Virus record (IMG/VR): IMGVR_UViG_3300028920_000022
Coordinates: 1 to 64,000 of that record
Length of the DNA: 64,000 bases
Reading direction: 5' to 3' (one strand)
The notes below the pieces were generated by a model, which was not told where the DNA came from, did no database searches, and saw nothing but the letters and a program-made list of their open reading frames with translations. Both the position numbers and the translations under genes were made by a program. This document shows positions 1-64,000 of the stretch, one piece after another. Position 1 is the stretch's first letter, and each line of letters begins with the position of its first letter.

Positions 1-1349
1 TCTTCTAATAGAGGAACGATATCACTGAACGCAGTATGATTTAATCTTTCAATATCATGTGTGGCATTCTGCAAATCCGACACCCAACTATTTAAATCAT
101 GTTTTCCCCACCAGACGGAATTTCCCCGCATGTGCTGGAAGATATTATAAAACGAATTTGCTCCACGGATTACACTATCGTTTTTTATCAAATAATTCAA
201 CTGCTCTTCAGTGGCATCACCATATTCCTCTTTTATTTTTTTCACTTGTTTTTCTGCAATATCCTTAACAATGGCACGTATTTTGTTTTCTACCGAAATA
301 ATGTTTTTATAAATGAAGCTTTTTAATTCTCCATACTTTACATCTTGGTGTTCCATTGTAGAAGAGCTGTGTTGAGAATAAGCCGGGAGATGTCTTACCT
401 CTGTTTTCACCGTATCAGGCGCAACACTATCCAGTTGGAGTGCTGTTTGTTTTGCTTCATCAACTCCACCTTTGTCCACGAAAACGATAATTTTATCCAA
501 ATCCGATTCGTCAAATTTAAATGGTAGTGGAAGAACCCATTCTTGTTCGTAACGATATATTTCTGAAATAAATGGGGATTTGTAATTTTCTGATTGTAGA
601 CCTTTTTCAAACATTTCCAGATATTCTTTTTCCGGAAGATAACGTTGTTTTTTAGCTTTACGTCGTTGTATTACTTTAGGATCAAAAGCAAAAATGACAT
701 TACCAAACTTGGCAGCTACAGTCAATTCAGAAGTCAACGACAACACATCAAACGCGCTAGATTTGAAAAATTCTCTATTCACTAACACCGAATAGGCATC
801 TGCTGGATTTGTACCATGATACAGGTGTGATTTTGGTTGAGCAAATTCCCGACGAGGCATATTTAGGAACTGTCGATAATATTCCCTACTGTTTTCTCCG
901 AACTGGTTTAATTTGTTGTATTCTCTTTGTAATATTCCCTCAGCCCATCTATTACCTTGGCGCATAAAATATTTACGCAAATTATACAGTTCCTGAAGAA
1001 TATCTTTAATATCTTCCTGTGCCGTTTGCCAATTAATTTGGCGTGGTTTTGCTAATAACTCTTCTATCTTTCCAAAGATTGGATCATTATCTGCTATAAA
1101 TTTTAAACCACTTATAGTTTGTCTAAGATAATCAAATCTATCTTTTAATTCTGCTGCAAAGGCAAATAATGTTGCTACCTTTACTAGCGGCGCAAAACAT
1201 GCCTTTTTCTTACGCTTGCGCTTTTTCTTATTTTTAGTGGCACGTTCTGGAAGGTTGGTACCTTTGGGGGTATGGGCTTCCCATTTCTCAGCCATTTCAG
1301 GCTTGTTAGCATACATCCATCGGCGCTGTTGTTTAGATTTGAACGGCAT
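1..1349 (-). CDS. ADP-ribosyltransferase-like protein, possibly virion-packaged (3' partial, runs off window)
   Basis: Translated by hand from ATG at 1349 and open to the window edge (not in ORF track). N-term MPFKSKQQRRWMYANKPEMAEKW; ART-like motifs LYHGT, LSLTSE, YRYEQEW. Confidence 0.65.
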   Translation of the reverse strand, partial: MPFKSKQQRRWMYANKPEMAEKWEAHTPKGTNLPERATKNKKKRKRKKKACFAPLVKVATLFAFAAELKDRFDYLRQTISGLKFIADNDPIFGKIEELLAKPRQINWQTAQEDIKDILQELYNLRKYFMRQGNRWAEGILQREYNKLNQFGENSREYYRQFLNMPRREFAQPKSHLYHGTNPADAYSVLVNREFFKSSAFDVLSLTSELTVAAKFGNVIFAFDPKVIQRRKAKKQRYLPEKEYLEMFEKGLQSENYKSPFISEIYRYEQEWVLPLPFKFDESDLDKIIVFVDKGGVDEAKQTALQLDSVAPDTVKTEVRHLPAYSQHSSSTMEHQDVKYGELKSFIYKNIISVENKIRAIVKDIAEKQVKKIKEEYGDATEEQLNYLIKNDSVIRGANSFYNIFQHMRGNSVWWGKHDLNSWVSDLQNATHDIERLNHTAFSDIVPLLE

Positions 1350-1364
1350 TACCGATATGCATAA

Positions 1365-1619
1365 TTATCGCCTGAGCATAATAAACCGGGTTAAATCAAC
1401 AAATAACAATCTGGCACAAACGGTTACGCCCAACCAGTATATTATGTTTTGGAAGGAAAAATCAGAACCTATTACGAAAAATACCCACACGAAAGCCGTC
1501 AATGATCCTGTCCATACAGCAGTGGCAACACTATTCATTTCTTTTTGAATAGCAATATTATAGCTGACCGGAAGATTAGAACTTACCGGCGTTCGTTTTT
1601 TGTTTCTAAAGCTGACCAT
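1365..1619 (-). CDS. small membrane protein
   Basis: two hydrophobic segments; start corrected to MVSFRN. Confidence 0.55.
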   Translation of the reverse strand: MVSFRNKKRTPVSSNLPVSYNIAIQKEMNSVATAVWTGSLTAFVWVFFVIGSDFSFQNIIYWLGVTVCARLLFVDLTRFIMLRR

Positions 1620-1831
1620 TATTCTATAATATCCTTGATTATCCACTCATCGTCTGTCATTTTGCAAGGAAAAGCTGAGCTTATCAACTCTTCCCTTTTC
1701 TCCGGATGTTCTTTTATCAACTGCCATATATGCGGATCTCGATGGTTTTTGACTATGAAATTAATAAACATTTCTCTAGTTCTACATTTGATGCAGACAC
1801 CGTTTTCGAATCTATGTATCTTTTTTTGCAC
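1619..1831 (-). CDS. ZnF-IIE family protein
   Basis: H..CIKC..C, ends EWIIKDIIE. Confidence 0.75.
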   Translation of the reverse strand: MQKKIHRFENGVCIKCRTREMFINFIVKNHRDPHIWQLIKEHPEKREELISSAFPCKMTDDEWIIKDIIE

Positions 1832-1835
1832 AGTA

Positions 1836-2120
1836 TTATTCGATAATATTCCAAATTATCATCTCGGCGCAAGTTTCCTCGCCGGTTAATTCTCTGTGAG
1901 GTAATGCTGGATTAGGATACACCACTACTAATTTGTTTTTTTCGTTTTTTCTAGCCATTAATCCACACTTGGAACACCGATACATTAGTTGTTCAACCCA
2001 GTTGCGCCCAACACATTCGAAGTCATGGTGTGCTTTGATTTCTGTTTCTTTGAGTATAACAGTGCCATACAAAACGCCTGGGATTGAGTATCCTCCGGGA
2101 AAATTTGGCATACATACCAC
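1836..2120 (-). CDS. ZnF-IIE family protein
   Basis: HHDF..CSKCG..TCAEMIIWNIIE. Confidence 0.75.
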   Translation of the reverse strand: MVCMPNFPGGYSIPGVLYGTVILKETEIKAHHDFECVGRNWVEQLMYRCSKCGLMARKNEKNKLVVVYPNPALPHRELTGEETCAEMIIWNIIE

Positions 2121-2125
2121 CTGTT

Positions 2126-2329
2126 TTACTCAATAATTTCGCGAATTATAATTTCTTCGCAAGTTTCTTTTCCGGTTATATTTTTTGGAGTAATTTCTAT
2201 CTCAATACCAACGAGGAGTGGCATTCGTTTTTGTCCTGGAGTCCACGTTCGTTTAAGATTTTTAATAATATCATCCGTCGGCATCAGTTCGCTACTGTAA
2301 CAACGTTTAAGATTTCTAAGTTTAGTCAT
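2126..2329 (-). CDS. IIE-tail protein
   Basis: ends TCEEIIIREIIE. Confidence 0.7.
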   Translation of the reverse strand: MTKLRNLKRCYSSELMPTDDIIKNLKRTWTPGQKRMPLLVGIEIEITPKNITGKETCEEIIIREIIE

Positions 2330-2573
2330 TCCACCTTTTTATCACCAGCTGATATTCGTCTAAACCCTCACAACATACTGCAATAAGTTTTCCTTCGTTT
2401 TTTTCGCAAATTATGTGTTTATGTCCTTTGCACATGTGTTCGCATTGATCTTGACGTATACGGTAATGTCTTTCTGACCTACCAATATCAGAACACGCAG
2501 CGAATAAAAGCAATATTACAACTGATATTGTAACAAATAATATCATCCATGTGCTAACATCTCCTTTTTCCAT
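2322..2573 (-). CDS. Cys-rich membrane-anchored/lipoprotein-like protein
   Basis: N-terminal hydrophobic helix, LFAAC, several Cys. Confidence 0.6.
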   Translation of the reverse strand: MEKGDVSTWMILFVTISVVILLLFAACSDIGRSERHYRIRQDQCEHMCKGHKHIICEKNEGKLIAVCCEGLDEYQLVIKRWND

Positions 2574-2580
2574 GACATCC

Positions 2581-3501
2581 TCACAGTGACAGCATAGCTG
2601 CGGCTTCTTCTACATTAATTCTGTTAGCAGCCAAATCTGACAATACATGTCTTAATGTACGAACTTGCCATCCGTCGTAAACAATCCCATCGTAATACAA
2701 AACCTGTTTCGAAAACTGAACCGGATTGATAGGCTGTTTTCTAAACGGGGTCTGTAACCCACACATTTGTCGGAAATTAACCGGCACGTCATCAATTACC
2801 GTGTCATGATTGCATCCGTCAATAAAAGGATCTTGCGTTAACCCATGTTTGTTTTCGTAAATGTCGCACAAATCTACAAATTTTTCCCCGTCAAATTTAA
2901 GTTCCGCAAACCTAACATTTGTGGCGCCCAAGTTTTTAGCAAAATTAATATATTTGGCTATTTCTTTTTCTGAGTCTATTGCGTTTTTGATTAGATTACA
3001 ATTCAACCTAATTCTTCCACCAATATTACGAATTTTCTGGATAGATTCTTTTAGTTCGATTTCTTTTAGATTAACCCCTACAATATTACGATTTTTATTC
3101 AAATCATAATGGTGGATAGATATATTTACACCAGCTATTTGATCAAGAAAATCAACCGTTCTTTTCAATAAAGATCCGTTAGTAGTAATCCAAACAGAGC
3201 GGTTTGCCTCATTTAACATTCGAATTAGGGGTTCTAAATCTTTATATAAGGTAGGTTCTCCGCCTAAAAGGATTATGTTTTGTTTTCCGGTATTAATTGC
3301 TGCTTGTCCAATTTCCCGCCAGGTAGCTTTATGATCTGGGTGCCATCCACGTTTTTCTACACACCAGCTACATTTACCATTGCATTCGGGTAATAGGTTA
3401 ACTTCCAACCAATCTTGGAAATTACCTCCGCAAAAATTGGATGGATGAGGATATGTTTTAGTAGACGCATCCACGTGGTTGTTCTTGCACATTGATGACA
3501 C
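2581..3501 (-). CDS. radical SAM protein
   Basis: CNGKCSWC (CxxxCxxC), GGEP, TTNG; start uncertain. Confidence 0.9.
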   Translation of the reverse strand: MSSMCKNNHVDASTKTYPHPSNFCGGNFQDWLEVNLLPECNGKCSWCVEKRGWHPDHKATWREIGQAAINTGKQNIILLGGEPTLYKDLEPLIRMLNEANRSVWITTNGSLLKRTVDFLDQIAGVNISIHHYDLNKNRNIVGVNLKEIELKESIQKIRNIGGRIRLNCNLIKNAIDSEKEIAKYINFAKNLGATNVRFAELKFDGEKFVDLCDIYENKHGLTQDPFIDGCNHDTVIDDVPVNFRQMCGLQTPFRKQPINPVQFSKQVLYYDGIVYDGWQVRTLRHVLSDLAANRINVEEAAAMLSL

Positions 3502-3607
3502 AATTAACTTCTGGAGTCGCTAGCTTTTTGATTAAAGCTTCTGCTTTTTCAACAGAAATTTTGCCAGACTGTACGTCCTTCAGTATGTCTTTGATTTGTT
3601 TTTCCAT
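3458..3607 (-). CDS. 49-aa peptide with SHOCT-like helix pair
   Basis: hand translation MEKQIKDILKDVQSGKISVEKAEALIKKLA...GCVY. Confidence 0.55.
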   Translation of the reverse strand: MEKQIKDILKDVQSGKISVEKAEALIKKLATPEVNCVINVQEQPRGCVY

Positions 3608-3609
3608 AG

Positions 3610-3683
3610 TGACTCCAGTGGGACTTGAACCCAACATTTCTAGAGTGAGAGTCTAGTTGCCTATCCTGTTAGCAGATGGAGCC
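3610..3683 (-). tRNA. tRNA-Glu(CTC)
   Basis: GGCTCCA/TGGAGTC acceptor, CTAGA-CTCTCAC-TCTAG anticodon arm, GGTTCAAGTCC T arm; no CCA. Confidence 0.9.
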
Positions 3684-4003
3684 TATTCTATTATCTCTTT
3701 AATATCCCAATCGTTATCTGTATATTGACAAGGTAGAATTCTTTTGATTACTTTTCCCCACTCACCAACTTTGTAAAACGAATATGAAACTCTAAATCTA
3801 TTCAAACCACATTTAATACAATTATTATCATCTCCCCATGTATGTTTGAATTTTTCTGCGTGGCTTCTAGATTCGAATTTACATTCTGGTTCTTCAATTT
3901 TTTCGCTAGACCATTTTGTACATTTTAAACAGATATATTTGCGTCCCGGAATTTGAGAAGTTGTTCTGCACCAATCATGAAAATACATACTACTATTATT
4001 CAA
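3683..4003 (-). CDS. ZnF-IIE family protein (two zinc knuckles)
   Basis: HDW..CLKC, HTW..CIKC, ends WDIKEIIE. Confidence 0.8.
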   Translation of the reverse strand: MNNSSMYFHDWCRTTSQIPGRKYICLKCTKWSSEKIEEPECKFESRSHAEKFKHTWGDDNNCIKCGLNRFRVSYSFYKVGEWGKVIKRILPCQYTDNDWDIKEIIE

Positions 4004-4259
4004 TAATATTCTTGATTATTACTTCTCGACAAGTATCTTCAGAATCATATGGCAAAATATCCTCGGTCCATTCTCCCATTTCGTCATTCCAGCGCTGGTA
4101 CCCAGATGTACCACATTCCGTGCAGTAATACCACCTAATTGTACCTTCCGCCGTATGGTTGTCCGAATCTTCCACAAAATGGTGTGTTTTTGATGCGGCT
4201 AATCTCTTTCGTATTGTTTCCACCAAAAAAATAAAGTCTTTGTTTTCCTTCAGTTTCAT
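3996..4259 (-). CDS. ZnF-IIE family protein
   Basis: HHF..CTECG..TCREVIIKNIIE. Confidence 0.8.
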   Translation of the reverse strand: MKLKENKDFIFLVETIRKRLAASKTHHFVEDSDNHTAEGTIRWYYCTECGTSGYQRWNDEMGEWTEDILPYDSEDTCREVIIKNIIE

Positions 4260-4615
4260 ATAATATCTCGAATGATTAATTCAGAACAAGTATATTTTTC
4301 AGCGAAACCATCTGCTGGCGAAAACTTCCCAGGTTTAGAAACCCTAAGTTTTTCATTATAATCTTTATAAAACATATTTTCGCACTCAGGACATATAATA
4401 ATTAAATCGCTTGATAATATTAAATATGAGAAGTAATCTCTTTTTATTTGGACACGATGCCCTAGCTTTTCTAGTAATTTAATCTCATCCCACAGTTTGT
4501 ATTTTCCATAACCAAATCTTATTATTCTGTATAACGTACAAGAGGAATGAAAGATTAGCTTCCATAAAGGCTTCAAACATAGGGAAAAAAACAATATGAT
4601 TAAAAGTTCAATCAT
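4256..4615 (-). CDS. ZnF-IIE family protein with N-terminal hydrophobic segment
   Basis: LGH..CPEC..TCSELIIRDII; ATGA-coupled start. Confidence 0.75.
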   Translation of the reverse strand: MIELLIILFFSLCLKPLWKLIFHSSCTLYRIIRFGYGKYKLWDEIKLLEKLGHRVQIKRDYFSYLILSSDLIIICPECENMFYKDYNEKLRVSKPGKFSPADGFAEKYTCSELIIRDII

Positions 4616-4878
4616 TCTATTATATCTTTCGTTGCAAACTCTCCACAAGTCATATCTGGATAATCAAACCACATATTGTTTTCCAAATAGTAAATGTTCA
4701 AATAAGTACGAAAATTATTGTACCAAGCAATATCTTTATCCCAGCCGCCGGTTACAGTAAAAATGGTACCACAGTTTTCGCATATCATATCATAATGGTT
4801 TGCCAGTATATGTCTTTTGACCAGTTTGTGTCCTAAATTCTCTAACTTTTCTATGGCGTGGTGAGGATATTTGATCAT
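4612..4878 (-). CDS. ZnF-IIE family protein (CGTIFTxxGGW subfamily)
   Basis: LGH..CENCGTIFTVTGGW..TCGEFATKDIIE. Confidence 0.8.
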   Translation of the reverse strand: MIKYPHHAIEKLENLGHKLVKRHILANHYDMICENCGTIFTVTGGWDKDIAWYNNFRTYLNIYYLENNMWFDYPDMTCGEFATKDIIE

Positions 4879-5171
4879 TTGATTACATCCATAATAATAC
4901 ATTCGTCACAAGTAATATCAGTGTAATATTCCCACATCAAATCACCACCAACCCAATAATGTAAACGTATGAGCAGATCAGATTTTGCGTACCACTCTTG
5001 ATCTCTATACCATCCGCCATTGATAGTAAAGATTGTACCACATTTAGAACAAGTGATTTCCAACACTTTATCTTCTGGTGGCATACAAGCCCTCCAAGGA
5101 AATTCTATTTCAGCCAAAGAATGCCCCAAACGTATTAATTGGTTTTTGAATTTGTTGCGACAATCTTTCAT
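4875..5171 (-). CDS. ZnF-IIE family protein (CGTIFTxxGGW subfamily)
   Basis: LGH..CSKCGTIFTINGGW..TCDECIIMDVIK. Confidence 0.8.
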   Translation of the reverse strand: MKDCRNKFKNQLIRLGHSLAEIEFPWRACMPPEDKVLEITCSKCGTIFTINGGWYRDQEWYAKSDLLIRLHYWVGGDLMWEYYTDITCDECIIMDVIK

Positions 5172-5479
5172 TCAATTATTTCCTTGATAATACATTCTTT
5201 ACAGGTCAAGTTAGGATACTTTCGCCAGTTGGTGAAGCGTCCTACCTTGTTGGTGCTCCAGTAGTATAAAAGCACAGGCTCTCCGATTTTGATATACCAC
5301 GAATTGTCTCTTTCCCATCCGCCAGTAATGGTGAAAATAGTTTTGCAATTATTACATACAAAAACAGCATGGTCTTTATAGATGTCAATACCAACATCCA
5401 TACGTGATTTTTTGATTAGATCGTGCCCCAGATTCTTTAGAATCATTTTGAAATCTTCTGGATATTTTGGCGTGGTCAT
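5168..5479 (-). CDS. ZnF-IIE family protein (CGTIFTxxGGW subfamily)
   Basis: LGH..CNNC..TCKECIIKEIIE. Confidence 0.8.
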   Translation of the reverse strand: MTTPKYPEDFKMILKNLGHDLIKKSRMDVGIDIYKDHAVFVCNNCKTIFTITGGWERDNSWYIKIGEPVLLYYWSTNKVGRFTNWRKYPNLTCKECIIKEIIE

Positions 5480-5499
5480 GTGATTATTTAGAAATTATT

Positions 5500-5772
5500 T
5501 CATTCAATTACGCCCTTAATTATACACTCATCACATGTTTCGTTTTCATAATGAAGCCAATCATCCTTTTTGATATTCCAATAATACATAAAATTACTTT
5601 CGTTGCTGTTGCTGTAAAATGCACCAGGAGTTACAAAAACAGTGGAACACTTTTCGCACACAAAAACAGTGTAATGTAAACCTTTTTTATTGCACAAAAC
5701 TTCGTCAACCAGTTTTTCAACTACTTTGTGTTCAAGGTTTTCTAATATTACTACGAGTTGTGCTTTAGTCAT
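5500..5772 (-). CDS. ZnF-IIE family protein
   Basis: LEH..CEKC..TCDECIIKGVIE. Confidence 0.8.
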   Translation of the reverse strand: MTKAQLVVILENLEHKVVEKLVDEVLCNKKGLHYTVFVCEKCSTVFVTPGAFYSNSNESNFMYYWNIKKDDWLHYENETCDECIIKGVIE

Positions 5773-6050
5773 TGTATAATGTTTCTGATTATAAAGTCTT
5801 TACATGTGTCTTTAGGATAATATTTCCAACCAACCATATTTCCTCCCCAATACAATATATCCTTTACGAACATGTTGTTACCACCCCACTGACCTCCGCT
5901 CGTAGTAAAAATCGTTCCACAATTATTACAAACGAAAAGCGAGTTATCAGGGAACACGTTATCTTTAAACACATCATCCCATGGTTTTTCAACCGGATGA
6001 TGACCAAGGCTTTGTAATGCCTTCACAAATTTTTGTTTTTTGGTGGTCAT
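5769..6050 (-). CDS. ZnF-IIE family protein
   Basis: LGH..CNNCG..TCKDFIIRNIIQ. Confidence 0.8.
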   Translation of the reverse strand: MTTKKQKFVKALQSLGHHPVEKPWDDVFKDNVFPDNSLFVCNNCGTIFTTSGGQWGGNNMFVKDILYWGGNMVGWKYYPKDTCKDFIIRNIIQ

Positions 6051-6319
6051 TTGATGATATTTCTAACAATCGTTTCGTTGCAAGTATATTCATTATCTTT
6101 TTGCCAACCGTTCCATTTTCCGCCCCAATATATAATAGTTATTTCAGATATATCACCTTCAAATGTACCACCCAATATAGTAAAAATTGTGCCGCAACTG
6201 CGGCAAACAAAAACATTAAATCTCATACCTTTAATATCAAGCGCTTTGCTCGCTGGTGTTTCAATAACCTGATGACCACGCAACTTTAATTTTTCTACAA
6301 ATTTTTGCTTTTTAGTCAT
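6047..6319 (-). CDS. ZnF-IIE family protein
   Basis: RGH..CRSCG..TCNETIVRNIIK. Confidence 0.8.
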   Translation of the reverse strand: MTKKQKFVEKLKLRGHQVIETPASKALDIKGMRFNVFVCRSCGTIFTILGGTFEGDISEITIIYWGGKWNGWQKDNEYTCNETIVRNIIK

Positions 6320-6600
6320 TGAATAATGCTTCTAATAATAGTTTCATCGCATGTTAAGTTATTATAATCCTCCCACTTATCTGTAACATAATTAAATATT
6401 TGCCATTCTGCTCTTGGAAGATTACAAAACCAACCACCGTTTACAGTAAAAATAGTTCCACACTTGGTACATATTTTTTCTTTAATTTTCCCTTTCTCAT
6501 CGTAAGATAGGGGTTGCCTCCATGGAAACACAATCCATTTTAGCGTGTGACCTTTGCCACATAAATATTCCAAACATTCGTTGGAGCTTGAGAAATTCAT
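6316..6600 (-). CDS. ZnF-IIE family protein
   Basis: KGH..CTKCG..TCDETIIRSIIQ. Confidence 0.8.
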   Translation of the reverse strand: MNFSSSNECLEYLCGKGHTLKWIVFPWRQPLSYDEKGKIKEKICTKCGTIFTVNGGWFCNLPRAEWQIFNYVTDKWEDYNNLTCDETIIRSIIQ

Positions 6601-6881
6601 TGGATTATATTTCGGATAATCATTTCTTTACAGGTTATCATGGGATATTCTTCCCAAAATCCGGTCCAATAATATATACAGTACGGATATAATCCATAAA
6701 ATTCATCATCTCTATCCCAGCCACCGTTGAGAGTAAAAACAGTGCCACAATTAATGCACTCAAAATTTCGATTGGGCGAATATAACAATGTAACGCTAGG
6801 AAATGACGTTGATGTTCTTACCAAATGATGACCAAGCTTACCCAACTTTTCTTTATATTTTTGTGGGACAGTTGCCAGCAT
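6597..6881 (-). CDS. ZnF-IIE family protein
   Basis: LGH..CINCG..TCKEMIIRNIIQ. Confidence 0.8.
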   Translation of the reverse strand: MLATVPQKYKEKLGKLGHHLVRTSTSFPSVTLLYSPNRNFECINCGTVFTLNGGWDRDDEFYGLYPYCIYYWTGFWEEYPMITCKEMIIRNIIQ

Positions 6882-7138
6882 TACTCTATTACTTCCCGAA
6901 TTATAAACTCATCACATGTTTCGTTTTTATATTCTAACCATTCTGTGTAACTGTGTCGATAATATATTTTGATACCAAAACCGATTGTAGAAAATGCTGC
7001 ACCACAACCATCACATATTGTTATTTTAGAACGCCTTGGGCTAGAATGCAATATTTCCTTCGCGGATTTTTCTATTAAACTATGACCACGTGTTTCTAAT
7101 TGTTTTCGGTATCTTTGAGGTAGTGGTCTTATATTCAT
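6881..7138 (-). CDS. ZnF-IIE family protein
   Basis: RGH..CDGCG..TCDEFIIREVIE. Confidence 0.8.
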   Translation of the reverse strand: MNIRPLPQRYRKQLETRGHSLIEKSAKEILHSSPRRSKITICDGCGAAFSTIGFGIKIYYRHSYTEWLEYKNETCDEFIIREVIE

Positions 7139-7177
7139 GCCGCATCCTACCGCACCAAGCGAAAAATGTCTAGAACA

Positions 7178-7615
7178 TTATTCTATAATATTTTGTATAA
7201 TTGCTTCTTTTTCAATTAGAAATATTTTTCTCAAATCTTCTACACTATCAGCAAATCTGGGCCACTCGTCAGTACCGCCTATCTCATATATATATTTTCT
7301 ATCGAAAATACTAATAATTGAAAACACATTAATTGACGTACCTTTGAACTTTTGTTCAGAATCGATAAGCCCAGTATCTGCGAAATATTGGTATTTCGAA
7401 CCAATATATTTCCATGTTTCTAACATTGCTTTGTTTTCCTCGCAATTAAATGTTTCGTATTTTCCACTCCTAAATACTGCTTTGTATATATTTGATACGT
7501 CAACCTCTGGCGAAAGCAACAAATTAACAACTTTAACCAATACACCCTGACAGTACATCCCATCAGTGTCTTCTGGGTCTTTCAAACTATTATGTACTAT
7601 GACGTAATACTTCAT
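7178..7615 (-). CDS. IIE-tail protein without zinc finger
   Basis: ends EAIIQNIIE. Confidence 0.7.
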   Translation of the reverse strand: MKYYVIVHNSLKDPEDTDGMYCQGVLVKVVNLLLSPEVDVSNIYKAVFRSGKYETFNCEENKAMLETWKYIGSKYQYFADTGLIDSEQKFKGTSINVFSIISIFDRKYIYEIGGTDEWPRFADSVEDLRKIFLIEKEAIIQNIIE

Positions 7616-7628
7616 AGTTTACCTTGAG

Positions 7629-7701
7629 CAGGGCAGTCCGGATTCGAACCGAAATCGGCGGAGTTGGAAACCACAATGCTTGCCATTTGCACCACTGCCC
7701 T
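7629..7701 (-). tRNA. tRNA-Trp(CCA)
   Basis: AGGGCAG/CTGCCCT acceptor, anticodon loop TTCCAAC, GGTTCGAATCC. Confidence 0.85.
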
Positions 7702-7753
7702 GGGTCGGTTATGCAACCTCAGTTATCAAATTAACCTTTCGGTCAAGCTTCAG

Positions 7754-7836
7754 TGCTTTGGGAGAGACTCGAACTCTCACGCCCGGAGGGCATCAAATTT
7801 TGAATTTGACATGTCTTCCTGTTCCATCACCAAAGC
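7754..7836 (-). tRNA. tRNA-Leu(CAA)
   Basis: GCTTTGG/CCAAAGC acceptor, TCAAA-TTCAAAA-TTTGA, long variable arm. Confidence 0.9.
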
Positions 7837-7841
7837 GGTTG

Positions 7842-7870
7842 TGAGTCAGGTCGGGATCGAACCCAACCGT
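7842..7870 (-). pseudogene. tRNA 3'-half remnant (T arm plus acceptor 3' strand)
   Basis: GGTTGGGTTCGATCCCGACCTGACTCA; no matching 5' strand found. Confidence 0.4.
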
Positions 7871-7934
7871 TTTACTTTGCCGCTAGCCTTAACAACGTTT
7901 AGAATTTGTTGTCTCAGTTTTTCCTCTTGTTCTG

Positions 7935-8165
7935 TCATTTCTTGTCCAAAATCTTTTCTAAGTCCTCTGCGACTTGTTCTATTCTTATTTCTCTATCAAG
8001 CTCTATTTTGATCGGATCGATAACCACCAGTTCACCCTCTATATTTTTCCTAACTTCTTCCTCTTTCTTTTTTAAAACTTTTCTTACGGATTCATCAAAA
8101 CCCCTAAGTTCGTACCTAGAAATTTCTTTAGCCCAAGTCAAACCCTCGTATTTTGCCTTTTCCAT
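7935..8165 (-). CDS. hypothetical coiled-coil protein
   Basis: start corrected to MEKAKY, just 3' of tRNA-Pro. Confidence 0.65.
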   Translation of the reverse strand: MEKAKYEGLTWAKEISRYELRGFDESVRKVLKKKEEEVRKNIEGELVVIDPIKIELDREIRIEQVAEDLEKILDKK

Positions 8166-8167
8166 AG

Positions 8168-8240
8168 TCCGGGATGCATGATTCGAACATGCGTCTCGTG
8201 GTCCCAAACCACGTGCTAAACCAAACTCAGCTAAACCCGG
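8168..8240 (-). tRNA. tRNA-Pro(TGG)
   Basis: CGTGG-TTTGGGA-CCACG anticodon arm, GTTCGAATC T loop. Confidence 0.9.
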
Positions 8241-8474
8241 TTATTCAATTATCTCTTTAATTAAGAAATCTTCGTCTGACATCTTACAGGGTAAAAACTC
8301 CTGGATCCTTTCTTTTGTTTCTTGAATTGAACAATGTACATCGTATTTCCCAGTTTTGACAAACAGTTGCAGATGTAAATGTTGTAATGGCTGCCTACAC
8401 TTTTTACAAATTATAGTCGGTGGCTCATCGTATGCCGGCGGTAACTCCTCCCAAATGTGTCTGTATCCGCTCAT
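8241..8474 (-). CDS. ZnF-IIE family protein
   Basis: HIW..CKKC..PCKMSDEDFLIKEIIE. Confidence 0.8.
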   Translation of the reverse strand: MSGYRHIWEELPPAYDEPPTIICKKCRQPLQHLHLQLFVKTGKYDVHCSIQETKERIQEFLPCKMSDEDFLIKEIIE

Positions 8475-8755
8475 TCATCCATCCATTGTTCAATATATAC
8501 AGGTCCCATTTCCCATATTTTCTTAAAACATTCGTTGAGCAAGTTCGCATCGTCTTCTTCGCAAAAATGATACATTAAAGTGTCGTTAGTGCTCCAATTC
8601 ATACACCCATCCCACTTTAAATGTCCTTTTACCCTGGTTATAGAAACGTCCTTACCATTTTCTCTCCTGTTTTCTTTTATGCTAAAATCCATACTATACT
8701 CTCCAGGAATGATTTCTAGAAAATGATATTTGCGTATGTTAACAACTTCACTCAT
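8471..8755 (-). CDS. hypothetical protein
   Basis: coupled ORF, KWDGC..HFC motif. Confidence 0.7.
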   Translation of the reverse strand: MSEVVNIRKYHFLEIIPGEYSMDFSIKENRRENGKDVSITRVKGHLKWDGCMNWSTNDTLMYHFCEEDDANLLNECFKKIWEMGPVYIEQWMDE

Positions 8756-8928
8756 TCTATTATGTCCTTGATTATCATTTCCCTCACTATTTTTTCAACA
8801 TCAACACCATTTTTGATAGCTTCTTCGCATATGAATTTAAACTCTTCTTCGTAAAATGAAGACGCTCCGTCCGGCGACAATGTTTTGGCTTTTGGTCTCT
8901 TTTTAATCCGCGAACATGGTTTATTCAT
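8752..8928 (-). CDS. 58-aa IIE-tail protein
   Basis: hand translation MNKPCSR...IVREMIIKDIIE; ATGA overlaps on both sides. Confidence 0.7.
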   Translation of the reverse strand: MNKPCSRIKKRPKAKTLSPDGASSFYEEEFKFICEEAIKNGVDVEKIVREMIIKDIIE

Positions 8929-9215
8929 CGAACCAACCCTCTTTCCCTCAAAGTTTGATAAGCAAATTCCATCGCCTCCCCCTCGGATCCTATAAAAATA
9001 TAGTTTAACTCATCATCGTCTGTTTCGTATACACCATACAAATCGTCTTCAATCATCCGGTAATCCACCCATCTACCATCTTCTCCAGAAACAATAGACT
9101 TTAGCATTGGCTTAATATAAGCAGGACGTACACTAAAAGTACCCTTAGTATATTGGGCTTGAATTCCGCTAAAATAGTTTAATTCATTTGCAATTTGTTC
9201 AAATGGGTGGGTCAT
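8925..9215 (-). CDS. hypothetical protein
   Basis: AAGGAGG SD upstream of ATG. Confidence 0.7.
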   Translation of the reverse strand: MTHPFEQIANELNYFSGIQAQYTKGTFSVRPAYIKPMLKSIVSGEDGRWVDYRMIEDDLYGVYETDDDELNYIFIGSEGEAMEFAYQTLRERGLVR

Positions 9216-9250
9216 GATTCCTCCTTATGTCATTTAATGGTTCCTTTCGT

Positions 9251-9324
9251 TGGGGTGATCGACGGGTAACGCTCCCGCTACAACAGTGCCACAAACTGTC
9301 CGCTCACTTTTTGCGTTCGATCAC
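9251..9324 (-). tRNA. tRNA-His(GTG), C73 plus encoded CCA, no encoded G-1
   Basis: GTGATCG/CGATCAC acceptor, ACAGT-TTGTGGC-ACTGT; atypical T loop AGCGTTA. Confidence 0.85.
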
Positions 9325-9326
9325 AG

Positions 9327-9399
9327 CTCCCCGAGTTGAGATTCGAACTCACGACCACGCGGTTAACAGCCGCGCGCTCTACCACTGAGCTATCGGGGA
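9327..9399 (-). tRNA. tRNA-Asn(GTT)
   Basis: TCCCCGA/TCGGGGA acceptor, loop CTGTTAA, canonical D and T arms. Confidence 0.95.
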
Positions 9400-9406
9400 A
9401 TATTCT

Positions 9407-9751
9407 TCATTCTATCACTTCTTTTATTATTACCTCCTTACAACTGCATTTTACTAGTGTATTTAAATTGTCAAAATCTTTTTTACTAAAATATCCATAC
9501 GCAGTGAAAACAGATTTCTTAAAACCAAATGTACTGTTTATGTAATCCCAAGTTGTTTCTATTTTTAGATTCAGATCATTGCTTTCCAAAACTTCTTCAA
9601 CAAAATTAATTTTTGATCTTAATCCGCGCATATCGTACAATTTAGCTAAATTCGTCAAATAAAACCCTACACCTCGGCAGCATAAACATCTGTAATATAC
9701 TGCAGGACCTGAAACGTGGTCTAAAATTAGTTTATGATTCTTATCTATCAT
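9407..9751 (-). CDS. ZnF-IIE family protein
   Basis: NHKL..CLCC..SCKEVIIKEVIE. Confidence 0.75.
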   Translation of the reverse strand: MIDKNHKLILDHVSGPAVYYRCLCCRGVGFYLTNLAKLYDMRGLRSKINFVEEVLESNDLNLKIETTWDYINSTFGFKKSVFTAYGYFSKKDFDNLNTLVKCSCKEVIIKEVIE

Positions 9752-9762
9752 AGTGTTTCCAG

Positions 9763-9835
9763 TGGTACGGGTCGGAGTCGAACCAACGACGCTCGCCTCT
9801 TCGGGGCGACGCTCTACCTGCTGAGCTACCGTACC
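9763..9835 (-). tRNA. tRNA-Phe(GAA)
   Basis: GGTACGG/CCGTACC acceptor, TCGCC-CCGAAGA-GGCGA (C33, G37). Confidence 0.85.
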
Positions 9836-9880
9836 ATGATTGTTTTATACGCATGTTTTTGTGTTATCTCCTAACTTTAG

Positions 9881-9955
9881 CGCCCATACCGAAATTCGAA
9901 TTCGGGATCTCTTGATTGACAATCAAGCGTCTTAACCTAGCTGGACCATATGGGC
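9881..9955 (-). tRNA. tRNA-Asp(GTC)
   Basis: GCCCATA/TATGGGC acceptor, CTTGA-TTGTCAA-TCAAG. Confidence 0.9.
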
Positions 9956-9956
9956 A

Positions 9957-10034
9957 TGGCTGGGATGGCAAGGATTGAACTTGCAACCTCCAAATTCAGA
10001 GTCTGGCGCTCTGTTCCAATTGAGCTACATCCCA
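9957..10034 (-). tRNA. tRNA-Gln(CTG), encoded CCA
   Basis: TGGGATG/CATCCCA acceptor, CCAGA-CTCTGAA-TTTGG. Confidence 0.9.
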
Positions 10035-10051
10035 TTATTAACCTACTTAAA

Positions 10052-10087
10052 ACCAAAAAACCCGGCTAGCCATTTTTGCTGCCGGGT
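10052..10087 (-). terminator. intrinsic terminator (candidate attenuator) upstream of tRNA cluster
   Basis: minus strand CCCGGCAGC-AAAAATG-GCTAGCCGGG followed by TTTTTT. Confidence 0.8.
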
Positions 10088-10114
10088 CGTGCCATCGAAT
10101 TAAATTAAAAGATC

Positions 10115-10246
10115 TTAGAACCACATATCTTTTGGCACGATCTGGCTGGGCTGATTATTAAATTGCCGTGGATCGCCAGGCGCATTACAATCCAACCACT
10201 TATCCAAATGATTAAAAGAATGTAATTTTTGTGCCAAAATACTCAT
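10115..10246 (-). CDS. 43-aa candidate leader peptide
   Basis: MSILAQKLHSFNHLDKWLDCNAPGDPRQFNNQPSQIVPKDMWF, ending just before the terminator. Confidence 0.6.
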   Translation of the reverse strand: MSILAQKLHSFNHLDKWLDCNAPGDPRQFNNQPSQIVPKDMWF

Positions 10247-10368
10247 GATTGTGTCTCTATATGTTTAAATGCCTATCTGTGCTCGACTTTTTTGAAACGT
10301 TATTTAAAAGCTCCCTGTGTCCAGTATGGAAGATCATGGACACGCTATTTGCGTATCCACTGAACACA

Positions 10369-10510
10369 GGGAAAATCTAAACGATCCCCCGGTATCCGGC
10401 TCATCTGGCGGAAAAATCAGATACCAGGGGGACCAAACTAGGAAAAATTTAAGCGATCCCCCGGTATCCAATCTTGGGGGGGAAAGAAGAATACCGGGGA
10501 ACCAAACCAA
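10369..10510. repeat. two ~70-bp tandem hairpin-forming units
   Basis: GGAAAA..CGATCCCCCGGTATCC...ATACC(A)GGGG..ACCAAAC occurs twice. Confidence 0.75.
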
Positions 10511-10712
10511 CGCCAACCAACTTGAGTAGCAACAAACACCCTACAACACCACTAAACGAAGGTCAAGAAGAATCGGGAGCCGCCCAAAAATGCGGGTCCC
10601 AGACCAGCTGGGACCCTACCCTCACCGCAATGTGCAGGATGCCTATATTTATAAAGGAGCAGGACGAATTTGTCAAGCCATTTTCTCCCAGGCAATATCT
10701 AAACATATTAAC

Positions 10713-11120
10713 ATGGATCCTAGAAATTTAAACAAAATCGTACGAATGGCAGAAGATTTCGAAAAAATGGCTCAGCTCAATTCCCAGAGCGGATTAGTTA
10801 TGGATGTGCTGAAAGCTGCGAAACTAGCGTACCAACAGGGAAGAGATGTTCTACCAAGTTGGCTGCGTCCAGATCTAGAAAAGGTAAGAAGTGCTGTTCG
10901 TGTGTTTTATGGCGCGGTTCATGCCGGCAATACCAAACCACAAGAGTTGTCTAAATTCCTGGGCAATGTTGCACAACAATCAAACGCTCTTGCTTCTCGA
11001 ATTCAACAAAACGAAGACAACCCATATGCAGATCAAACGGCAATGACGGCATCTCAGATTGTGGTTCCATACCTTAACGCACTTAGTCAGTTCGCCCACA
11101 CAATGCGCCGGATGATGTGA
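10713..11120 (+). CDS. hypothetical protein, possibly virion-associated
   Basis: start corrected to MDPRNLNKIVRMAEDFEKMAQ. Confidence 0.65.
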   Translation: MDPRNLNKIVRMAEDFEKMAQLNSQSGLVMDVLKAAKLAYQQGRDVLPSWLRPDLEKVRSAVRVFYGAVHAGNTKPQELSKFLGNVAQQSNALASRIQQNEDNPYADQTAMTASQIVVPYLNALSQFAHTMRRMM

Positions 11121-11183
11121 AGATTCCAACTGATACAATCACGCCTTCAAAACCACAGCCTCGCGATGTAGCCCGGGTTCTGC

Positions 11184-11531
11184 CTACAAAGTAACATTAT
11201 AGATACAGAGCTTGCCCCAGGTTAAACTGTCCACAGGATAGGTAATACCTGGCGGACCAAACTTGTTGGCTTCAATTGTAACCGTGGCATGGGCAACAAA
11301 TATCACCACATCTGCCAAGTCACGATTATCCTCTTCCTCAAAAGAACGAATAACCATAATGCGCTGGTTTAGCTGTTTCACCTTGTCTGGATAATCTGGA
11401 TCTGCAGCAATAATAGCGTCAAATTCGCTGCCTGACATATAATCATTGATATACAGCTGTTTAACCAATGCATTTCTTACACTGGCAGTAAGATCGTTAT
11501 TAACAAAGATTATAGCGGCGGGAAGACCCAT
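11184..11531 (-). CDS. hypothetical protein
   Basis: ORF with protein-like composition. Confidence 0.7.
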   Translation of the reverse strand: MGLPAAIIFVNNDLTASVRNALVKQLYINDYMSGSEFDAIIAADPDYPDKVKQLNQRIMVIRSFEEEDNRDLADVVIFVAHATVTIEANKFGPPGITYPVDSLTWGKLCIYNVTL

Positions 11532-11533
11532 TT

Positions 11534-11995
11534 TTAGAGCGTAACCTCGAAACCTTCGTTTAACTGATCGTCAGCGTCACTGACATCTTCGGGCTTTTCT
11601 TCCTCTTTTTGTTCTTTTTGCCACTTTGAGAAGGATTCGGTAGAACCGTCTTCATGGGCTTTCATCCATTTTCCATCACACGAATAAGCAATATCCTGGT
11701 TATCTTTTACCTTAACTTCGTTGGCTCCGACCATATCCATTTTCTTCATAATTTCGTAACAAGCCAAGATAGCTTCTCGTGAGGATTCTACACCTTCTCG
11801 GTATTCGTCTGCTAGCTGAGTAAGATTAGACAGGTTACTTTCGGCGTCCTGCAATTTTGCTTTAAGATCCGAATAGGTTTTTTTAATCTTTCCCAAGTGT
11901 TTTTCTACACTTTTACGGGAGTGTTTACCATTCAGTTTTTCTGGTCTTTTAGCCGCCAATGAGATAAGAATACGTTTTCTTTGGATAGATTTCAT
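11534..11995 (-). CDS. coiled-coil hypothetical protein
   Basis: heptad-rich centre, acidic C-terminus. Confidence 0.7.
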   Translation of the reverse strand: MKSIQRKRILISLAAKRPEKLNGKHSRKSVEKHLGKIKKTYSDLKAKLQDAESNLSNLTQLADEYREGVESSREAILACYEIMKKMDMVGANEVKVKDNQDIAYSCDGKWMKAHEDGSTESFSKWQKEQKEEEKPEDVSDADDQLNEGFEVTL

Positions 11996-12085
11996 AAAAA
12001 GCCTAAAAATAACAATCTTATCTGTATGCGGCGATATTACCCTGGAATTTTGTCGATGACAGCGCTGAGAATGACCGAGCTATAT

Positions 12086-12505
12086 ATGGCAAAAATAGAC
12101 CCAAAGAAAATGGAAGCCTTTATCAAAAAGAGTTTGAATCAAGTTTTGGCGCCATTTTGTGGAGAAAAACTAACAGAAACAACCGAAGATATTATTAGAC
12201 ACCAGCTGATAAACAAACTACAAACCCTAAAAACGGCTAGAACAATAGATGATTTTGATATTCGTGGAATTAGTTTTTCAGATGATGGGCGTGTAGATGT
12301 TTCTTGTGATATCCAACCCAGCATTCTTGGCTGCGAACTTCTATCCCCAGAAAATTATGTTACACATGACTGGGTGGATGATTGTGTTATCAAGCGATGT
12401 CATACCTGTGGTTTGGTTATTCAAATAAATGATGGAGAATATTTGGTATCTATTGGAGACAATTTGAGCTGCCAAGAATATGCTATCAGAGAAATAATCG
12501 AGTGA
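12086..12505 (+). CDS. ZnF-IIE module fused to a tail-sheath-C-like domain
   Basis: start MAKIDPKK; HDW..CHTCG..SCQEYAIREIIE; sheath resemblance judged by eye only. Confidence 0.65.
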   Translation: MAKIDPKKMEAFIKKSLNQVLAPFCGEKLTETTEDIIRHQLINKLQTLKTARTIDDFDIRGISFSDDGRVDVSCDIQPSILGCELLSPENYVTHDWVDDCVIKRCHTCGLVIQINDGEYLVSIGDNLSCQEYAIREIIE

Positions 12506-13086
12506 AAATATCATCCAGAAAAATTAGAAAAGTTCCTTACGAAGCACGCAAAGAATTAATTAAATGCATGGAAGGAAACGAGTTTGATGTAGAAGCCAGC
12601 GCTTTGCTTAATGATTTTCCGGATACCGATCATTCTGACTTAATATTGGTGGCGGCAGAAAAGAAAGAAAAGAATTTTCTATTGAGGCTTCTTGAAAACC
12701 CAAAAACCGATATAATAAGTGTGGTTACGGTACTTGTGGGATATCAGTTGGTGGGTAGAAGCAGTATTAGTATTTTATATGATTTGAAAAAGCATCATTT
12801 GCGCAATCCGGCTCTACCGGAAGCTTTTAGGATAATGGAAGATTATATAGTTGAGTGTTATGAGCGCGCGGCTCATCAACCATATCCTTCGCCATATAAC
12901 TACTACGCCCTGACCTTCTTTTTCGAACAAAATATTCCTCATCGAGATGAGAAAAAACTTATCCGAGCATTATTTTCAACTCCTGCTGGTGTAGAGTGGG
13001 TGCGCAGATTCGCGATAAAACTTCCCGTTCAGGATCCGCTGCGAAAATTTATAGATAATATGATGGCTATTTACGACATTATCTAG
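12502..13086 (+). CDS. helical hypothetical protein with IIE-like tail
   Basis: GTGA-coupled, ends MAIYDII. Confidence 0.65.
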   Translation: MKISSRKIRKVPYEARKELIKCMEGNEFDVEASALLNDFPDTDHSDLILVAAEKKEKNFLLRLLENPKTDIISVVTVLVGYQLVGRSSISILYDLKKHHLRNPALPEAFRIMEDYIVECYERAAHQPYPSPYNYYALTFFFEQNIPHRDEKKLIRALFSTPAGVEWVRRFAIKLPVQDPLRKFIDNMMAIYDII

Positions 13087-13107
13087 CGTTAACAAGACAT
13101 TAAAGTA

Positions 13108-14631
13108 ATGTCTTCTTTTGGTGGAATTAGTACAGTTTCAACTAATGAAGTTGAAGAGTTACAGGAATCTGTTGCGGAAATACAATCCGTGGTTACACCC
13201 ACAACGTTAGATTACAATTCTGTTATAACGTTATCCCAATCCGGAAGCATGATATATAATGGTGCAGATACTTCTGTAGAGCTTTCTGCCCTACCTCCTC
13301 ATGTACCGGGAGCAACTTTGGTAATTCTTTTTCCGTCGGGAACAATTACTGGAGATAACACTGTTACATTAGCTGATTCTCTAAATCCACCAGCTTCTGT
13401 CGCAAATGGAGAAATATTCGATTCTAGTTTGCATTATCGGGTTTGGGTTACTGCCGTATCCACTACTATGGTGGTATCTACAGTAACGGTATGTGTTGAT
13501 ACTGATTTTATAAATCCAACTATAACTGATGCCGCAATCGATGGTTATGTTGATATAATCGATGTCACTTTTTCAGAATCAGTTAATTGGTTAAATGCCT
13601 CGGGATTTAGTATTGCCAACCACACTATCGACAGTATTAGTGGATCTGGCACCGATTGGTCTATACAATTAGTAGACCCATTTTCGGTAGATGAAAGTCG
13701 TTCTTTAGTGTGGACTAGTGATAACACCGTATATGATTTAGCTTCCAATCAATTATTAGCGTCATCTATTGCGATAACGAATACACTAGGATACCCCACT
13801 ATAAGTTCCGCTGAAGTTACCGATGATGCACTGACCATTGTTTTTTCAGAAGCTGTTGATGTTACAGGTGTTACTGGATTAACTCTTGTTGGAACTTCGG
13901 CAGTTTTTGCCTCGGTTACTAGTGGAAGTGGAACAACTACGGTTATATTTGCTTTGGATACCCCTGTTGATGAAGCGGACACCATAACATTAACAATAAC
14001 AACCCCTAATGACATAGAGTCTTCTATTTCTGGGGTCTCACTTCAGGCGGCGTCCGGAATTAGCGTAATAAATAATACTACCAGTTATATTTGGCAAGAT
14101 ACTTTTGATGTTGATGATGGAAGTTGGCACGCGCTTAATTCTGCAGTATTTACTATAGCTGGTGGTGTATTAAATAGGTCTGATGTTGGTGGTTATAGAA
14201 TTGTGTACAACGATACTGATGTAACACTTCCAGCTGCGTATACTGTCACAGCTACAGTACCTCATAGCACATTAAGCACTAATTATTGGGGATTAGCGGC
14301 ATTGTTTGATTCCGGAGATAATAGCGGAATTCGTGTCATTGTAACAAATCCGTCAAATGTTATCACTGCCGGAAGCTCTACAGATTGGAATAATGGTGAT
14401 GTGGAGGTTACAGTAACCGGAGGTTTCCCGGCATCTTGGAGCACAGATCAGAATCATACTTTTGGGTTTACAGTGAATGCCGATGGAAGTTGCATTATAT
14501 TGCTGGATGGTTTTGAGTATGGTACTTTTACTTGTACTAATAACCAGGGGGAAACGGGGTTAGGTATAGCTATCGTGGGTGAAGGTAACGACCGTGATTG
14601 GCTTAGCATAGAAGTTACCTCAATAAGTTAA
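13108..14631 (+). CDS. virion surface/fibre protein with Ig-like repeats and lectin-like C-terminal domain
   Basis: S/T/V/D-rich beta composition, repeated PTI..A.....vtFSE.V; WQDTF..W start of beta-sandwich. Confidence 0.65.
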   Translation: MSSFGGISTVSTNEVEELQESVAEIQSVVTPTTLDYNSVITLSQSGSMIYNGADTSVELSALPPHVPGATLVILFPSGTITGDNTVTLADSLNPPASVANGEIFDSSLHYRVWVTAVSTTMVVSTVTVCVDTDFINPTITDAAIDGYVDIIDVTFSESVNWLNASGFSIANHTIDSISGSGTDWSIQLVDPFSVDESRSLVWTSDNTVYDLASNQLLASSIAITNTLGYPTISSAEVTDDALTIVFSEAVDVTGVTGLTLVGTSAVFASVTSGSGTTTVIFALDTPVDEADTITLTITTPNDIESSISGVSLQAASGISVINNTTSYIWQDTFDVDDGSWHALNSAVFTIAGGVLNRSDVGGYRIVYNDTDVTLPAAYTVTATVPHSTLSTNYWGLAALFDSGDNSGIRVIVTNPSNVITAGSSTDWNNGDVEVTVTGGFPASWSTDQNHTFGFTVNADGSCIILLDGFEYGTFTCTNNQGETGLGIAIVGEGNDRDWLSIEVTSIS

Positions 14632-14633
14632 TT

Positions 14634-15653
14634 ATGTCACTTTTGCCATTTATCTCTTCTATACAAATAGAAAATAATTCAATCGTGTTTATAACGGAGG
14701 GAAGTAGCTTTTCTCCTATAATCAATATAGAGGGCGGAGCGGATGTTCTTTGGAGGTTTCCCGGAAATATTACATCCAATAGCACAACTCCAACTGTTGA
14801 TTTCGGTTCATCAGCCACTAGACGCACAGAACTTGCTGTTAGCCCATTTTCCGCATTACAATCAATTAATGTTGGATATGATGGTGATGATGGCGGTAGT
14901 TCCTCAACTGTGCAACCTGATCTTATGGATTTACTTTCACAACAAAACGTTTCATCGATAACTGGTTTAGATAAAGCCACCAACTTACTAGCATTGATGT
15001 GTTCAAATAACCCTATAACGTCAATAGATTTAAGTAATTTATTGTTTCTGGAGCGGTTTGAGGCGTATAATGCCTCTTTAACTACGTTAACAACAGCATT
15101 GCCGTCATTAAAGCGTCTTTGTATTGAAAATAATTCTATTACTGGTACGCTAGACCTAGGCGCCATGACTGATATAGAAGATATTCGTGCAGCCTCAAAT
15201 TCTTTTGATTCTATTATCTGGCCAGAGGAAGAGTTATCATCTCTATGGCACATTTGTATTAGAGAAATGCCAAATTTAGATGAATCAGATTTCCCACCAA
15301 TGTCTCAAATTCCAGCAATTAGTCAATTGTGGATATCTGAAAATAATATTTCAGGCGCATACTCATTATCTGGGGCGTTTCCTGAAGGTCGTAACGGAAG
15401 TGTTTGGTTATATGGAAACCCCATAACAGAGGTAGATCTTACTGATTGTCCTGGTTTGATTCAAGCTAATTTACGTAACATGTCTTTAGATCAAGATGCC
15501 GTAGATTATGTATTAATAACTCTAGCTGGTTATGGTTACGACGGTGGCGGAAGCTATGTATACGTAAATGGTAACACCGCCCCATCGGCTGCAGGATTAG
15601 AAGCCGTAGATACTTTAGAAGGGCTAGGGTGGACTGTTTTAGTCAGTCCGTGA
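14634..15653 (+). CDS. leucine-rich repeat protein
   Basis: repeated LxxLxxxNNxI (LLALMCSNNPITSIDLS, LKRLCIENNSITGTLDL, ISQLWISENNIS). Confidence 0.8.
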   Translation: MSLLPFISSIQIENNSIVFITEGSSFSPIINIEGGADVLWRFPGNITSNSTTPTVDFGSSATRRTELAVSPFSALQSINVGYDGDDGGSSSTVQPDLMDLLSQQNVSSITGLDKATNLLALMCSNNPITSIDLSNLLFLERFEAYNASLTTLTTALPSLKRLCIENNSITGTLDLGAMTDIEDIRAASNSFDSIIWPEEELSSLWHICIREMPNLDESDFPPMSQIPAISQLWISENNISGAYSLSGAFPEGRNGSVWLYGNPITEVDLTDCPGLIQANLRNMSLDQDAVDYVLITLAGYGYDGGGSYVYVNGNTAPSAAGLEAVDTLEGLGWTVLVSP

Positions 15654-16422
15654 TGTCATCATCAGCGTCAACAATCCTATCCTCGCTACTGTATAGATTG
15701 GATTTTGTTACACCCCTGCGTCTGTTGTCAAAATAGCTACCGTAGGCATCGTTAGTCATAGCGGTGCCTCTGGTTACACTTTGGGCGTTTGCGGCAAACT
15801 TTAGCATGTTTCCTTTGGAAATTCCCGTGCTGTCAGACAGCGCCGCCAAATCAATGTTGGCGCCCATTACAGAAAATGTCCAACGGTCTGTTGCTTTCAG
15901 CCGAGAAATCATACCAGAAACATCTTCGTTGGTAAATGTCTTGGATGAATTCTCCTGCCCATCAGTAATGATTAACATTAGAACGGCAACCTGAGGTTCG
16001 TTGATATCTGGTAAATCCTCAAGTTTACGAATAGTAGAACAAACCGCATCATAGAATGCTGTCATTCCACTAGGCTCGTAATCCTTTTGCTCTAATGTTG
16101 GTAATTGGTCTACATCTTCATCAAACTTAACGAAATTCACATCATGGTTGAAGATGGTGAGACAAATTCTGGTTTCTAAGTCTTGGGATTCTTTCTGAAT
16201 TCTTTTTACCTGTTCGTTGAAGGATGTTCGAGCTTCTTCCTGAAGTGTGCCCATAGAACCGCTTTTATCCAGAACTATGGCAACGTATGTTTTTGTAGCT
16301 TTGAAGGTTTTTTCTGGATCCTTCTTGGGCTTATCTTTCTTTTTTGGCATTTTCTTTTTTCTCTTTTTGGTTGTCTTTTTTGTTGAACGATTTCTATGAT
16401 TAATTTTTAGAGGTGTTCTCAT
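15643..16422 (-). CDS. von Willebrand factor A domain protein
   Basis: MIDAS: VLDKSGSM, GMTAFYDAV, IITDGQENSS. Confidence 0.9.
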   Translation of the reverse strand: MRTPLKINHRNRSTKKTTKKRKKKMPKKKDKPKKDPEKTFKATKTYVAIVLDKSGSMGTLQEEARTSFNEQVKRIQKESQDLETRICLTIFNHDVNFVKFDEDVDQLPTLEQKDYEPSGMTAFYDAVCSTIRKLEDLPDINEPQVAVLMLIITDGQENSSKTFTNEDVSGMISRLKATDRWTFSVMGANIDLAALSDSTGISKGNMLKFAANAQSVTRGTAMTNDAYGSYFDNRRRGVTKSNLYSSEDRIVDADDDITD

Positions 16423-17000
16423 CTAAGTCCATGTGTTTTCATAAAGGTATGACACGTTTCATTATCAAATATTCCGCTATACTTTTTGAATATAAAATGT
16501 CCCAATTCATGTGCTAACGCAGTATCATCTAAATTATCTTTGTATCCCACAACTACCGCATCGCCCATCGCAAACCCTGCCAGTTTTCCCAGCCTGTCAT
16601 GTTTAATTGGGAACCTTTTGAACACAACAAATAAATCGTCAATTGCGTTTTCACACATTGTTTGGTATTTCTTAGGATAATTTATTTTAGAAAGTGCAAA
16701 GTTCCAAGAATTGATTGTACTCGTAGTGACGTTTTCTACATCATCCTTTAAGACTGGGAACCCGTTTGTTATTATATGCAAATTATGTTTTGTGGTATAG
16801 GTTATGGTGCTAACAAACTTCCATCTATATGCAACAAAAGCCAAAAATACACTAGCAAAGACAATCGACAATACTATTAATAATGCTAGTGGCTCCCCTC
16901 TGAGTCCATTAAAATAACCGTACATGGTTATTGCGGTTGAAATAATTGCTGGGACTAGAAATGTTAAATCCAGCGGTCTTACTACAGATAATTTATTCAT
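16419..17000 (-). CDS. membrane-anchored HExxH metallopeptidase-like protein
   Basis: two TM helices, ALAHELGH..H. Confidence 0.6.
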   Translation of the reverse strand: MNKLSVVRPLDLTFLVPAIISTAITMYGYFNGLRGEPLALLIVLSIVFASVFLAFVAYRWKFVSTITYTTKHNLHIITNGFPVLKDDVENVTTSTINSWNFALSKINYPKKYQTMCENAIDDLFVVFKRFPIKHDRLGKLAGFAMGDAVVVGYKDNLDDTALAHELGHFIFKKYSGIFDNETCHTFMKTHGLR

Positions 17001-17404
17001 TCTATTATTTCCTTAATATTAAGCTCTGTATATTCTTTCTCTAAAAGTTTATACAAATCGTGGTCAACTATAATTTTATGTTTTTCTTTGAATTCGAATG
17101 GAATATCTGCGTTAGGAAATTTTGGATTATTTTCAAAAGAATGAAATAATTGACAAGCGGTTCCTTGACCAACCAATACTCTCCATATATAATATTCGTT
17201 TTTGTATTCTAAATATAATCTGGCGTCATAAAACATATCCGAACAATCGTCTAATTGGTTTTGATATGTTTTGTGAAAATATTCCCATAGTACTAAAAAC
17301 TCACTTTGGGAAAATGGATAATCATTCGGGTAGTATGCCATAGATTCATCATCTATCACGCCATACTTTTTAGCATATTCGAAAATCTGATCTACAATAT
17401 TCAC
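16997..17404 (-). CDS. IIE-tail protein without zinc finger
   Basis: ends ELNIKEIIE. Confidence 0.7.
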   Translation of the reverse strand: MNIVDQIFEYAKKYGVIDDESMAYYPNDYPFSQSEFLVLWEYFHKTYQNQLDDCSDMFYDARLYLEYKNEYYIWRVLVGQGTACQLFHSFENNPKFPNADIPFEFKEKHKIIVDHDLYKLLEKEYTELNIKEIIE

Positions 17405-17901
17405 TCGATTATTTCCTTAATTATATTTTCTTTTTTGGCAATTTTGATTGATTTAGGAAGGTCAAATAGTCGACATTTAGTTAACATCAAAAAGAATTTT
17501 ACAGAGTTGGTGAAAATGGCACGATCTATTTCTTTTAAACCATGGTCCTGGATGTCTGGATATAAATCATCAGGATCAGCATCAGTATATACCACAAAAC
17601 CCCGATCTGTATTTTTTATTATTGCGCACCGCGATGAGTTAACTAACCGCACACCCTCTGCCATATATTCTCCGTTTAACCATATTTCTGAGTTCACTAT
17701 CTTAAACGGAGAAAAATACGAGTTATAACGACAAATGCCAGCACCACCTACTGGTATTTTATCCACAGTATAGATAAATTTTTCTATTTTACAACTGTTT
17801 TTCTGCCTACAATAAACATCTGGCGTTTCAAACAGCTTTCCTATTATAACAAAAATAGCAAAAACAACAGGAATGCCCAAACAGACCCAAACGTATATCA
17901 T
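17401..17901 (-). CDS. IIE-tail protein with N-terminal TM helix
   Basis: ends ENIIKEIIE. Confidence 0.7.
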   Translation of the reverse strand: MIYVWVCLGIPVVFAIFVIIGKLFETPDVYCRQKNSCKIEKFIYTVDKIPVGGAGICRYNSYFSPFKIVNSEIWLNGEYMAEGVRLVNSSRCAIIKNTDRGFVVYTDADPDDLYPDIQDHGLKEIDRAIFTNSVKFFLMLTKCRLFDLPKSIKIAKKENIIKEIIE

Positions 17902-18086
17902 TTGCTGCTGTATCCCTCTTTAGACCAACCACCACCTGAGAGAATAAAGCCTGTGCCACCAGAAATTAAGCGTTTTGCTGTTTCTTTTCCACACTTAGGA
18001 CACTTATCTAAAGGCTGATCTTTAATGCTTTGATCTGCCTCCCACTCGTGTTTGCAATTGGTACATAAATATTCATAGGTGGGCAT
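17898..18086 (-). CDS. FmdB-family zinc ribbon protein
   Basis: MPTYEYLCTNC..CPKCG..RLISGG.GF.L.G.GW. Confidence 0.9.
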   Translation of the reverse strand: MPTYEYLCTNCKHEWEADQSIKDQPLDKCPKCGKETAKRLISGGTGFILSGGGWSKEGYSSK

Positions 18087-18262
18087 GATTCAGATTCCCC
18101 TAATTGTTTCCTTTATAGCTTTATTTTGTTCTTCTGCAGATGTGTTTGTTTCTAATATTTCTTTAATTTCGTCAACCACAAATTTGAGTTGAAAATTGTT
18201 TTGTTCTGCAGCTTCTAGTTTTGCCAACAAACTAGCGTATTCTTCGTAATACATTGTGTGCC

Positions 18263-18502
18263 TCAGTCATTCCATAATTCTGGGATAGAATTAGACCAAC
18301 AGTCGTGTCCTGAAGCTTTCATCGCTTTACAAATTTCTTCTTGAACATTTTCGAATTCACGGAATACTTTTTTCCAGCGTTTATAGGTTTTATGATCGAT
18401 TTCTAATTGTCCATGCCAATCGTATTCCGCATCATAAACGAAATATATCGGAAAAGCTTCGGTGCCATGTATACTAATTTTGAGTTTCATTTTTCGCCTC
18501 AA
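18263..18502 (-). CDS. hypothetical protein
   Basis: coupled ORF. Confidence 0.6.
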   Translation of the reverse strand: MRRKMKLKISIHGTEAFPIYFVYDAEYDWHGQLEIDHKTYKRWKKVFREFENVQEEICKAMKASGHDCWSNSIPELWND

Positions 18503-19110
18503 ACAACTATATCCTCTATTATTTTTTCTTCACAAGTAAGCAGTTTATCTGGGCAAATTGCGGATTTAACCCGCATGTGATTTGCGGTGTAGAATTTACC
18601 TCTACCAATCATTCCACAATTTGAACATTTAAACATATTTGCGTCTCTATTGTTCTTCACTTTTTCCCAAATATGACCAAATATTTTCATTGGTTTTATT
18701 ATATTTGAAGAAGTAACCCATGTTATGGCACTAATCGACAGATCACTGGCAGAATCATAAATAACCATATCCAACATTTCTAAATTTTCAGGCTTTCTAA
18801 TTTCTGTATATGTTTTTGCTTTTTTAGCTTCTGGCTTTAATAACCTCACCCTGGTGTTTAAATTAAAATTAATATGTTGTGTTGATGGTCTTCTAAACCA
18901 GCGATGATATTCTTGATTTATTAATAATTCTTCGTGTTTATATTTTGAAAAATTTTCTTGTACTCGGTCATACAGCCCGCCTGCAACGTAAGGCACAATC
19001 ATCCAGCTGGGAACGCAAGAAAGATTATATACTAAATCTTCACTGGCGTTTTGGTTTATTTCTGTTGCGGTACCATGCGCTTGCACCGTACCAAACGATT
19101 GCATCGTCAT
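18499..19110 (-). CDS. ZnF-IIE module fused to a ~140-aa N-terminal domain
   Basis: FGH..CSNCG..TCEEKIIEDIVV. Confidence 0.75.
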   Translation of the reverse strand: MTMQSFGTVQAHGTATEINQNASEDLVYNLSCVPSWMIVPYVAGGLYDRVQENFSKYKHEELLINQEYHRWFRRPSTQHINFNLNTRVRLLKPEAKKAKTYTEIRKPENLEMLDMVIYDSASDLSISAITWVTSSNIIKPMKIFGHIWEKVKNNRDANMFKCSNCGMIGRGKFYTANHMRVKSAICPDKLLTCEEKIIEDIVV

Positions 19111-19379
19111 ACTATTACGTCCTGAATATAGAACTCATCTATAGTTAACATTAAAATGTTTTGGTTTTTATCATCCCATACGAATTTATCATCGGGAGAT
19201 CTGCGAATGGCTTTTTGTCCGCTTTTTTGGCAACGTATTAATTGTGGATATTCGGCATCTTTGTTTTCTATCCAACTATAGCTCTCTGCAGCTTTTATAG
19301 CGCGTTGAAGCTGCGATTCGGATAGGGCAACACCAGAACCATAGCTTTTTGCTTCCCCCAACCAAACCTGATAAGCCAC
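19107..19379 (-). CDS. degenerate ZnF-IIE protein
   Basis: CQKSG, ends DEFYIQDVIV. Confidence 0.65.
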   Translation of the reverse strand: MAYQVWLGEAKSYGSGVALSESQLQRAIKAAESYSWIENKDAEYPQLIRCQKSGQKAIRRSPDDKFVWDDKNQNILMLTIDEFYIQDVIV

Positions 19380-19600
19380 TACTTTTTGACCTCGAAAGAT
19401 TCTTGAAGTTTTTGTTGGGCGTAATTTAATTCGTTTTTGTCTAGTTGATAATCTTTTGTAATGTTAGTTTTTAATATATCGCTTATTAGCCGCTCTATTT
19501 CACACGCCCATCTGTGGTCTCTAGAGCCCGGAAAATATCCTTGACGCAAATTTCTTGCAATTTCTAACGCTTCTAAAAGATATGTTCGTCCACTGTCCAC
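19379..19600 (-). CDS. hypothetical protein
   Basis: ORF in operon. Confidence 0.55.
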   Translation of the reverse strand: MDSGRTYLLEALEIARNLRQGYFPGSRDHRWACEIERLISDILKTNITKDYQLDKNELNYAQQKLQESFEVKK

Positions 19601-19636
19601 GAATTACTACTAAAAATACAGCTAGCGCCTCGACGA

Positions 19637-19891
19637 TTATACGATAATATTTCTTATTACGATCTCTTTGCAAGTTAAACCCTCGTTATCTATAAGTTCG
19701 TAATATAAAGGGATAATGTGGGTTTTTCCCATATTAGCGTTTCCCAAGCAGTCTTTTGTTACCGGCATGCCTGTAGGAATATTACTTATTCCTATTGCTT
19801 GGCAATTTTTACATTTGAAATAGGTGGCAGACATAGTTTCCCACCGATAAACCCAATCATGAGTTTCCATAATTTCCATAGGCTGAATCAT
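19637..19891 (-). CDS. ZnF-IIE family protein
   Basis: THDW..CKNC..TCKEIVIRNIIV. Confidence 0.8.
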   Translation of the reverse strand: MIQPMEIMETHDWVYRWETMSATYFKCKNCQAIGISNIPTGMPVTKDCLGNANMGKTHIIPLYYELIDNEGLTCKEIVIRNIIV

Positions 19892-20328
19892 AACAGTCTC
19901 TGTTTCTTTAGTAACGGATCTCTTTCATCCCTAAACATAGGAGGAAGAATCATCACAGTTGTGGTTTTGGGCGCAACTTCAGTTTTTCCCGCATCGATAA
20001 CTACGATAGGATTATATATTTCCTTTAGCTTAAACCAATCTTTGTCGTGAGCCCCAAGAACCAGTTTGGTGAACCCTCCATTTTCCTCCATGTTTTCCCA
20101 AAGAGTAATTCGTTGAACCAAATTTGGTAAACCAGAACCACAAACAAGAGGATCCCAAAAAGCACCATTTTCGCAAAACTTCCTATATTCCAAATCTAGC
20201 AAATGTACAGCATGACCACATTGGGCTCCAACTTTCCCGATACCCATATTAAGATCTTTTCTGACAACCAGATATACTACCAAAGAATCTTCTGGGGTAG
20301 GATTGCGAGGTAAAGGTTGAGCGTCCAT
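19888..20328 (-). CDS. pth2: peptidyl-tRNA hydrolase, PTH2 type
   Basis: VVRKDLNMGIGKVGAQCGHA and VIDAGKTEV..T motifs. Confidence 0.9.
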   Translation of the reverse strand: MDAQPLPRNPTPEDSLVVYLVVRKDLNMGIGKVGAQCGHAVHLLDLEYRKFCENGAFWDPLVCGSGLPNLVQRITLWENMEENGGFTKLVLGAHDKDWFKLKEIYNPIVVIDAGKTEVAPKTTTVMILPPMFRDERDPLLKKQRLL

Positions 20329-21360
20329 CTAATATCTCGTCAGCGTATATTCACATTCAGGTTTGCTTCCTGCAAGAATAGCGTTTCCGCAGGTAATTCT
20401 TCCCAGGTCTTCCTCCAGAGAAGGAACAAATACCAACACATCAAAACCAGCTTTTTTCAAAGAATCTTCTGCTTGCTGGTAAGGATAAAATTGCTGATAA
20501 GCGTTTTCATCCCAGAATTTGTTCTGTACGCATGCATCGGTTTTGTGCATTGGAGTAATTTTACACATAAATTTATCCGGATCAAACAGTTTTGCCAGTT
20601 TAGTCCCACTAATTGCCGCATCAGTGAGAGCAAAGTTTAGAGCAATTTTACGTCCAACAACATCGGTAATGTTAGACATAATTTTGGAAATATCTTCCAA
20701 ACCCAAAGCAGACCCACCAAAATCTTCGAATCTTCTCTGCTCATCAGTAGTATTGATGGACAACTGTAGCCCAGCATTTCCTTCCATTAAATGGTTTTTA
20801 ATATCCATCCACTGGCAAATAAAAGCTTCGAGTCTTCTATTGTTTCGGGGCATCATGGTGGAAACAACGGGATGAAAACCCCAACCTCGTTTTTCTCTAA
20901 TTTCGTGTACCATATGTGGTGTAACTGATAATACATCATTATTGAAGGTGGGCTCACCCATTCTCGCAAAATGCAGGTTTAAACGATCTGTATGTTTTAC
21001 CTCGGGATGAATGGAAATAGCCGCGCGCATTTGGTTTAATAGATCGCCGTAGGTTGCATTATATCCTGGACCTACTTTGGGAACGTCGCAGAATTTACAT
21101 TTCATAGAGCACCCATATTGAGAAGAAATAGTAATCACCCATTTCTTTTCTAGTGGCATTAGCTTGCCATGAGGCACTCCGTTTATTTGATCTTTTAACC
21201 CCATAAAATCGGCTTTGACATTCTTTTCTTTACCATAATCGCCAAGAGAAAGACACTCCAGTTTTCTACCAGGATCAAAAAGAGATCTTTCGCCTTCAAC
21301 GATCAAGATGGTGCCGGTTGGAACAGCGATTTTTTCTTTGATTATAGAAAACATATTCAA
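20329..21360 (-). CDS. RlmN/Cfr-like radical SAM enzyme (putative RNA methyltransferase)
   Basis: ISSQYGCSMKCKFC, RMGEP, LQLSIN, C-terminal ITCG. Confidence 0.8.
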   Translation of the reverse strand: MNMFSIIKEKIAVPTGTILIVEGERSLFDPGRKLECLSLGDYGKEKNVKADFMGLKDQINGVPHGKLMPLEKKWVITISSQYGCSMKCKFCDVPKVGPGYNATYGDLLNQMRAAISIHPEVKHTDRLNLHFARMGEPTFNNDVLSVTPHMVHEIREKRGWGFHPVVSTMMPRNNRRLEAFICQWMDIKNHLMEGNAGLQLSINTTDEQRRFEDFGGSALGLEDISKIMSNITDVVGRKIALNFALTDAAISGTKLAKLFDPDKFMCKITPMHKTDACVQNKFWDENAYQQFYPYQQAEDSLKKAGFDVLVFVPSLEEDLGRITCGNAILAGSKPECEYTLTRY

Positions 21361-21476
21361 CCCTTATGTAGAGTGGGTAGGGTGTTCTCACAGCCCTCGC
21401 GATTGCCACCCCTCCGTGAAGGTTCCCGAGCGGCGAGGATTACTACACGAATACGAAGGTTTCCCACAGTGAGTCT

Positions 21477-22004
21477 TCAGTTAGGATCGTCCTCAATGAA
21501 AACGATTTTGGCGGCAACAATGTCTTTTCTAAGCTGGTCTCTCACAAACAGACAAATATAACTTCCATCGCCGTAGCCTGATGAACTAACCACACCACCA
21601 TCCATAATGCCGGCTCTACCACTATTTAGCGTTTTGTCGCACGCTTTTCCGTAGAACGTATTAAGATCCCCATATTCACCCTCGCCATTACCATACTTTG
21701 GATCGTCCCAAAACCCAGCTTGTCCCGAATCTACACCAACATCTATTCCTGAGTTTTCCCAACATTCGTTCAAAGCGTTAGGTAAACCATCTATGTCGGC
21801 ATGACGTATCTCAAGTTCAACAACTCTCTCATCATTAACGCGAATATAAGCTGTCCACTTGCCATTACGAACATCTTTCAAAGAACCAGCACACCAAGTA
21901 CCTCGGCTGTAACAAGGATCTGAAACAATAAGCGTTCCCGAAGTAATCTCGAACGTTCCTAGTTTATTGTCTACCATATCTTTCAAATGGGCTGTGTATA
22001 CCAT
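21477..22004 (-). CDS. DUF4241-like protein
   Basis: VSDPCY, GVDSGQAG, SGYGDGSY motifs. Confidence 0.75.
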   Translation of the reverse strand: MVYTAHLKDMVDNKLGTFEITSGTLIVSDPCYSRGTWCAGSLKDVRNGKWTAYIRVNDERVVELEIRHADIDGLPNALNECWENSGIDVGVDSGQAGFWDDPKYGNGEGEYGDLNTFYGKACDKTLNSGRAGIMDGGVVSSSGYGDGSYICLFVRDQLRKDIVAAKIVFIEDDPN

Positions 22005-22017
22005 ATGTTTTGTCTTT

Positions 22018-22239
22018 CTAGTTTATATCGTAAACACAAGGTTCCGGAATTTTAACTGGCTCTTTCTTTTCGTTTACACACTTTGCGTTACATGCTTGGC
22101 AAGTATACGTATGCATCAAGCCTTCATGCAACAATGTGCCCTGAAGTTTTACTAGGGGGTCTTTATCTATTACAGGACCGTTTGGTGTTTCAACCGTGTA
22201 AAGATACTCGGATCCAGTATATTTCCAAACGTGTGTCAT
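22018..22239 (-). CDS. small zinc-binding protein
   Basis: THVW..CQAC..PC. Confidence 0.6.
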   Translation of the reverse strand: MTHVWKYTGSEYLYTVETPNGPVIDKDPLVKLQGTLLHEGLMHTYTCQACNAKCVNEKKEPVKIPEPCVYDIN

Positions 22240-22673
22240 GATGGTACTATTTTCCAGCCCAAATATTCTAGGTGAGCATTCGTCAGAACTATATTTGCAT
22301 CGCTGGCTTCGAGTTCAGGAACCAACGTGTCAGAATATGTGGGCGTTTTCCAAGTCAAAATTTCCTCAGCTCTTCCCAAACGTAGCTTCATTCCATTATC
22401 TCTTAGGAGCCTCCCAACCTTTCTTAGAATGGCTCTCTTGGCACGATGACCTATATCTGGGTTTGATACAGAAACGCCGTCAGGTAAAATCCTAATATTA
22501 ATAACACCGGCTTCTGGACGGAATCCAAAAACCAGCCTAGCAGTGTTCTTAGTATAATTACAGGTTTCAGAAAATGCCAAATCTGCAGCTTCCCAAAAAT
22601 GACGGTTGAAAACTGCCTTGTTTAAACCATTTCTAATTCTTCGCCAACTGATTTTTTTCATGCCGAACCTCAT
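22236..22673 (-). CDS. hypothetical protein
   Basis: start corrected to MRFG, downstream of promoter. Confidence 0.6.
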   Translation of the reverse strand: MRFGMKKISWRRIRNGLNKAVFNRHFWEAADLAFSETCNYTKNTARLVFGFRPEAGVINIRILPDGVSVSNPDIGHRAKRAILRKVGRLLRDNGMKLRLGRAEEILTWKTPTYSDTLVPELEASDANIVLTNAHLEYLGWKIVPS

Positions 22674-22683
22674 TTTCAACAGT

Positions 22684-22712
22684 ATTTTATATGACACGCT
22701 GCGTCATGTCAA
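22684..22712 (-). promoter_or_regulatory. sigma70-like promoter
   Basis: TTGACA-17 nt-TAAAAT. Confidence 0.65.
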
Positions 22713-22720
22713 GAAAAAGC

Positions 22721-23464
22721 TCACTCTTCTTTTTGAATTAAGAATTTCCCAATATATTCGCGATCTTGGGAGAAGATAGGTATATCCCAATCTTGATCAA
22801 GTTCGGTTCTAAACGTATCATCAGAAAATTTAATTGTTTTTCTAACTACACACCAGCCTCGCTTTTGAAAGGTAGCGCATTGATTCCAATCAATATTCTT
22901 ATGGCGAAGAAGCATTTCTTTCATACGTTTTGTATTCTTTTTGTGAAGCTCTTTGTGGGAGAAGTGTTTTTGGGCAAGCCCAGATATAGAATTTCTGATG
23001 GCATCAATCTGTCTCCAGTAAAAATAATTAACCACATCTTCTCTAGGAATAGTGAAACTACGGGCATCAAATATTGCTTTTTTATTAGGACGTTCTCCTT
23101 GTGCTAGCATAGCATAATTGAAAGCAACCGTAGCAGTACTAGCACTTACGCTGCTCATTTTTTGAACATTTTTATCAAACCACGGAGAAGTATCAAACTT
23201 TTCATAATCGTTGATTAACACCGAAATTTCGTCAGATTGGCAGTAGGCAATTTTGCTACCTTGTATACTATCTAGCAAATCTCTTGCAGCAGAAGACATT
23301 GCTTCTATTATTCTTAGATCCCAGGGTTTATCACATCCGCGAGTATAGGAGTGGAAGCTCTTACCATCTACTCTAACTATAGTTGGCATTCTTGGGGTAA
23401 TATAGATACGAGAAACATTCTCGTATCGTTTCATACGGTTGCCTAAGTCGGAATGATCAGTCAT
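22721..23464 (-). CDS. thg1: tRNA(His) guanylyltransferase (Thg1-like)
   Basis: RMKRYE, RVDGKSFH, YCQSDEIS, FDAR, YFYWRQ.DA.RNS. Confidence 0.95.
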   Translation of the reverse strand: MTDHSDLGNRMKRYENVSRIYITPRMPTIVRVDGKSFHSYTRGCDKPWDLRIIEAMSSAARDLLDSIQGSKIAYCQSDEISVLINDYEKFDTSPWFDKNVQKMSSVSASTATVAFNYAMLAQGERPNKKAIFDARSFTIPREDVVNYFYWRQIDAIRNSISGLAQKHFSHKELHKKNTKRMKEMLLRHKNIDWNQCATFQKRGWCVVRKTIKFSDDTFRTELDQDWDIPIFSQDREYIGKFLIQKEE

Positions 23465-23946
23465 GCTGTTAGTAATTCTTTGGGTATATTTTTAGTTACT
23501 ATTTTTCGTATATATTGTCTATGTTTGTAATATTCCTCATTAGTTTGTTGACCATCTACTAATTCTCTCGTCCACTTTTCTCTAAGATCTAGCCACTCTA
23601 TATAATTATTAGCCTCTAATTTTGGTTCCCATTTATCGTCCACACCTTCGTCGCTACGAATTCCTTTCAAGGATATTCCAAGAGTGTTGGCTAACCAATA
23701 TTGCAAATAAGAAGAAAACTCGGAATGTCCTTGCAGAAAAGCAAGTTTTCTTTTGCTAAGAATAGAGATGTATAAACTGCCTATATGTTGTTTTGCTTCC
23801 AAACTAATTTCTATATATTTAGAATCATCACTAATATCTATACGACCATGTTTTCCGAATTTGTTCCTAACCAAATCGCTAATATAATTAGCAACAGTTT
23901 CTGGTTCTATATTACGCTTAAAAGTAATAAATGAGTGATTAGTCAT
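23461..23946 (-). CDS. hypothetical protein
   Basis: coupled ORF. Confidence 0.65.
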   Translation of the reverse strand: MTNHSFITFKRNIEPETVANYISDLVRNKFGKHGRIDISDDSKYIEISLEAKQHIGSLYISILSKRKLAFLQGHSEFSSYLQYWLANTLGISLKGIRSDEGVDDKWEPKLEANNYIEWLDLREKWTRELVDGQQTNEEYYKHRQYIRKIVTKNIPKELLTA

Positions 23947-24128
23947 CTTTGCTGTGACTCACTATTGCTGTTGTTATATTAGCACACCCTAGTAAAATTG
24001 ACAAGCATATCATAGCCCCAATAGCTCGAAATAAAAATTCGTCAGGAGATAAGTATATTGCTAAAGTCTCCGTTGGTACAACGAAAAGTAAAGTAATACC
24101 ATTGATGTGTATAATTTTTAGTTTGTGA

Positions 24129-24326
24129 TCAGTGTTTTTTGACACGTTTATACTCCGTAAGATAGTACGACAATGGACCAGCAACCAACATTCCAACGCA
24201 CATTCCTGCAAAGATTTTGCAGTAACCTACTGCGGTAGGCTCAACCCACGACAAAAACAAAATAAAAAGCAACATCAACCCTAATGCCACAAAAATAAAA
24301 TATAGGTTCATTTTGATATCTTTCAT
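24129..24326 (-). CDS. small two-TM membrane protein
   Basis: hydrophobic helices. Confidence 0.6.
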   Translation of the reverse strand: MKDIKMNLYFIFVALGLMLLFILFLSWVEPTAVGYCKIFAGMCVGMLVAGPLSYYLTEYKRVKKH

Positions 24327-24544
24327 TTTAGCCCCCTTAACATTCCAAGAACACGTTGCCTAGCCGCCAACTCATTTTCCCATCGCCTAACAATAGCCGT
24401 TTCTTTCTGTCTAAAATGAGGGTATAACTCTACCCGCTCGTTAGCAGCTTCTAACATGTTTTGGGCATGTTGAACCTGTTGCTCTAAACGTGTCTGTAGC
24501 TCTTTGACAATAAGAGTTACTTTGTTGTTGATCTTGTCAGTCAT
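24323..24544 (-). CDS. coiled-coil hypothetical protein
   Basis: start corrected to MTDK. Confidence 0.55.
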   Translation of the reverse strand: MTDKINNKVTLIVKELQTRLEQQVQHAQNMLEAANERVELYPHFRQKETAIVRRWENELAARQRVLGMLRGLK

Positions 24545-25460
24545 TGAAAAACCTATCCGCATAACAAAACTGAAAACCACACCTGGAAGCAAACGTTTCG
24601 TCCGCCTTCAGATCTCCCACCATTAAACATAACGCTGGGTTTAATTTATATTTGACGATAAAATATACTCCGATACCAGGCATCGGCTTTCTACTCCACG
24701 TTCTAATCGGTGGTACTCCAGAAGGATCGAATTTGTAATCAATATCATGACCCAGTAGTTTATTGGTATATTCAAACAACTCAGTAGCTTTTTCCAACGT
24801 CAGGTCTTTTTTAGCAACTCCGGATTGATTTGATGCCCCACACAAAATGAACCCATTATTTTTGAATTCGGTTAACTTTTCTGCGCGCTCCGGGAGTATT
24901 TTTATTTGACTTTTTTCGGTTGGAAACTTACCATTTCCCCCAACACAATCTCTCAATGTTCCATCGTAATCCAAGATTAGTGCTTTGTTTTTGAATGATG
25001 AATTCCAATTCCTTTTGAATGGCACCTTAACTATTGAATCAAAACCTTCTTCCGTAGTGGGTTTTTGAAATTCCTTACGATATTTGAAAATAACAGCAGG
25101 CGGAAAAATGCCCGGGTCATTAGATTGAGATTCTAATATTTGATTATATTTATTCATGGATCGCAAACAATAATTAACCTGAGAGTCTTCAATTGAGGTT
25201 TGCATCCAATGGCATTCTACATTAGCTTTGTATTTCTTGGCTAGGTCAATAAATGGTTTTCTAGACGTTTGAGTAGCAAATAGGTTGTCCAACACTATAT
25301 TTGAACCGTTTTTGAGTTGCCGTTCCATTTCTGGCAACAGGGAGTTTAATTTGCCGCCGACTGTATCTCTGTTCAAACGAAAATATCCCTCATTCAGAAA
25401 CTGTTCTGTGACGGTAGTTTTTCCTGAGGCGGGAAAACCCAAAACTAATATTACGTTCAC
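24537..25460 (-). CDS. polynucleotide 5'-kinase/3'-phosphatase (PNKP-like; P-loop plus HAD-IIIA)
   Basis: GFPASGKTT, LDYDGTLR, SNQSG, RKPMPG, MVGD..D. Confidence 0.9.
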   Translation of the reverse strand: MNVILVLGFPASGKTTVTEQFLNEGYFRLNRDTVGGKLNSLLPEMERQLKNGSNIVLDNLFATQTSRKPFIDLAKKYKANVECHWMQTSIEDSQVNYCLRSMNKYNQILESQSNDPGIFPPAVIFKYRKEFQKPTTEEGFDSIVKVPFKRNWNSSFKNKALILDYDGTLRDCVGGNGKFPTEKSQIKILPERAEKLTEFKNNGFILCGASNQSGVAKKDLTLEKATELFEYTNKLLGHDIDYKFDPSGVPPIRTWSRKPMPGIGVYFIVKYKLNPALCLMVGDLKADETFASRCGFQFCYADRFFND

Positions 25461-25729
25461 TTTTCTCTACACCTTAGCAACTGTCGTTCGTAACCTTCGA
25501 CCCACACCCAACCGTGCGGACATACAGATTGTATATAGTCTGTACAATTCACACCAACACCATAACACTCAAAAACCATAGCTGGTTGCCCATCTGCAGC
25601 CATGGTTTCCTCAACACTATGATGTGGATAACTTGCCCAAACACCAAAGCATATGATGCCTATAAGCGTTATACTGAAAAATGAAAAACACAGTAGTTCC
25701 TGGTAGTCCCTCATACATCCAATCTCCAA
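25457..25729 (-). CDS. small membrane-anchored Cys-containing protein
   Basis: TM helix plus C..C..CPHG. Confidence 0.55.
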   Translation of the reverse strand: MEIGCMRDYQELLCFSFFSITLIGIICFGVWASYPHHSVEETMAADGQPAMVFECYGVGVNCTDYIQSVCPHGWVWVEGYERQLLRCREK

Positions 25730-25776
25730 TCACCTTCCAGTAACGTTTTCCTTACCCAAATAGTGAGTGCGAATAA

Positions 25777-26442
25777 TTACTCTTGCACCCATGGGGACTG
25801 GTTTGTGTAGGGTTGGTTGCATTGTATACTCCTCTTGAATTGTTCCAACCTATCATAAAACCGCGGCTCCCACAAGTTCAAATAATCTTTTCCTTTTTGA
25901 GATGGATTATTGATTAATTCAAAATATATTTCGCCGCATTTTTGATAATCTAATATTTTTCCGTGCTTTGTAATTTGTGTGCCAAAATCTAAAACCCTCA
26001 TGGCATGAAATAATGATTTCTTTGCCTTCTCCAGACTGCCGGCAGTAAAACGCACCTCAGCTTTTTCAAAGTCTAATCTGGATTTTCTACATATGTTGTT
26101 CGCAAGTACGGTTTTGTTTGGAGTAAAACTAAAAACAGCCGTATTCAGTAGCAACAACTCTTCTGGTAAGAAAATACATTCCATTGCGGAGATAGAATGT
26201 TCCTTTAGTTTTTGAGAAAAAGATTGGGTATCGTACACTATGGCACTGAATTGCCTACCTAAGTATTCTCCCTTCAAATTTAGGCAATCTATTTCTATTG
26301 GTTTAATATATGTATTACCCACAACAATATAATCGTAGTCTGATTTGTGGGAGTTTGTACCATATACACGTGACCCAAACGGATATACATTGAGCACATC
26401 CGCATTATTGAGGTTCAGGGCTTTAATCAAATGACCATACAT
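25777..26442 (-). CDS. Pol-beta superfamily nucleotidyltransferase
   Basis: YPFGSRVYGT..SDYDYIVV; KKSLFHAMRVL. Confidence 0.85.
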   Translation of the reverse strand: MYGHLIKALNLNNADVLNVYPFGSRVYGTNSHKSDYDYIVVGNTYIKPIEIDCLNLKGEYLGRQFSAIVYDTQSFSQKLKEHSISAMECIFLPEELLLLNTAVFSFTPNKTVLANNICRKSRLDFEKAEVRFTAGSLEKAKKSLFHAMRVLDFGTQITKHGKILDYQKCGEIYFELINNPSQKGKDYLNLWEPRFYDRLEQFKRSIQCNQPYTNQSPWVQE

Positions 26443-26720
26443 TAATTTGTTTTTTGTCTTTGTCTAAGAGCGGAACGAAAAACGAAATCGTATACATCCA
26501 TATACTCTCGTGTTCCGCCGGAAACTACTCCTTCTATTTCAAAATCTCCCTCACCACTCTGCGCCCCAACTGTCACTGCGCATATCGCCAAACATTTCAT
26601 CATTTTTAAGGCGTCCTCTTCCTTTTCTAGATCTATAGAGAGTTTTTTCGCCGTACGTTTCAAACTTTTTAGCATTTCGTTTACGAGGTTTTCTTCCCAA
26701 ATCTGTTCTTGTTCTTTCAC
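26442..26720 (-). CDS. hypothetical protein
   Basis: coupled to nucleotidyltransferase gene. Confidence 0.55.
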   Translation of the reverse strand: MKEQEQIWEENLVNEMLKSLKRTAKKLSIDLEKEEDALKMMKCLAICAVTVGAQSGEGDFEIEGVVSGGTREYMDVYDFVFRSALRQRQKTN

Positions 26721-26916
26721 TAATAGAAACCTTTCTTTTTCTAATTTCCTTTTTAGCCATTTGCTCGCATATTAAACAAGCACGACATTCGTACTGTATT
26801 TCTTGTTTGTTTTTGTAAATCGTATGTTTGAATCGTATTACTGGGTGCCCGGCATGATCCGTGTCCCATTCTTCCGTTAAATTGTGTTCTTTGCAATCTG
26901 TTCCGGATATTTTCAT
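26551..26916 (-). CDS. hypothetical protein
   Basis: ATGA-coupled start; 3' part overlaps next ORF. Confidence 0.4.
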   Translation of the reverse strand: MKISGTDCKEHNLTEEWDTDHAGHPVIRFKHTIYKNKQEIQYECRACLICEQMAKKEIRKRKVSISERTRTDLGRKPRKRNAKKFETYGEKTLYRSRKGRGRLKNDEMFGDMRSDSWGAEW

Positions 26917-27500
26917 TTGGAAAGCACCACCACCATGTGACCATTAACCCAATCAAACGAAAATTTTCTTGCCCCGCATTCTTTACACATATCAATCATA
27001 TTTTGTTTACTAAAATAATGTAAATGATGGGGATTATTATCTGGTTTGGATGGTACCGAAATTATTGAATATTTTGTGGAAACCCTAACAATTTCTTGCA
27101 AAGCCTTTGTGGGGTTTTCTAGGTGCTCTATGACTTCCAGAGCAGTAACGACATCAAAAGAATCGTTGTGAAAAGGTATTGCGGAAATACTACCAAGAAC
27201 GAGAGAAATGTTAACCCCTCCGTTTTGTAGCTTGGATAAGATTTCAATTTTGCTAGGGTCGTTGTCCAAAACAGTGACTGATGTTTCTGGAAATTCCTCT
27301 AACAAAGGGTACAGGAAGCCACCGCGACCATAACCTATATCTAAGATAGAAGCCGGACACAAGCCTTTAATGATGCCGAGGCACTTTTTTACCCTGGGAA
27401 GTATATTTTTCCTTTTGAAGTCTAATAATATTTCTTTTCCGCCACCTTGTATAAAACAATTGGCAAAGCGCATATAATGTGTTTTGTCATTCAATGACAT
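26913..27500 (-). CDS. class I SAM-dependent methyltransferase
   Basis: ILDIGYGRG, SFDVVTALEVIEHL; start uncertain. Confidence 0.9.
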   Translation of the reverse strand: MSLNDKTHYMRFANCFIQGGGKEILLDFKRKNILPRVKKCLGIIKGLCPASILDIGYGRGGFLYPLLEEFPETSVTVLDNDPSKIEILSKLQNGGVNISLVLGSISAIPFHNDSFDVVTALEVIEHLENPTKALQEIVRVSTKYSIISVPSKPDNNPHHLHYFSKQNMIDMCKECGARKFSFDWVNGHMVVVLSK

Positions 27501-27840
27501 CACGAATGATACAATTTCTACAGGAATACTCTTCAATATTGTCGCTGGCTTTTCCAAGCCAGCGAAATGGAGAGCCCTGATACCAGTGCCAAATATTTCC
27601 GGTACATGTTACAGAGAATTTATTTTTACAGTTTGGACAAACAAAAACAATATCAGTAAAACCAAATTTAATTCTTTTCCAGAAAGGGATTTTGTGACCA
27701 ACACGAAGTATTTCTTTTATGGCAAAATCTTTATTCTTAAAAATTTCTTTGTAGTGTAGAGCGTTCAAATCTCCTATGTCGTATGCCCAGCACAACATCT
27801 GTGCCGTTTGTTTTTTAGTTTTTATTTCTTGTGGGGTCAT
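27487..27840 (-). CDS. ZnF-IIE family protein
   Basis: VGH..CPNC..SCRNCIIRDVIE. Confidence 0.8.
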   Translation of the reverse strand: MTPQEIKTKKQTAQMLCWAYDIGDLNALHYKEIFKNKDFAIKEILRVGHKIPFWKRIKFGFTDIVFVCPNCKNKFSVTCTGNIWHWYQGSPFRWLGKASDNIEEYSCRNCIIRDVIE

Positions 27841-28145
27841 TTGATAATATCCTTAATAATCAAATCATCACAACGAGCAGGTTCTGGTGTTTTATGTTCC
27901 ATTGGTCCGCGAACTGGTTTGCATATATAGTCTTGGAAAAATGCGCCAACTCCGTCTAAATATTCGCTAAACAAATATATGTCATTACTATTGTCAACGG
28001 CAAATATATTTTCACACCTTTTGCATTTATAGAAAACATATTCGATGCAACAATCTTTTACATCCGAAGACATTTCAGTACGTACCACATTATGTCCGAG
28101 ATCTTCCATTTCACGGGCAACAAACATGTCCATAAAGGAATTCAT
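27837..28145 (-). CDS. ZnF-IIE family protein
   Basis: LGH..CKRC..RCDDLIIKDIIK. Confidence 0.8.
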   Translation of the reverse strand: MNSFMDMFVAREMEDLGHNVVRTEMSSDVKDCCIEYVFYKCKRCENIFAVDNSNDIYLFSEYLDGVGAFFQDYICKPVRGPMEHKTPEPARCDDLIIKDIIK

Positions 28146-28618
28146 GTGATTATTTCCGCGATATCGTTCATTTTTTCAAGATCGCTGTACTTCATTATCG
28201 AATTAGCGAATTCATTCAACAAATTAAGATCAGCTTGTTGTTCTTCCTGATTACTTTCAAAAATTGGCATAAACAACATTTCATTTTTGTGTGGAAATAA
28301 ACGAACTGTAAAATCTAAATTCAAAGATTTATATTTTTTGTAATTATCAGAAAAGTAATAATAATCTCTTCCGCACAACTCAAAATACTTTTGTTGATTG
28401 TCAACTCGATCTTTGATTATGATCACGTATCGTTTATAAGGTTGCTGTTTGTTACAATAACCACATTTTCTATCGCAACCTATCACGACGGTATGATTCC
28501 AGTTAAGTTCGTGCACATAATATCTATATGGGGTAGAAATTATTCTAAATGTTGATCCATATACTGGCACAAATATAGGCAACGGTGGTTTTGTTTTCAA
28601 CGTAGTGGGGACAATCAT
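28142..28618 (-). CDS. gp32/SSB-core-like domain with IIE tail
   Basis: FRII..YYVH..C...CGYC..RYVIIIKDR; ends DIAEIIT; SSB resemblance by eye. Confidence 0.55.
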   Translation of the reverse strand: MIVPTTLKTKPPLPIFVPVYGSTFRIISTPYRYYVHELNWNHTVVIGCDRKCGYCNKQQPYKRYVIIIKDRVDNQQKYFELCGRDYYYFSDNYKKYKSLNLDFTVRLFPHKNEMLFMPIFESNQEEQQADLNLLNEFANSIMKYSDLEKMNDIAEIIT

Positions 28619-28875
28619 TCGATTATTTCCCGAATAGTTTCTTCGTTTTGGGTAGAAACAATTATTTTAGCATTACGTATGCCCAACTGCCAATCTCTGC
28701 GTACTACAGTTCCGCATCGTATACAAACAAACTTGTCAATAGTATCACCTTCGTTGCATTCAAATTGCCCGTAATATTCCCACACATGACTGCAACCGTT
28801 GTTTAGTTTTTGTTTATCAATATCTGAAAGAGAATTAATACTGTATTGTAGAATGTTCTCGAAAACCAATTTCAT
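28615..28875 (-). CDS. ZnF-IIE family protein
   Basis: CSHVW..CIRCG, ends TIREIIE. Confidence 0.75.
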   Translation of the reverse strand: MKLVFENILQYSINSLSDIDKQKLNNGCSHVWEYYGQFECNEGDTIDKFVCIRCGTVVRRDWQLGIRNAKIIVSTQNEETIREIIE

Positions 28876-29339
28876 TCAATTATGTCCTTGATATCAAGCT
28901 CTTCTTTGGTTAGATAGGTGTGTTGTTGCCAATAATGAACAAATCTGACGGCATCCATTATATTAACAACATTATCGAGTACATTATCAAATGTTTGAAT
29001 AAGAGGAGCTTTGTCACCGAGATTAATCCATTCGTTCCACTGGTCTAGTACCCAAAAACTGGCTTTAGCCAACTTAATTCTTTTTCGGTCACGGGCACGA
29101 TACCAATCTTTTGATAATATTTCCTCTAAACACATGTCAATTTTTTCGCACGACATTTTGTTCCTATCAGTAGTAATAGGACTACGCCCATATCCTACGA
29201 TAATTGTCTGGCTTTGGTTATTATCGCCTATTATTTCTTTACTTTTCCACACACCACACTTATTACATCGAAACAGAATCTGTGTCACATTAGGTGCAAT
29301 GTCGTGCACAACAATTTGTCGAAATGCGTGTTTAGACAT
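28872..29339 (-). CDS. ZnF-IIE family protein with extra domain
   Basis: KHAF..CNKCG..SC, ends LDIKDIIE. Confidence 0.75.
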   Translation of the reverse strand: MSKHAFRQIVVHDIAPNVTQILFRCNKCGVWKSKEIIGDNNQSQTIIVGYGRSPITTDRNKMSCEKIDMCLEEILSKDWYRARDRKRIKLAKASFWVLDQWNEWINLGDKAPLIQTFDNVLDNVVNIMDAVRFVHYWQQHTYLTKEELDIKDIIE

Positions 29340-29826
29340 ACAAATTATTTTCCTTAATATATTTTAGAACAGCTGGAAGCAGGTAGTGTTTGTGATTTTC
29401 AAAATCTTTTCTAATCCGGGTTGATGATATGGAGCTACGTTTTACAGGAAAAAGAGTTACCTCTTTTATAAGATCGGGGTATTTGTGCCAATTAGGAAGA
29501 TCGTGTACTACATCTTCCCCAACCAGTAGATGAATATCATCCATGATGCCCTGTTGACGCAGATACATTACCACATCATAGGAATACACTTTTTGTTTTG
29601 TTTTCTCCGTTAATATTTTCTCTATATCAGAAACCTCTATATTATCGAACGCCAATTTACACATTGCCATTCGGTGTTCAAAAGAAACTAGGCTTTTGCC
29701 ATACGGGTGTTGGTATACAGGGAACACTATAGCACGAGAGAACCCTCTTGCCGCTTGAAAAAGAGCTTCCGTATGTCCTACATGAGGAGGGTTGAAACTA
29801 CCACCAAATATCAATAACTTATTCAC
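29332..29826 (-). CDS. nadD: nicotinate/nicotinamide mononucleotide adenylyltransferase
   Basis: FGGSFNPPHVGH, HRMAM, LVGED..L.NW, ISSTRIR. Confidence 0.92.
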   Translation of the reverse strand: MNKLLIFGGSFNPPHVGHTEALFQAARGFSRAIVFPVYQHPYGKSLVSFEHRMAMCKLAFDNIEVSDIEKILTEKTKQKVYSYDVVMYLRQQGIMDDIHLLVGEDVVHDLPNWHKYPDLIKEVTLFPVKRSSISSTRIRKDFENHKHYLLPAVLKYIKENNLYV

Positions 29827-30203
29827 TCTATTATCGACTTGATGTAGCCTTCTTTATGGCTCATGGTACACGGAAACTTAATTGATGGGTTGTACATTCT
29901 TGTTTCGTAATTTTTTATACTGCCAGCAGAACATGCCCAATCTATCAACTCTTTTTTGTTCCAAGAATGTCTCCCACTTTTAGTTAATTTGGTTATACGA
30001 TAGCGTCTAACAACGTCACCATATCTAATGCCACATTTAACGCAGCAATAGCCAACTTTCGTGTGTTCAAACATATGTGAGTAGTTTTGTTTCCATGTTT
30101 TATCTGTCATGATACAGGGTTTGGTTTTTGCGTACCACCGCGCCATACCACATTTTACACAAAAAGTCCATTGTTTTCCGTAGTGTTTCCATTTATGTTT
30201 CAT
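29823..30203 (-). CDS. ZnF-IIE protein, two zinc knuckles
   Basis: HKW..CVKCG..HMF..CVKCG..PCTMSHKEGYIKSIIE. Confidence 0.8.
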   Translation of the reverse strand: MKHKWKHYGKQWTFCVKCGMARWYAKTKPCIMTDKTWKQNYSHMFEHTKVGYCCVKCGIRYGDVVRRYRITKLTKSGRHSWNKKELIDWACSAGSIKNYETRMYNPSIKFPCTMSHKEGYIKSIIE

Positions 30204-30577
30204 TCGATCACCGATTTGATGTAGCCCTCTTTATGGCTCATGGTACAAGGAATTTTGATTGACGGGGTATGTCTTTTTGGGTACGCACAGCAAGCGATCC
30301 AAGGTGAGCAAGGTTCGTGTTCTCTTTTAATATTATTGAATTTGTAATGCAATACTATATAATGTTTTATTATTTCTGATCGAAGCAGTCCACATTTTAC
30401 ACACCGATGTTTTCCGTTTTGTTTTTCGAACATATGCGGAAAGTTTTGTTTCCATACTGCATCACTCATCGTACAGGGGCGTTTGTTGAATCGATCTTGC
30501 ATTAGACATTTGTAGAAGCCACATTTGACACAAAAAGATGAATCCTTTCCGTACCATTTCCATTTGTGTCGATTCAT
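30200..30577 (-). CDS. ZnF-IIE protein, two zinc knuckles (paralog of 29823)
   Basis: same architecture, PCTMSHKEGYIKSVIE. Confidence 0.8.
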   Translation of the reverse strand: MNRHKWKWYGKDSSFCVKCGFYKCLMQDRFNKRPCTMSDAVWKQNFPHMFEKQNGKHRCVKCGLLRSEIIKHYIVLHYKFNNIKREHEPCSPWIACCAYPKRHTPSIKIPCTMSHKEGYIKSVIE

Positions 30578-30798
30578 TTAATTACCTCAGCAATGCATAT
30601 TTCTCTGCATGGCATTTGACTGGTGTAAAAAGCTTTTTTAGTATTATCCCAATATCTAACCGCGGTTCCCACACCATACATCAATGTGCCACAACTTTTG
30701 CACAAATATGCCTGGTGTTCTTCGTTATATACCAAACGATAATGACCCAACTTTCTAAACAAATGTTTTTGCTGTCTCTGTGGTGGAACAGTTTTCAT
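30574..30798 (-). CDS. ZnF-IIE family protein
   Basis: LGH..CKSCG..PCREICIAEVIK. Confidence 0.8.
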   Translation of the reverse strand: MKTVPPQRQQKHLFRKLGHYRLVYNEEHQAYLCKSCGTLMYGVGTAVRYWDNTKKAFYTSQMPCREICIAEVIK

Positions 30799-31115
30799 TC
30801 TATTATATCTTTTACTAAATAATCGCGACAAGATATTTCGTTTCCTATCCAACGTATGTATCTATGTTTAGAAGTGGACCATACATACAGATCACTATCT
30901 TTTACAAACACTCCGTTTTTTCGATATTCTGTTATTTTGAATAACGCATAACACTTTATACATTTCCAGCATGTTGAAATCTCTGTATACGCATTACCAC
31001 ATACAAAGGCAGTGTCCATAAGCTGGTATGTATATTCGTATTCTACTTCGTGCCCCTCGCACCGAAATAGTGTTGTAAGAGCCTCTACGCTCGGAACCAC
31101 CAAATCGTTGCTCAT
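30795..31115 (-). CDS. ZnF-IIE family protein
   Basis: EGH..CIKC..SCRDYLVKDIIE. Confidence 0.8.
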   Translation of the reverse strand: MSNDLVVPSVEALTTLFRCEGHEVEYEYTYQLMDTAFVCGNAYTEISTCWKCIKCYALFKITEYRKNGVFVKDSDLYVWSTSKHRYIRWIGNEISCRDYLVKDIIE

Positions 31116-31324
31116 GTAATTATTTCTAAACCAGCCAAAGCGCTACATGAAATATAAGATATACGTGCAGCAATTCCTACATTGTCGATATGAGCGGCAC
31201 ATAATTCCCCAGAAGAATTGTTCCAGAAAATAAATCCACAATCGTAGCAATGGTATACATTGTCTACTACTTTGACAAAATCTTTGTGATGATTAACACA
31301 TAGATATTTGGGCAAGTCTGTCAT
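31112..31324 (-). CDS. ZnF-IIE family protein
   Basis: CYDCG..SC..LEIIT. Confidence 0.75.
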   Translation of the reverse strand: MTDLPKYLCVNHHKDFVKVVDNVYHCYDCGFIFWNNSSGELCAAHIDNVGIAARISYISCSALAGLEIIT

Positions 31325-31584
31325 TTTATTATATCCATAATAATCTGGTTCTTACATGTGGTGACGCTAAAATTCCAACTATCTAGATCAAAATTTTTGT
31401 TTGAAGTCACCCATACGCACCCATGGTGTCCAACTGCAAAATACGACAAACACCCCGGACACCAGTATGTGCTGTATGCAAAACTACATTTCTTCACAGA
31501 CGGCTGTATGGCGTGTCCAAGAGATTTGAGATATCGTATCCCTTGTTTTCTGATCGCATAACGTCTGTCTTTAAAGGAAACCAT
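31321..31584 (-). CDS. ZnF-IIE family protein
   Basis: LGH..CPGC..TCKNQIIMDIIK. Confidence 0.8.
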   Translation of the reverse strand: MVSFKDRRYAIRKQGIRYLKSLGHAIQPSVKKCSFAYSTYWCPGCLSYFAVGHHGCVWVTSNKNFDLDSWNFSVTTCKNQIIMDIIK

Positions 31585-31842
31585 TTATTCGATAATATTT
31601 TTGATTATCAACTCTTTGCAAGGAATTTTGGCATTTTCTGTTTGCACATTTCTCCTATGCGAAGGACTATAATATGATCTGGAATAATTTTCTAATTCAA
31701 TTTCGTTGTTCCAATTAATCGTGAAAAAATAATCGCATTTTACACAATGGAATTGTCTTTCGGCAACATATTCTACATCATGTCCCAACTTTTTAAGTTG
31801 GCGCAAAGGTGCGTCTCTGCCGGTAGAAAAGAAGCTTGTCAT
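31585..31842 (-). CDS. ZnF-IIE family protein
   Basis: LGH..CVKC..PCKELIIKNIIE. Confidence 0.8.
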   Translation of the reverse strand: MTSFFSTGRDAPLRQLKKLGHDVEYVAERQFHCVKCDYFFTINWNNEIELENYSRSYYSPSHRRNVQTENAKIPCKELIIKNIIE

Positions 31843-32078
31843 TCGATAATGTCCATTACAATCATTTCGCTACATTTCATTCCGGCAAACTTGCTAGTTG
31901 CTACACTAGATTGCCCGTCCGATATAGTAAAATATACATCGTTGTTTGGTACAATTACAGCCTGAAAACGATTTACCACAAACTGAAATCCACAGTTACG
32001 ACATCGCATGGTAGGGTCAATGTCGTGTCCTAGGTTTTTTAATTGACGTAGCACTAGGTTTTCAAAATATTTTTGCAT
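31839..32078 (-). CDS. ZnF-IIE family protein
   Basis: LGH..CRNCG..KCSEMIVMDIIE; start uncertain. Confidence 0.75.
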   Translation of the reverse strand: MQKYFENLVLRQLKNLGHDIDPTMRCRNCGFQFVVNRFQAVIVPNNDVYFTISDGQSSVATSKFAGMKCSEMIVMDIIE

Positions 32079-32116
32079 AACGTAGCTTATAACACAGTTG
32101 CGCAATAATTGCAACA

Positions 32117-32350
32117 CTATTCGATAATATTTTTGATCACCAGCTCGTCGCATGTTTCTCCGTTGTAATCAGCGAATTTATAAAAATAATCTGGGAAAAC
32201 ACCAAAAGCTCGTGAGCTTACACCAATAGAATTGAAACGAATTGAAAAATAATATCCACATTTGTTACAAAAATATAAATCACACTTTATGTGTGGTGTT
32301 AAATGGTGTCCTCTCATGCGTAGGAAATCTATGTTCTGATCAATCTTCAC
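32117..32350 (-). CDS. ZnF-IIE family protein
   Basis: RGH..CNKCG..TCDELVIKNIIE. Confidence 0.8.
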   Translation of the reverse strand: MKIDQNIDFLRMRGHHLTPHIKCDLYFCNKCGYYFSIRFNSIGVSSRAFGVFPDYFYKFADYNGETCDELVIKNIIE

Positions 32351-32805
32351 TCGATTATGTCCTGTATTTCCGATAGATGATTAAGGTGTTCTAGTCGAAG
32401 ATTAAGATTTTCCGTATAATGACGAAATCTATCGACTTCAGATTGCATCTCGTTGATGGCGTTTTCTATGTATATTTTTTGTTCTATTGGATTCCAATAT
32501 ACACTATCATCCTTGACAGGTAATAATATACGACTACCATCAAATCCTCTACCGGATGCGGTTGTTGACCACCGATCGTGCCAGGGTCGGTTGTCTACCC
32601 TGATATCAATTGTACCAATTGATGCGTTTCTCTCCTCAAAATATGGCACTATAACATAGGCGTATATTTTCTCTTTTGGTAGCCACAACCTGCTTACCAT
32701 AGGATTCTCCAGCCAACGTGCGCCAGGCAGCGGCTCTACGTCTTCCGGCACAGAAATGATGTCAAAGTCGTCACCAAAAAGAGTAACACAATCATAAACT
32801 CTCAT
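32347..32805 (-). CDS. IIE-tail protein without zinc finger
   Basis: ends EIQDIIE after a coiled coil. Confidence 0.7.
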   Translation of the reverse strand: MRVYDCVTLFGDDFDIISVPEDVEPLPGARWLENPMVSRLWLPKEKIYAYVIVPYFEERNASIGTIDIRVDNRPWHDRWSTTASGRGFDGSRILLPVKDDSVYWNPIEQKIYIENAINEMQSEVDRFRHYTENLNLRLEHLNHLSEIQDIIE

Positions 32806-33035
32806 GTAATTATCTCCCAAATATAAGTATCCTTACAAGGAATATCGGTACAATTGGGGTCTCCATATCTAAACCTTCCTTTTGAATCTAAAATCCTTGC
32901 ATACAGTATACCTTCTCCGTCTGTATCGAATTCACGCTTGCATTCCGTACATTTGTATACTATTCGTCCGGAAGTGGAATCTACAGTAATGGTATGTCCC
33001 TTGTTTTTCAAGTATGTAACCCATGGGCTATTCAT
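32802..33035 (-). CDS. ZnF-IIE family protein
   Basis: KGH..CTEC..PCKDTYIWEIIT. Confidence 0.8.
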   Translation of the reverse strand: MNSPWVTYLKNKGHTITVDSTSGRIVYKCTECKREFDTDGEGILYARILDSKGRFRYGDPNCTDIPCKDTYIWEIIT

Positions 33036-33280
33036 TTGATAATATCCCTTACTATAAAGTCATCACAGGTTTTTAAATTAGGACCACTTAATATTGTCCC
33101 ACCCGCCGGGCTGTAACAAATGTATGCCATATTTGTTTCTCCGATAGCAAGTATATAAATGCGCCTGTTTAATTTTTGTATTCTAAATTTATGATTGCAA
33201 TTAGAGCAAACCAAATGTTGTGGTGTTCCACTAATATTGTGACCACGGTCTTCTAAAAATATTTGCCAGAGTTTTTTCAT
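33032..33280 (-). CDS. ZnF-IIE family protein
   Basis: RGH..CSNC..TCDDFIVRDIIK. Confidence 0.8.
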   Translation of the reverse strand: MKKLWQIFLEDRGHNISGTPQHLVCSNCNHKFRIQKLNRRIYILAIGETNMAYICYSPAGGTILSGPNLKTCDDFIVRDIIK

Positions 33281-33314
33281 TCGAGTCTTTTTGTTTTTAT
33301 TTTGTAATTTACTT

Positions 33315-33725
33315 ATGACTCATAACATTTATTCGGGAACTGCTACTCAGCCAATAGCAGCTTATCCTACAGTAAACGGCGGAAACGTTACTATAACGGC
33401 TGGAACCACAACCAGTTGGAATTCTGGTAATACAATCGTTGTGGGTGGAATGACTACTGATGGGTACATGAATTTTGCCGCGCAAGAAACAAAAACAATC
33501 ACCGAGGAAATTAAGCCGTGGAAAAGATTATGGTGTTCTATTTTCGGACACAAAGAGGTAAAACCACAAAATTCAGTTTCCATATATGTAATGGATAACG
33601 ATGGAAATAGATATCAAAAAGATTTCAAGTGTTGTTCTAGGTGCGGATTGTACGAAAAGTATTCTATTGAAAGGGCTGTTCCCTTGACCGAAAACGAACA
33701 AATTATCAAAGATATTATAACTTGA
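33315..33725 (+). CDS. inverted ZnF-IIE protein (C-x3-GH..CSRC type)
   Basis: start MTHNIY; WCSIFGH..CSRCG; ends QIIKDIIT. Confidence 0.7.
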   Translation: MTHNIYSGTATQPIAAYPTVNGGNVTITAGTTTSWNSGNTIVVGGMTTDGYMNFAAQETKTITEEIKPWKRLWCSIFGHKEVKPQNSVSIYVMDNDGNRYQKDFKCCSRCGLYEKYSIERAVPLTENEQIIKDIIT

Positions 33726-34020
33726 GGTTTTTGTTTTCCTTTTGTAAGAAGTCTTCTACTTCTTCCATATCTTCGTTAGTATAATTGGTGTCTATTCTAG
33801 TTTTCGGTTGAACAATTTTTTGTGCGATAACACTAGTAAGTTTGGAAAGACCCGTTGGTATTACGGCGATAATTAAGAAAAACAATGCAAGTGGCCAAAG
33901 TATCATAGTCATAGCCAACTCTTCGTCATCATCTGTTGGACGTTCGTGTCGCAAATCGTACCAACGCATTATAACACCTACAGGAATTATACCAGCCAAC
34001 CAAATTATCAAGAAAATCAT
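33715..34020 (-). CDS. two-TM membrane protein
   Basis: TM helices, ILWPL motif. Confidence 0.7.
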   Translation of the reverse strand: MIFLIIWLAGIIPVGVIMRWYDLRHERPTDDDEELAMTMILWPLALFFLIIAVIPTGLSKLTSVIAQKIVQPKTRIDTNYTNEDMEEVEDFLQKENKNLKL

Positions 34021-34286
34021 TTTATTACCTCGCGGATAATGAAATCTTTGCAGCTAATCATACGTCTTGCGAAAATTCCCTTATGTTCGTAGCCGGGGTT
34101 CACCTTTGATATCACAAATTCATCAGGATATTTTATTTTTCTTTTGTTTGTCTTAAGAGCGATCATGCTACATTTTCTACAATGATAATATTGTGCTTGG
34201 TAGGCAATATATGCAAGCCTATCTCCGGCAAGCTTTTCTAATTCTTTATAAGAAATCTTTCTAAAACGATGACCAAGAAGATTCAT
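34017..34286 (-). CDS. ZnF-IIE family protein
   Basis: LGH..CRKC..SCKDFIIREVIK. Confidence 0.8.
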   Translation of the reverse strand: MNLLGHRFRKISYKELEKLAGDRLAYIAYQAQYYHCRKCSMIALKTNKRKIKYPDEFVISKVNPGYEHKGIFARRMISCKDFIIREVIK

Positions 34287-34528
34287 TCTATTATCCCGCG
34301 AATAATACAATTGTTACAATTCATAGTGTCGTCTAATGGTTTTAGTTCGTAAAATCCGTTGCACCTTGACGCCTTCAACTGTGACTCTTTGTCGTATACA
34401 ATCAAGCCACACGTTTCACACCTGTAATAATCGCAACAAGATGGTATGGTTCCCGACCCTTGTTTATGAAAAATTTTTAGCACCACACCCCTTTCTATCG
34501 GAGAAAAGTTGTGCCCAAACATTTTCAT
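34283..34528 (-). CDS. ZnF-IIE family protein
   Basis: FGH..CETCG..CNNCIIRGIIE. Confidence 0.8.
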   Translation of the reverse strand: MKMFGHNFSPIERGVVLKIFHKQGSGTIPSCCDYYRCETCGLIVYDKESQLKASRCNGFYELKPLDDTMNCNNCIIRGIIE

Positions 34529-34764
34529 ACGATTATATCTTCCACGATGTAATCAGCACAGGTTAATGTTCCATCATAATCGTTCCAAAAACTAATAGTT
34601 GGATAGGTTAATATTTGTACTTTTCCGTTGTAAATTCTAAAACATCGTCCACAATTTCCGCAAGTTATTCCTAAACCAAACACCATATGATTAATAGAAA
34701 ATTTTCCATGACCATATTCTTGTAACCACATGATCCATAGATTGTCTATAATTTGGTCTGTCAC
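34525..34764 (-). CDS. ZnF-IIE family protein
   Basis: YGH..CGNCG..TCADYIVEDIIV. Confidence 0.8.
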   Translation of the reverse strand: MTDQIIDNLWIMWLQEYGHGKFSINHMVFGLGITCGNCGRCFRIYNGKVQILTYPTISFWNDYDGTLTCADYIVEDIIV

Positions 34765-35024
34765 GTCAAAACTTCTTTTATAACTATTTCAGCGCAAGGT
34801 GTGTTTGGTTTGATGTCGTATCTGGTTTTGTAACTGTTTTGATATAAGTTTATCACATAGGTTCCATCATAATCAGTGGTGCCTACGCAAAAATGATAGC
34901 CACATGTTTCGCATTTGTACACTATTCTGTCGTCATAATCGTCTTCAGCATGCCAAAATCTACGTTTCCCAATTTTGGTCAAGACATGACCTAAAGACTC
35001 TAATTTTTCTTTTTCTATTCTCAT
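34761..35024 (-). CDS. ZnF-IIE family protein
   Basis: LGH..CETCG..PCAEIVIKEVLT; alternative start 35057. Confidence 0.75.
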   Translation of the reverse strand: MRIEKEKLESLGHVLTKIGKRRFWHAEDDYDDRIVYKCETCGYHFCVGTTDYDGTYVINLYQNSYKTRYDIKPNTPCAEIVIKEVLT

Positions 35025-35053
35025 GTTATTACCGCTGTGACTATCCCAAGCAC

Positions 35054-35311
35054 TCATTTGATTACGTCTTCCACACAAACATCGTTGCAAAGTGGTAGAA
35101 ACCCACCATCTATTTCAGATCCTTTTATGTACAAACAATCCAAGCGCTTGAAACGATGGGTTTCTATTCTTACATAAAATGTTTCAAATGGGCTGTATAT
35201 GCCGAATACACATCCACAAATAACACATTCCCAGTACGTTTTGTTGTATTGCAAATCATGACCGTGCAGTTCAATAACACTTATTGCGTGTTTTAGTTGT
35301 ATGTCGTTCAT
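35054..35311 (-). CDS. ZnF-IIE family protein
   Basis: HGH..CVICG..LCNDVCVEDVIK. Confidence 0.8.
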   Translation of the reverse strand: MNDIQLKHAISVIELHGHDLQYNKTYWECVICGCVFGIYSPFETFYVRIETHRFKRLDCLYIKGSEIDGGFLPLCNDVCVEDVIK

Positions 35312-35520
35312 TCTATTACGTCTTTGATACAAAGCAAATTGCACTCAAGTAGTTTCTTGGTTTTTACAATTCTGCCTTGGTATATAGCGTTGAATGATTT
35401 TGTTGGAGCACCGCGTCCTTTGAACATTTCTGTTCCACAATTCTCGCAGGTATACCATTCAAATTTGCTGTTTGTTCTTGTGTGGCGCAACAAGTGCCCT
35501 TTGTATTTGATAACTATCAA
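35308..35520 (-). CDS. ZnF-IIE family protein
   Basis: KGH..CENCG..ECNLLCIKDVIE. Confidence 0.8.
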   Translation of the reverse strand: MIVIKYKGHLLRHTRTNSKFEWYTCENCGTEMFKGRGAPTKSFNAIYQGRIVKTKKLLECNLLCIKDVIE

Positions 35521-35720
35521 TGTTCGATTATGTGTTTGATTATGTATTCATTGCAATTGATTTTTTCAATAAGTGTACCCAACAGCGGGTGCACTTTTTT
35601 ATCCTCGGTGAAAATTGATAATTTGAATGTGCCATCGATAGTTTTGTAGAATACTAAGCCACAATTTTCGCACTTAAACAGATCGTGGCCTCTGTATAAC
35701 TTTAGATCATGCCCGTTCAT
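35517..35720 (-). CDS. ZnF-IIE family protein
   Basis: NGH..CENCG..NCNEYIIKHIIEH. Confidence 0.8.
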   Translation of the reverse strand: MNGHDLKLYRGHDLFKCENCGLVFYKTIDGTFKLSIFTEDKKVHPLLGTLIEKINCNEYIIKHIIEH

Positions 35721-35929
35721 TTGATTATGCTCTGAATGAGAAATTCGTTACAGGTTATAAGTCCAAAATGACACTCTTCACACATATCTTCCGTATAAAC
35801 AATAACCTTATTTCCAAACGTATAAAACATATTATTAAACCGGAAGTCTGCGCAAATACCACAGGTTTTGCATTTATAACACCAGTCTTCGTCCGTTGCC
35901 TCCCAACTATGAGTGTCCCAAGCGTTCAT
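35717..35929 (-). CDS. ZnF-IIE family protein
   Basis: DTH..CKTCG..TCNEFLIQSIIK. Confidence 0.8.
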   Translation of the reverse strand: MNAWDTHSWEATDEDWCYKCKTCGICADFRFNNMFYTFGNKVIVYTEDMCEECHFGLITCNEFLIQSIIK

Positions 35930-36285
35930 TCTAAATTCCTTAACAAATCTTCCACTTCTTGTGGAGATCTGGTTTCTGACGCTTTGGTTCGGCATTTTTG
36001 AAACAATTCTTTTCTGTTTTTGTATTCTTTCCTACACAACTTTGGCATTTGTCCAGACGCTATTCCTCCCAGCACATTAGATACTACCGACTTATCCCAT
36101 AAGGTGAAAGACAGAACCCACACCATATCGCTAACTTCTAATCTAGAATCTTCGTTGGCAGTTTTGATTAGTTCTTCAATTTCTACAAAATTTTGTGCTT
36201 CCGTTAAATCGTCTATGGTTTCAAGCAGAAAATCAATTTTTTCTGTACTGGTTTCTAACGCAAAATATTTGTCCCAAAAATTCAT
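35926..36285 (-). CDS. non-family helical protein inserted in the array
   Basis: ATGA-coupled on both sides, no motif. Confidence 0.7.
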   Translation of the reverse strand: MNFWDKYFALETSTEKIDFLLETIDDLTEAQNFVEIEELIKTANEDSRLEVSDMVWVLSFTLWDKSVVSNVLGGIASGQMPKLCRKEYKNRKELFQKCRTKASETRSPQEVEDLLRNLE

Positions 36286-36497
36286 TCGATTATTTCCCTG
36301 ATCAGAAAATCGTTGCAACTCACTTCAGATAATAGTTTTCCACCAAATGGTTGATTCAAATATATATTCCTAGAAACGAAATATGCACCGTTTTTATAAA
36401 TTTTATCATGCCAAACTACAATACCACACACATCACATTTGTAATATTCTAAATCTCCCAAGTACTCCGCATCAAAACGTCTAAGTTTGTGAGTCAT
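36282..36497 (-). CDS. ZnF-IIE family protein
   Basis: THKL..CDVCG..SCNDFLIREIIE. Confidence 0.8.
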   Translation of the reverse strand: MTHKLRRFDAEYLGDLEYYKCDVCGIVVWHDKIYKNGAYFVSRNIYLNQPFGGKLLSEVSCNDFLIREIIE

Positions 36498-36751
36498 TCT
36501 ATTATATCACGAATCGTCAAATCGTTATTAGAAATACAGGGCTGTACTTTGGAAATATAATCAACGTATATTTGATACTTTTTCCATGGAGTTTTCCGTT
36601 GCTCTTCTCGCATTTTCCCGAAACCCTCTGGGTCTTTTTCTAACGCAAGTTTGTTTAGTTCCTGAGTTGTGCATCGACATCTCAAACAAGCATAATTATG
36701 CTCGTCATAAAACTGTGCTTTCGGAACCCAAAATGCGTGGAAAATTGTCAT
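36494..36751 (-). CDS. ZnF-IIE family protein
   Basis: FHAF..CLRC..PC..LTIRDIIE. Confidence 0.8.
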   Translation of the reverse strand: MTIFHAFWVPKAQFYDEHNYACLRCRCTTQELNKLALEKDPEGFGKMREEQRKTPWKKYQIYVDYISKVQPCISNNDLTIRDIIE

Positions 36752-36969
36752 TCTATAACGTTTTTGATGATAAACTCGTCACAGCTAATGCTTTCCAGTG
36801 GTGTTACGTGCGGTTGATGTCCATTCAAAGTAGAAACGAAGTTGTTTCCCCCAGATTGGTACACTATAATACCACAATTTTCGCAAATTCTGTAAGCACC
36901 CCCGGCGCCCATATGTCCTTTGAATTTATCCATTTCTTGGATAGTAACATGTCTAAGTTTGTGACTCAT
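36748..36969 (-). CDS. ZnF-IIE family protein
   Basis: SHKL..CENCG..SCDEFIIKNVIE. Confidence 0.8.
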   Translation of the reverse strand: MSHKLRHVTIQEMDKFKGHMGAGGAYRICENCGIIVYQSGGNNFVSTLNGHQPHVTPLESISCDEFIIKNVIE

Positions 36970-37108
36970 TCTATGATATCCTTAATGATTTGCTCAGCAC
37001 AATTAATTGAATCGACAGATGTCACAGAAAACCAATTGTTGCGATCATGAACCTCTGTTGGTCTCATGCCCATTTTGTACCACACTTTTTGAAAAATGTC
37101 AACATCTG
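36966..37108 (-). pseudogene. 5'-truncated ZnF-IIE remnant
   Basis: frame ends INCAEQIIKDIIE but lacks the H/CxxC half. Confidence 0.55.
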
Positions 37109-37363
37109 TTATTCAATAATATATTTGATAATTTCTTCGTCTTGAATTGTTTGGCACGGTCTTAAATCATCTTTCCCACCAGTGCCAGGAAAACCATATA
37201 GGTGTATTTCCGAAAACACTTTTCCATCGTAAATTGAAGATAATATGTGCATATGAATACCACAGTTGCGACACGTGTAATATCTTTTGAAATTTGTTTC
37301 GATAAATTGGTGCCCCAGCTCATGCAAAAACTTTTCTGTGTATATTTCGCGAATCTTTTTCAT
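37109..37363 (-). CDS. ZnF-IIE family protein
   Basis: LGH..CRNCG..PC..IIKYIIE. Confidence 0.8.
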   Translation of the reverse strand: MKKIREIYTEKFLHELGHQFIETNFKRYYTCRNCGIHMHILSSIYDGKVFSEIHLYGFPGTGGKDDLRPCQTIQDEEIIKYIIE

Positions 37364-37578
37364 TCTATGATGTCCTTAATCATCACCTCTGTACAAGTCA
37401 TAAACCCATCAAATATATCGTTTCCTACTGTTGTTACATTATAATAGCTTTTCCAAGGTGTAAGCAATTCTTTCCATAAACGTGCTCCGCAATTGCGACA
37501 TAAATAGTTGGTGCCGTTTGGATAAACTATTATGGGAGTAAGATTATGTCCCAAATTTTCAAATTCCTTCAAGGTCAT
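37360..37578 (-). CDS. ZnF-IIE family protein
   Basis: LGH..CRNCG..TCTEVMIKDIIE. Confidence 0.8.
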   Translation of the reverse strand: MTLKEFENLGHNLTPIIVYPNGTNYLCRNCGARLWKELLTPWKSYYNVTTVGNDIFDGFMTCTEVMIKDIIE

Positions 37579-37820
37579 TCTATTATTTCTCTAATTATAT
37601 CTTCTGCCATAATCTTTTTGAATGTGGCGCAATCTACCTCTTCTGCATAATCGCAATCTATTTTTTTCCTGTGAATACCTGAGATTACGTTGTTGCTACA
37701 AACTAATAACATACATTTTTTGCATATTCTATACTGCAAATCGGGACCAATAATACCTTTGTTGTGTTTGTGTAAATAATTCAATTCTTTTTTAGTAATA
37801 TCTCTAAATTTGTGGCTCAT
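37575..37820 (-). CDS. ZnF-IIE family protein
   Basis: MSHKFRDITK..CKKC..IIREIIE. Confidence 0.8.
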   Translation of the reverse strand: MSHKFRDITKKELNYLHKHNKGIIGPDLQYRICKKCMLLVCSNNVISGIHRKKIDCDYAEEVDCATFKKIMAEDIIREIIE

Positions 37821-38044
37821 GTGATTATGTCCTTAATTATTACTTCGTTACATTTGATAGAAGATAAAAAGACCCGGTTGCCTTTGCTGTTTAGATTACT
37901 ACGCGACCATCGCATAGATATAAGCCATGTTTTGTGGCTTGTTCCCCAAAACACCTCTACACCACAATGTTGGCATCTATAATATTGCACAGACGTACCA
38001 GGATCATAATATGTGGCAAGCACATGATTTTCAACCTTAATCAT
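37817..38044 (-). CDS. ZnF-IIE family protein
   Basis: NH..CQHCG..KCNEVIIKDIIT. Confidence 0.8.
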   Translation of the reverse strand: MIKVENHVLATYYDPGTSVQYYRCQHCGVEVFWGTSHKTWLISMRWSRSNLNSKGNRVFLSSIKCNEVIIKDIIT

Positions 38045-38289
38045 TCTATTATTTCCCTGATTATATCATTTAACATGGTGCGTTTAAATGTGTCGCAATT
38101 TACCTCATCTATTCTTCTGTGCAAACCCAGCTTATCCGCATGAATATTTGAAACCCAATTTGTCCCATGGACTAACAGCAAACACTTATCACATATTTGG
38201 TATTGCAAACGACAACCAATTATTTTAGGGTAGTGCCTGGAAAAATAGTTCAATTCTTCTTTGGTAATATCTCTAAACTTGTGACTCAT
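38041..38289 (-). CDS. ZnF-IIE family protein (close paralog of 37575)
   Basis: MSHKFRDITK..CDKC..IIREIIE. Confidence 0.8.
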   Translation of the reverse strand: MSHKFRDITKEELNYFSRHYPKIIGCRLQYQICDKCLLLVHGTNWVSNIHADKLGLHRRIDEVNCDTFKRTMLNDIIREIIE

Positions 38290-38495
38290 TCTATTATTTC
38301 CTTGATGATCACATCATCACACCGCAGATCCTTTAGATATACTTGGAAAACCTTATGCGATCCCCGCCACCACTCACCAATAACCCAAGTATTTTTGCTG
38401 TTCTTAAACACCTCAATCCCACAATTAACACAGTAATAATATGTCTCAAATGGATGTGACATTTTCACCAAATTATGATTTTTAAACCTAATCAT
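38286..38495 (-). CDS. ZnF-IIE family protein
   Basis: NH..CVNCG..RCDDVIIKEIIE. Confidence 0.8.
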   Translation of the reverse strand: MIRFKNHNLVKMSHPFETYYYCVNCGIEVFKNSKNTWVIGEWWRGSHKVFQVYLKDLRCDDVIIKEIIE

Positions 38496-38705
38496 TTGAT
38501 TATTCCCAAAACAATAATATCGTTACAGTTGAGTTGTTCCAAACTGCTAGAATAGGTTTTGTTTGCGACACACCAATGCGTTGATATACGCCACCTTTTC
38601 GAGCCTTTATATACCTCTACGCCACAATTGCGACAGACAAAATATTGGATACCTAGCGCCTCCGCGCAGCGTGATTTGATCAAATCATGCCCAAAATATC
38701 TTCAT
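38492..38705 (-). pseudogene. frameshifted ZnF-IIE gene
   Basis: ATG AAG ATA TTT TGG GCA TGA; removing one T restores MKIFGHDLIKSRC.. Confidence 0.7.
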
Positions 38706-38929
38706 TTAATTATCCCCATGATAATGTAATCGTTGCATGTTATAGTTTCTGCAAAATCGTTTTGATATTTATATGCAATCGGATCGTCCATAGAAACATA
38801 TATTTTGTTCCTAACACAACCAGCTATGAGTCCTTTGTTGTGCCAACACATCATGCCGCATATAGAACAAATTAATTTATCCTCTTGCGTAAATAGTTTG
38901 TGTGTACCACACTGGATTGTTTTTGTCAT
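38702..38929 (-). CDS. ZnF-IIE family protein
   Basis: GTH..CSICG..TCNDYIIMGIIK. Confidence 0.8.
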   Translation of the reverse strand: MTKTIQCGTHKLFTQEDKLICSICGMMCWHNKGLIAGCVRNKIYVSMDDPIAYKYQNDFAETITCNDYIIMGIIK

Positions 38930-39177
38930 TTGATTATGTCAGCTATGATAACATCATCACAGGTTATACACTCTGGGCTTTCAAATTTGCTGCTTTTTAT
39001 TTGATTCACTCCGGATATTGAAAGTGTTTCTGCAAAAGAATAGGCGATTAAACCACATGTATCACAAATAAAATACATAGCAGTGTGGCTTCCGGCGCAC
39101 CAGTTGTATGTTGGATGTTTCACCTTTGCCTGTTTAAGGCACCCTATTTCGTGAAAATTATGTGTACCTATTTTCAC
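38926..39177 (-). CDS. ZnF-IIE family protein (MKIGTH subfamily)
   Basis: CDTCG..TCDDVIIADIIK. Confidence 0.82.
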   Translation of the reverse strand: MKIGTHNFHEIGCLKQAKVKHPTYNWCAGSHTAMYFICDTCGLIAYSFAETLSISGVNQIKSSKFESPECITCDDVIIADIIK

Positions 39178-39428
39178 CTGATTATGCTCTCCACAATAAT
39201 ATCATTACAAGTAACATTTTCTAGTTTTGTGGTTCTTCCTATGCCGTTCCTGTTTATACCGGACCAAACGAACGTATCCTCTTTTAAACGAAAACACGCC
39301 ACCCCACACGTTTCGCAAATAAAATATTCAGATCCGCCAGACGCCTCGTTCCAATTGTATTCTGGATATTTGGTTTCAGCTATCTCGGCTTTACCAACTG
39401 AGTAGAATATGTGTGTGCCTATCTTCAT
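39174..39428 (-). CDS. ZnF-IIE family protein (MKIGTH subfamily)
   Basis: CETCG..TCNDIIVESIIR. Confidence 0.82.
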   Translation of the reverse strand: MKIGTHIFYSVGKAEIAETKYPEYNWNEASGGSEYFICETCGVACFRLKEDTFVWSGINRNGIGRTTKLENVTCNDIIVESIIR

Positions 39429-39650
39429 ACGATTATTTCCCGGATTATTACATCAGTACAGGTCGTATCTTCAATGGAAGAAAATGTTTTTTTGGAATCC
39501 GTTGCTATAAGAAATTAACTCTGGAGAATTATACCCATATACAACCAAACCACAGTTAGCACATTTGTAATATTTGTCATGCTTCGATATAAAATAATTG
39601 GGTAGAGATTTTGGATCTATTTCCACAAAATTATGTGTGCCAATTTTCAT
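39425..39650 (-). pseudogene. frameshifted ZnF-IIE gene (A7 tract)
   Basis: A7 at 39487-39493; A6 restores ..QKTFSSIEDTTCTDVIIREIIV. Confidence 0.75.
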
Positions 39651-39886
39651 TCGATTATTCCCATTATAATAACTTCGTTGCATGTAACATCTGACGGTCG
39701 CATTTCTTTTTTAAATTTGTTCGCGGCGGAAATAAATATTGTTCCCTCCAATAGTGTTCCCTTGCGGGCTCTATGTATGATTAATCCACAGTTTTCACAC
39801 TTGTAATATGTGTCTAAAGGAGATACAATTTCTACTGGTAATAGTTTTTTGTCTATTTCCACAAAATTATGCGTTCCCACCTTCAT
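39647..39886 (-). CDS. ZnF-IIE family protein
   Basis: MKVGTH..CENCG..TCNEVIIMGIIE. Confidence 0.82.
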   Translation of the reverse strand: MKVGTHNFVEIDKKLLPVEIVSPLDTYYKCENCGLIIHRARKGTLLEGTIFISAANKFKKEMRPSDVTCNEVIIMGIIE

Positions 39887-40116
39887 TCAATTATTTCCTT
39901 GATTAGAAAATCATTACAGTCTATAGACGCCGGATCGTAATAGCTAGTACCCTTTATCGAAATCCTGGAAACATAATATTTATTATCGATCGAGCCTCTG
40001 AAAATAACAAGGTCACAGTTTTGGCACCGAAAATAATCGAAGTGATGGTTAACTCGTGATGGGTCCATAAGAGTGTTTTTGTCTACTTCTTGAAAAATGT
40101 GGTTGCCTATTTTCAC
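39883..40116 (-). CDS. ZnF-IIE family protein
   Basis: MKIGNH..CQNC..DCNDFLIKEIIE. Confidence 0.82.
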   Translation of the reverse strand: MKIGNHIFQEVDKNTLMDPSRVNHHFDYFRCQNCDLVIFRGSIDNKYYVSRISIKGTSYYDPASIDCNDFLIKEIIE

Positions 40117-40358
40117 GTGATTATATCCTCTATTATTTCGTTCCTGACCTTTATTTCTTCCTCAGTACAGTCTATGGATTCTGGAGAACCATCTGGCGCC
40201 TTAAACTCTCTCCAAATAGAAGAAATAACCAACGATTTATTTTCGTTTTTGTATACCAACAAATTACAACGTTCGCATCGATAATATTTACAACGACGAT
40301 TGAAAGCACGATGAAATGACATGTTCTCATGTGTTGGTATAAATTTGTGCGCTCTCAT
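40113..40358 (-). CDS. ZnF-IIE family protein
   Basis: AHKF..CERC..DC..IIEDIIT. Confidence 0.82.
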   Translation of the reverse strand: MRAHKFIPTHENMSFHRAFNRRCKYYRCERCNLLVYKNENKSLVISSIWREFKAPDGSPESIDCTEEEIKVRNEIIEDIIT

Positions 40359-40621
40359 TCGATGATTTCCTTGATTATACAGTCGTTACAATCCAAATCT
40401 TCGGGTCGCCTTCTTTGGTACGAATTTTCCATCCAAAAATCCGATACCCAATAGATGTCTTGGCATCTAACAATAATCATGCTACATTGTTTGCAAATTA
40501 GATACCGTTTTCGATATCGTTTGTTTGGTTCGGAACCTATTTTTATATTGCCGTCGGAACCTATTTTGCACCTATACTCTTCGGCGCTAATTTTTTTAAA
40601 AATATGATTGCCAATTCTCAT
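40355..40621 (-). CDS. ZnF-IIE family protein
   Basis: MRIGNH..CKQC..DCNDCIIKEIIE. Confidence 0.82.
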   Translation of the reverse strand: MRIGNHIFKKISAEEYRCKIGSDGNIKIGSEPNKRYRKRYLICKQCSMIIVRCQDIYWVSDFWMENSYQRRRPEDLDCNDCIIKEIIE

Positions 40622-40839
40622 TCAATTACCTCTTTGATAATTAGTTCTCGATATTCTTTGCAGCTTACGTTTTCCAAAGTTTCGCCAGGCACACAAAAAT
40701 TGCATTGCGAAATGTAGATTATTCCACTTCTATACCGCAGGACAATCAAACCACATGTAACACATTCAAAATAGTCAGCAGTAACTGCCCCTTTTGATGG
40801 ATTTTTTATTGGATAAAACGTATGGGTACCAAGTTTCAT
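40618..40839 (-). CDS. ZnF-IIE family protein
   Basis: MKLGTH..CVTCG..SC..LIIKEVIE; alternative start 40890. Confidence 0.8.
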   Translation of the reverse strand: MKLGTHTFYPIKNPSKGAVTADYFECVTCGLIVLRYRSGIIYISQCNFCVPGETLENVSCKEYRELIIKEVIE

Positions 40840-40886
40840 TCGATTATGTCCCTTGGCAGAATCAATTTTGAAGAATTTATCTCCAG

Positions 40887-41087
40887 TCATTTGATTATTT
40901 CTCGAATTATCCACTCATCACAACTTATTTGGTCTGGACAGATTCCCACTCCGAAATAACCCGGATCCCCATTATTAACAACCCAGTAGCCTAAATACCC
41001 ACTCCAAACATACATTCCACATTTTGTACATATATAGATCCGCTCTTTCTCCGTTCGTTCCAATATGTGTGTTCCGAGCTGTTTCAC
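40887..41087 (-). CDS. ZnF-IIE family protein
   Basis: LGTH..CTKCG..SCDEWIIREIIK. Confidence 0.82.
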   Translation of the reverse strand: MKQLGTHILERTEKERIYICTKCGMYVWSGYLGYWVVNNGDPGYFGVGICPDQISCDEWIIREIIK

Positions 41088-41302
41088 GTTATCACCGATT
41101 TGATAACATATTCGTCACAATCTATACCATCTACTTCAGTAAAACCAACAGCTAACCCACGCTCGCAACGATTGGCAATATAATAATTTAAACCAACACT
41201 TTTCCAAACCATTATACCACATACCTTGCAACGCCAAAGTTTTCCTTTAGGAAAATTAAACTCTCCGCTGTACGGCTCTAAATCGTGCGTTCCTATTTTC
41301 AT
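41084..41302 (-). CDS. ZnF-IIE family protein
   Basis: MKIGTH..CKVCG..DCDEYVIKSVIT. Confidence 0.82.
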   Translation of the reverse strand: MKIGTHDLEPYSGEFNFPKGKLWRCKVCGIMVWKSVGLNYYIANRCERGLAVGFTEVDGIDCDEYVIKSVIT

Positions 41303-41550
41303 ATTATTTCTTTAATTATCCATTCGTTGCAAGTTATGTCCTGAGGGTGTCCAAAGCTATAAGGCGAATCATTGATTTCAGAAATACATGGAAGCAGATC
41401 ATTGTGAAATACTATTATACCACAGTCTGTGCAACAAAAATAATGCCCAACAGCACGTTTCAACCATTCAGGGCTGTATCTTTTAGTTTGTGCAATATTT
41501 TCAAGCTCCATGCGCGTTATGCCCCTAAATGTATGTGTGCCATATTTCAT
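41299..41550 (-). CDS. ZnF-IIE family protein
   Basis: MKYGTH..CTDCG..TCNEWIIKEII. Confidence 0.82.
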   Translation of the reverse strand: MKYGTHTFRGITRMELENIAQTKRYSPEWLKRAVGHYFCCTDCGIIVFHNDLLPCISEINDSPYSFGHPQDITCNEWIIKEII

Positions 41551-41768
41551 TTGATTATTTCTCGAATTATCCACTCATTACATGTTATATCTTTCGCTAA
41601 AATTAATCTATTATGTTTATGCACCAATATCATGTTGAAATCGCAAACGAAATATTCCCCAGTTACATGCGATCTCCACATTACTATACCACACATCTTA
41701 CATTCCCATGACTGATTGGAAAGAACATTTGTAAGCTTGGTTATAGAATGAGTTCCAACTGTTCTCAT
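41547..41768 (-). CDS. ZnF-IIE family protein
   Basis: VGTH..CKMCG..TCNEWIIREIIK. Confidence 0.82.
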   Translation of the reverse strand: MRTVGTHSITKLTNVLSNQSWECKMCGIVMWRSHVTGEYFVCDFNMILVHKHNRLILAKDITCNEWIIREIIK

Positions 41769-41980
41769 TGGATTATACTTCGAATGATGTGGTCATTACA
41801 TTTTATTTCTTCAGCAAAATAGTTTCTTGAATTGCCCGAAATTATGTATTCTCCGTGTTTTCTAAAAACAACTAATTCACAATTTTGACATTTGTAATAT
41901 GGATACATTAAAGGACACATCCACTCTTTTGCCTCATCAGTAGGTAATGGCTCTAGTATGTGCGTTCCTGCAGTGATCAT
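41765..41980 (-). CDS. ZnF-IIE family protein
   Basis: AGTH..CQNC..KCNDHIIRSIIQ. Confidence 0.82.
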   Translation of the reverse strand: MITAGTHILEPLPTDEAKEWMCPLMYPYYKCQNCELVVFRKHGEYIISGNSRNYFAEEIKCNDHIIRSIIQ

Positions 41981-42201
41981 TCAATAATGTCCCGGATTAT
42001 TATGTTTTTATACTCTTGACAGGAAATGCGCTTTGGGTCTTCTCGCCAGGGTTCTGTGGAATATGCTGATACAATATATTGTTTATATGAGTAAAACACT
42101 ATCAAACCACAAACATTGCATTCGTAATATTTTCTGCCTTCCGGAGTTTTAGGATCCAAGTCTTCCCGTGGTATTAATTGATGAGTACCCACATTTTTCA
42201 T
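41977..42201 (-). CDS. ZnF-IIE family protein
   Basis: VGTH..CNVCG..SC..IIIRDIIE. Confidence 0.82.
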   Translation of the reverse strand: MKNVGTHQLIPREDLDPKTPEGRKYYECNVCGLIVFYSYKQYIVSAYSTEPWREDPKRISCQEYKNIIIRDIIE

Positions 42202-42434
42202 TTGATTATGCTCTCAATAATGAAATCACGGCAAGAAATGCTTTCAGGTTCAAATACGCTTTTTTTGTGAAGATCAGAAATTTTGTATTCCCCACCAATA
42301 TTGTGATAAACAATTAAATCACACTTACTGCACTTAAAATATGTAGTTTTCAGGTTTGGTCCAAAACCATCCCTTTTCAAAGCGCGTACTTCTTTGTGAG
42401 ATAACTTCAGGAAATTATGTGTTCCTATCTTCAT
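42198..42434 (-). CDS. ZnF-IIE family protein
   Basis: MKIGTH..CSKC..SCRDFIIESIIK. Confidence 0.82.
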   Translation of the reverse strand: MKIGTHNFLKLSHKEVRALKRDGFGPNLKTTYFKCSKCDLIVYHNIGGEYKISDLHKKSVFEPESISCRDFIIESIIK

Positions 42435-42649
42435 TCTATTATCTCCCGTATCACCCTCTCTAAACAATTAACTTCGTCTGGGTTCCAGGCTGTTTCGTAT
42501 GGTTCGTTTGCTCCAGAAATAATCAAAATCTTTTCGTCACCAATACATTCTAAACATAATAAACCACAAACTTCGCACCTGTAATATTCCCCTCTAGGAT
42601 CAACAATGTGACCACCCGGAGTTGGGATTTTTACGAATTTGTGGCTCAT
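42431..42649 (-). CDS. ZnF-IIE family protein
   Basis: MSHKF..CEVCG..NCLERVIREIIE. Confidence 0.82.
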   Translation of the reverse strand: MSHKFVKIPTPGGHIVDPRGEYYRCEVCGLLCLECIGDEKILIISGANEPYETAWNPDEVNCLERVIREIIE

Positions 42650-42891
42650 TCTATTATTTCACGAATGATAAAATCATCACAGCTAATTTCCTTAGCCAAT
42701 CTTCTTTTTTCTCCCCTTTCTGTTATCTTAAACGCTGTCTTGTAACCACAAATAACAGAAATGTATTTTGTATCACCAAAGGCTATTAACCCGCATTCAC
42801 AACACCTATAATATGTAAGACCAGGAGAAAACTCCTCCCGATCTTTTTCTCCGTCTTCTATTTTTCGAAATTTGTGTTCCCGTGTTGTCAT
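42646..42891 (-). CDS. ZnF-IIE family protein
   Basis: EHKF..CCECG..SCDDFIIREIIE. Confidence 0.82.
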   Translation of the reverse strand: MTTREHKFRKIEDGEKDREEFSPGLTYYRCCECGLIAFGDTKYISVICGYKTAFKITERGEKRRLAKEISCDDFIIREIIE

Positions 42892-43100
42892 TCGATTATT
42901 TCCCGTATTATCCAATCATTACAACTGATTTCTGCAGGATATACCAAAGATGAGTCGGAACTGTAGGAAATTAGATAACGATTTTTGTACTGCCATGATT
43001 CGAATACTATTATTCCACAATTGATACACCGAAAATATCTATCGTTATTACGTTTATACGGATCCAATGCCGGTTCAAACTCGTGGGTTCCTATTTTCAT
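42888..43100 (-). CDS. ZnF-IIE family protein
   Basis: MKIGTH..CINCG..SCNDWIIREIIE. Confidence 0.82.
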   Translation of the reverse strand: MKIGTHEFEPALDPYKRNNDRYFRCINCGIIVFESWQYKNRYLISYSSDSSLVYPAEISCNDWIIREIIE

Positions 43101-43318
43101 TCTATTATTTCCCGTATTATCCATTCCTTACAATCAATATCTTCTGGCTTAACATAAGGATGAAATCTCCAATCTATGTGTCCGTCAAATTTGGTTATCC
43201 AAAAATTCTCGTTACGCTCATCAAACCACAAAAACATCCCGCAAATGTCGCACCGGTAGAAGTTTTTTGACAATCCAAAACTTTTTCGCATTGTTATTTC
43301 GTGACTGCCAAGCTTCAT
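43097..43318 (-). CDS. ZnF-IIE family protein
   Basis: MKLGSH..CDICG..DCKEWIIREIIE. Confidence 0.82.
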   Translation of the reverse strand: MKLGSHEITMRKSFGLSKNFYRCDICGMFLWFDERNENFWITKFDGHIDWRFHPYVKPEDIDCKEWIIREIIE

Positions 43319-43530
43319 ACCAAAATCTCATGAATAATGAATTCTTCGCACGTCATGTCTTCAGCAAATTTGCGAGTTCCCGAATTCGTTTTGTAAACGT
43401 TCCCATTCATTAAAGATATCCAATATTCTCCCCGCGAATTACGAAATATTATCATACCACACTTTGTACAACTAAACCTCATACCAATTTCAAATTTGCG
43501 TATTCCAACTATGTGCGTCCCGATTTTCAT
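43315..43530 (-). CDS. ZnF-IIE family protein
   Basis: MKIGTH..CTKCG..TCEEFIIHEILV. Confidence 0.82.
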   Translation of the reverse strand: MKIGTHIVGIRKFEIGMRFSCTKCGMIIFRNSRGEYWISLMNGNVYKTNSGTRKFAEDMTCEEFIIHEILV

Positions 43531-43745
43531 TCGATTATACACCTTATTACGTATTCGTCACATGTTATTTCGGTCCCCAACATCCGCGTGCCATCATCTT
43601 TTATAATATTTTTCATGTCCGAATGCGCCGAAACTGCTAAGTTACCTCTAGTGTACGAATATAAAATTATACCGCACTCTGTACACTGATAATAAACATC
43701 ATCATCCTTCCATGGAATTAACTTGTGCGTCCCTACTCTCTTCAT
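43527..43745 (-). CDS. ZnF-IIE family protein
   Basis: VGTH..CTECG..TCDEYVIRCIIE. Confidence 0.82.
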   Translation of the reverse strand: MKRVGTHKLIPWKDDDVYYQCTECGIILYSYTRGNLAVSAHSDMKNIIKDDGTRMLGTEITCDEYVIRCIIE

Positions 43746-43966
43746 TTGATTATGCTCGCGATTATATACTCTTTACAGGTAATTTCGTGAGCTTCTTTCT
43801 TTATTGGTACACCGTTACAGATTTTAGAATCCAACCCAAAACCACAAAATGCTGAAATATGTAGTGTTTCGGTTGTTCCCGCGTTATACGTTATTAACCC
43901 ACACTCTTCACAAATATAATACCTTTCCATATCCCATTTCCTAAACCTGTGCGTACCGTATTTCAT
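43742..43966 (-). CDS. ZnF-IIE family protein
   Basis: MKYGTH..CEECG..TCKEYIIASIIK. Confidence 0.82.
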   Translation of the reverse strand: MKYGTHRFRKWDMERYYICEECGLITYNAGTTETLHISAFCGFGLDSKICNGVPIKKEAHEITCKEYIIASIIK

Positions 43967-44172
43967 TTAATTATCTCTCGTATTATCCATTCATTACAAC
44001 TGATTTTCTCAACTGGTATCTGCCCTATCCCATTCCCATTTCCTAAAGACGTTACAAAACCATTGCTAGTTGTGTATACAAGTAATCCACAGTTTTCACA
44101 TACAAAATAATCGTCCGGATAGCCAATCTCAAACTTGTCTTCTTTAGTTATTGGTCTGAATTCGTGAGCCAT
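43963..44172 (-). CDS. ZnF-IIE family protein
   Basis: AHEF..CENCG..SCNEWIIREIIK. Confidence 0.82.
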   Translation of the reverse strand: MAHEFRPITKEDKFEIGYPDDYFVCENCGLLVYTTSNGFVTSLGNGNGIGQIPVEKISCNEWIIREIIK

Positions 44173-44385
44173 CTATTCTATTATCTCCCGGATTATCCAT
44201 TCCTCACAATTTATGCTATCTGCACGCATATAATGATGCAGCTTATTCGTTGCACAAATGTAATACTCCCTCATTCTCGTTGACCAACAAACCATGCCAC
44301 AATGTATGCATCTGTAATATTTGACGTATATTTCATCACTGGGTTTTTCAAAAATGCGCTCCAAATTATGCGTGCCACAAATCAC
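44173..44385 (-). CDS. ZnF-IIE family protein
   Basis: CGTH..CIHCG..NCEEWIIREIIE. Confidence 0.82.
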   Translation of the reverse strand: MICGTHNLERIFEKPSDEIYVKYYRCIHCGMVCWSTRMREYYICATNKLHHYMRADSINCEEWIIREIIE

Positions 44386-44627
44386 TCAATTATCCCCCTT
44401 ATTATTACTTCTCTGCAGTTTAGATCAGCCGCCTTCCTCCTTAAACCCCCATTATGTGTGAAACTCTCTCCACCGTTTATGTTGGATATCCAAAACTCTC
44501 CGTCCTTCGAATAAACCACTAAATCGCAATCCTCACATACCCAGTAGTCTAACAATTGTGGAGCTTGTGTTCGTATATTCATCGCTTCGTTGTCAGATTC
44601 GCTTAGCTTTATTAACCTGTGACTCAT
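44382..44627 (-). CDS. ZnF-IIE family protein
   Basis: SHRL..CEDC..NCREVIIRGIIE. Confidence 0.82.
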   Translation of the reverse strand: MSHRLIKLSESDNEAMNIRTQAPQLLDYWVCEDCDLVVYSKDGEFWISNINGGESFTHNGGLRRKAADLNCREVIIRGIIE

Positions 44628-44842
44628 TTGATTACTTCCCTAATTATCCAGTCACTGCATGTCGTTTCTTCAGGAGACCACATAAATTTGTCAGAAATGT
44701 TAGATATTATATATTTACCAGTGTGTATTCCCTTGAATATAACTAAACCACACTCTTTGCATTTATAATATTCCTCCTGGTGCGGCTCTCCGGCACATAA
44801 TGGCTTGCCGGTTGACTCAAATTCATGCGTCCCGATTTTCAT
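44624..44842 (-). CDS. ZnF-IIE family protein
   Basis: MKIGTH..CKECG..TCSDWIIREVIK. Confidence 0.82.
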   Translation of the reverse strand: MKIGTHEFESTGKPLCAGEPHQEEYYKCKECGLVIFKGIHTGKYIISNISDKFMWSPEETTCSDWIIREVIK

Positions 44843-45081
44843 TCGATTATTTCTCGTATTATCCACTCATCACAACTGATTTCTTCCGCTTTTCTCCTAC
44901 GAAAATTATCCTCCATAGCTACCGCCCCACACCGACTCGAAATGTACTTCGTAGAAGACCTGCCTCTGAAGCGAAATGCTAACATTCCACACGCTTTACA
45001 CTCATAATATTCGTTTTCCTCAGGAAAATTGGCTCTAGCGAACTTTCCTTCGTGTCTTATTTTTTCGAATTTGTGTGACAC
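44839..45081 (-). CDS. ZnF-IIE family protein
   Basis: SHKF..CKACG..SCDEWIIREIIE. Confidence 0.82.
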   Translation of the reverse strand: MSHKFEKIRHEGKFARANFPEENEYYECKACGMLAFRFRGRSSTKYISSRCGAVAMEDNFRRRKAEEISCDEWIIREIIE

Positions 45082-45084
45082 TGT

Positions 45085-45282
45085 CTACTTGATTATCTCC
45101 CTCACTACCCATTCGTTACAACTTATCTCTCCAGGATCAAGTAACGCAGGATCAGACATCGTGGATATTATATGTTTTCCATCACTAGCTTCAAATATTA
45201 CAATTCCACACTCTTTGCATTTATAATATCGATATCGATATCTCCCGTTCATCTTTTCAAACTTGTGCGTTCCAATTTTCAT
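45085..45282 (-). CDS. ZnF-IIE family protein
   Basis: MKIGTH..CKECG..SCNEWVVREIIK. Confidence 0.82.
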   Translation of the reverse strand: MKIGTHKFEKMNGRYRYRYYKCKECGIVIFEASDGKHIISTMSDPALLDPGEISCNEWVVREIIK

Positions 45283-45500
45283 TCGATTATTTCCCTGATT
45301 ATCCGTTCCCGACACCCTATACTCCCTATTAATTCCTGCCTCTCCGAACAGGCTAGCGATGTCCAAAACTCTCCGTCATCATTTTCGAATATTATTATCT
45401 CACATTCCTGGCATATCCAGTACAAAGAAGAAGGTCCAATATTAAACTTTGAACGCTCTTCCTCAGATGTCTTACGAAATGTGTGATCCCCTATCTTCAT
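45279..45500 (-). CDS. ZnF-IIE family protein
   Basis: MKIGDH..CQEC..GCRERIIREIIE. Confidence 0.82.
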   Translation of the reverse strand: MKIGDHTFRKTSEEERSKFNIGPSSLYWICQECEIIIFENDDGEFWTSLACSERQELIGSIGCRERIIREIIE

Positions 45501-45736
45501 TCGATTATCTCCCGGATTATAAACTCATCGCAACTTATTATTTCAGGACTTTTACCCACAAATCTAAGCTCTAATCCGCTCAATAATGATATCCCTACTC
45601 GGTCTCTTTCCCTGTATGCTACTATCCCACATTCTGAACATTGATAATATGTTTTAAATAAATTGTGGATTTTCGGATGCTTTCGGCTTATCTTTTCTAC
45701 CTCTTCTTGGGTTAATTCTTTGAATTTATGCGTCAT
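45497..45736 (-). CDS. ZnF-IIE family protein
   Basis: THKF..CSECG..SCDEFIIREIIE. Confidence 0.82.
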   Translation of the reverse strand: MTHKFKELTQEEVEKISRKHPKIHNLFKTYYQCSECGIVAYRERDRVGISLLSGLELRFVGKSPEIISCDEFIIREIIE

Positions 45737-45966
45737 TTGATTATTTCCTGAATTATAAAATCTCGGCAGCTTATATATTCAGGGTTGTAAATGTTTTGAC
45801 GATGAAATTCTGATATACTACATTTGCCATTGAAATCATAAATTATAATACCACATTCTTCGCATTTGTAGTATTTGGCATCGTGGTTCGGTATGAATCC
45901 ATAATTACGTAACTTTTGTACCTCTCCTTTCCTCATTTCTTTGAATTTGTGCGTCCCTATCTTCAT
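45733..45966 (-). CDS. ZnF-IIE family protein
   Basis: MKIGTH..CEECG..SCRDFIIQEIIK. Confidence 0.82.
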   Translation of the reverse strand: MKIGTHKFKEMRKGEVQKLRNYGFIPNHDAKYYKCEECGIIIYDFNGKCSISEFHRQNIYNPEYISCRDFIIQEIIK

Positions 45967-46205
45967 TCGATTATCTCCCGGATTATTAATTCATTGCAGT
46001 TAATGTCCTCCGCTTTGTACCTGCCACCATCGTGAAAAGCAAATTCGTGATACCCAGATACAACTAATCTCCCAGTATCTGGTTTCTCAAATGCCACCAA
46101 TCCACATTCCTCACATTTGTAATAATCCATTTTCTCCGGTGTAAACCTGTAAGACTGTAAACCATCCCTCTCCTCAATACTTAATTTCCGAAACCTGTGA
46201 TTCAC
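45963..46205 (-). CDS. ZnF-IIE family protein
   Basis: NHRF..CEECG..NCNELIIREIIE. Confidence 0.82.
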   Translation of the reverse strand: MNHRFRKLSIEERDGLQSYRFTPEKMDYYKCEECGLVAFEKPDTGRLVVSGYHEFAFHDGGRYKAEDINCNELIIREIIE

Positions 46206-46405
46206 TTGATTATCCCCATTATTATCACATCCTCACAGCTTATCTCCTCAGGATATGTCGGTAATTCCTGATAATTGTAATTCCTTATCGATATCAACCT
46301 ACTCTTGTTCCAAAATACCCACAATCCACATTCGCTACATTGATAATACCTGTCCTCTTTCGGAAATAATCTGTGAGTCCCAGCTTTCTTCAAAATTGTG
46401 CCCAC
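46202..46405 (-). CDS. ZnF-IIE family protein
   Basis: AGTH..CSECG..SCEDVIIMGIIK. Confidence 0.8.
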   Translation of the reverse strand: MGTILKKAGTHRLFPKEDRYYQCSECGLWVFWNKSRLISIRNYNYQELPTYPEEISCEDVIIMGIIK

Positions 46406-46478
46406 ACCCTTTCTAATCCTTTTCCTAACAGCTTTTCTTTTCTTAACCCGCCCCTTGCCCTAAATATATAAAACGCCT

Positions 46479-46718
46479 TTAAATTAAAATTTCCCTTATT
46501 ATAAAATCGTCGCAACTTATGTCAGACGCTAGGATGGGAAGTGTGTCGCAAACATAGTTCGCCGCTGAAATGTGGTATTCCCCCTCATACAATACTTCGT
46601 ATATTATGAGTCCACAATTCTTACATTGATGATAATTGTTTCCCTTTAAATGTCTGTACCTTTCTCCTAATTCTTCTAAATCCATTCTCCTACATTCATG
46701 CGTTCCAATCTTCTTCAC
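46479..46718 (-). CDS. ZnF-IIE family protein
   Basis: GTG start; IGTH..CKNCG..SCDDFIIREILI. Confidence 0.8.
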   Translation of the reverse strand: MKKIGTHECRRMDLEELGERYRHLKGNNYHQCKNCGLIIYEVLYEGEYHISAANYVCDTLPILASDISCDDFIIREILI

Positions 46719-46918
46719 TTGATTATTTCCCGTATTATCCATTCATTACAACTGATTTGCTCTATCGGTATCTGCCCTATTCCTTTTTGGTTCTCAAGTG
46801 AGGTAAGATATTCTTTCCCGTATTTGAAAAGTATTAATCCGCATTCTTTGCACCTGTAATATTTGTAACAATCATCCCCCGTTGTTATTTCGGTCAAATT
46901 GTGCCCGTTTATCTTCAT
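46715..46918 (-). CDS. ZnF-IIE family protein
   Basis: NGH..CKECG..SCNEWIIREIIK. Confidence 0.82.
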   Translation of the reverse strand: MKINGHNLTEITTGDDCYKYYRCKECGLILFKYGKEYLTSLENQKGIGQIPIEQISCNEWIIREIIK

Positions 46919-47163
46919 TTAATTATCTCCCTTATAATTATCTCCTCACAACTCATATCCTTAACCTCGTACCATCTGATTTCGTTTAATTCGGAAATTC
47001 CCCAATTTTTGCTTTTCTTGCTTTTGTATATTATTATCCCACATTCCTTACACCTGTAATAATACTTGGTTAAATCATGTACACCAAATCCATGCGCTTT
47101 ACATATCTCCACTAACTCTTTGTTCCTTATTAATTTGCACTTTTCGTGTGTCCCTATCCTCAT
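46915..47163 (-). CDS. ZnF-IIE family protein
   Basis: MRIGTH..CKECG..SCEEIIIREIIK. Confidence 0.82.
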   Translation of the reverse strand: MRIGTHEKCKLIRNKELVEICKAHGFGVHDLTKYYYRCKECGIIIYKSKKSKNWGISELNEIRWYEVKDMSCEEIIIREIIK

Positions 47164-47405
47164 TTTATTATTCCCATCACTATCCAATCGTTACATGTTA
47201 TCCCCTCAGGTCTTCTATAAGTAAATTCGTGATTGCCATTTAAATCTGAAATGTAATATTGTAGCACTCCCTCTAATAAAATAATTCCACAAATAGTACA
47301 TTTATAATAACGCTCGCCTTCTGGTACTCCGCTAAATCCTAAACTTTTTGCCAATGCATCTACATCTTGTACTGGCTTTAATTCGTGCGTACCAAGTTTC
47401 TTCAT
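47160..47405 (-). CDS. ZnF-IIE family protein
   Basis: LGTH..CTICG..TCNDWIVMGIIK. Confidence 0.82.
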   Translation of the reverse strand: MKKLGTHELKPVQDVDALAKSLGFSGVPEGERYYKCTICGIILLEGVLQYYISDLNGNHEFTYRRPEGITCNDWIVMGIIK

Positions 47406-47638
47406 TTAATAATCTCCAGGATTATAAACTCATTGCAGCTTATATTCTTCGCAAAATTATACTTTGTTACCCCAGATATCATGAACTCGCCTTCCTTAGT
47501 CTCAAATGCTATCATCCCACATTCTGCGCATCGGTAATATTTGAATGTTCTGTCCATCCATATGTATCCGTTATCCTTTAAATAATCGAACTCTGCCCCG
47601 CTTATCCCCTCCAAATTGTGCGTTCCCACCGCTTTCAC
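47402..47638 (-). CDS. ZnF-IIE family protein
   Basis: VGTH..CAECG..SCNEFIILEIIK. Confidence 0.82.
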   Translation of the reverse strand: MKAVGTHNLEGISGAEFDYLKDNGYIWMDRTFKYYRCAECGMIAFETKEGEFMISGVTKYNFAKNISCNEFIILEIIK

Positions 47639-47859
47639 TCTATTATCTCCCGTATGATTATCTCTTCACAACTTATCTCTTCAGGTCTTTTAGGTAAATC
47701 TCTCCCGTTTAATTCGGAAATAACCATCCTCCCTAATCCGTCACTCTCGTCATATACCAATAATCCGCATTCGCTACACCTGTAATAATAATCCTCAAAT
47801 ACTACTCCGTTATAAAACTCCCTGTCCTCGTCAGTTAATTCCTTGAATCTGTGATTCAT
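47635..47859 (-). CDS. ZnF-IIE family protein
   Basis: NHRF..CSECG..SCEEIIIREIIE. Confidence 0.82.
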   Translation of the reverse strand: MNHRFKELTDEDREFYNGVVFEDYYYRCSECGLLVYDESDGLGRMVISELNGRDLPKRPEEISCEEIIIREIIE

Positions 47860-48122
47860 TCGATTATCTCTCTTATTACTAATTCGTTGTATTTTATTGC
47901 GTATTCATCACAAGTTATTACTTCAGAACTCTTGCCAATAAATACCACACTTAATCCGCTCATCCATGATATTAGAAATTCACCGTATTCTTCGTATACT
48001 ACTAATCCACATTCCTTACATTTATAATAATTTTCCAATATCTCCGGATTACAGAAACCTAAAGCTTGTGTTTGTAATTCCTTTACCTCATCCTCCTCCA
48101 TCTTTTCGAAATTGTGCCTCAT
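47856..48122 (-). CDS. ZnF-IIE family protein
   Basis: RHNF..CKECG..TC..LVIREIIE. Confidence 0.82.
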   Translation of the reverse strand: MRHNFEKMEEDEVKELQTQALGFCNPEILENYYKCKECGLVVYEEYGEFLISWMSGLSVVFIGKSSEVITCDEYAIKYNELVIREIIE

Positions 48123-48319
48123 TCGATTATTCCCCGTATTATCCATTCGTTACAACTTATTAAAGATGGATCTTTTCCAAGATATTCAAGGCTGTTATTA
48201 AAATGGGACATTAACATTTTATCGTCCTCTAAATATAATACCATCCCACATTCTTCGCATTTGTAATGGTATTGTGATAATTCAGCGATTTTCTTCATCC
48301 TGTGCGTCCCTATCTTCAT
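48119..48319 (-). CDS. ZnF-IIE family protein
   Basis: MKIGTH..CEECG..SCNEWIIRGIIE. Confidence 0.82.
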   Translation of the reverse strand: MKIGTHRMKKIAELSQYHYKCEECGMVLYLEDDKMLMSHFNNSLEYLGKDPSLISCNEWIIRGIIE

Positions 48320-48348
48320 CGGAAAAACCTACATCCCGTTTTATATAT

Positions 48349-48573
48349 TTACACTATTATCTCACCTATGATAAAATCATCGCAACTTATCTTCAAAGGA
48401 TTTTGTGGGTATGAACCGTTGATACGCGAAACTACAAACTCTTCGCTAAGATAGTATAAAATTATCCCACATGTGCTGCATTTGTAATATGTCCAATTTG
48501 TTTTGGGACATTGTGGGTGGTATGGATCTTTTATTTCTATTAATTCGTGCGTCCCTACCTCGATTACTTGCAT
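48349..48573 (-). CDS. ZnF-IIE family protein (first gene of array)
   Basis: VGTH..CSTCG..SCDDFIIGEIIV. Confidence 0.8.
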   Translation of the reverse strand: MQVIEVGTHELIEIKDPYHPQCPKTNWTYYKCSTCGIILYYLSEEFVVSRINGSYPQNPLKISCDDFIIGEIIV

Positions 48574-48889
48574 ATTCAACCCCGTTCTCGAATTTTAAAA
48601 GCTTGAAACGTAGTTTCTTTTTTATTTTTTCTTATCGTAATCCAATATTTTAAAACATTTTTGGGCATCTAAGTGCTCGAAATTAAAGGACTTTTTCACT
48701 TGGCTATGAGAGCTTATCACAGTTTGTAGGAAAAAACAAGGGGTTTTGTGAAGGGGGATTATTATAAGTTTGTAGAGAGATTGGTTTTAAATAATTGTAC
48801 AGGGTTTTTGCTTCGGTTATTCCCCAAGGTTTCAGGTTTCCCCAGTTTCTACGGCTTCTTCAGCTCTGGTTTCTACGGTTTACTCCAGT

Positions 48890-49046
48890 TTCTTTTTCGG
48901 TTGCCGCCGTTTCGGTTGCCATATTTCGATTGCCCCCGTTTCGGTTTCTTATTCGTTTTCGGTTTCTTATTCGGTTTCGGTTGCCATATTTCGGTTTTCT
49001 TATTCGGTTTCGGTTGCTTATTCGGTTGCTACATATTCGTTTGCCA
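48890..49046. repeat. iteron-like short tandem repeats (TTCGGTT core)
   Basis: about 10 exact TTCGGTT copies plus 3 variants, as TTTCGGTTGCC / TTCGGTTTCTTA units. Confidence 0.8.
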
Positions 49047-49511
49047 TAACACAGGTGGAGGGGGCGCCCGCCAGGGCGCGGCTGTCAACCCTTTATTGCG
49101 ATTCCAATATCCCCACAAACTATCCCACTTTCCACCCAAACTCTATTACCTTTCCATTCACTCTTTAATTCTTTTCCCCACTTTCTATTCTTACTGTTTT
49201 CTTTTTCTTCTCTCATCGAATATTCTTAAACCTTCGTTATTATTAGTTAAAACAAAACACTTTCAAAACTTAAATGTTTTCCAATACTTATAACTTGTTA
49301 CAGAAAAAAACGAATGATTCTCGACAATTATCTGGCAACACCAAACAACTATTGACAACCTTAAACCCCTCATGCTTTATTATCCGCTTTCTTATTCCTG
49401 CCATAGCTAACCCCGTGGAATCATTGAGGAATGTAAAAGAAGGAATAAGGAAGTTGACATAGTAGGAGGGATTGGGGTAAGGTTTGAGTCAATCGAACGG
49501 AGGCAAAGACA

Positions 49512-49829
49512 ATGGTTGTCAGTTTTGCAACGAAGGGTGGAGGCTCACAGCGAGCGCGGCGCCGGAGGCGAGCGGAGCGGAAAACCAGGCGGTATCCTCA
49601 GATTGAGGCACGAATGGCGCGGAACAATCGTCCGAGCCGGAAGCCAGAGAAGCAGCGGGAAAAGCCGGTCAATCTGACAGGACCGTGGACGATTCGGGAG
49701 GCGCGGGTGGCATTGCGTCGGCATGCAGAGTCGGGGCTGAGTCAACGTGCGTTTGCGGAAGCGGAAGGGTTCCCGGTGGGAAGGTTGTCAACGTGGCGGA
49801 AGCGATTGGAGGTTGACAGAGCCAGCTAA
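49512..49829 (+). CDS. HTH protein, IS66 TnpA-like, basic N-terminus
   Basis: WT..EAR..L....SGLSQRAFA...G....RLSTWRKRL; GGAGG SD. Confidence 0.65.
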   Translation: MVVSFATKGGGSQRARRRRRAERKTRRYPQIEARMARNNRPSRKPEKQREKPVNLTGPWTIREARVALRRHAESGLSQRAFAEAEGFPVGRLSTWRKRLEVDRAS

Positions 49830-50306
49830 TTGTGCGAATATAGGCTTAGTCAGTCAGCGAGAAAAGAGTTACGACCATGTGGGATCTTTGGGTAGAATAT
49901 GGCGGGCTGGTATCATTCTTAGTCCTTGTCAACGGTTGGATTCTTTTCATTGCGCGGATGATTAGGCGCCTTGAAAAGGCAGACATTCAAGAGGGTAATT
50001 CCTCCACTTGTTACTGTCATAGTTTGCCTTTTTATGTTTTCTTCCGTTGACAGAGCCGGTTAATTCTGGCATAAAGGGAACATCCTTAAAACATAACTTT
50101 TCCGGGTTCAATCCCTGAACGCCCCAAACAGTTCGGCTGCTGGGGCTTTTGGGGTAGGAATAGTTTCTCTCTCTTGAAAGGATCATCAGGAGTCCACGGA
50201 AAGACAATCGGAATTGGACTTTCGATTGAGAGGTTCCCGCAGGCGCAACGCGGGGATTGATTAATTCCGCCTGATGGTTCTTTCAAGGCAGAGGAAGGCA
50301 ATTCCA

Positions 50307-50735
50307 ATGTATAGAATTCCGATCTATGAATGCCAGTTGGTTCAATGTGGTGAGCAAGTTCACAGCGTGGATCGGGTGGATTGTTTCGAGCAAGCGACCC
50401 GAATCATTCACGGGATGACCAAACATTCCCCTTGTGAACGGATCATTGTGGTCTATCTGAACGGTGCCAACGGGCTCATGGGAGCGGAGCAGGTTTCTCA
50501 GGGTGGGCTGCATGGGTGTGCCATTATGCCGCGGGATGTAGTCCGTGGCGCCCTGGTGGCAAACGCTAGTGCGATCGTTATCGGACACAATCATCCTTCT
50601 GGTGATCCGACTCCCAGCGTGGAGGATATTCGGATGACCGAAGAGTTGGCGAAAGTCTGCGATATGATTGGGGTTCCGCTGCTGGACCATGTGATTGTCA
50701 CCCGGGACGGCAAGTCGCGGTCAATATTGTCTTGA
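50307..50735 (+). CDS. RadC-like JAB-domain protein
   Basis: E..., PRDV, HNHPSGDPTPSVED, LLDHVIV. Confidence 0.9.
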   Translation: MYRIPIYECQLVQCGEQVHSVDRVDCFEQATRIIHGMTKHSPCERIIVVYLNGANGLMGAEQVSQGGLHGCAIMPRDVVRGALVANASAIVIGHNHPSGDPTPSVEDIRMTEELAKVCDMIGVPLLDHVIVTRDGKSRSILS

Positions 50736-50814
50736 CATAACTTTTTGGCTGTGGTATTCTCGCGTTGCTTTCGACGCATACAGCGGCGAAGCAACGCGAG
50801 AAAGGTTGATTAGA

Positions 50815-51060
50815 ATGTTTGCAATTCACCTATGCGCGTCCAACGATCTGAACGGCAATGCTCGGCGATGTTTCCTGGTTTTCGATCGGGAGGTTCCGGT
50901 TGCCTGCGTTGACGAGGGTTGTGCTGGCAGAGGCGCCCTGAAACGAGCGGGATTCGAGGATTGTCCGGTCCAAGCCAGTTTCCAGGTTCCGCCGGCAGAA
51001 TATCGCAGCTGTCTCAAGTTTTACCCCAACCGGAAGGTTGACATTCGTTCGATAGTGTGA
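50815..51060 (+). CDS. hypothetical protein
   Basis: start MFAIHL; NDLNGNARR..VDEG motif. Confidence 0.7.
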   Translation: MFAIHLCASNDLNGNARRCFLVFDREVPVACVDEGCAGRGALKRAGFEDCPVQASFQVPPAEYRSCLKFYPNRKVDIRSIV

Positions 51061-51078
51061 GAGAATCTGGAACATATC

Positions 51079-51363
51079 ATGCCACGCGAATATTACTTTG
51101 AGGGGTTGGAACCTAGCGGCACCCTTGCAGATCACTGTTATGGCAGGCGTATCTACATACACCGAAACGGGCTGATTCCAGAGACAGTGAAAAAGGTGCT
51201 AGACTTCGTCTCAGTGTGGGGAGGGTGGGACAAGAATATTGACGGTTGGTTGGGGTGGGAATTACCCATTAACCGGGCGGAAGCAGAAAACGCTTTCTTT
51301 CTGGCACGGAAAGTATTAGAACACGAAAGGTTCCGCCGGCTATCGAATCGACCTTGGAAGTAA
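51079..51363 (+). CDS. hypothetical protein
   Basis: follows a promoter. Confidence 0.65.
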   Translation: MPREYYFEGLEPSGTLADHCYGRRIYIHRNGLIPETVKKVLDFVSVWGGWDKNIDGWLGWELPINRAEAENAFFLARKVLEHERFRRLSNRPWK

Positions 51364-51400
51364 CATTGACATTCGCCTTTTGGTGTGAGATAATCTGACC

Positions 51401-51574
51401 ATGAAGCACTATCAATCTGGTATCGAGTGGAGAACCGGTGCAGTCAACCAATTACAGCACCGCGGTAACAAGTGGTTTCTGATCACTTGTCAAAACGGGA
51501 ACACGAACGAAACTCCCGTGTCCAAGAAGATAGCGAAGTCTCTCCTGGCGGGAGGCATGAGCTACGGGTCATGA
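51401..51574 (+). CDS. 57-aa hypothetical protein (leaderless)
   Basis: ATG 6 nt after GATAAT; MKHYQSGIEW..GMSYGS. Confidence 0.6.
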   Translation: MKHYQSGIEWRTGAVNQLQHRGNKWFLITCQNGNTNETPVSKKIAKSLLAGGMSYGS

Positions 51575-51638
51575 CAGACTTTCGGCACGGGTTTTTGGTG
51601 GGGGCAACGTTAGCATTCCTACTGATGGGGATCATGTT

Positions 51639-51824
51639 GTGAAAGACTTCGGGTTAGTGGAGCTGGAGGAGAGGTTTCCGGCGGCATATGGGGCGTTGTC
51701 GGAACCGTACCGAAACGATTCCTGTTTGGTGTTTTTCGTTGACATAAACGGGAATCTATGTGCGGAGCTGGACATAGGGGGAGAATATCTCTGGACGGGG
51801 GAAAAGTGGGTTACAATCGGGTAA
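51639..51824 (+). CDS. hypothetical protein
   Basis: ORF. Confidence 0.55.
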   Translation: MKDFGLVELEERFPAAYGALSEPYRNDSCLVFFVDINGNLCAELDIGGEYLWTGEKWVTIG

Positions 51825-51844
51825 AAGCCTGATAGGGTAAAGCT

Positions 51845-52240
51845 ATGAAAAAGATTATTGACGGAATGGCTCGCGCCATGTACGTATGCTGGTGGGCGGA
51901 CCGGGAGGAAGAGAGGGGACGCAGCCACGGAGGGGAGGAGTTAACCGAGGTTGCTCCTGCAACGAACCGGCACGCCAAGGATCGAGCGTGGCTATTGTGC
52001 GGGATGTTCGAGCAACTGAACGGATTGAGCATCATGTCCCTTTTCGTGCGAGCCATGATTGCTGATGGCATCCTGCCGAGTTGGGAGTATACGGACGACC
52101 AGTTTCGGGAGGCATACGAGCGATATTCGGGGGAATTCGGGCATTACTTGGCAATGAGGGCAACCGGCACGGGGTGTGCGTGGGAGGACGATCACGCCAA
52201 GTTTGAGATTGAGTACCCGAATTACGAATATTACGCTTGA
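51845..52240 (+). CDS. hypothetical protein
   Basis: FGHYLAM...G.G..W.D motif; stop lies in TTGACA. Confidence 0.7.
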   Translation: MKKIIDGMARAMYVCWWADREEERGRSHGGEELTEVAPATNRHAKDRAWLLCGMFEQLNGLSIMSLFVRAMIADGILPSWEYTDDQFREAYERYSGEFGHYLAMRATGTGCAWEDDHAKFEIEYPNYEYYA

Positions 52241-52524
52241 CACGTGTTTCTAAACGTGCGAACATGGGTTTCATCAAAAGGAGAGAATAAGACTTATCAA
52301 GAAAAACCGCCAGGGTAGCTCCTCCGACGTTCAAGGTTTAGCTAACTTTTGGGCGACTTAAACTGGCAATCTCAGGAAAGCACCTGGGGAGCCTAGATAA
52401 AAGGACCAGAGAATAATGGTTTAGGGTTTTCTGGTGGCGGTTTTACTTGGTTAAAAAAGGGTTTTACAATGTCAGACTGGGAAAAAGGTTGACAGTCCCT
52501 CTTAATTGAGGTAAAAAGGGAACA

Positions 52525-52782
52525 ATGAACAAGCGGCAGTGGACACACTACTTCAAGGTACAGGGGCACGGACGTTTTCCCTACGATATGCTTCGGTATG
52601 ATCGGTGTTATCCGGCATACGAAGATGAATCATACAAGCTGGACACCACGGATATGCCCATAGCCAAGTATCTGGAGGATCGGGTGGTAGAATTGGTGCA
52701 TGTGGGCTCGCCGGACTGGCGCCCCATGAAAGCCCGTTGGACTTCGTTCGGCTGGCATGTGGTAGAAACCAGAAAAGCTTGA
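52525..52782 (+). CDS. conserved phage hypothetical protein
   Basis: F.V.G.G.FP.DMLRYD.C.P..RW.SFGW. Confidence 0.75.
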   Translation: MNKRQWTHYFKVQGHGRFPYDMLRYDRCYPAYEDESYKLDTTDMPIAKYLEDRVVELVHVGSPDWRPMKARWTSFGWHVVETRKA

Positions 52783-52813
52783 CAATCGGTTCTAAAAGAG
52801 GTAAAAGGGAACA

Positions 52814-53002
52814 ATGAAGCACACGGACAGAAAGAGTCGAGCGGACACAATCCCGGTTATCTGTGACAAGTGCGGAGCGGAAGCCAGAGGATTCCCGGGG
52901 ATGAGTCACCGAAGGTGTTCCGGGCAGGGAGACCAGGGACCGCGGGAAAAGCGAGCTGAGCGGCTGGCGCCCAAGAATCGAGGAGTCTGGCGAGCCGGCT
53001 GA
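52814..53002 (+). CDS. small zinc-binding protein
   Basis: CDKCG..H..C; own promoter. Confidence 0.65.
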   Translation: MKHTDRKSRADTIPVICDKCGAEARGFPGMSHRRCSGQGDQGPREKRAERLAPKNRGVWRAG

Positions 53003-53268
53003 GAGGACTAATCAACCAAAAACCGCCAAAGAGCAGAAAGAGGTTGTTTATAGGATAGAATAAGAGTAAACTCGGGGCGTGAGGGATCAAACGGGATCAA
53101 ACGGGTCTCTCACGCCTCGAATAGGGCACAGCAGAATAGTTTAGGCAGCGCGGCAACATAACCCTCACCGCCCCTGATTCCTTCTGTGCCGTATTCGGGG
53201 AGCCGCCCGAGCCCTATCGCGCCAGGGGTAATACTGGCGCTTAGATTAAACCCAGAGTAATTCTGAGG

Positions 53269-53538
53269 ATGACTACCGACAAGCAAAACGTTCTTTTTCG
53301 GAATATTCAGAAAAGACTGAATACGCTCGATGAAGCAAAACAGGATGATGACACAATCATTGTCTCGTTTTATTCGGATCAAAACCATCAAAAACTGGTT
53401 CTGACCCTATGGATTCGCAACCATACCGCCACGGTAGCCACTTCGGTTGCGGCGCCGGTTCACGGCTGGAAACAGCATGCAGCGGCTTGGCAACGGGCGG
53501 AAGAATTGGTATACTACCACAACCTAACGGATGGTTGA
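53269..53538 (+). CDS. hypothetical protein
   Basis: ORF. Confidence 0.55.
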   Translation: MTTDKQNVLFRNIQKRLNTLDEAKQDDDTIIVSFYSDQNHQKLVLTLWIRNHTATVATSVAAPVHGWKQHAAAWQRAEELVYYHNLTDG

Positions 53539-53588
53539 TTCCGGTAAAAAAGGCTTGACAATTTTTTCAATTGATGTAGGATACTGTC

Positions 53589-53813
53589 ATGAAACTTCAA
53601 GAAGTCGTGGACGCATTCACTCGCGGGGAAGTTGGTTCTGGAAACAACGTAATGTCGACTGGGGATAGGGTATATTCCTATCAGATGTTGATTGCGCAGC
53701 GGATTGATGGGAAGGTTCGCGTGGTGAATCCGAAGTGCAGTCCAAGCCGGACGACCAGCAAACACATCAATGCGGTTCTGCGGGCGTGTCCGGGTGCAGG
53801 GGTGGGCATCTGA
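53589..53813 (+). CDS. conserved phage hypothetical protein
   Basis: VYSY..LIA..S.TTSKH; own promoter. Confidence 0.7.
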   Translation: MKLQEVVDAFTRGEVGSGNNVMSTGDRVYSYQMLIAQRIDGKVRVVNPKCSPSRTTSKHINAVLRACPGAGVGI

Positions 53814-53883
53814 AGGTAAACAATGGCAATCAAGTACACAACCACAGTTGACGTTCAGTCAGCATCGATGAAAGGGTAGCAAC

Positions 53884-54120
53884 ATGGCAAAAACGAGAAA
53901 GAAGATGCCGCAAGATGCGGTCTTGTTCAAGTCTGAGAGCGTGTGCGCCGGCGGGACGATCATTGGCCCAGTATGGGTTCGGCGGAAAGGCAAGATTAGC
54001 AACTACAAGGACAGCGACCTACTGATCAGCGGGACCAAGAAGTTCTACCCGGAGTGGTTCACGCTGGGTGAGGCTCGTCGCCTCGCCAAGGTTTTGGATC
54101 TTGAATTCGAGGATGCCTGA
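53884..54120 (+). CDS. hypothetical protein
   Basis: ORF with SD. Confidence 0.6.
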   Translation: MAKTRKKMPQDAVLFKSESVCAGGTIIGPVWVRRKGKISNYKDSDLLISGTKKFYPEWFTLGEARRLAKVLDLEFEDA

Positions 54121-54184
54121 CTGGCAAGGACCGGCGAAAACGGATAATAAAGAGGTCGCTTTTACTTCGGTAGAAAAGAAGACA

Positions 54185-54367
54185 ATGAATAACACCCTAG
54201 CCCACTGTCCTACGGTTGCCCTTATCAACCGAATAAGGAACGCACCTATGGGTATGACCATGCGTGAGGTTGCGGATCAGTTGGTTGACGCTGGCGAGGA
54301 TCCTGGTACGGTTTTTCTGGCATATACTGCCGCAAAGATACTTGACAAGGACCAGGCTAAAAGGTAG
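54185..54367 (+). CDS. hypothetical protein
   Basis: start MNNTL. Confidence 0.55.
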   Translation: MNNTLAHCPTVALINRIRNAPMGMTMREVADQLVDAGEDPGTVFLAYTAAKILDKDQAKR

Positions 54368-54377
54368 AATAACACTC

Positions 54378-54584
54378 ATGAATGACGCAGAACGCGAAAA
54401 CTGGATTCTTAACGATGAAGGTCTCTATCACTGGTGGAAGTCCTCACGTCTGAGCATGCGCAGGTTTATCCGCGAAAACAGGGAAACCCTCACTTCCGCT
54501 ATCGAGGCTGCCGGTTCCGGCGGTGCTCCCGACCCACACCTGACCGAAGCTCAACGCGCTTCTGTTTGGTGTATGTCCATGTAG
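54378..54584 (+). CDS. hypothetical protein (leaderless)
   Basis: MNDAERENWILNDEGLY; TTGACA-17-TAGAAT. Confidence 0.7.
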   Translation: MNDAERENWILNDEGLYHWWKSSRLSMRRFIRENRETLTSAIEAAGSGGAPDPHLTEAQRASVWCMSM

Positions 54585-54591
54585 GTGTATA

Positions 54592-54960
54592 ATGTCTGAA
54601 TATAAAGCAACCTGTATTATTACGGGAAAAACGTTCACGGATCAAGAAGCCGAGGAACACATTGCGGAAACTTCTTTGGGTCCTGTGTGGGCGGCTCTTT
54701 GGGATTCGGATATTCAGTTCGATGAATATGGTATGGCTCTTATTCCTCGAAAGTGGAAGGAACGGTTTCGAATTCTTGAGAATGCTTCGGAAGATGCTTT
54801 TGAGAAGGAATGTCCACACGACCAGTTGATTGAATGTTATTCTCAAGAGTGGGTGTCTGGGGACTGTCTTCGATTGGATCTTCAGTGTAGCCAATGTGGG
54901 AAAAAGGGAACAATGTCAGTTCTATTGGACCCTAAAAACATTCTTTGGGAAAAAGATTGA
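54592..54960 (+). CDS. zinc-binding hypothetical protein
   Basis: CPH..CSQCG. Confidence 0.65.
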   Translation: MSEYKATCIITGKTFTDQEAEEHIAETSLGPVWAALWDSDIQFDEYGMALIPRKWKERFRILENASEDAFEKECPHDQLIECYSQEWVSGDCLRLDLQCSQCGKKGTMSVLLDPKNILWEKD

Positions 54961-54991
54961 CATTACCTAAAACCTGGAGTATAATCTTTTC

Positions 54992-55300
54992 ATGAATCTT
55001 TTCGTAGAAGAGTCGCACGTCGATGCCACCCGAGGGGTCAATTACGGCTCATCCGGCGTTCAGGAAAGTTTTACCAATAATGTTGGGCGTCTTTTCCGCT
55101 CCTGTCAGAGTCACTTCGGGCGCTGCACTTCCAGCGTCTATATCGACACCCCACAAGGGTCCAAAAAGATCGGTTGGGTTTTCGAGAAACAGGAAAAGTA
55201 CACTGACACTGGAGAGCCCTACCTGAGCGAAACGTGGGTAACAGTACACAAGTGCGCACCTGAACGTATGGTCAGATACGATTATCAGTTTTTGGATTGA
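54992..55300 (+). CDS. hypothetical protein (leaderless)
   Basis: GRCTSSVYID..IGWVFEK..ETWV. Confidence 0.75.
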   Translation: MNLFVEESHVDATRGVNYGSSGVQESFTNNVGRLFRSCQSHFGRCTSSVYIDTPQGSKKIGWVFEKQEKYTDTGEPYLSETWVTVHKCAPERMVRYDYQFLD

Positions 55301-55348
55301 CACATGGGGATCTGATAAGATATAAGGGAGCTACAAGGAAACGAAAAC

Positions 55349-55684
55349 ATGAACGAACCAGAAACCATTAGTGTAAATAATGTGGAATATGTGCGCAAAG
55401 ATGCTCAGCCGCCTCCGAACGGCAAGCGTGCTGTGGTCGTGGTTGACCGGGGTTGGATTTTTGCCGGCGATGTAGCTGAAGAAAACGGCAGAATTCGGCT
55501 CAGTCGTGCAGTGTTGGTGTTCAATTGGAGTCAGATTGGGTTTGATGGCGTGCTGAGGAATCCTAGAAGTGAGAAGGTGAACATCCGGAAGTTGTCACAC
55601 GACGTGGACTTGCCGTGTGATGCTGAGGTTTTTCGTATTCCAGTAGCTGATAACTGGGGACTGTTTTCGTATTCCAGTAGCTGA
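55349..55684 (+). CDS. Sm-like (DUF6948-like) protein
   Basis: VVVVDRGWIFAG..L..A....W; typically linked to GYG repeats. Confidence 0.6.
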   Translation: MNEPETISVNNVEYVRKDAQPPPNGKRAVVVVDRGWIFAGDVAEENGRIRLSRAVLVFNWSQIGFDGVLRNPRSEKVNIRKLSHDVDLPCDAEVFRIPVADNWGLFSYSSS

Positions 55685-55697
55685 TAACTGGGGACTG
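55630..55697. repeat. perfect 34-bp tandem duplication
   Basis: TTTTCGTATTCCAGTAGCTGATAACTGGGGACTG x2. Confidence 0.9.
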
Positions 55698-55699
55698 TG

Positions 55700-55933
55700 A
55701 TGGATGTTAATCCGATAGGTGACGGCTACGGCAGCGGCTACGGCGACGGCTACGGCAGCGGCTACGGCGACGGCTACGGCGACGGCTACGGCGACGGCTA
55801 CGGCGACGGCAGCGGCTACGGCTACGGCAACGGCAACGGCGACGGCAGCGGCTACGGCAACGGCTACGGCGACGGCGACGGCAGCGGCTACGGCTACGGT
55901 ACAATTAGACGCCGCATTAGAAGAAAACCTTGA
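55700..55933 (+). CDS. glycine-rich (GYGDG/GSG) repeat protein
   Basis: GGC-NAC tandem repeats; stop lies in TTGACA. Confidence 0.75.
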   Translation: MDVNPIGDGYGSGYGDGYGSGYGDGYGDGYGDGYGDGSGYGYGNGNGDGSGYGNGYGDGDGSGYGYGTIRRRIRRKP

Positions 55934-55964
55934 CAGCCATCTATCCTTTCTGATACACTGTATT

Positions 55965-56135
55965 CATCAAGCGGTCAGGAACCGAGGAGAATACTCTGGA
56001 ATACTGGACGAAGCAGGGACGCTTCGGGGGGATCCGTTTTATCTAGGCAACCCCAAACGGATCCCTCCGCACTCATGGTCCAACAGAGCCTCACGTTGAT
56101 CCTTCAGCCTTGGGCTTTCTCCGGCTGAACTCCCG
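55965..56135 (+). ncRNA. candidate structured non-coding RNA
   Basis: own promoter; nested stems GAGG/CCTC, CTCTG/CAGAG, TGGAC/GTCCA, CGAAGC/GCTTCG, GGATCCGTTT/AAACGGATCC. Confidence 0.55.
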
Positions 56136-56279
56136 ATTTCGTAAACGGTATCTGTTTCGTGGCTTTCCTTTCCTTGATTATGTTAAGGGTTATATCATGG
56201 GTCGGGATGGTTGTCAACCGGTTTTTTGATGGCAAGAAACTATTGACATTATCAAAAAAGTAAGATATAACCCTAGACC

Positions 56280-56531
56280 ATGAAAACAGCGATTATTGAG
56301 GTTGCTTACCTGTATGAGGACGGCACGTTTCTTACCCAGGTAATTGAGGTAAAAGCGGACCCGAAGGACAACGAAGCGGTCGAGCGAGCAAAGGACGAGT
56401 ATGCCCGTAAAAACCGAAATAAGGAGTGTGTCTGGTGTGTCACGCTTACCAACCACTTTGCGCTAGCAGAGATTCTGGAGGGGTTGAACCCTCGGGATCT
56501 GGTTGGACATAGCCGTCACGGAAACTATTGA
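56280..56531 (+). CDS. hypothetical protein
   Basis: own promoter. Confidence 0.65.
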   Translation: MKTAIIEVAYLYEDGTFLTQVIEVKADPKDNEAVERAKDEYARKNRNKECVWCVTLTNHFALAEILEGLNPRDLVGHSRHGNY

Positions 56532-56801
56532 CTTTGCCTGAAAACTAAGATATAACTCTGACTGCAAAAGCGGAGATAACATCACATGCAGATTTCGTTT
56601 GCTACTCTACACGTTTTGGCGTCGTTTTCGGTAGATGCAAAACGAACGCGGACTCGGTGGTTGGATCTAGTGGATTTGTATCCTGGGCAAGAAGTATCTT
56701 GTTTCTTTACCAATCACGAATTCAATCTTTTGGTATTCCCGGTTTTCGCGGATAAAAGGAAATAGTTGACATTATCCTAAAAACCCAATATAATCCTTCT
56801 C

Positions 56802-57950
56802 ATGTCTCAATACACAATCATGGCACACCGGCTCGACGAGCTGGAGAAACGAATCCGGCGCCTCAATAAAAAAGGTGGGAATATCGTCCTAGATGCCGGC
56901 TGTGAACGGGTCGAAGAATGGACCGACCCGGAAACCAATACCAAACATTCCCGCGTCGTGGTTGATATTGAGCTGGACGGGCTTGCCCCTGTCATTGATG
57001 GCTGGACCTTCATTGCCGCCCTGGAATGGCTGGAAACCGCCAATGTGGTCACTTCTGCCCCGGATACCCAGGTGCCCGAAAAGTACCGCCTGGCTGAGCC
57101 TATCTGCGAACATTGCGGCTGGGACCGTAAACGAATCTATACCTTCGTGCTTCGCTCGGAAACCGGGGAATATAAGCAGGTTGGCAAAACCTGCCTCCAA
57201 GACTTCCTCCGCTCCTCTGATCCCGGCTGGGCGGTCAACGTATTCAACCTCATGGGCGATCTGTCCCGGTGGGCTGAGTTGGACCGAGAAGAGTGTCTTG
57301 GGGGCGGTGGACCCCGGGGCTACAGTGCTCTGCGATTGCTGGCGGTTACTAGCAAGGTAATTCGGGAATATGGGTGGAAGGCGCGCAGCAAGGTTGTAGG
57401 CAACGAAGCAGCTACCGCTGACATTGCCTTGGCTTTTTTGGAAGATAACCCCTTTTCCGAGCTGGACCCTAAAGATCTCGAAAAGGCTACTGCGGTCCTC
57501 GATTGGGCGCCCACTATTGAACCCAAGTCGGATTATGAGCATAATCTCAAAACGGTATTAGGTGACGGACCTGACGGGCTAGTGAGGTACAAGCATGCTG
57601 GAATTGCGTGCAGCGGGATTATTGCGTACAATCGGGTACACGAGCAACCGAAGAGCAAGATTGAGTCAACCTATTTTGGTGAGATTGGAAAGCGATATCG
57701 TGGGGTTGCGGCTACGGTAAGCCGGGTGAGGTACACAGAGGGGATGTACGGGACCACGACTGTGGTATCGATGGTAACGCCGGAGGGGCAGGAATTGGTG
57801 TGGTTTGCTTCTGGAGGGGTCAAGGGGGTAGATGAGGATGAGCTGGTGGGAAAGGCGATCAAGCTGGACGGAACGGTAAAGAAGCATGATGAATTTCGGG
57901 GAGTAAAGCAAACGAAGCTGAACCGGTGTAAGATAGTGGTTGACGGGTGA
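56802..57950 (+). CDS. conserved phage protein with zinc finger and C-terminal OB-fold-like domain
   Basis: CEHCG..R..QVGKTC; G.IGKR..LVWFAS..GTVKKH.EF.G.KQT.L.R. Confidence 0.75.
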   Translation: MSQYTIMAHRLDELEKRIRRLNKKGGNIVLDAGCERVEEWTDPETNTKHSRVVVDIELDGLAPVIDGWTFIAALEWLETANVVTSAPDTQVPEKYRLAEPICEHCGWDRKRIYTFVLRSETGEYKQVGKTCLQDFLRSSDPGWAVNVFNLMGDLSRWAELDREECLGGGGPRGYSALRLLAVTSKVIREYGWKARSKVVGNEAATADIALAFLEDNPFSELDPKDLEKATAVLDWAPTIEPKSDYEHNLKTVLGDGPDGLVRYKHAGIACSGIIAYNRVHEQPKSKIESTYFGEIGKRYRGVAATVSRVRYTEGMYGTTTVVSMVTPEGQELVWFASGGVKGVDEDELVGKAIKLDGTVKKHDEFRGVKQTKLNRCKIVVDG

Positions 57951-58362
57951 GGTAAAGGTTGATATAAAGGATCTGTATCGCACGGGAGTAAAACATGGCA
58001 AAGCTAGTTGTATATTGCGGTAATGACGAAATTATTGTCACCACCAAGAAAAACGAAGCCCGAATGTTGGCGGAATATTTCCATGCCAAAACCGGTCGAA
58101 AGGTGGAGGACTACGATCGGAATGTCAAAATGACAATCCGTATTGCTAGTGAGGTAGTCGTCTCTGGTGATTAGAGGTGAGACGCTACTCCAAAGATCCT
58201 CATTGGTGGGTTGAGGTAAAGTTTAGTATAGGACGTTAGTGGGATGTGTATATTCAGTAAATGTAATTGGCAAGAGATTGCGCGCACATACGCGCCGCCG
58301 CTTAAAGTTGCGTTTGAGATTAAGGGTCCTTCTTACGCGGATGCGGCTGATAAGGTAATAGC

Positions 58363-58578
58363 ATGAATTGGGAATGCAGACTTTACGGAAAGATCAACAT
58401 TCAATCCGGAGCAATCCGCCGAGTAGACCGCAAGTTTGACGGGTCAGGGGACGTATATGCTGCTGCGTTGAGAGAGCTGAGCAAGCGGAAGGACCAAGGG
58501 GAACCGTGGTATGGGGATGCTGTCACGGTGATCACGCCACTAGGGCAGAAGCTCATTGTGGAAGTACCTTACCCTTGA
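58363..58578 (+). CDS. hypothetical protein
   Basis: SD; stop lies in TTGACA. Confidence 0.6.
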   Translation: MNWECRLYGKINIQSGAIRRVDRKFDGSGDVYAAALRELSKRKDQGEPWYGDAVTVITPLGQKLIVEVPYP

Positions 58579-58869
58579 CAGGTAGAATCAAGGGAAAAGA
58601 AACATATTGACATTGTTCCCTAAATACTGTAAGATCTTATCTTCAAATCGAAAACCAAGTTAAGTACCCGCTCGGAATGGTTCCGGGGCGGAACGAAGGT
58701 TAACACATATGAATCTAAAGCGATCGAGGTATCCTCCGCTTTCTTAACTTTTCGCTTGATAAAACTGTTGAATTTAATATGTTGATTGACTAAGTCCCCG
58801 TCCTGTTTGATAGAAGATTTCGCCGTCCTCTTGAAACACAGGGCGGGGCAACTTTTAGCGAAGGAAACC

Positions 58870-59121
58870 ATGACAGACAAGAAAAAGGGAATTTGGATTA
58901 TTGAGCGCCGGGATGGGGTTGAATATCTGGCGTGCGAGGTAGAATTCGCGCAAGGAATTGTTTATGTTCGCAAGCCGGTAAGAGCGAACGGCACTCACTG
59001 GGAAAAACTTTGTACTTCGGCGCTATACTTTCCCATTGACATGCTTGCGTCGTGGGGATGGACCGACGACAAAAATTATATTAAACAATATAATATTGCC
59101 GGCGCTTTTGCAGAAGAATAG
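58870..59121 (+). CDS. hypothetical protein
   Basis: AAGGA SD, MTDKKK. Confidence 0.6.
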   Translation: MTDKKKGIWIIERRDGVEYLACEVEFAQGIVYVRKPVRANGTHWEKLCTSALYFPIDMLASWGWTDDKNYIKQYNIAGAFAEE

Positions 59122-59176
59122 GGCAATCTGAGGCGCAATCATTCGCAGCTGCCGTCTGGGATGAGGAAAACAACCG

Positions 59177-59362
59177 ATGTCTCTAAAAACCGTCATAAAA
59201 GAAGAAAAGGATCTAATAAGCCTCACTATTGAAGGGATGAGCAAGGATCAGTTTCTGACGTTGTTTTATGCTCTTGAGAACCACGAAACTATGGATGGTC
59301 AAGACTTGTACGCCCGTATACGTTCAGCCATGCCGCAGGAATTGAGGGTTAAAATCTGGTAA
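59177..59362 (+). CDS. hypothetical protein
   Basis: GAGGA SD. Confidence 0.6.
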   Translation: MSLKTVIKEEKDLISLTIEGMSKDQFLTLFYALENHETMDGQDLYARIRSAMPQELRVKIW

Positions 59363-59403
59363 AAGAGATTGACAACCTGTTTTAAGTTTGGTATAAGGGT
59401 GAC

Positions 59404-59679
59404 ATGACAAAGCAAGAAATTATCACGGAGTTGGCGGGTGGACGTTGGAGTCACGAAGACATTCAGGATTTTGCCAGTGCTCTGAAGGGTTGTCGAGCAG
59501 CGGCTGATGCTGTTGCTAAGTGGCAATTTAATGTCGGGGATAAGGTCAAGTTTACGGGACGTCGGGGCAACGTAGTGGTTGGCACGGTAGTCAAGCGAAT
59601 GACCAAGAACCTGCAAGTTCGGGAGGATGAAAAGTTTCGTACCTGGACCGTTCCGCCGAGCATGTTGGAAAAGGTTTGA
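59404..59679 (+). CDS. KOW/SH3-like barrel protein
   Basis: FNVGDKVKF..G.V.K..K..WTVPPSML. Confidence 0.7.
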   Translation: MTKQEIITELAGGRWSHEDIQDFASALKGCRAAADAVAKWQFNVGDKVKFTGRRGNVVVGTVVKRMTKNLQVREDEKFRTWTVPPSMLEKV

Positions 59680-59710
59680 CAATTTGGGTAAAGTCTAGTA
59701 TAAAGATTTT

Positions 59711-60001
59711 ATGATTCACTTTAACGAACCTGGCGATCTCACGGAGTGGGCATTAGGGATATACCAGCAATTACGCTGGCAGCCCTGGGAGCCATTCGAT
59801 TCCGGCTCTAGGTTTCGTTGTATTGAGATTCCGATGCCCGCGACACAGAAAGCGTGGGAGGATCTGGAAACTAAGGTATTGACAGAATTACACTCTGACT
59901 GTTTTCTTGCACCTTCGGGGGAAAGCAGAGAAAAGGCGTTAATTGTCGAGATGGAGAATATTGTGGGATTTAGGACAATTCCATATCCGGGGCAACCTTG
60001 A
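59711..60001 (+). CDS. hypothetical protein (leaderless)
   Basis: own promoter. Confidence 0.65.
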   Translation: MIHFNEPGDLTEWALGIYQQLRWQPWEPFDSGSRFRCIEIPMPATQKAWEDLETKVLTELHSDCFLAPSGESREKALIVEMENIVGFRTIPYPGQP

Positions 60002-60032
60002 CAAGCGGATTTAATTAGAAAAAGGTTGACAA

Positions 60033-60383
60033 ATGCGAGTTTTAGGGCTAGACTTCACGGAACTTAAAACACATATTAACCAATCGGTTACGTCCGATCT
60101 AGCAAAAGGGGACCAAGTTTTCGAATATAAGGTTGGAGGGGCATCTTTGCTACTATTCCACCGGGCTGAAGATTGTCCTGAATATTCGGGGATGTGGTAC
60201 GTTTTATGGACTTTAGACTCCTGCGTGACGCAACTTCGAGGTTTTCCGGTGCCATTCGCTACACCGGAGGAGGCTCTTAATTTTCAAAAAGACTTAATTT
60301 TCGGGGAGCTTAAAACCAAGAAAAAGCAGATTATTGCTATTGAAAAACTATTAGCTCCTTTTGAGGATAAAGTTTTTAATTGA
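60033..60383 (+). CDS. hypothetical protein
   Basis: stop lies in TTGACA. Confidence 0.6.
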   Translation: MRVLGLDFTELKTHINQSVTSDLAKGDQVFEYKVGGASLLLFHRAEDCPEYSGMWYVLWTLDSCVTQLRGFPVPFATPEEALNFQKDLIFGELKTKKKQIIAIEKLLAPFEDKVFN

Positions 60384-60414
60384 CAGATTTTTTTAGTTAA
60401 GGTATAAGGGGACC

Positions 60415-60846
60415 ATGAATTACCGAGACGAAGCCGTTTACGACGCAAAGACGCTGGTCAAAGAGCAGCTAGCTGAACCCATTTTGGAACAGCTCGGACC
60501 GAATGGAAACCTAATGCGGGTTTTTGATCACGATTCGGTGTATACCTGGGTTCACGAATATTGTATTGATAAGTCGTACACGCTATTGGAAGCGGCAACG
60601 TTGCTTGACCAATTGCGAGATTATACCGAAACTGACTATGGACTTTGGCATTGTCTTGAGCCTAAAGATGCCATCGCCGTCCAGGCGGCATATACTTACG
60701 GGAATGCGGTGCAAAGTCTTGCCAGGAGTTTGGTGGAGAATATTGGGGAAGAATACGACACGCTAGAGCAGGGGGACGACGAGGCTGACGAAGCGTGGGA
60801 TGAGCGGGCACGAAAGCATATTGTCGAGTATATTGAGAACTTGTAG
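60415..60846 (+). CDS. acidic helical protein (possible Ocr-like DNA mimic)
   Basis: D/E-rich; leaderless early gene. Confidence 0.5.
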   Translation: MNYRDEAVYDAKTLVKEQLAEPILEQLGPNGNLMRVFDHDSVYTWVHEYCIDKSYTLLEAATLLDQLRDYTETDYGLWHCLEPKDAIAVQAAYTYGNAVQSLARSLVENIGEEYDTLEQGDDEADEAWDERARKHIVEYIENL

Positions 60847-60850
60847 GATC

Positions 60851-61219
60851 ATGACAGTAATTGATTTCAAAAAGGCACGAACCAGACAGCTAAAAGGCAA
60901 GAGTGTGGATGCCAATGGTATGTTCGTACCAGTACGAAAGGCTAAGGAAACCACAGAAGCAGATTGTTTCGTTTATCTAAACGGTGGCGACGGGGTGGTG
61001 CTATTACCGATAAGTGAAAGTTTGGATAATCTAAAACGATGTCTTGCAAAGTTTGATTTTAGCGACGACATGGAGATTGTGGAAATCGATGATATGCAAG
61101 GGTTTATGGAGATGGTACCTAAAGAGCTGGACGGAAAGCCAGTAAAGATAATTCTCAATCCTTTTCCAGTAGTGGGGGCAGAGAAGGTTGTATGTGGGAT
61201 GTTGTTAGATAAGGTTTGA
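60851..61219 (+). CDS. hypothetical protein
   Basis: start MTVIDF. Confidence 0.65.
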   Translation: MTVIDFKKARTRQLKGKSVDANGMFVPVRKAKETTEADCFVYLNGGDGVVLLPISESLDNLKRCLAKFDFSDDMEIVEIDDMQGFMEMVPKELDGKPVKIILNPFPVVGAEKVVCGMLLDKV

Positions 61220-61250
61220 CAACGGCTTATAATTGGGGTATAAAGAGACC

Positions 61251-61556
61251 ATGAATGACAAGGAATTTGAGGTTGGGTATGACGACTCCAATTGTTGGGG
61301 AGTTTTCGGTGTAGACTCAGGGCACTGTTATTCGCTTTATTCGGACAAGGGAGAAGCTGAGCTGGACGCGGTAAAGCGAGAGATTAACCGACTGGAGACT
61401 ATTGACAGCGGCTCGGATGAAATTCTCCGAACCATTCACAACGAATGGGTGGACACCTTGAGGGCTACGGAGGGGGACGCGGATGTTTCAGTATTGAAAC
61501 GACATATTCGGTTCGTTAAGAAGCTTTCGGAGGCAATTGAGATTCTCAAAGGATAG
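61251..61556 (+). CDS. hypothetical protein (leaderless)
   Basis: start MNDKEF 6 nt after TATAAA. Confidence 0.65.
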   Translation: MNDKEFEVGYDDSNCWGVFGVDSGHCYSLYSDKGEAELDAVKREINRLETIDSGSDEILRTIHNEWVDTLRATEGDADVSVLKRHIRFVKKLSEAIEILKG

Positions 61557-61558
61557 CT

Positions 61559-61888
61559 ATGCTTAAGTACATCAATGGACGTTGGCAGAGATTGCCTGAC
61601 AAAATGCCTGAGCCGAATATCGATTACATGAGTTTCGATCTTGACGAACTAATTGGGGCGGTTTATAATTGGTGTCATAATAGTGCCGAGGGGCTACGTT
61701 TTGACGCTGGGAATCTGATCCATCGCGTAGATCCTGGTGAAAAAGATTATTTACTTTCGGCAGCGAAAGATTGTGACACTGTAAAGGCAAAGATGGCAGA
61801 GGCTCTTGAAGTGATGTTTCCGGGGCTTCTACAGGAATTCTGGGAAGCACAAGAGGAAATCAAAATCAACCGATGCATGGCATTGTAA
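61559..61888 (+). CDS. hypothetical protein
   Basis: ORF in operon. Confidence 0.6.
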   Translation: MLKYINGRWQRLPDKMPEPNIDYMSFDLDELIGAVYNWCHNSAEGLRFDAGNLIHRVDPGEKDYLLSAAKDCDTVKAKMAEALEVMFPGLLQEFWEAQEEIKINRCMAL

Positions 61889-61902
61889 AGAGGAGAATAA
61901 AA

Positions 61903-62070
61903 ATGGACCTTGAGGAAGACACGAAGAATGAATGTTTGCGCCGATTGAGAGCATTATTGTCAGAATATAGGCATCAATCAAGGGAAAACGAACTCAACGG
62001 ATTGCAACATACTGCGGCGGTAAAAGCGGGCAGGCTGGAATCTATTATTGTTGCATTAGAGCAGCTTTAA
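61903..62070 (+). CDS. hypothetical protein
   Basis: GAGGAG SD, MDLEED. Confidence 0.6.
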   Translation: MDLEEDTKNECLRRLRALLSEYRHQSRENELNGLQHTAAVKAGRLESIIVALEQL

Positions 62071-62287
62071 GGCGATAACATAGAGAGACGCCTGGGAGAG
62101 ATTCCGTCGGGGAGATCATGTCTTCTCATTGAGGACACAAAAAGTGCGGCAGATTGCTTGACTTACCGTGGAGAGTTTGGTATTGCTAAGTTCAAGTTGT
62201 ATCAGGATCTAGCGATGCTGGAGGGTTTCCAGCACGCCAGGCGAACACCGGGGCTTAAAAACCTCCCCTTTCTTCATAAGTTAGTTG

Positions 62288-62572
62288 ATGAATGATCTAA
62301 AGCAGAAATTATGGTTACGGCGCCAAGCCATTCTTGCCGAATGTCCCAGGGAGGTTGCTCGGGAACAGAATACGGAGGAAATGGTTGCGTTGGACCGTGA
62401 AGCAATTTCACACTGCGTGGATGATCGTATTGCTCGCGGGTGGGCGCCGGAGGATGTTTTGGCTTATGCTATCAATCTGGAGCATGTAAACCCTGTACTT
62501 GAGGAAGACGTGGCACTCAAGAGAATGGCAGAAGTTTCTAAAAAGTATCCTCCGATTAAGAAGAGGGGTTGA
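62288..62572 (+). CDS. hypothetical protein
   Basis: stop lies in TTGACT. Confidence 0.6.
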   Translation: MNDLKQKLWLRRQAILAECPREVAREQNTEEMVALDREAISHCVDDRIARGWAPEDVLAYAINLEHVNPVLEEDVALKRMAEVSKKYPPIKKRG

Positions 62573-62607
62573 CTTTCATATTAAGGCTTGATATAAGGAA
62601 ATTAGAT

Positions 62608-63075
62608 ATGTACTACAAACCAATCAACCGTAAATCTAGCGCCATTAGTGCATTGCTGGACGAATCCCCGGTATATCAAAAGCAAGGGGAGGTCAATGCT
62701 CGTCCTGCGAATACTGGAGAGGCAATCACTACTGAACTAAAGAGTGGTACTACGGAAACTACCAATACTGCAAAGCCCGGAGATTGGATCGTCACTAATC
62801 CGAGTGGAGAGCAGTACATTATTTCCGGGGAAAAGTTTTTCAATCGTTACCAACCGACCAGTAAAACTGGAGTTTACGCTGCCAAGGGGTTCTGCCGAGC
62901 AGTTCAGAATCCTTTTGGGGAACCGATTCAGATCATGGCATCTTGGGGTGAGGTGCAGGTAGGTGACGAACACTGTTTTATTGCGGACGTTTGCAACGCA
63001 GCCGGGGTAAGAGACGGAGAGCCGTACCTTATTGATGCTGATGCTTTTAGAGATACGTATCAAAAAGCGCATTGA
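62608..63075 (+). CDS. PGDYG-domain-like protein
   Basis: AKPGDWIV.NP.GEQY.I..EKF...Y; duplicated half domain. Confidence 0.7.
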   Translation: MYYKPINRKSSAISALLDESPVYQKQGEVNARPANTGEAITTELKSGTTETTNTAKPGDWIVTNPSGEQYIISGEKFFNRYQPTSKTGVYAAKGFCRAVQNPFGEPIQIMASWGEVQVGDEHCFIADVCNAAGVRDGEPYLIDADAFRDTYQKAH

Positions 63076-63106
63076 CAATTAGACTTTAATCGGCTATAAT
63101 TGCTTT

Positions 63107-63541
63107 ATGGAAATCGCAGAAAGTGATAAACCGCTATTCGATGCTTTACCTAAGCTAGTACAGCGAACACAGGAGCTATTGAAGGCAGCCGGGCTTACCT
63201 GTAAGATTAGTGTCAATGATGATGCCTGGTCGGATCCTTCGATTGAACTGGATACTACTGGTATTGGTGTTTGTATTTCGTGGGATTCCGATAAGGTTAC
63301 ATATGGCGCTTTTACTACGGTTTACAATCCGGGAGTGATGTACTACCCAGATGGTAGTGGGGAACCGCCGAGCGAGGATTACAGCGAACTGGGGAAAGCC
63401 AGCACGAATCCTAACGGTCCTCTCACTGAGGCAATCAAGGCATTGATTGAGTTTCGGCTTAATGATCTGTTTGAGCACGAAGCGGACGAAGAGGAAGCCA
63501 AGTATTGGGCGGAAATGGAAAGAGTGGATTTTAATCCTTGA
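63107..63541 (+). CDS. acidic hypothetical protein (leaderless)
   Basis: consensus promoter; YYPDGSGEPP motif. Confidence 0.7.
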   Translation: MEIAESDKPLFDALPKLVQRTQELLKAAGLTCKISVNDDAWSDPSIELDTTGIGVCISWDSDKVTYGAFTTVYNPGVMYYPDGSGEPPSEDYSELGKASTNPNGPLTEAIKALIEFRLNDLFEHEADEEEAKYWAEMERVDFNP

Positions 63542-63574
63542 CAATAGTCCTTATTCCGATCTATAAGGTTGGTC

Positions 63575-63814
63575 ATGACAATTATTCTAGCAAATGGTCC
63601 CAAGGTTCCGGCACACGGCACAACGGCAGCGTGGCGGAGTGTATTGGTTCAAGAGCCTACTGAGCTGGTGGTTTATGCCGAGTATTTCAATGATACTGGA
63701 TCATACTACAGTCACGGGGTGTACTTCGACAGTGCACAATGGAAGGAAGCAAAGCGGCACTTTACGCAAGCGGTATGTCGGGACCTGAGACGAATTGATG
63801 AGATTAGGGGTTGA
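63575..63814 (+). CDS. hypothetical protein
   Basis: Y.HG.YF motif; own promoter. Confidence 0.6.
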   Translation: MTIILANGPKVPAHGTTAAWRSVLVQEPTELVVYAEYFNDTGSYYSHGVYFDSAQWKEAKRHFTQAVCRDLRRIDEIRG

Positions 63815-63898
63815 CAAAAGGTTTAGATAGGGGTAGTATTCTCAACATCAAGTGACGGAAGTCACAGAAAGACACAACAAACAGGAGATTATCGAATT

Positions 63899-64000
63899 AT
63901 GGCACAGGTGAAGATTTTCAATCAGAGTTTCGTGAAGTTGGCTCGTTCGCGAGCTGAGCAGCTGATCGACGGTGGTGAGCGTGGCAGTGTGACTCGTCCG
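63899..64000 (+). CDS. hypothetical protein (partial)
   Basis: AGGAG SD, MAQVKIFNQSF, open to window edge. Confidence 0.55.
   Translation, partial: MAQVKIFNQSFVKLARSRAEQLIDGGERGSVTRP

What the first reader, a model, noticed from the sequence alone, without database searches (positions are those of the whole stretch)
50732..63839. Stop-codon-in-promoter cassette architecture (TGA inside TTGACA)
Seen: the TGA stop of the upstream gene forms bases 2-4 of a -35-like hexamer for about 16 genes (ending 50735, 52240, 52782, 54960, 55300, 55933, 56531, 58578, 59679, 60001, 60383, 61219, 62572, 63075, 63541, 63814). At 54367 the TAG is part of the -10 box. Inference: genes are exchanged as promoter-bounded cassettes, with the promoter supplying the stop. 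This is the transcription-level analogue of the left-arm junction trick.
Basis: partly seen in the sequence, partly recalled or inferred. Interest (0 to 1): 0.65.

Follow-up and report, generated by a model that had tools for sequence, protein, structure and literature searches.

The report
Early promoters that end upstream genes
In the early-gene region of a 459-kb phage, about 35 near-consensus bacterial promoters fill the gaps between small genes; the upstream gene usually stops on the TGA inside the -35 box and the next gene starts where transcription should start, and a related phage has the same layout with its genes in a different order.

Summary
All 16 listed TGAs lie inside TTGAC[AT]. 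Fifteen of them end called genes (55933 is ambiguous) and 13 have a credible -10. The TAG at 54367 opens a TAGAAT -10 box.

The window is the start of a 458,729-bp phage contig. From 49.8 to about 83 kb, a 50%-GC early region carries about 35 sigma-70-type promoters on the + strand. Of 27 ORFs that run into a promoter, 21 stop on the -35 TGA (binomial P = 3e-6 against 1/3). Promoter-like sites elsewhere in the genome do so in 8 of 85 cases.

In 24 promoters the ATG lies 6-8 nt after the -10, which implies leaderless mRNAs. Ten junctions have exactly 31 nt from stop to start.

A related phage found in other metagenomes has the same architecture. It shares 12 early genes with this one, in scrambled order, which fits movement of single genes. 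However, three recent structural variants in that phage's population do not break at promoters.

The closest known analogue is the PeSL cassette of T4-type phages, but this array has no stem-loop and its spacing leaves no room for a 5' leader. Cassette exchange is plausible but unproven. No transcription start site (TSS) data could be obtained.

The parts
49600..64000 (+). In-window part of the early-gene array. It holds about 40 small + strand genes at 50% GC and about 25 sigma-70-type promoters, and continues to about 83 kb in the genome.
   Evidence: GC profile; gene calls; promoter table.
50047..50075 (+). TTGACA-17-CATAAA. The TGA at 50048-50050 ends gene 49877-50050.
50732..50760 (+). 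Promoter TTGACA-17-TATTCT (10/12). The TGA ends the RadC-like gene 50307-50735. The next gene starts 54 nt after the -10, beyond a hairpin.
51038..51066 (+). Promoter TTGACA-17-GAGAAT. The upstream ORF 50815-51060 reads through the -35 and stops on a TGA directly 5' of the -10.
51366..51403 (+). Promoter (11/12) with the ATG 6 nt after the -10. The upstream TAA (51361-51363) lies 2 nt before the -35, so the -35 TGA is an in-frame second stop.
52237..52265 (+). TTGACA whose TGA ends gene 51845-52240. The -10 is weak (GAACAT), so promoter status is doubtful.
52489..52527 (+). Leaderless-type promoter (TAAAAA; ATG 7 nt after the -10). No gene overlaps it.
52779..52816 (+). Promoter. The -35 TGA ends gene 52525-52782 and the ATG lies 6 nt after the -10. 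The stop-to-start gap is 31 nt.
53555..53591 (+). Leaderless-type promoter (spacer 16, TAGGAT). The upstream gene ends 16 nt before the -35.
54342..54380 (+). Promoter TTGACA-17-TAGAAT (11/12). The TAG of the -10 ends gene 54113-54367 and the ATG lies 7 nt after the -10.
54957..54994 (+). Perfect 12/12 promoter. The -35 TGA ends gene 54592-54960, the ATG lies 6 nt after the -10, and the gap is 31 nt.
55297..55326 (+). Promoter (spacer 18, TATAAG). The -35 TGA ends gene 54992-55300. The downstream gene has a 22-nt leader.
55930..55959 (+). TTGACA-18-TACACT. The TGA ends the Gly-Tyr-repeat frame 55697-55933, but gene callers prefer the overlapping frame 55719-56099, so this site is ambiguous.
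56243..56282 (+). Leaderless-type promoter (TATAAC, ATG 8 nt after the -10) in a 180-nt gap.
56528..56556 (+). Promoter TTGACT-17-TATAAC. The TGA ends gene 56280-56531. The downstream gene has a 29-nt leader.
56766..56804 (+). Perfect 12/12 promoter. The upstream TAG abuts the -35. The ATG at 56802, 7 nt after the -10, starts the 382-aa gene.
58575..58635 (+). Two TTGACA hexamers 32 nt apart. The first supplies the stop of gene 58363-58578 but has a poor -10. The second has TAAGAT.
59369..59406 (+). Leaderless-type promoter (11/12). The upstream TAA lies 6 nt before the -35. Its spacer matches that of the orthologous promoter in phage B (19 of 33 non-hexamer positions).
59676..59713 (+). Promoter (11/12). 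The -35 TGA ends gene 59404-59679, the ATG lies 6 nt after the -10, and the gap is 31 nt.
59998..60035 (+). TTGACA whose TGA ends gene 59711-60001. The 31-nt spacing is kept but the -10 is degenerate (AAAGGT).
60380..60417 (+). Promoter TTGACA-17-TATAAG-GGGACC-ATG. The -35 TGA ends gene 60033-60383 and the gap is 31 nt.
61216..61253 (+). Promoter (11/12). The -35 TGA ends gene 60851-61219 and the gap is 31 nt.
62569..62610 (+). Promoter TTGACT-17-TATAAG. The TGA ends gene 62288-62572 and the ATG lies 10 nt after the -10.
63072..63109 (+). Perfect 12/12 promoter. The -35 TGA ends the PGDYG-domain gene 62608-63075 and the gap is 31 nt.
63538..63577 (+). Promoter (spacer 18). The -35 TGA ends gene 63107-63541 and the ATG lies 7 nt after the -10.
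63811..63839 (+). Promoter TTGACA-17-TAGTAT. The TGA ends gene 63575-63814. The downstream gene 63899 has a 59-nt leader. The promoter and leader are conserved upstream of the orthologue in phage B.

Best explanation
This is the host-RNA-polymerase-dependent early-gene array of a 459-kb phage. Nearly every small ORFan has its own near-consensus housekeeping-sigma promoter: A-rich upstream tract, TTGACA, 17 +/- 1 bp, TATAAN, and often a GGGACC-like discriminator.

The array is packed so tightly that the core promoter is the whole intergenic spacer. The upstream ORF runs into the promoter and terminates on the TGA that TTGACA unavoidably contains. Less often it stops on a TGA just 5' of the -10, or on the TAG of a TAGAAT -10. 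The downstream ORF starts with an ATG 6-8 nt after the -10, at the predicted +1, so its own transcript would be leaderless.

The strong excess of the TGA frame most likely reflects selection for the shortest workable junction. In the other two frames the ORF needs an extra stop in the spacer. Otherwise, with the usual spacing, it either fuses in frame to the next gene or overlaps it.

Shown: the sequence anatomy, the statistics, and conservation of the architecture in a related phage. Inferred: promoter activity, early timing, the TSS at the ATG, and packing as the driving force.
For: - Consensus and spacing: 39 promoter-like sites against 19 +/- 4 in shuffles, nearly all on the + strand. Alignment of 34 promoters.
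- The promoter-plus-ATG pattern (TTGACN, 16-18 nt, a -10-like hexamer, 5-9 nt, then ATG or GTG opening an ORF of at least 35 codons) has 36 matches genome-wide, and 25 of them lie at 51-83 kb on the + strand.
- In 24 promoters the ATG lies 6-8 nt after the -10. Ten junctions have exactly 31 nt from stop to start and five more have 32-35 nt.
- Frame test 21 of 27, P = 2.9e-6. Region against rest of genome, P = 7e-9. A related 473-kb phage serves as negative control.
- Non-promoter junctions in the same region are mostly short: 32 of about 62 are -23 to +7 nt, which fits strong packing.
- The alternative in-promoter stops exist (offsets 9, 11, 17, 23, 23, 26) but are rarer.
- Intrinsic-terminator-like sites are not enriched: 9 against 15 +/- 4 expected.
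- No RNA polymerase beta-type Pfam hit in the genome, which fits dependence on the host enzyme.
- The same architecture occurs in phage B, including a promoter lying wholly inside an ORF that ends on an ATGA overlap.
Against: - No transcript data.
- The last -10 position, normally a conserved T, is variable here (TATAAG, TATAAA, TATAAC).
- Shine-Dalgarno (SD) complementarity upstream of the leaderless-type genes is no weaker than for the other genes (mean -4.4 against -4.8 kcal/mol, P = 0.54). Translation from read-through transcripts through weak SD-like AAGG or GAGG motifs is therefore not excluded.
- Packing alone does not explain why even shorter junctions (ORF ending in the spacer; gaps of 10-27 nt) are the minority.
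- It also does not explain the spacer subfamilies or the scrambled gene order in the relative.
Confidence: 0.6

Rival explanations
1. The promoters act as linker sequences for recombination. Single genes move between and within phage genomes as promoter-bounded cassettes. The promoter supplies the stop of whatever ORF lands upstream of it and a leaderless start for whatever lands downstream.
For: - Only one weak paralogue pair among 98 early proteins, although the promoters resemble each other.
- Promoter spacers have subfamily structure beyond the column consensus: 35 pairs with at least 16 of 33 matches against 15.9 expected (P < 0.001). Similarity falls with distance (rho = -0.20).
- Phage B shares 12 early genes at 39-86% identity in scrambled order, mostly as single genes.
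- Orthologues g59404 and g76082 end on a TTGACA TGA in both phages although different genes follow. The g76082 tails diverge 3-8 codons before the TGA.
- Homologues of one early gene in unrelated phages sit in ordinary overlapping operons without such promoters.
- PeSL-mediated shuffling has been demonstrated in T4-type phages (PMC2839356; PMC4122927).
Against: - All three recent structural variants in the phage B population break away from promoters.
- The extra 138-aa gene in phage B sits between a promoter and the next gene, with no second promoter.
- Only 2 of 4 orthologous promoter pairs are more alike than random pairs.
- The conserved parts of each promoter are short (two hexamers plus a few bases), which gives little homology for recombination.
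- Promoters do not carry stops in all three frames more often than their AT-rich composition predicts: 18 of 35 against 12.5 expected (P = 0.04), and 10 of 23 against 8.9 expected (P = 0.40).
Confidence: 0.3
2. The repeated motif is not a host promoter. It could be recognised by a phage-encoded sigma factor or polymerase. Alternatively it could be chiefly a translation signal (UAAGG-like SD) or a regulatory operator, so the TGA overlap would have nothing to do with host -35 recognition.
For: - The -10 lacks the usual conserved final T.
- The TATAAGG core resembles part of an SD sequence.
- There is a weak sigma-70 region-2-like match below the Pfam cut-off at 351.4 kb.
- The spacer has a semi-conserved TAATTG-like element that could be an operator.
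Against: - Perfect TTGACA at a fixed 17 +/- 1 bp from TATAA is the hallmark of housekeeping-sigma promoters. Three sites match 12 of 12.
- A UAAGG lying 5 nt before the ATG is too close for normal SD function (inference from established SD spacing rules).
- No RNA polymerase beta-type Pfam hit.
Confidence: 0.07
3. Chance or composition. TTGACA is simply common here, and any in-frame TGA is a stop by definition.
For: Any TGA in the coding frame must be a stop, so some overlap is expected wherever promoters abut genes.
Against: - Fisher P = 7e-18 and 7e-9, and binomial P = 2.9e-6.
- The pattern is confined to one strand and one 34-kb region.
- It is absent from a related 473-kb phage and present in phage B.
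Confidence: 0.02

Closest known systems
PeSL (promoter-early stem-loop) cassettes in the hyperplastic regions of T4-type phages (Arbiol et al. 2010, PMC2839356; Comeau et al. 2014, PMC4122927)
   Same: Repeated sigma-70-consensus early promoters sit between small ORFans in a plastic region. The element starts at the stop codon of the upstream gene and ends at the start codon of the downstream gene. Gene content and order differ between related phages.
   Different: - PeSLs place the upstream stop in an AT-rich tract before the -35. Here it is inside the -35.
- PeSLs contain a stem-loop terminator or attenuator. None is found here (mean z = -0.07).
- PeSLs end with a Shine-Dalgarno sequence. 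Here the ATG sits at the predicted +1.
- PeSL homology spans about 100 bp. Here only about 45 bp is loosely conserved.
- Mini-circles and promoter-located crossovers are demonstrated for PeSLs and are untested here.
Morons (promoter-gene-terminator units in lambdoid phages), as discussed in PMC2839356
   Same: Single genes carry their own promoter within a phage genome.
   Different: There is no terminator component here. The units are contiguous and fill a whole 34-kb region rather than being isolated insertions.
Leaderless mRNAs (lambda cI from PRM; common in Actinobacteria and Deinococcus; from my own knowledge, plus Shell et al. 2015 as listed in the references of PMC8244752)
   Same: The -10 element lies 6-7 nt upstream of an ATG start codon, so the transcript begins at the start codon.
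   Different: Here it is a serial feature of about 24 neighbouring genes in a huge phage. Differential RNA-seq of the jumbo phage phiKZ found no leaderless transcript (PMC8244752). It is unverified here.
Overlapping stop/start junctions (ATGA, TAATG) in compact phage operons
   Same: One nucleotide string serves two signals so that no base is spent on spacers. The left arm of this phage and its non-promoter junctions use them.
   Different: Here the overlap is between a translational stop and a transcriptional element, not between two translational signals.
An 86.5-kb phage contig (IMGVR_UViG_3300027754_000067 = Ga0209596_1000076; loci L016 and L089)
   Same: It carries at least 12 copies of a TTGAC[AT]-17-TAAGGT/TAGGAT-type promoter with an ATG 6-7 nt after the -10, in front of small genes.
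   Different: Its spacer is highly conserved (aatccagcaagatagga). The upstream genes mostly stop on a TAA in the conserved tract just before the -35, not on the -35 TGA. No genes are shared with this phage.

Membership tests
Housekeeping (sigma-70-type) bacterial promoter | -35 hexamer close to TTGACA | tested here: met
   27 of the 34 aligned promoters have exact TTGACA and the other 7 have TTGACT, TTGACG or TTGACC.
Housekeeping (sigma-70-type) bacterial promoter | Spacer of 17 +/- 1 bp between the hexamers | tested here: met
   26 promoters have 17 bp, 7 have 18 bp and 1 has 16 bp.
Housekeeping (sigma-70-type) bacterial promoter | -10 hexamer TATAAT with conserved A at position 2 and T at position 6 | tested here: inconclusive
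   TATAA is strongly conserved, but position 6 varies (T, G, A, C).
Housekeeping (sigma-70-type) bacterial promoter | Transcription initiates about 7 nt downstream of the -10 | not testable with these tools
PeSL cassette (T4-type phages) | Sigma-70-like early promoter repeated between ORFans in a plastic region | tested here: met
PeSL cassette (T4-type phages) | Stable stem-loop (terminator or attenuator) within or next to the promoter | tested here: not met
   Folding of 35 promoter regions gave a mean z of -0.07, and only 2 had z below -2. Terminator-like sites are not enriched.
PeSL cassette (T4-type phages) | Shine-Dalgarno sequence and start codon at the 3' end of the element | tested here: not met
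   In 24 promoters the ATG lies 6-8 nt after the -10, which leaves no room for a leader.
PeSL cassette (T4-type phages) | Indels and replacements between close relatives are flanked by the element, with crossovers inside it | tested here: inconclusive
   Gene order is scrambled between G000 and phage B. The three recent variants within phage B break away from promoters, and one gene indel abuts a promoter on one side only.
Leaderless mRNA genes | TSS at, or within a few nt of, the start codon | not testable with these tools
   Only the spacing is known: the -10 to ATG distance is 6 nt in 15 promoters, 7 nt in 7 and 8 nt in 2.
Leaderless mRNA genes | AUG start codon | tested here: met
   25 of 26 leaderless-type genes start with ATG and one with GTG.
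Leaderless mRNA genes | No functional Shine-Dalgarno sequence | tested here: inconclusive
   Anti-SD pairing energy does not differ from the other early genes. SD-like AAGG or GAGG motifs occur at unusual spacings.
Moron | Own promoter plus own terminator flanking a single gene | tested here: not met
   Promoters are present but terminators are not.

The most novel reading that the evidence does not exclude
A lineage of huge phages builds its early region from universal single-gene modules. A roughly 45-bp full-consensus promoter serves at once as the translational stop for any upstream ORF (TGA in the -35, a TGA 5' of the -10, a back-up TAA in the -10) and as a leaderless transcription-and-translation start for any downstream ORF. 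It may also be the preferred recombination joint. If so, ORFs could be swapped with no translation signals of their own: a stem-loop-free, SD-free counterpart of T4 PeSLs.
Probability: 0.25. Interest if true: 0.7.

Novelty: new variant of a known kind. Interest (0 to 1): 0.5.

Why it matters
Arrays of host-type early promoters in front of small ORFans are known from T4, T5 and their relatives. What is unusual here is a serial design, conserved in a lineage, in which the 31-nt intergenic spacer is nothing but core promoter. The stop codon lies in the -35 and the start codon at +1.

If the leaderless starts are confirmed, this would be the first huge phage known to express most of its takeover genes from leaderless mRNAs. 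That bears on how such phages engage host ribosomes in the first minutes of infection.

The scrambled single-gene order between two relatives makes this lineage a tractable natural system. It could show whether promoters serve as recombination linkers outside the T4 group. It also gives an annotation rule for such genomes: gene ends and starts can be read off the promoter.

Tried and rejected
- Megablast of 50-64 kb against cultured phage records found no match.
- Close relatives of three early proteins in IMG/VR: none for two of them, and at most 34-36% identity for the 382-aa protein.
- A DnaE-based search found relatives at 57-67% identity, including a complete 473-kb phage. That phage has neither the promoter pattern nor the 382-aa early gene. 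It was used as a negative control.
- A promoter-pattern scan of 185,579 prokaryote genomes gave 8 single hits in unrelated phyla, which is chance level, so there is no host clue.
- The idea that an A-rich UP-like tract forces Lys-rich C-terminal tails was rejected: 9 of 23 against 23 of 75 (P = 0.46).
- The idea that promoters carry stops in all three frames beyond what composition predicts has only weak support (P = 0.04 and 0.40).
- The idea that leaderless-type genes lack SD complementarity compared with the other genes is not supported.
- The idea that promoters always travel with their downstream gene is mixed: 2 of 4 orthologous pairs.
- Tandem gene duplication as the source of the repeated junction was rejected, because only one weak paralogue pair exists.

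Full report
CONTEXT
The window is bases 1-64,000 of a 458,729-bp virus record that CheckV rates 100% complete. It is JGI contig Ga0272441_10000008, and the same phage appears in two other assemblies. Bases 1-49 kb are about 37% GC and carry small - strand genes and 8 tRNA genes. At about 49.6 kb the coding strand switches to + and GC jumps to about 50%. GC then declines to the genome average by about 80-85 kb. No cultured phage is close. The genome has a DnaE-type polymerase, no detectable RNA polymerase beta-type domain and only a sub-threshold sigma-like match.

OBSERVATION
Every one of the 16 listed coordinates is a TGA at bases 2-4 of TTGACA or TTGACT. A self-trained codon-usage gene caller and the public gene calls agree that 15 of them end genes.

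The site at 55933 lies in a (GGCTACGGCGAC)n repeat in which two frames are open. The Gly-Tyr-Gly-Asp frame ends on that TGA, but both callers chose the other frame.

Thirteen hexamers have a -10 at 17-18 bp giving at least 10 of 12 matches. Those at 52240, 58578 and 60001 do not. The TAG at 54367 is indeed the start of a TAGAAT -10 box. One more case lies in the window (50050), and seven more lie beyond it, up to 82.5 kb.

STATISTICS
- Among + strand ATG-ORFs of at least 50 aa at 50-83 kb that end in TGA, 24 of 50 have the TTGAC[AT] context. Among the other TGAs in the region, 22 of 612 have the TTGACA context (Fisher P = 7e-18).
- Among promoter-like sites (TTGAC[AT] plus a -10 matching at least 4 of 6), 23 of 38 in the early region use the -35 TGA to close a frame of at least 50 codons. 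Elsewhere in the genome, on both strands, the figure is 8 of 85 (P = 7e-9).
- In a related complete 473-kb phage the figures are 2 of 43 and 4 of 44.
- The fairest null asks which frame an ORF is in when it reads into a promoter. Twenty-one of 27 are in the TGA frame, against an expected one third (P = 2.9e-6).
- Excluding promoter-embedded stops, stop usage in the region is TAA 34, TGA 21, TAG 20. The TGA excess therefore comes from the promoters.

ANATOMY
The alignment of 34 promoters gives an A-rich tract, TTGACA, a spacer with a loose TAATTG-like element and GG, TATAA-N, a G-rich discriminator (modal GGGACC) and ATG. From established knowledge, a GGGA discriminator and an upstream A-tract are features of maximal-strength sigma-70 promoters (Haugen et al. 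2006; cited from memory).

That is the predicted +1, so these genes would be expressed from leaderless mRNAs. Genome-wide, 25 of 36 matches to a loose promoter-plus-ATG pattern fall at 51-83 kb on the + strand.

Where both overlaps occur, the stop-to-start distance is exactly 31 nt (10 junctions) or 32-35 nt (5 junctions). With a 17-bp spacer, the TAA of TATAAN is in frame with the -35 TGA. Fifteen of 24 such genes have a second in-frame stop within 10 codons. That may matter because UGA followed by C is reported to be a weak termination context in E. coli (Poole et al. 1995; from memory).

With this spacing the downstream ATG is in the frame one base 3' of the TGA frame. An upstream ORF in that frame would fuse to the next gene unless the spacer holds a stop, and 30 of 35 promoters do have one there. 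Other solutions occur:
- a TGA directly 5' of the -10 (51038, 71159);
- the TAG of the -10 (54342);
- stops early in the spacer (73081, 78125);
- stops 0-16 nt before the -35 (51366, 56766, 59369, 53555).

There are no stem-loops in or around the promoters, and terminator-like sites are not enriched. Transcripts probably read through into downstream genes. SD-like complementarity does not distinguish the gene classes.

COMPARATIVE EVIDENCE
IMG/VR holds no close relative of the early genes. Relatives found through DnaE (57-67% identity) lack the architecture.

A scan of JGI metagenome contigs for the extended promoter pattern returned 36 contigs. Several, from samples Ga0307375-79, encode homologues of G000 early genes. 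Exact-protein look-ups added overlapping contigs, including the start of a 163-kb contig. Identical overlaps of 1.7 and 2.2 kb allowed a 17,086-bp composite of this 'phage B'.

Phage B is also 50% GC here. It has about 23 TTGACA-17-TATAAA promoters, most with the ATG 6-7 nt downstream. Nine or ten of them have the -35 TGA as the upstream stop. Several phage B genes instead stop on the TGA formed by an extended -10 TG followed by A. One promoter lies wholly inside an ORF that ends on an ATGA overlap.

Twelve early genes are shared (39-86% identity). In phage B order, their G000 positions are 73.1, 59.4, 76.1, 76.7, 77.0, 77.1, 79.3, 63.9, 53.6, 64.5, 69.5 and 79.7 kb. That is one four-gene block, with single genes otherwise scattered. 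Orthologues g59404 and g76082 end on a TTGACA TGA in both phages although different genes follow them. The g76082 proteins align up to 3-8 residues before the stop and then differ (KLA against RTNSKNKG).

An independent 86.5-kb phage contig (L016/L089) carries a tightly conserved leaderless-type promoter repeated at least 12 times. There the upstream stop is a TAA just before the -35. A 50-kb contig (L080) has seven such promoters. The leaderless promoter layout is therefore not unique to this lineage, but placing the stop in the -35 is not universal.

EVIDENCE AGAINST STRICT PROMOTER-BOUNDED EXCHANGE
Within the phage B population there are three structural variants.
- An upstream-region swap whose breakpoint lies 49 nt 5' of a -35. 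It produces two different genes that share the last 16 codons.
- Presence or absence of a 92-aa GIY-YIG-like gene.
- A 78-nt in-frame indel.
None of them breaks in a promoter. A 138-aa gene present in phage B but absent here lies between the promoter and the g76702 orthologue, with no second promoter. Promoter similarity between orthologues is high for two pairs and average for two.

INTERPRETATION
The most economical reading is an early, host-polymerase-read array under strong pressure for compactness. Non-promoter junctions are mostly short: 32 of about 62 are -23 to +7 nt. In such an array the TGA intrinsic to TTGACA is the cheapest stop and the TSS is the cheapest start.

The cassette-exchange model remains a live rival at about 0.3. 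It is supported by three results: the promoter subfamilies whose similarity falls with distance, the lack of paralogy, and the scrambled single-gene order in the relative. The two models are not exclusive.

COMPARISON WITH KNOWN SYSTEMS
The closest known system is the PeSL of T4-type phages (PMC2839356, PMC4122927). This array fails two defining PeSL features, the stem-loop and the SD. I therefore class it as a new variant of that kind of regulatory cassette, not a member. Differential RNA-seq of phiKZ found no leaderless transcripts (PMC8244752). A text search found no paper linking leaderless expression with huge phages.

LIMITS
There are no transcript data. The host is unknown. Gene calls for very small ORFs are approximate. 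Phage B is a composite of metagenome contigs. The Spearman test treats promoter pairs as independent.

Noticed in passing
window 49,000-64,000, continuing to about 85 kb in G000; also G000 325-340 kb and 365-375 kb: There are sharp compositional compartments. The early array is about 50% GC against about 38% for most of the genome. A 31-33% GC patch lies at 325-340 kb and a 47-50% patch at 365-375 kb. The related 473-kb phage G001 has a roughly 170-kb block at 50-56% GC, and the phage B early region is also 50% GC. One possibility is that early genes match host codon usage before the phage tRNAs are expressed.
   Followed up: partly
window 55,699-55,935: A 12-nt tandem repeat (GGCTACGGCGAC, about 19 units) is open in two frames. 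One frame encodes a Gly-Tyr-Gly-Asp/Ser repeat peptide with a basic tail that ends on a -35 TGA. The other encodes poly(Ala-Thr) and is the frame chosen by the gene callers.
   Followed up: partly
window 55,630-55,697: A perfect 34-bp tandem duplication contains a terminator-like hairpin followed by a T-run, at the end of gene 55349-55684.
   Followed up: no
window 50,761-50,800 and about 56,030-56,064: Strong inverted repeats lie downstream of two promoters that have no ORF directly after them (50732 and 55930). They could be small RNAs or attenuators.
   Followed up: no
window 3,609-10,034: Eight tRNA genes (Glu, Trp, Leu, Pro, Asn, Phe, Asp, Gln) lie on the - strand in the AT-rich left arm.
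   Followed up: no
window about 44,600-48,200 (- strand): A run of 65-96-aa genes is joined by 4-nt overlaps in the public gene calls. GC skew changes sign at about 48 kb, where the two arms diverge.
   Followed up: no
L114:1702-1980 (phage B): A 92-aa GIY-YIG-like gene with a C-terminal Cys motif is present in some phage B contigs and absent from others, so it is probably a mobile homing-endonuclease-type insertion. Its stop is the TGA of a TTGACA that overlaps the next gene's ATG, and that hexamer is not a promoter.
   Followed up: partly
L118:1927-1946 (phage B): This looks like a collapsed promoter. TTGACAACGG is followed directly by GGTATAAG and then a GTG start. It resembles the G000 promoter at 61216 with about 11 nt of spacer deleted. 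The TGA still ends the upstream gene.
   Followed up: no
L016 / L089 (IMGVR_UViG_3300027754_000067, 86.5 kb): An unrelated phage contig carries at least 12 copies of a nearly identical roughly 45-bp leaderless-type promoter (TTGAC[AT], aatccagcaagatagga, TAAGGT, aagaac, ATG). Its -10, TAAGGT, could also act as an SD.
   Followed up: partly
G000 351,458-351,589: A weak sigma-70 region-2-like match (20 bits, below the Pfam cut-off) lies in a 223-aa ORF. It may be a phage sigma factor for later genes.
   Followed up: no

What the first reader, a model, noticed from the sequence alone, without database searches (positions are those of the whole stretch)
55960..56180. Promoter-driven multibranch ncRNA candidate
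Seen: after TTGACA-18-TACACT there is no credible ORF. Three nested helices (55984-56009 with 56078-56092) enclose two hairpins, followed by TTCAGCC/GGCTGAA. Inference: an early phage sRNA (antitoxin mimic, decoy or ribozyme).
Basis: partly seen in the sequence, partly recalled or inferred. Interest (0 to 1): 0.6.

Follow-up and report, generated by a model that had tools for sequence, protein, structure and literature searches.

The report
Orphan promoter-led structured noncoding spacer
In the early-gene array of an uncultivated 459-kb marine-sediment phage, one promoter of the local type is followed by 280 bases with no gene but a non-random Y-shaped fold, which makes it a plausible yet unproven phage RNA.

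Summary
TTGACA-18-(TG)-TACACT at 55930-55959 scores as a member of this genome's own promoter family. At least 21 such promoters drive leaderless genes at 51-79 kb. No credible ORF follows until the next cassette at 56280. Its 14-15-bp hairpin is far beyond chance.

- There is no Rfam match, no second copy in the genome and no RNA reads.
- No intrinsic terminator follows, although canonical ones exist elsewhere in the genome.
- The only relative with DNA in hand (L011, about 97-98% identical) gives no covariation.
- L011's differences include two 1-nt indels, so no reading frame is conserved, and they spare the stems.
- More distant relatives of the flanking genes lack the gap.
- Nothing points to a ribozyme or an antitoxin mimic.

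A rival reading is a decayed leaderless gene cassette. ATC stands where the neighbours have ATG, that frame has a single stop, and there is a weak codon-usage trace. No protein relative exists.

Verdict: a plausible non-coding early transcript or leader, a new and unvalidated member of a known kind, of modest interest.

The parts
55930..55959 (+). Sigma-70-type promoter: -35 TTGACA (55930-35), 18-nt spacer with TG at 55951-52 (extended -10), -10 TACACT (55954-59). The -35 overlaps the stop codon of the upstream Gly-Tyr repeat gene.
   Evidence: Weight-matrix score 21.3 bits, within the range of 17 cassette promoters. Identical in L011.
55966..55983 (+). Predicted transcript start (A55966, 7 nt after the -10, where neighbouring cassettes have the A of ATG) and an unpaired 5' tail. 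It reads AUC, not AUG.
   Evidence: Inferred from the geometry of at least 21 leaderless cassettes. Unpaired in the folds. Not measured.
55984..56092 (+). Y-shaped (three-way junction) domain: three short nested helices closing two adjacent hairpins.
   Evidence: Minimum-energy fold equals centroid, -43.2 kcal/mol, z -3.1. The core is kept in L011. Single copy in the genome.
56010..56025 (+). Small hairpin GAAGC-AGGGAC-GCUUC (5 bp, 6-nt loop).
   Evidence: Invariant in L011.
56026..56068 (+). Long hairpin, 14 bp (15 with C56025-G56069), 15-nt loop. Its one non-Watson-Crick pair is G-U on the + strand, which would be C-A on the - strand. It contains two GGATCC sites and the single in-frame TAG (56044-46).
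   Evidence: Non-random: 2 such hairpins in 14 kb against 0.03 expected. No U-tract follows.
56103..56129 (+). Third hairpin TTCAGCC / GGCTGAA (7 bp, 13-nt loop), with no U-tract after it.
   Evidence: Invariant in L011.
56130..56242 (+). Weakly structured, U-rich 3' part up to the next promoter. It holds a T6 run (56222-27) without a preceding terminator stem. Several of the differences from L011 fall here (T56142C, G56199A, -1 T in the T-run, G56236T).
56243..56282 (+). Next cassette: TTGACA-17-TATAAC, then 8 nt, then ATG 56280 of the 83-aa gene. This is the boundary of the gap, not part of the element.
   Evidence: The gene is under purifying selection (dN/dS about 0.1).

Best explanation
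The 347-nt gap is a non-coding transcription unit. Host sigma-70 RNA polymerase starts at about A55966 from a promoter of the same family that drives the neighbouring leaderless early genes. The transcript lacks a 5' AUG and any Shine-Dalgarno plus start combination, so it is not translated. It folds into a roughly 110-nt Y-shaped domain whose stable 14-15-bp hairpin is the selected feature.

No intrinsic terminator follows. A discrete RNA, if there is one, would therefore have to be cut out by processing, for example RNase III or RNase E acting at or near the long hairpin. Otherwise the domain is the structured 5' end of a read-through early transcript.

I take the structured domain to be the functional part, acting as RNA (a protein-binding or decoy RNA, or a stability or processing element) rather than as a base-pairing sRNA of the classical terminator-ended kind.

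Shown: promoter-family membership, absence of coding capacity, the non-random hairpin, and retention in one close relative. Inferred: that it is transcribed, the start site, processing, and any function.
For: - Promoter: 10 of 12 matches plus TG. The weight matrix from 17 local cassettes gives 21.3 bits, about rank 17 of 30,000 positions.
- Context: at least 21 cassettes of the form TTGACA-17-TATAAx-N6-8-ATG lie on the + strand at 51-79 kb.
- Non-coding: the codon log-likelihood of all three frames is below every 88-codon window of 26 genes. No Pfam, PHROGs, word-search or HMMER relatives were found. No paralogue exists in the genome. A +1 insertion and a -1 deletion separate the window from L011. 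The ORFs in the gap differ between the two.
- Structure: z = -3.1 and minimum-energy fold equals centroid. The long hairpin is strongly non-random. Its only imperfection is G-U on the + strand.
- Relative: the first 116 nt of the transcript are identical in L011. Of 6 changes in the domain, 5 are in unpaired positions and 1 is at a helix end.
- Rate: the gap has 8 substitutions in 347 nt (0.023 per site), against dS of 0.10-0.14 in the flanking genes.
- Precedent: promoter-proximal ncRNA candidates conserved only among close relatives are common in virulent phages (PMC10914365).
Against: - No RNA evidence: no RNA run holds the sequence, and the reads laid down are DNA contigs that do not cover 55963-56264.
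- No covariation: one relative, with no change on both sides of any pair.
- No terminator, although canonical ones exist in this genome.
- z is only -1.7 over the full span, and the minus strand of the core folds almost as well.
- The substitution-free tract 55602-56081 also covers the upstream gene, so it may reflect recent recombination rather than selection on the RNA.
- The element is absent next to more distant homologues of both flanking genes.
- No Rfam family matches.
Confidence: 0.45

Rival explanations
1. Decayed leaderless gene cassette: the promoter once drove an 88-codon leaderless gene that has lost its start (ATG to ATC) and acquired a TAG. The remaining sequence is a drifting relic whose folds are incidental, or were later co-opted.
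For: - ATC at 55966 stands exactly where the cassettes have ATG, 6 nt after the -10.
- That frame runs to TGA 56227-29 with a single stop, TAG 56044-46. The chance of one stop or fewer is 0.09 in shuffles.
- Its codon score (-0.04) is the best of the three frames and above the shuffle mean of -0.18 (p = 0.08). The first 26 codons score 0.13, within the gene range (p = 0.03).
- Frame-breaking indels in L011 fit the absence of coding constraint.
- The gap is absent in distant relatives.
Against: - No protein relative of any frame was found: Pfam, PHROGs, the word search, and HMMER on 1.84 billion representatives for the 3' 60 codons. No paralogue exists in the genome.
- The whole-frame score lies below every gene window.
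- An A at +1 is expected for any promoter, so only the T is coincidental.
- A 14-15-bp hairpin is about 60-fold over chance expectation and is not explained by decay.
- The sequence diverges more slowly than flanking synonymous sites.
Confidence: 0.25
2. Cis-acting leader or insulator: the structure acts only on its own transcript or on read-through from upstream. It could be a processing site that separates upstream messages from the downstream leaderless cassettes, or a processive antitermination element of the HK022 put type (two adjacent stem-loops just after an early promoter).
For: - Two directly adjacent stem-loops begin 45 nt after the predicted start.
- No terminator lies in the gap, so transcripts must continue into the 83-aa gene.
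- Other long hairpins with 18-19-nt loops sit in other intergenic gaps of the same array, at 50757-50802 and 53072-53120.
- That put RNA and the T7 RNase III sites work this way is from established knowledge, not tested here.
Against: - The downstream genes have their own promoters and are leaderless, so a leader adds nothing obvious to their translation.
- No downstream terminators that would need antitermination were found.
- There is no sequence or model match to any known cis element.
Confidence: 0.15
3. DNA-level element: the 15-bp inverted repeat, and the GAATACT direct repeat at 55989-95 and 55999-56005, are protein-binding or recombination sites, and the promoter-like site is incidental.
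For: - The inverted repeat is near-perfect at the DNA level.
- The GAATACT direct repeats are spaced 10 bp apart.
- The region is a mosaic junction: homology with L011 starts only at about 55343, and the gene order differs in L012.
Against: - The arms of the three long palindromes in the array share no motif.
- The motif CAAACGG(G)ATC is not enriched in the genome.
- The single imperfection is G-T on the + strand, which favours RNA.
- The promoter scores as well as working cassette promoters.
Confidence: 0.1

Closest known systems
Promoter-proximal / 5'UTR-derived ncRNA candidates of virulent phages (ONT-cappable-seq of Pseudomonas phages, PMC10914365)
   Same: A short structured RNA directly after a phage promoter, with no ORF and no Shine-Dalgarno sequence. 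Sequence is conserved only among close relatives and the function is unknown.
   Different: Those candidates have mapped 5' and 3' ends, northern blots, and end by premature termination. Here there are no RNA data and no terminator. The unit stands alone between two genes that each have their own promoter.
Leaderless promoter-gene cassettes of the same array (window 51-64 kb and on to 79 kb)
   Same: Same -35 hexamer, A-rich upstream tract and promoter-to-+1 geometry. The site occupies one cassette slot in the array.
   Different: No ATG at +1 (ATC), an in-frame TAG, no coding statistics, an 18-nt rather than 17-nt spacer, and TACACT with TG rather than TATAAx.
HK022 put RNA and T7 early RNase III sites (established knowledge, not tested)
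   Same: Stable stem-loops in early transcripts shortly after host-type promoters, acting as RNA structure rather than through sequence.
   Different: No model or sequence match. put has two defined stem-loops that bind RNA polymerase, and terminators lie downstream. T7 R sites are longer stems with internal loops. None of this could be tested here.
CsrB/RsmZ-type protein-titrating sRNAs
   Same: The first 104 nt carry 7 GGA triplets against 2.4 expected (p = 0.0014 by shuffles, motif chosen post hoc). One lies in the loop of the small hairpin.
   Different: No Rfam hit to any Csr/Rsm family. Most of the GGA triplets lie in predicted stems. There is no terminator and the host is unknown.

Membership tests
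Any Rfam 15 family (ribozymes, riboswitches, known phage and bacterial sRNAs, tRNA-like RNAs) | Covariance-model score at or above the family's gathering threshold | tested here: not met
   At the gathering threshold the window yields only 8 tRNAs. At E up to 10 on 55850-56350, the best hits score 12-17 bits against thresholds of 36-95, and none lies on the structured core.
Local sigma-70-type early promoter family of this phage | TTGACA, 17±1 nt, TAnAAx-type -10, A-rich upstream tract, +1 A 6-8 nt after the -10 | tested here: met
   Weight matrix from 17 cassettes scores the site 21.3 bits (training range 17.5-36.8), about rank 17 of 30,000. The -10 is off-consensus (TACACT) but carries the extended TG.
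Leaderless protein-coding cassette | ATG at +1, an open frame, and the codon usage of the array | tested here: not met
   ATC at +1 and TAG at 56044-46. Log-likelihood is -0.04 per codon against at least 0.078 in all 123 gene windows. L011 has frame-shifting indels.
Classical trans-acting sRNA gene (own promoter, no ORF, intrinsic terminator) | A GC-rich stem with a short loop followed by a U-tract, defining the 3' end | tested here: not met
   No terminator-like site lies between 55960 and 56280. The genome does use canonical terminators elsewhere, for example at 215892, 317762 and 358130.
Classical trans-acting sRNA gene | Expressed as a discrete RNA | not testable with these tools
   No RNA run holds the sequence. 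The runs laid down are DNA contigs.
Structured RNA with conserved fold | Compensatory base changes in relatives | tested here: inconclusive
   Only one relative with DNA (L011). There are 0 double changes. Of 6 differences in the domain, 5 are unpaired and 1 is at a helix end.
ToxI-type RNA antitoxin or its phage mimic | Tandem repeats of about 34-36 nt in the RNA, next to (or mimicking those next to) a toxN-type gene | tested here: not met
   No tandem repeat lies in 55960-56280. The 34-bp duplication at 55630-55698 lies in the junction of two protein genes and is absent in L011. None of the eight neighbouring proteins matches a toxin family in Pfam or PHROGs.

The most novel reading that the evidence does not exclude
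The Y-shaped domain is the founding member of an undescribed class of early megaphage RNAs. It would be made by host polymerase in the first minutes of infection and act as a protein decoy, for example titrating a GGA-binding global regulator of the CsrA/RsmA type, or an RNA-binding defence or RNase component of the host.
Probability: 0.12. Interest if true: 0.6.

Novelty: new member of a known kind. Interest (0 to 1): 0.3.

Why it matters
If the RNA is real, it would be one of very few non-coding early transcripts known from phages above 400 kb. It sits in an unusually regular array of leaderless promoter-gene cassettes, where one slot has been given over to an RNA instead of a protein. As it stands it is an orphan: one genome lineage, no expression data and no covariation. 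It mainly flags a locus to check when metatranscriptomes or a host become available. The surrounding architecture (the leaderless cassette array and the roughly 46-copy small-protein array) is arguably more remarkable than the candidate itself.

Tried and rejected
- Rfam at gathering and at permissive thresholds: nothing.
- blastn of the locus against 50,697 phage records: no match.
- Own genome: no second copy by DNA, by translated search or by covariance model R1. R1 on 19 related loci hits only L011.
- Relatives through flanking proteins in IMG/VR: the 382-aa protein gives hits only at 26-36% identity, and the 83-aa and 111-aa proteins give none.
- Word search of the 111-aa protein: a large family (1,319 hits), but only P0001 (L011) carries the gap. 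Contigs for P0002, P0004, P0006, P0013 and P0042 either end too early or continue straight into other genes.
- The 83-aa protein has one other cluster (P0122, 74% identity), which sits in a different gene order without a gap.
- Two further contigs carry the identical 83-aa protein (ENA ERZ27252253, Logan SRR8554435), but no DNA could be fetched for them.
- Hairpin pattern scan of viral and metagenome contigs: only the window's own contig, plus unrelated palindromes.
- Sequencing runs: no RNA holder. The four other DNA runs carry low-depth pieces of this or a near-identical phage beside the gap but not over 55963-56264. The many reads on 55722-55900 are unrelated GGC/GAC low-complexity matches.
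- Protein readings of every stop-free frame segment: Pfam, PHROGs, word search and HMMER on 1.84 billion representatives all empty.
- Stop-codon recoding as a way to read through the TAG: rejected. The genome is not recoded (standard-code frames of 150 aa or more, both strands, sum to an amount equal to about 75% of its length), and the start codon is missing anyway. No other genetic code was used.
- A shared motif between the long hairpins (CAAACGG(G)ATC) is not enriched.
- The 12-14-nt complementarities to other phage sites are at chance level.

Full report
**Context.** The window is the first 64 kb of a 458,729-bp IMG/VR virus record, estimated complete. It was assembled from a marine-sediment metagenome. 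GC content is about 38% over most of the genome but 45-50% at 50-80 kb. GC skew changes sign at about 49-50 kb, where transcription diverges. From about 51 to 79 kb the + strand carries an array of small genes. At least 21 of them have the arrangement TTGACA-17(±1)-TATAAx, then 6-8 nt, then ATG, and many intergenic spacers are exactly 31 nt. By geometry these are leaderless mRNAs made from sigma-70-type promoters. That makes the region 'early' by inference, not by measurement.

**The observation.** The finding lies in the largest-but-one gap of this array. The gap is 346 nt, running from the stop of a Gly-Tyr/Gly-Asp repeat gene (55700-55933) to the leaderless ATG at 56280.
- The promoter TTGACA-18-TACACT is present at 55930-55959. 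It has TG one base before the -10, and its -35 overlaps the upstream stop codon.
- A weight matrix from 17 cassette promoters scores it 21.3 bits. This is inside the training range (17.5-36.8) and about rank 17 of 30,000 positions.
The following hairpin 56103-56129 is also present.
The multibranch fold is therefore plausible, not proven.
- The long hairpin alone is clearly non-random. Inverted repeats matching at 13 of 14 or better, with loops of 3-30 nt, occur twice in 50-64 kb against 0.03 expected, and 18 times in the genome. Its single non-Watson-Crick pair is G-U on the + strand.

**Is it coding?** No frame has a usable start.
- One detail deserves mention. At the position where the cassettes have ATG, this unit has ATC (55966). 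That frame is open to TGA 56227-29 except for one TAG at 56044-46.
- Its codon-usage log-likelihood (-0.04 per codon) is above shuffles (-0.18 ± 0.11, p = 0.08). It is below every 88-codon window of 26 neighbouring genes (minimum 0.078). The first 26 codons alone score 0.13.
- No frame segment matches Pfam or PHROGs. The 3' 60 codons have no relative by word search or by HMMER against 1.84 billion representatives. The genome holds no paralogue.
- The genome carries a tRNA with anticodon UUA but is not recoded. I did not read the TAG through with another code.

**Relatives.** Only one relative with DNA in hand carries the gap. This is L011, a 1,534-bp ENA contig found through the upstream 111-aa protein. 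It is about 97-98% identical over [111-aa gene, repeat gene, gap, 83-aa gene], and homology ends just upstream of the 111-aa gene.
- The flanking genes show dS of 0.14 and 0.10, with dN/dS about 0.1-0.15.
- The gap shows 8 substitutions and two 1-nt indels: A56082C, A56083G, A56093G, C56094T, +G after 56094, T56096G, T56142C, G56199A, -T in the run 56222-27, and G56236T.
- The indels mean that no frame is conserved across the 3' two-thirds, and the small ORFs differ between the two sequences.
- The promoter and the first 116 nt of the transcript are identical. Within the domain, 5 of 6 changes are unpaired and 1 removes a terminal pair. The core fold persists in L011.
- This is compatible with a constrained RNA but is not covariation. 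The substitution-free tract (55602-56081) also spans the repeat gene, so recent recombination is an equally good explanation for it.
- More distant homologues of the 111-aa plus repeat-protein pair are followed directly by other genes. The 74%-identical homologue of the 83-aa gene sits in a different gene order with no gap. The element is therefore young or lineage-specific.
- Covariance model R1 finds no second copy in the genome or in 19 related loci. Pattern scans of viral and metagenome contigs find only the source contig.

**Expression and 3' end.** No RNA run holds the sequence. Four other DNA runs contain low-depth pieces of this or a near-identical phage but none across 55963-56264. 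No terminator-like site lies in the gap, while canonical terminators with short loops and U-tracts do occur elsewhere in the genome. A discrete RNA would therefore need processing. Otherwise the structure is the 5' part of a read-through transcript.

**Interpretation.** I rank the readings as follows.
1. A non-coding early transcript whose Y-shaped domain is the functional part, 0.45.
2. A decayed leaderless cassette, 0.25. This does not exclude later use as RNA.
3. A purely cis-acting processing or antitermination leader, 0.15.
4. A DNA-level site, 0.1.

A post hoc observation is that the first 104 nt hold 7 GGA triplets against 2.4 expected. This suggests a protein-titrating RNA as the most interesting surviving possibility, but most of the triplets lie in stems and no Csr/Rsm model matches.

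**Comparison and novelty.** Promoter-proximal ncRNA candidates that are conserved only among close relatives have been mapped in many virulent phages (PMC10914365). phiKZ early transcripts, by contrast, showed no leaderless mRNAs (PMC8244752). The candidate is best filed as a new, unvalidated member of that known kind. It fails the defining tests for any Rfam family, for a terminator-ended sRNA, for a ToxI-like antitoxin and for a coding cassette.

Noticed in passing
window 36282-48579, minus strand: Tandem array of about 46 contiguous small ORFs (70-98 aa, 4-nt start/stop overlaps). 45 of 46 hit another member by blastp at E<=1e-3, so they form one paralogous family, with a CxxCG motif and a C-terminal '...IIE' motif. 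The region has a strongly negative GC skew.
   Followed up: partly
window 51366-64000 and genome to about 79 kb, + strand: At least 21 leaderless cassettes of the form TTGACA-17-TATAAx-N6-8-ATG, many with intergenic spacers of exactly 31 nt. This is an unusually regular array of one-promoter-per-gene early genes in a block with 45-50% GC inside a genome of about 38% GC.
   Followed up: partly
window 55349-55933; loci L014, L017-L022: The 111-aa protein and the following Gly-Tyr/Gly-Asp repeat protein with an Arg-rich tail form a translationally coupled pair (the stop overlaps the ATG). The pair is conserved on many metagenomic phage contigs, and the 111-aa family has more than 1,300 members without a Pfam domain.
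   Followed up: partly
window 55630-55698 and 55722-55899: A perfect 34-bp tandem duplication lies at the junction of the two genes. It changes the C-terminus of the 111-aa protein and is absent in L011. The repeat gene is 108 nt longer than in L011, an in-frame copy-number change.
   Followed up: yes
genome 451588-451662, minus strand (outside the window): A tRNA with anticodon UUA (ochre-suppressor type) is among the 16 phage tRNAs. ORF statistics show no genome-wide stop-codon reassignment.
   Followed up: partly
window 50757-50802 and 53072-53120: Two further long hairpins (14-15-bp arms, 18-19-nt loops) lie in other ORF-free gaps of the same array. The first overlaps the -10 of a TTGACA-17-(TG)-TATTCT promoter whose -35 also overlaps the upstream stop codon. 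The gaps 52241-52524 and 58579-58785 are also ORF-poor.
   Followed up: no
window 48895-49039: Tandem repeats with periods of 15-51 nt lie inside ORF 48748-49293, next to the point where strand bias and GC skew switch.
   Followed up: no
loci L025-L069 (for example L026:2549-2585, L062:1670-1706 and 2356-2392): Unrelated to the phage. A family of long palindromes, GGTTCCGGGATCCGTTTTC-variable loop-GAAAACGGATCCCGGAACC, occurs on dozens of contigs of a few JGI metagenomes (Ga0105107, Ga0209706 and others). It looks like a dispersed REP-like element of some high-GC organism.
   Followed up: no
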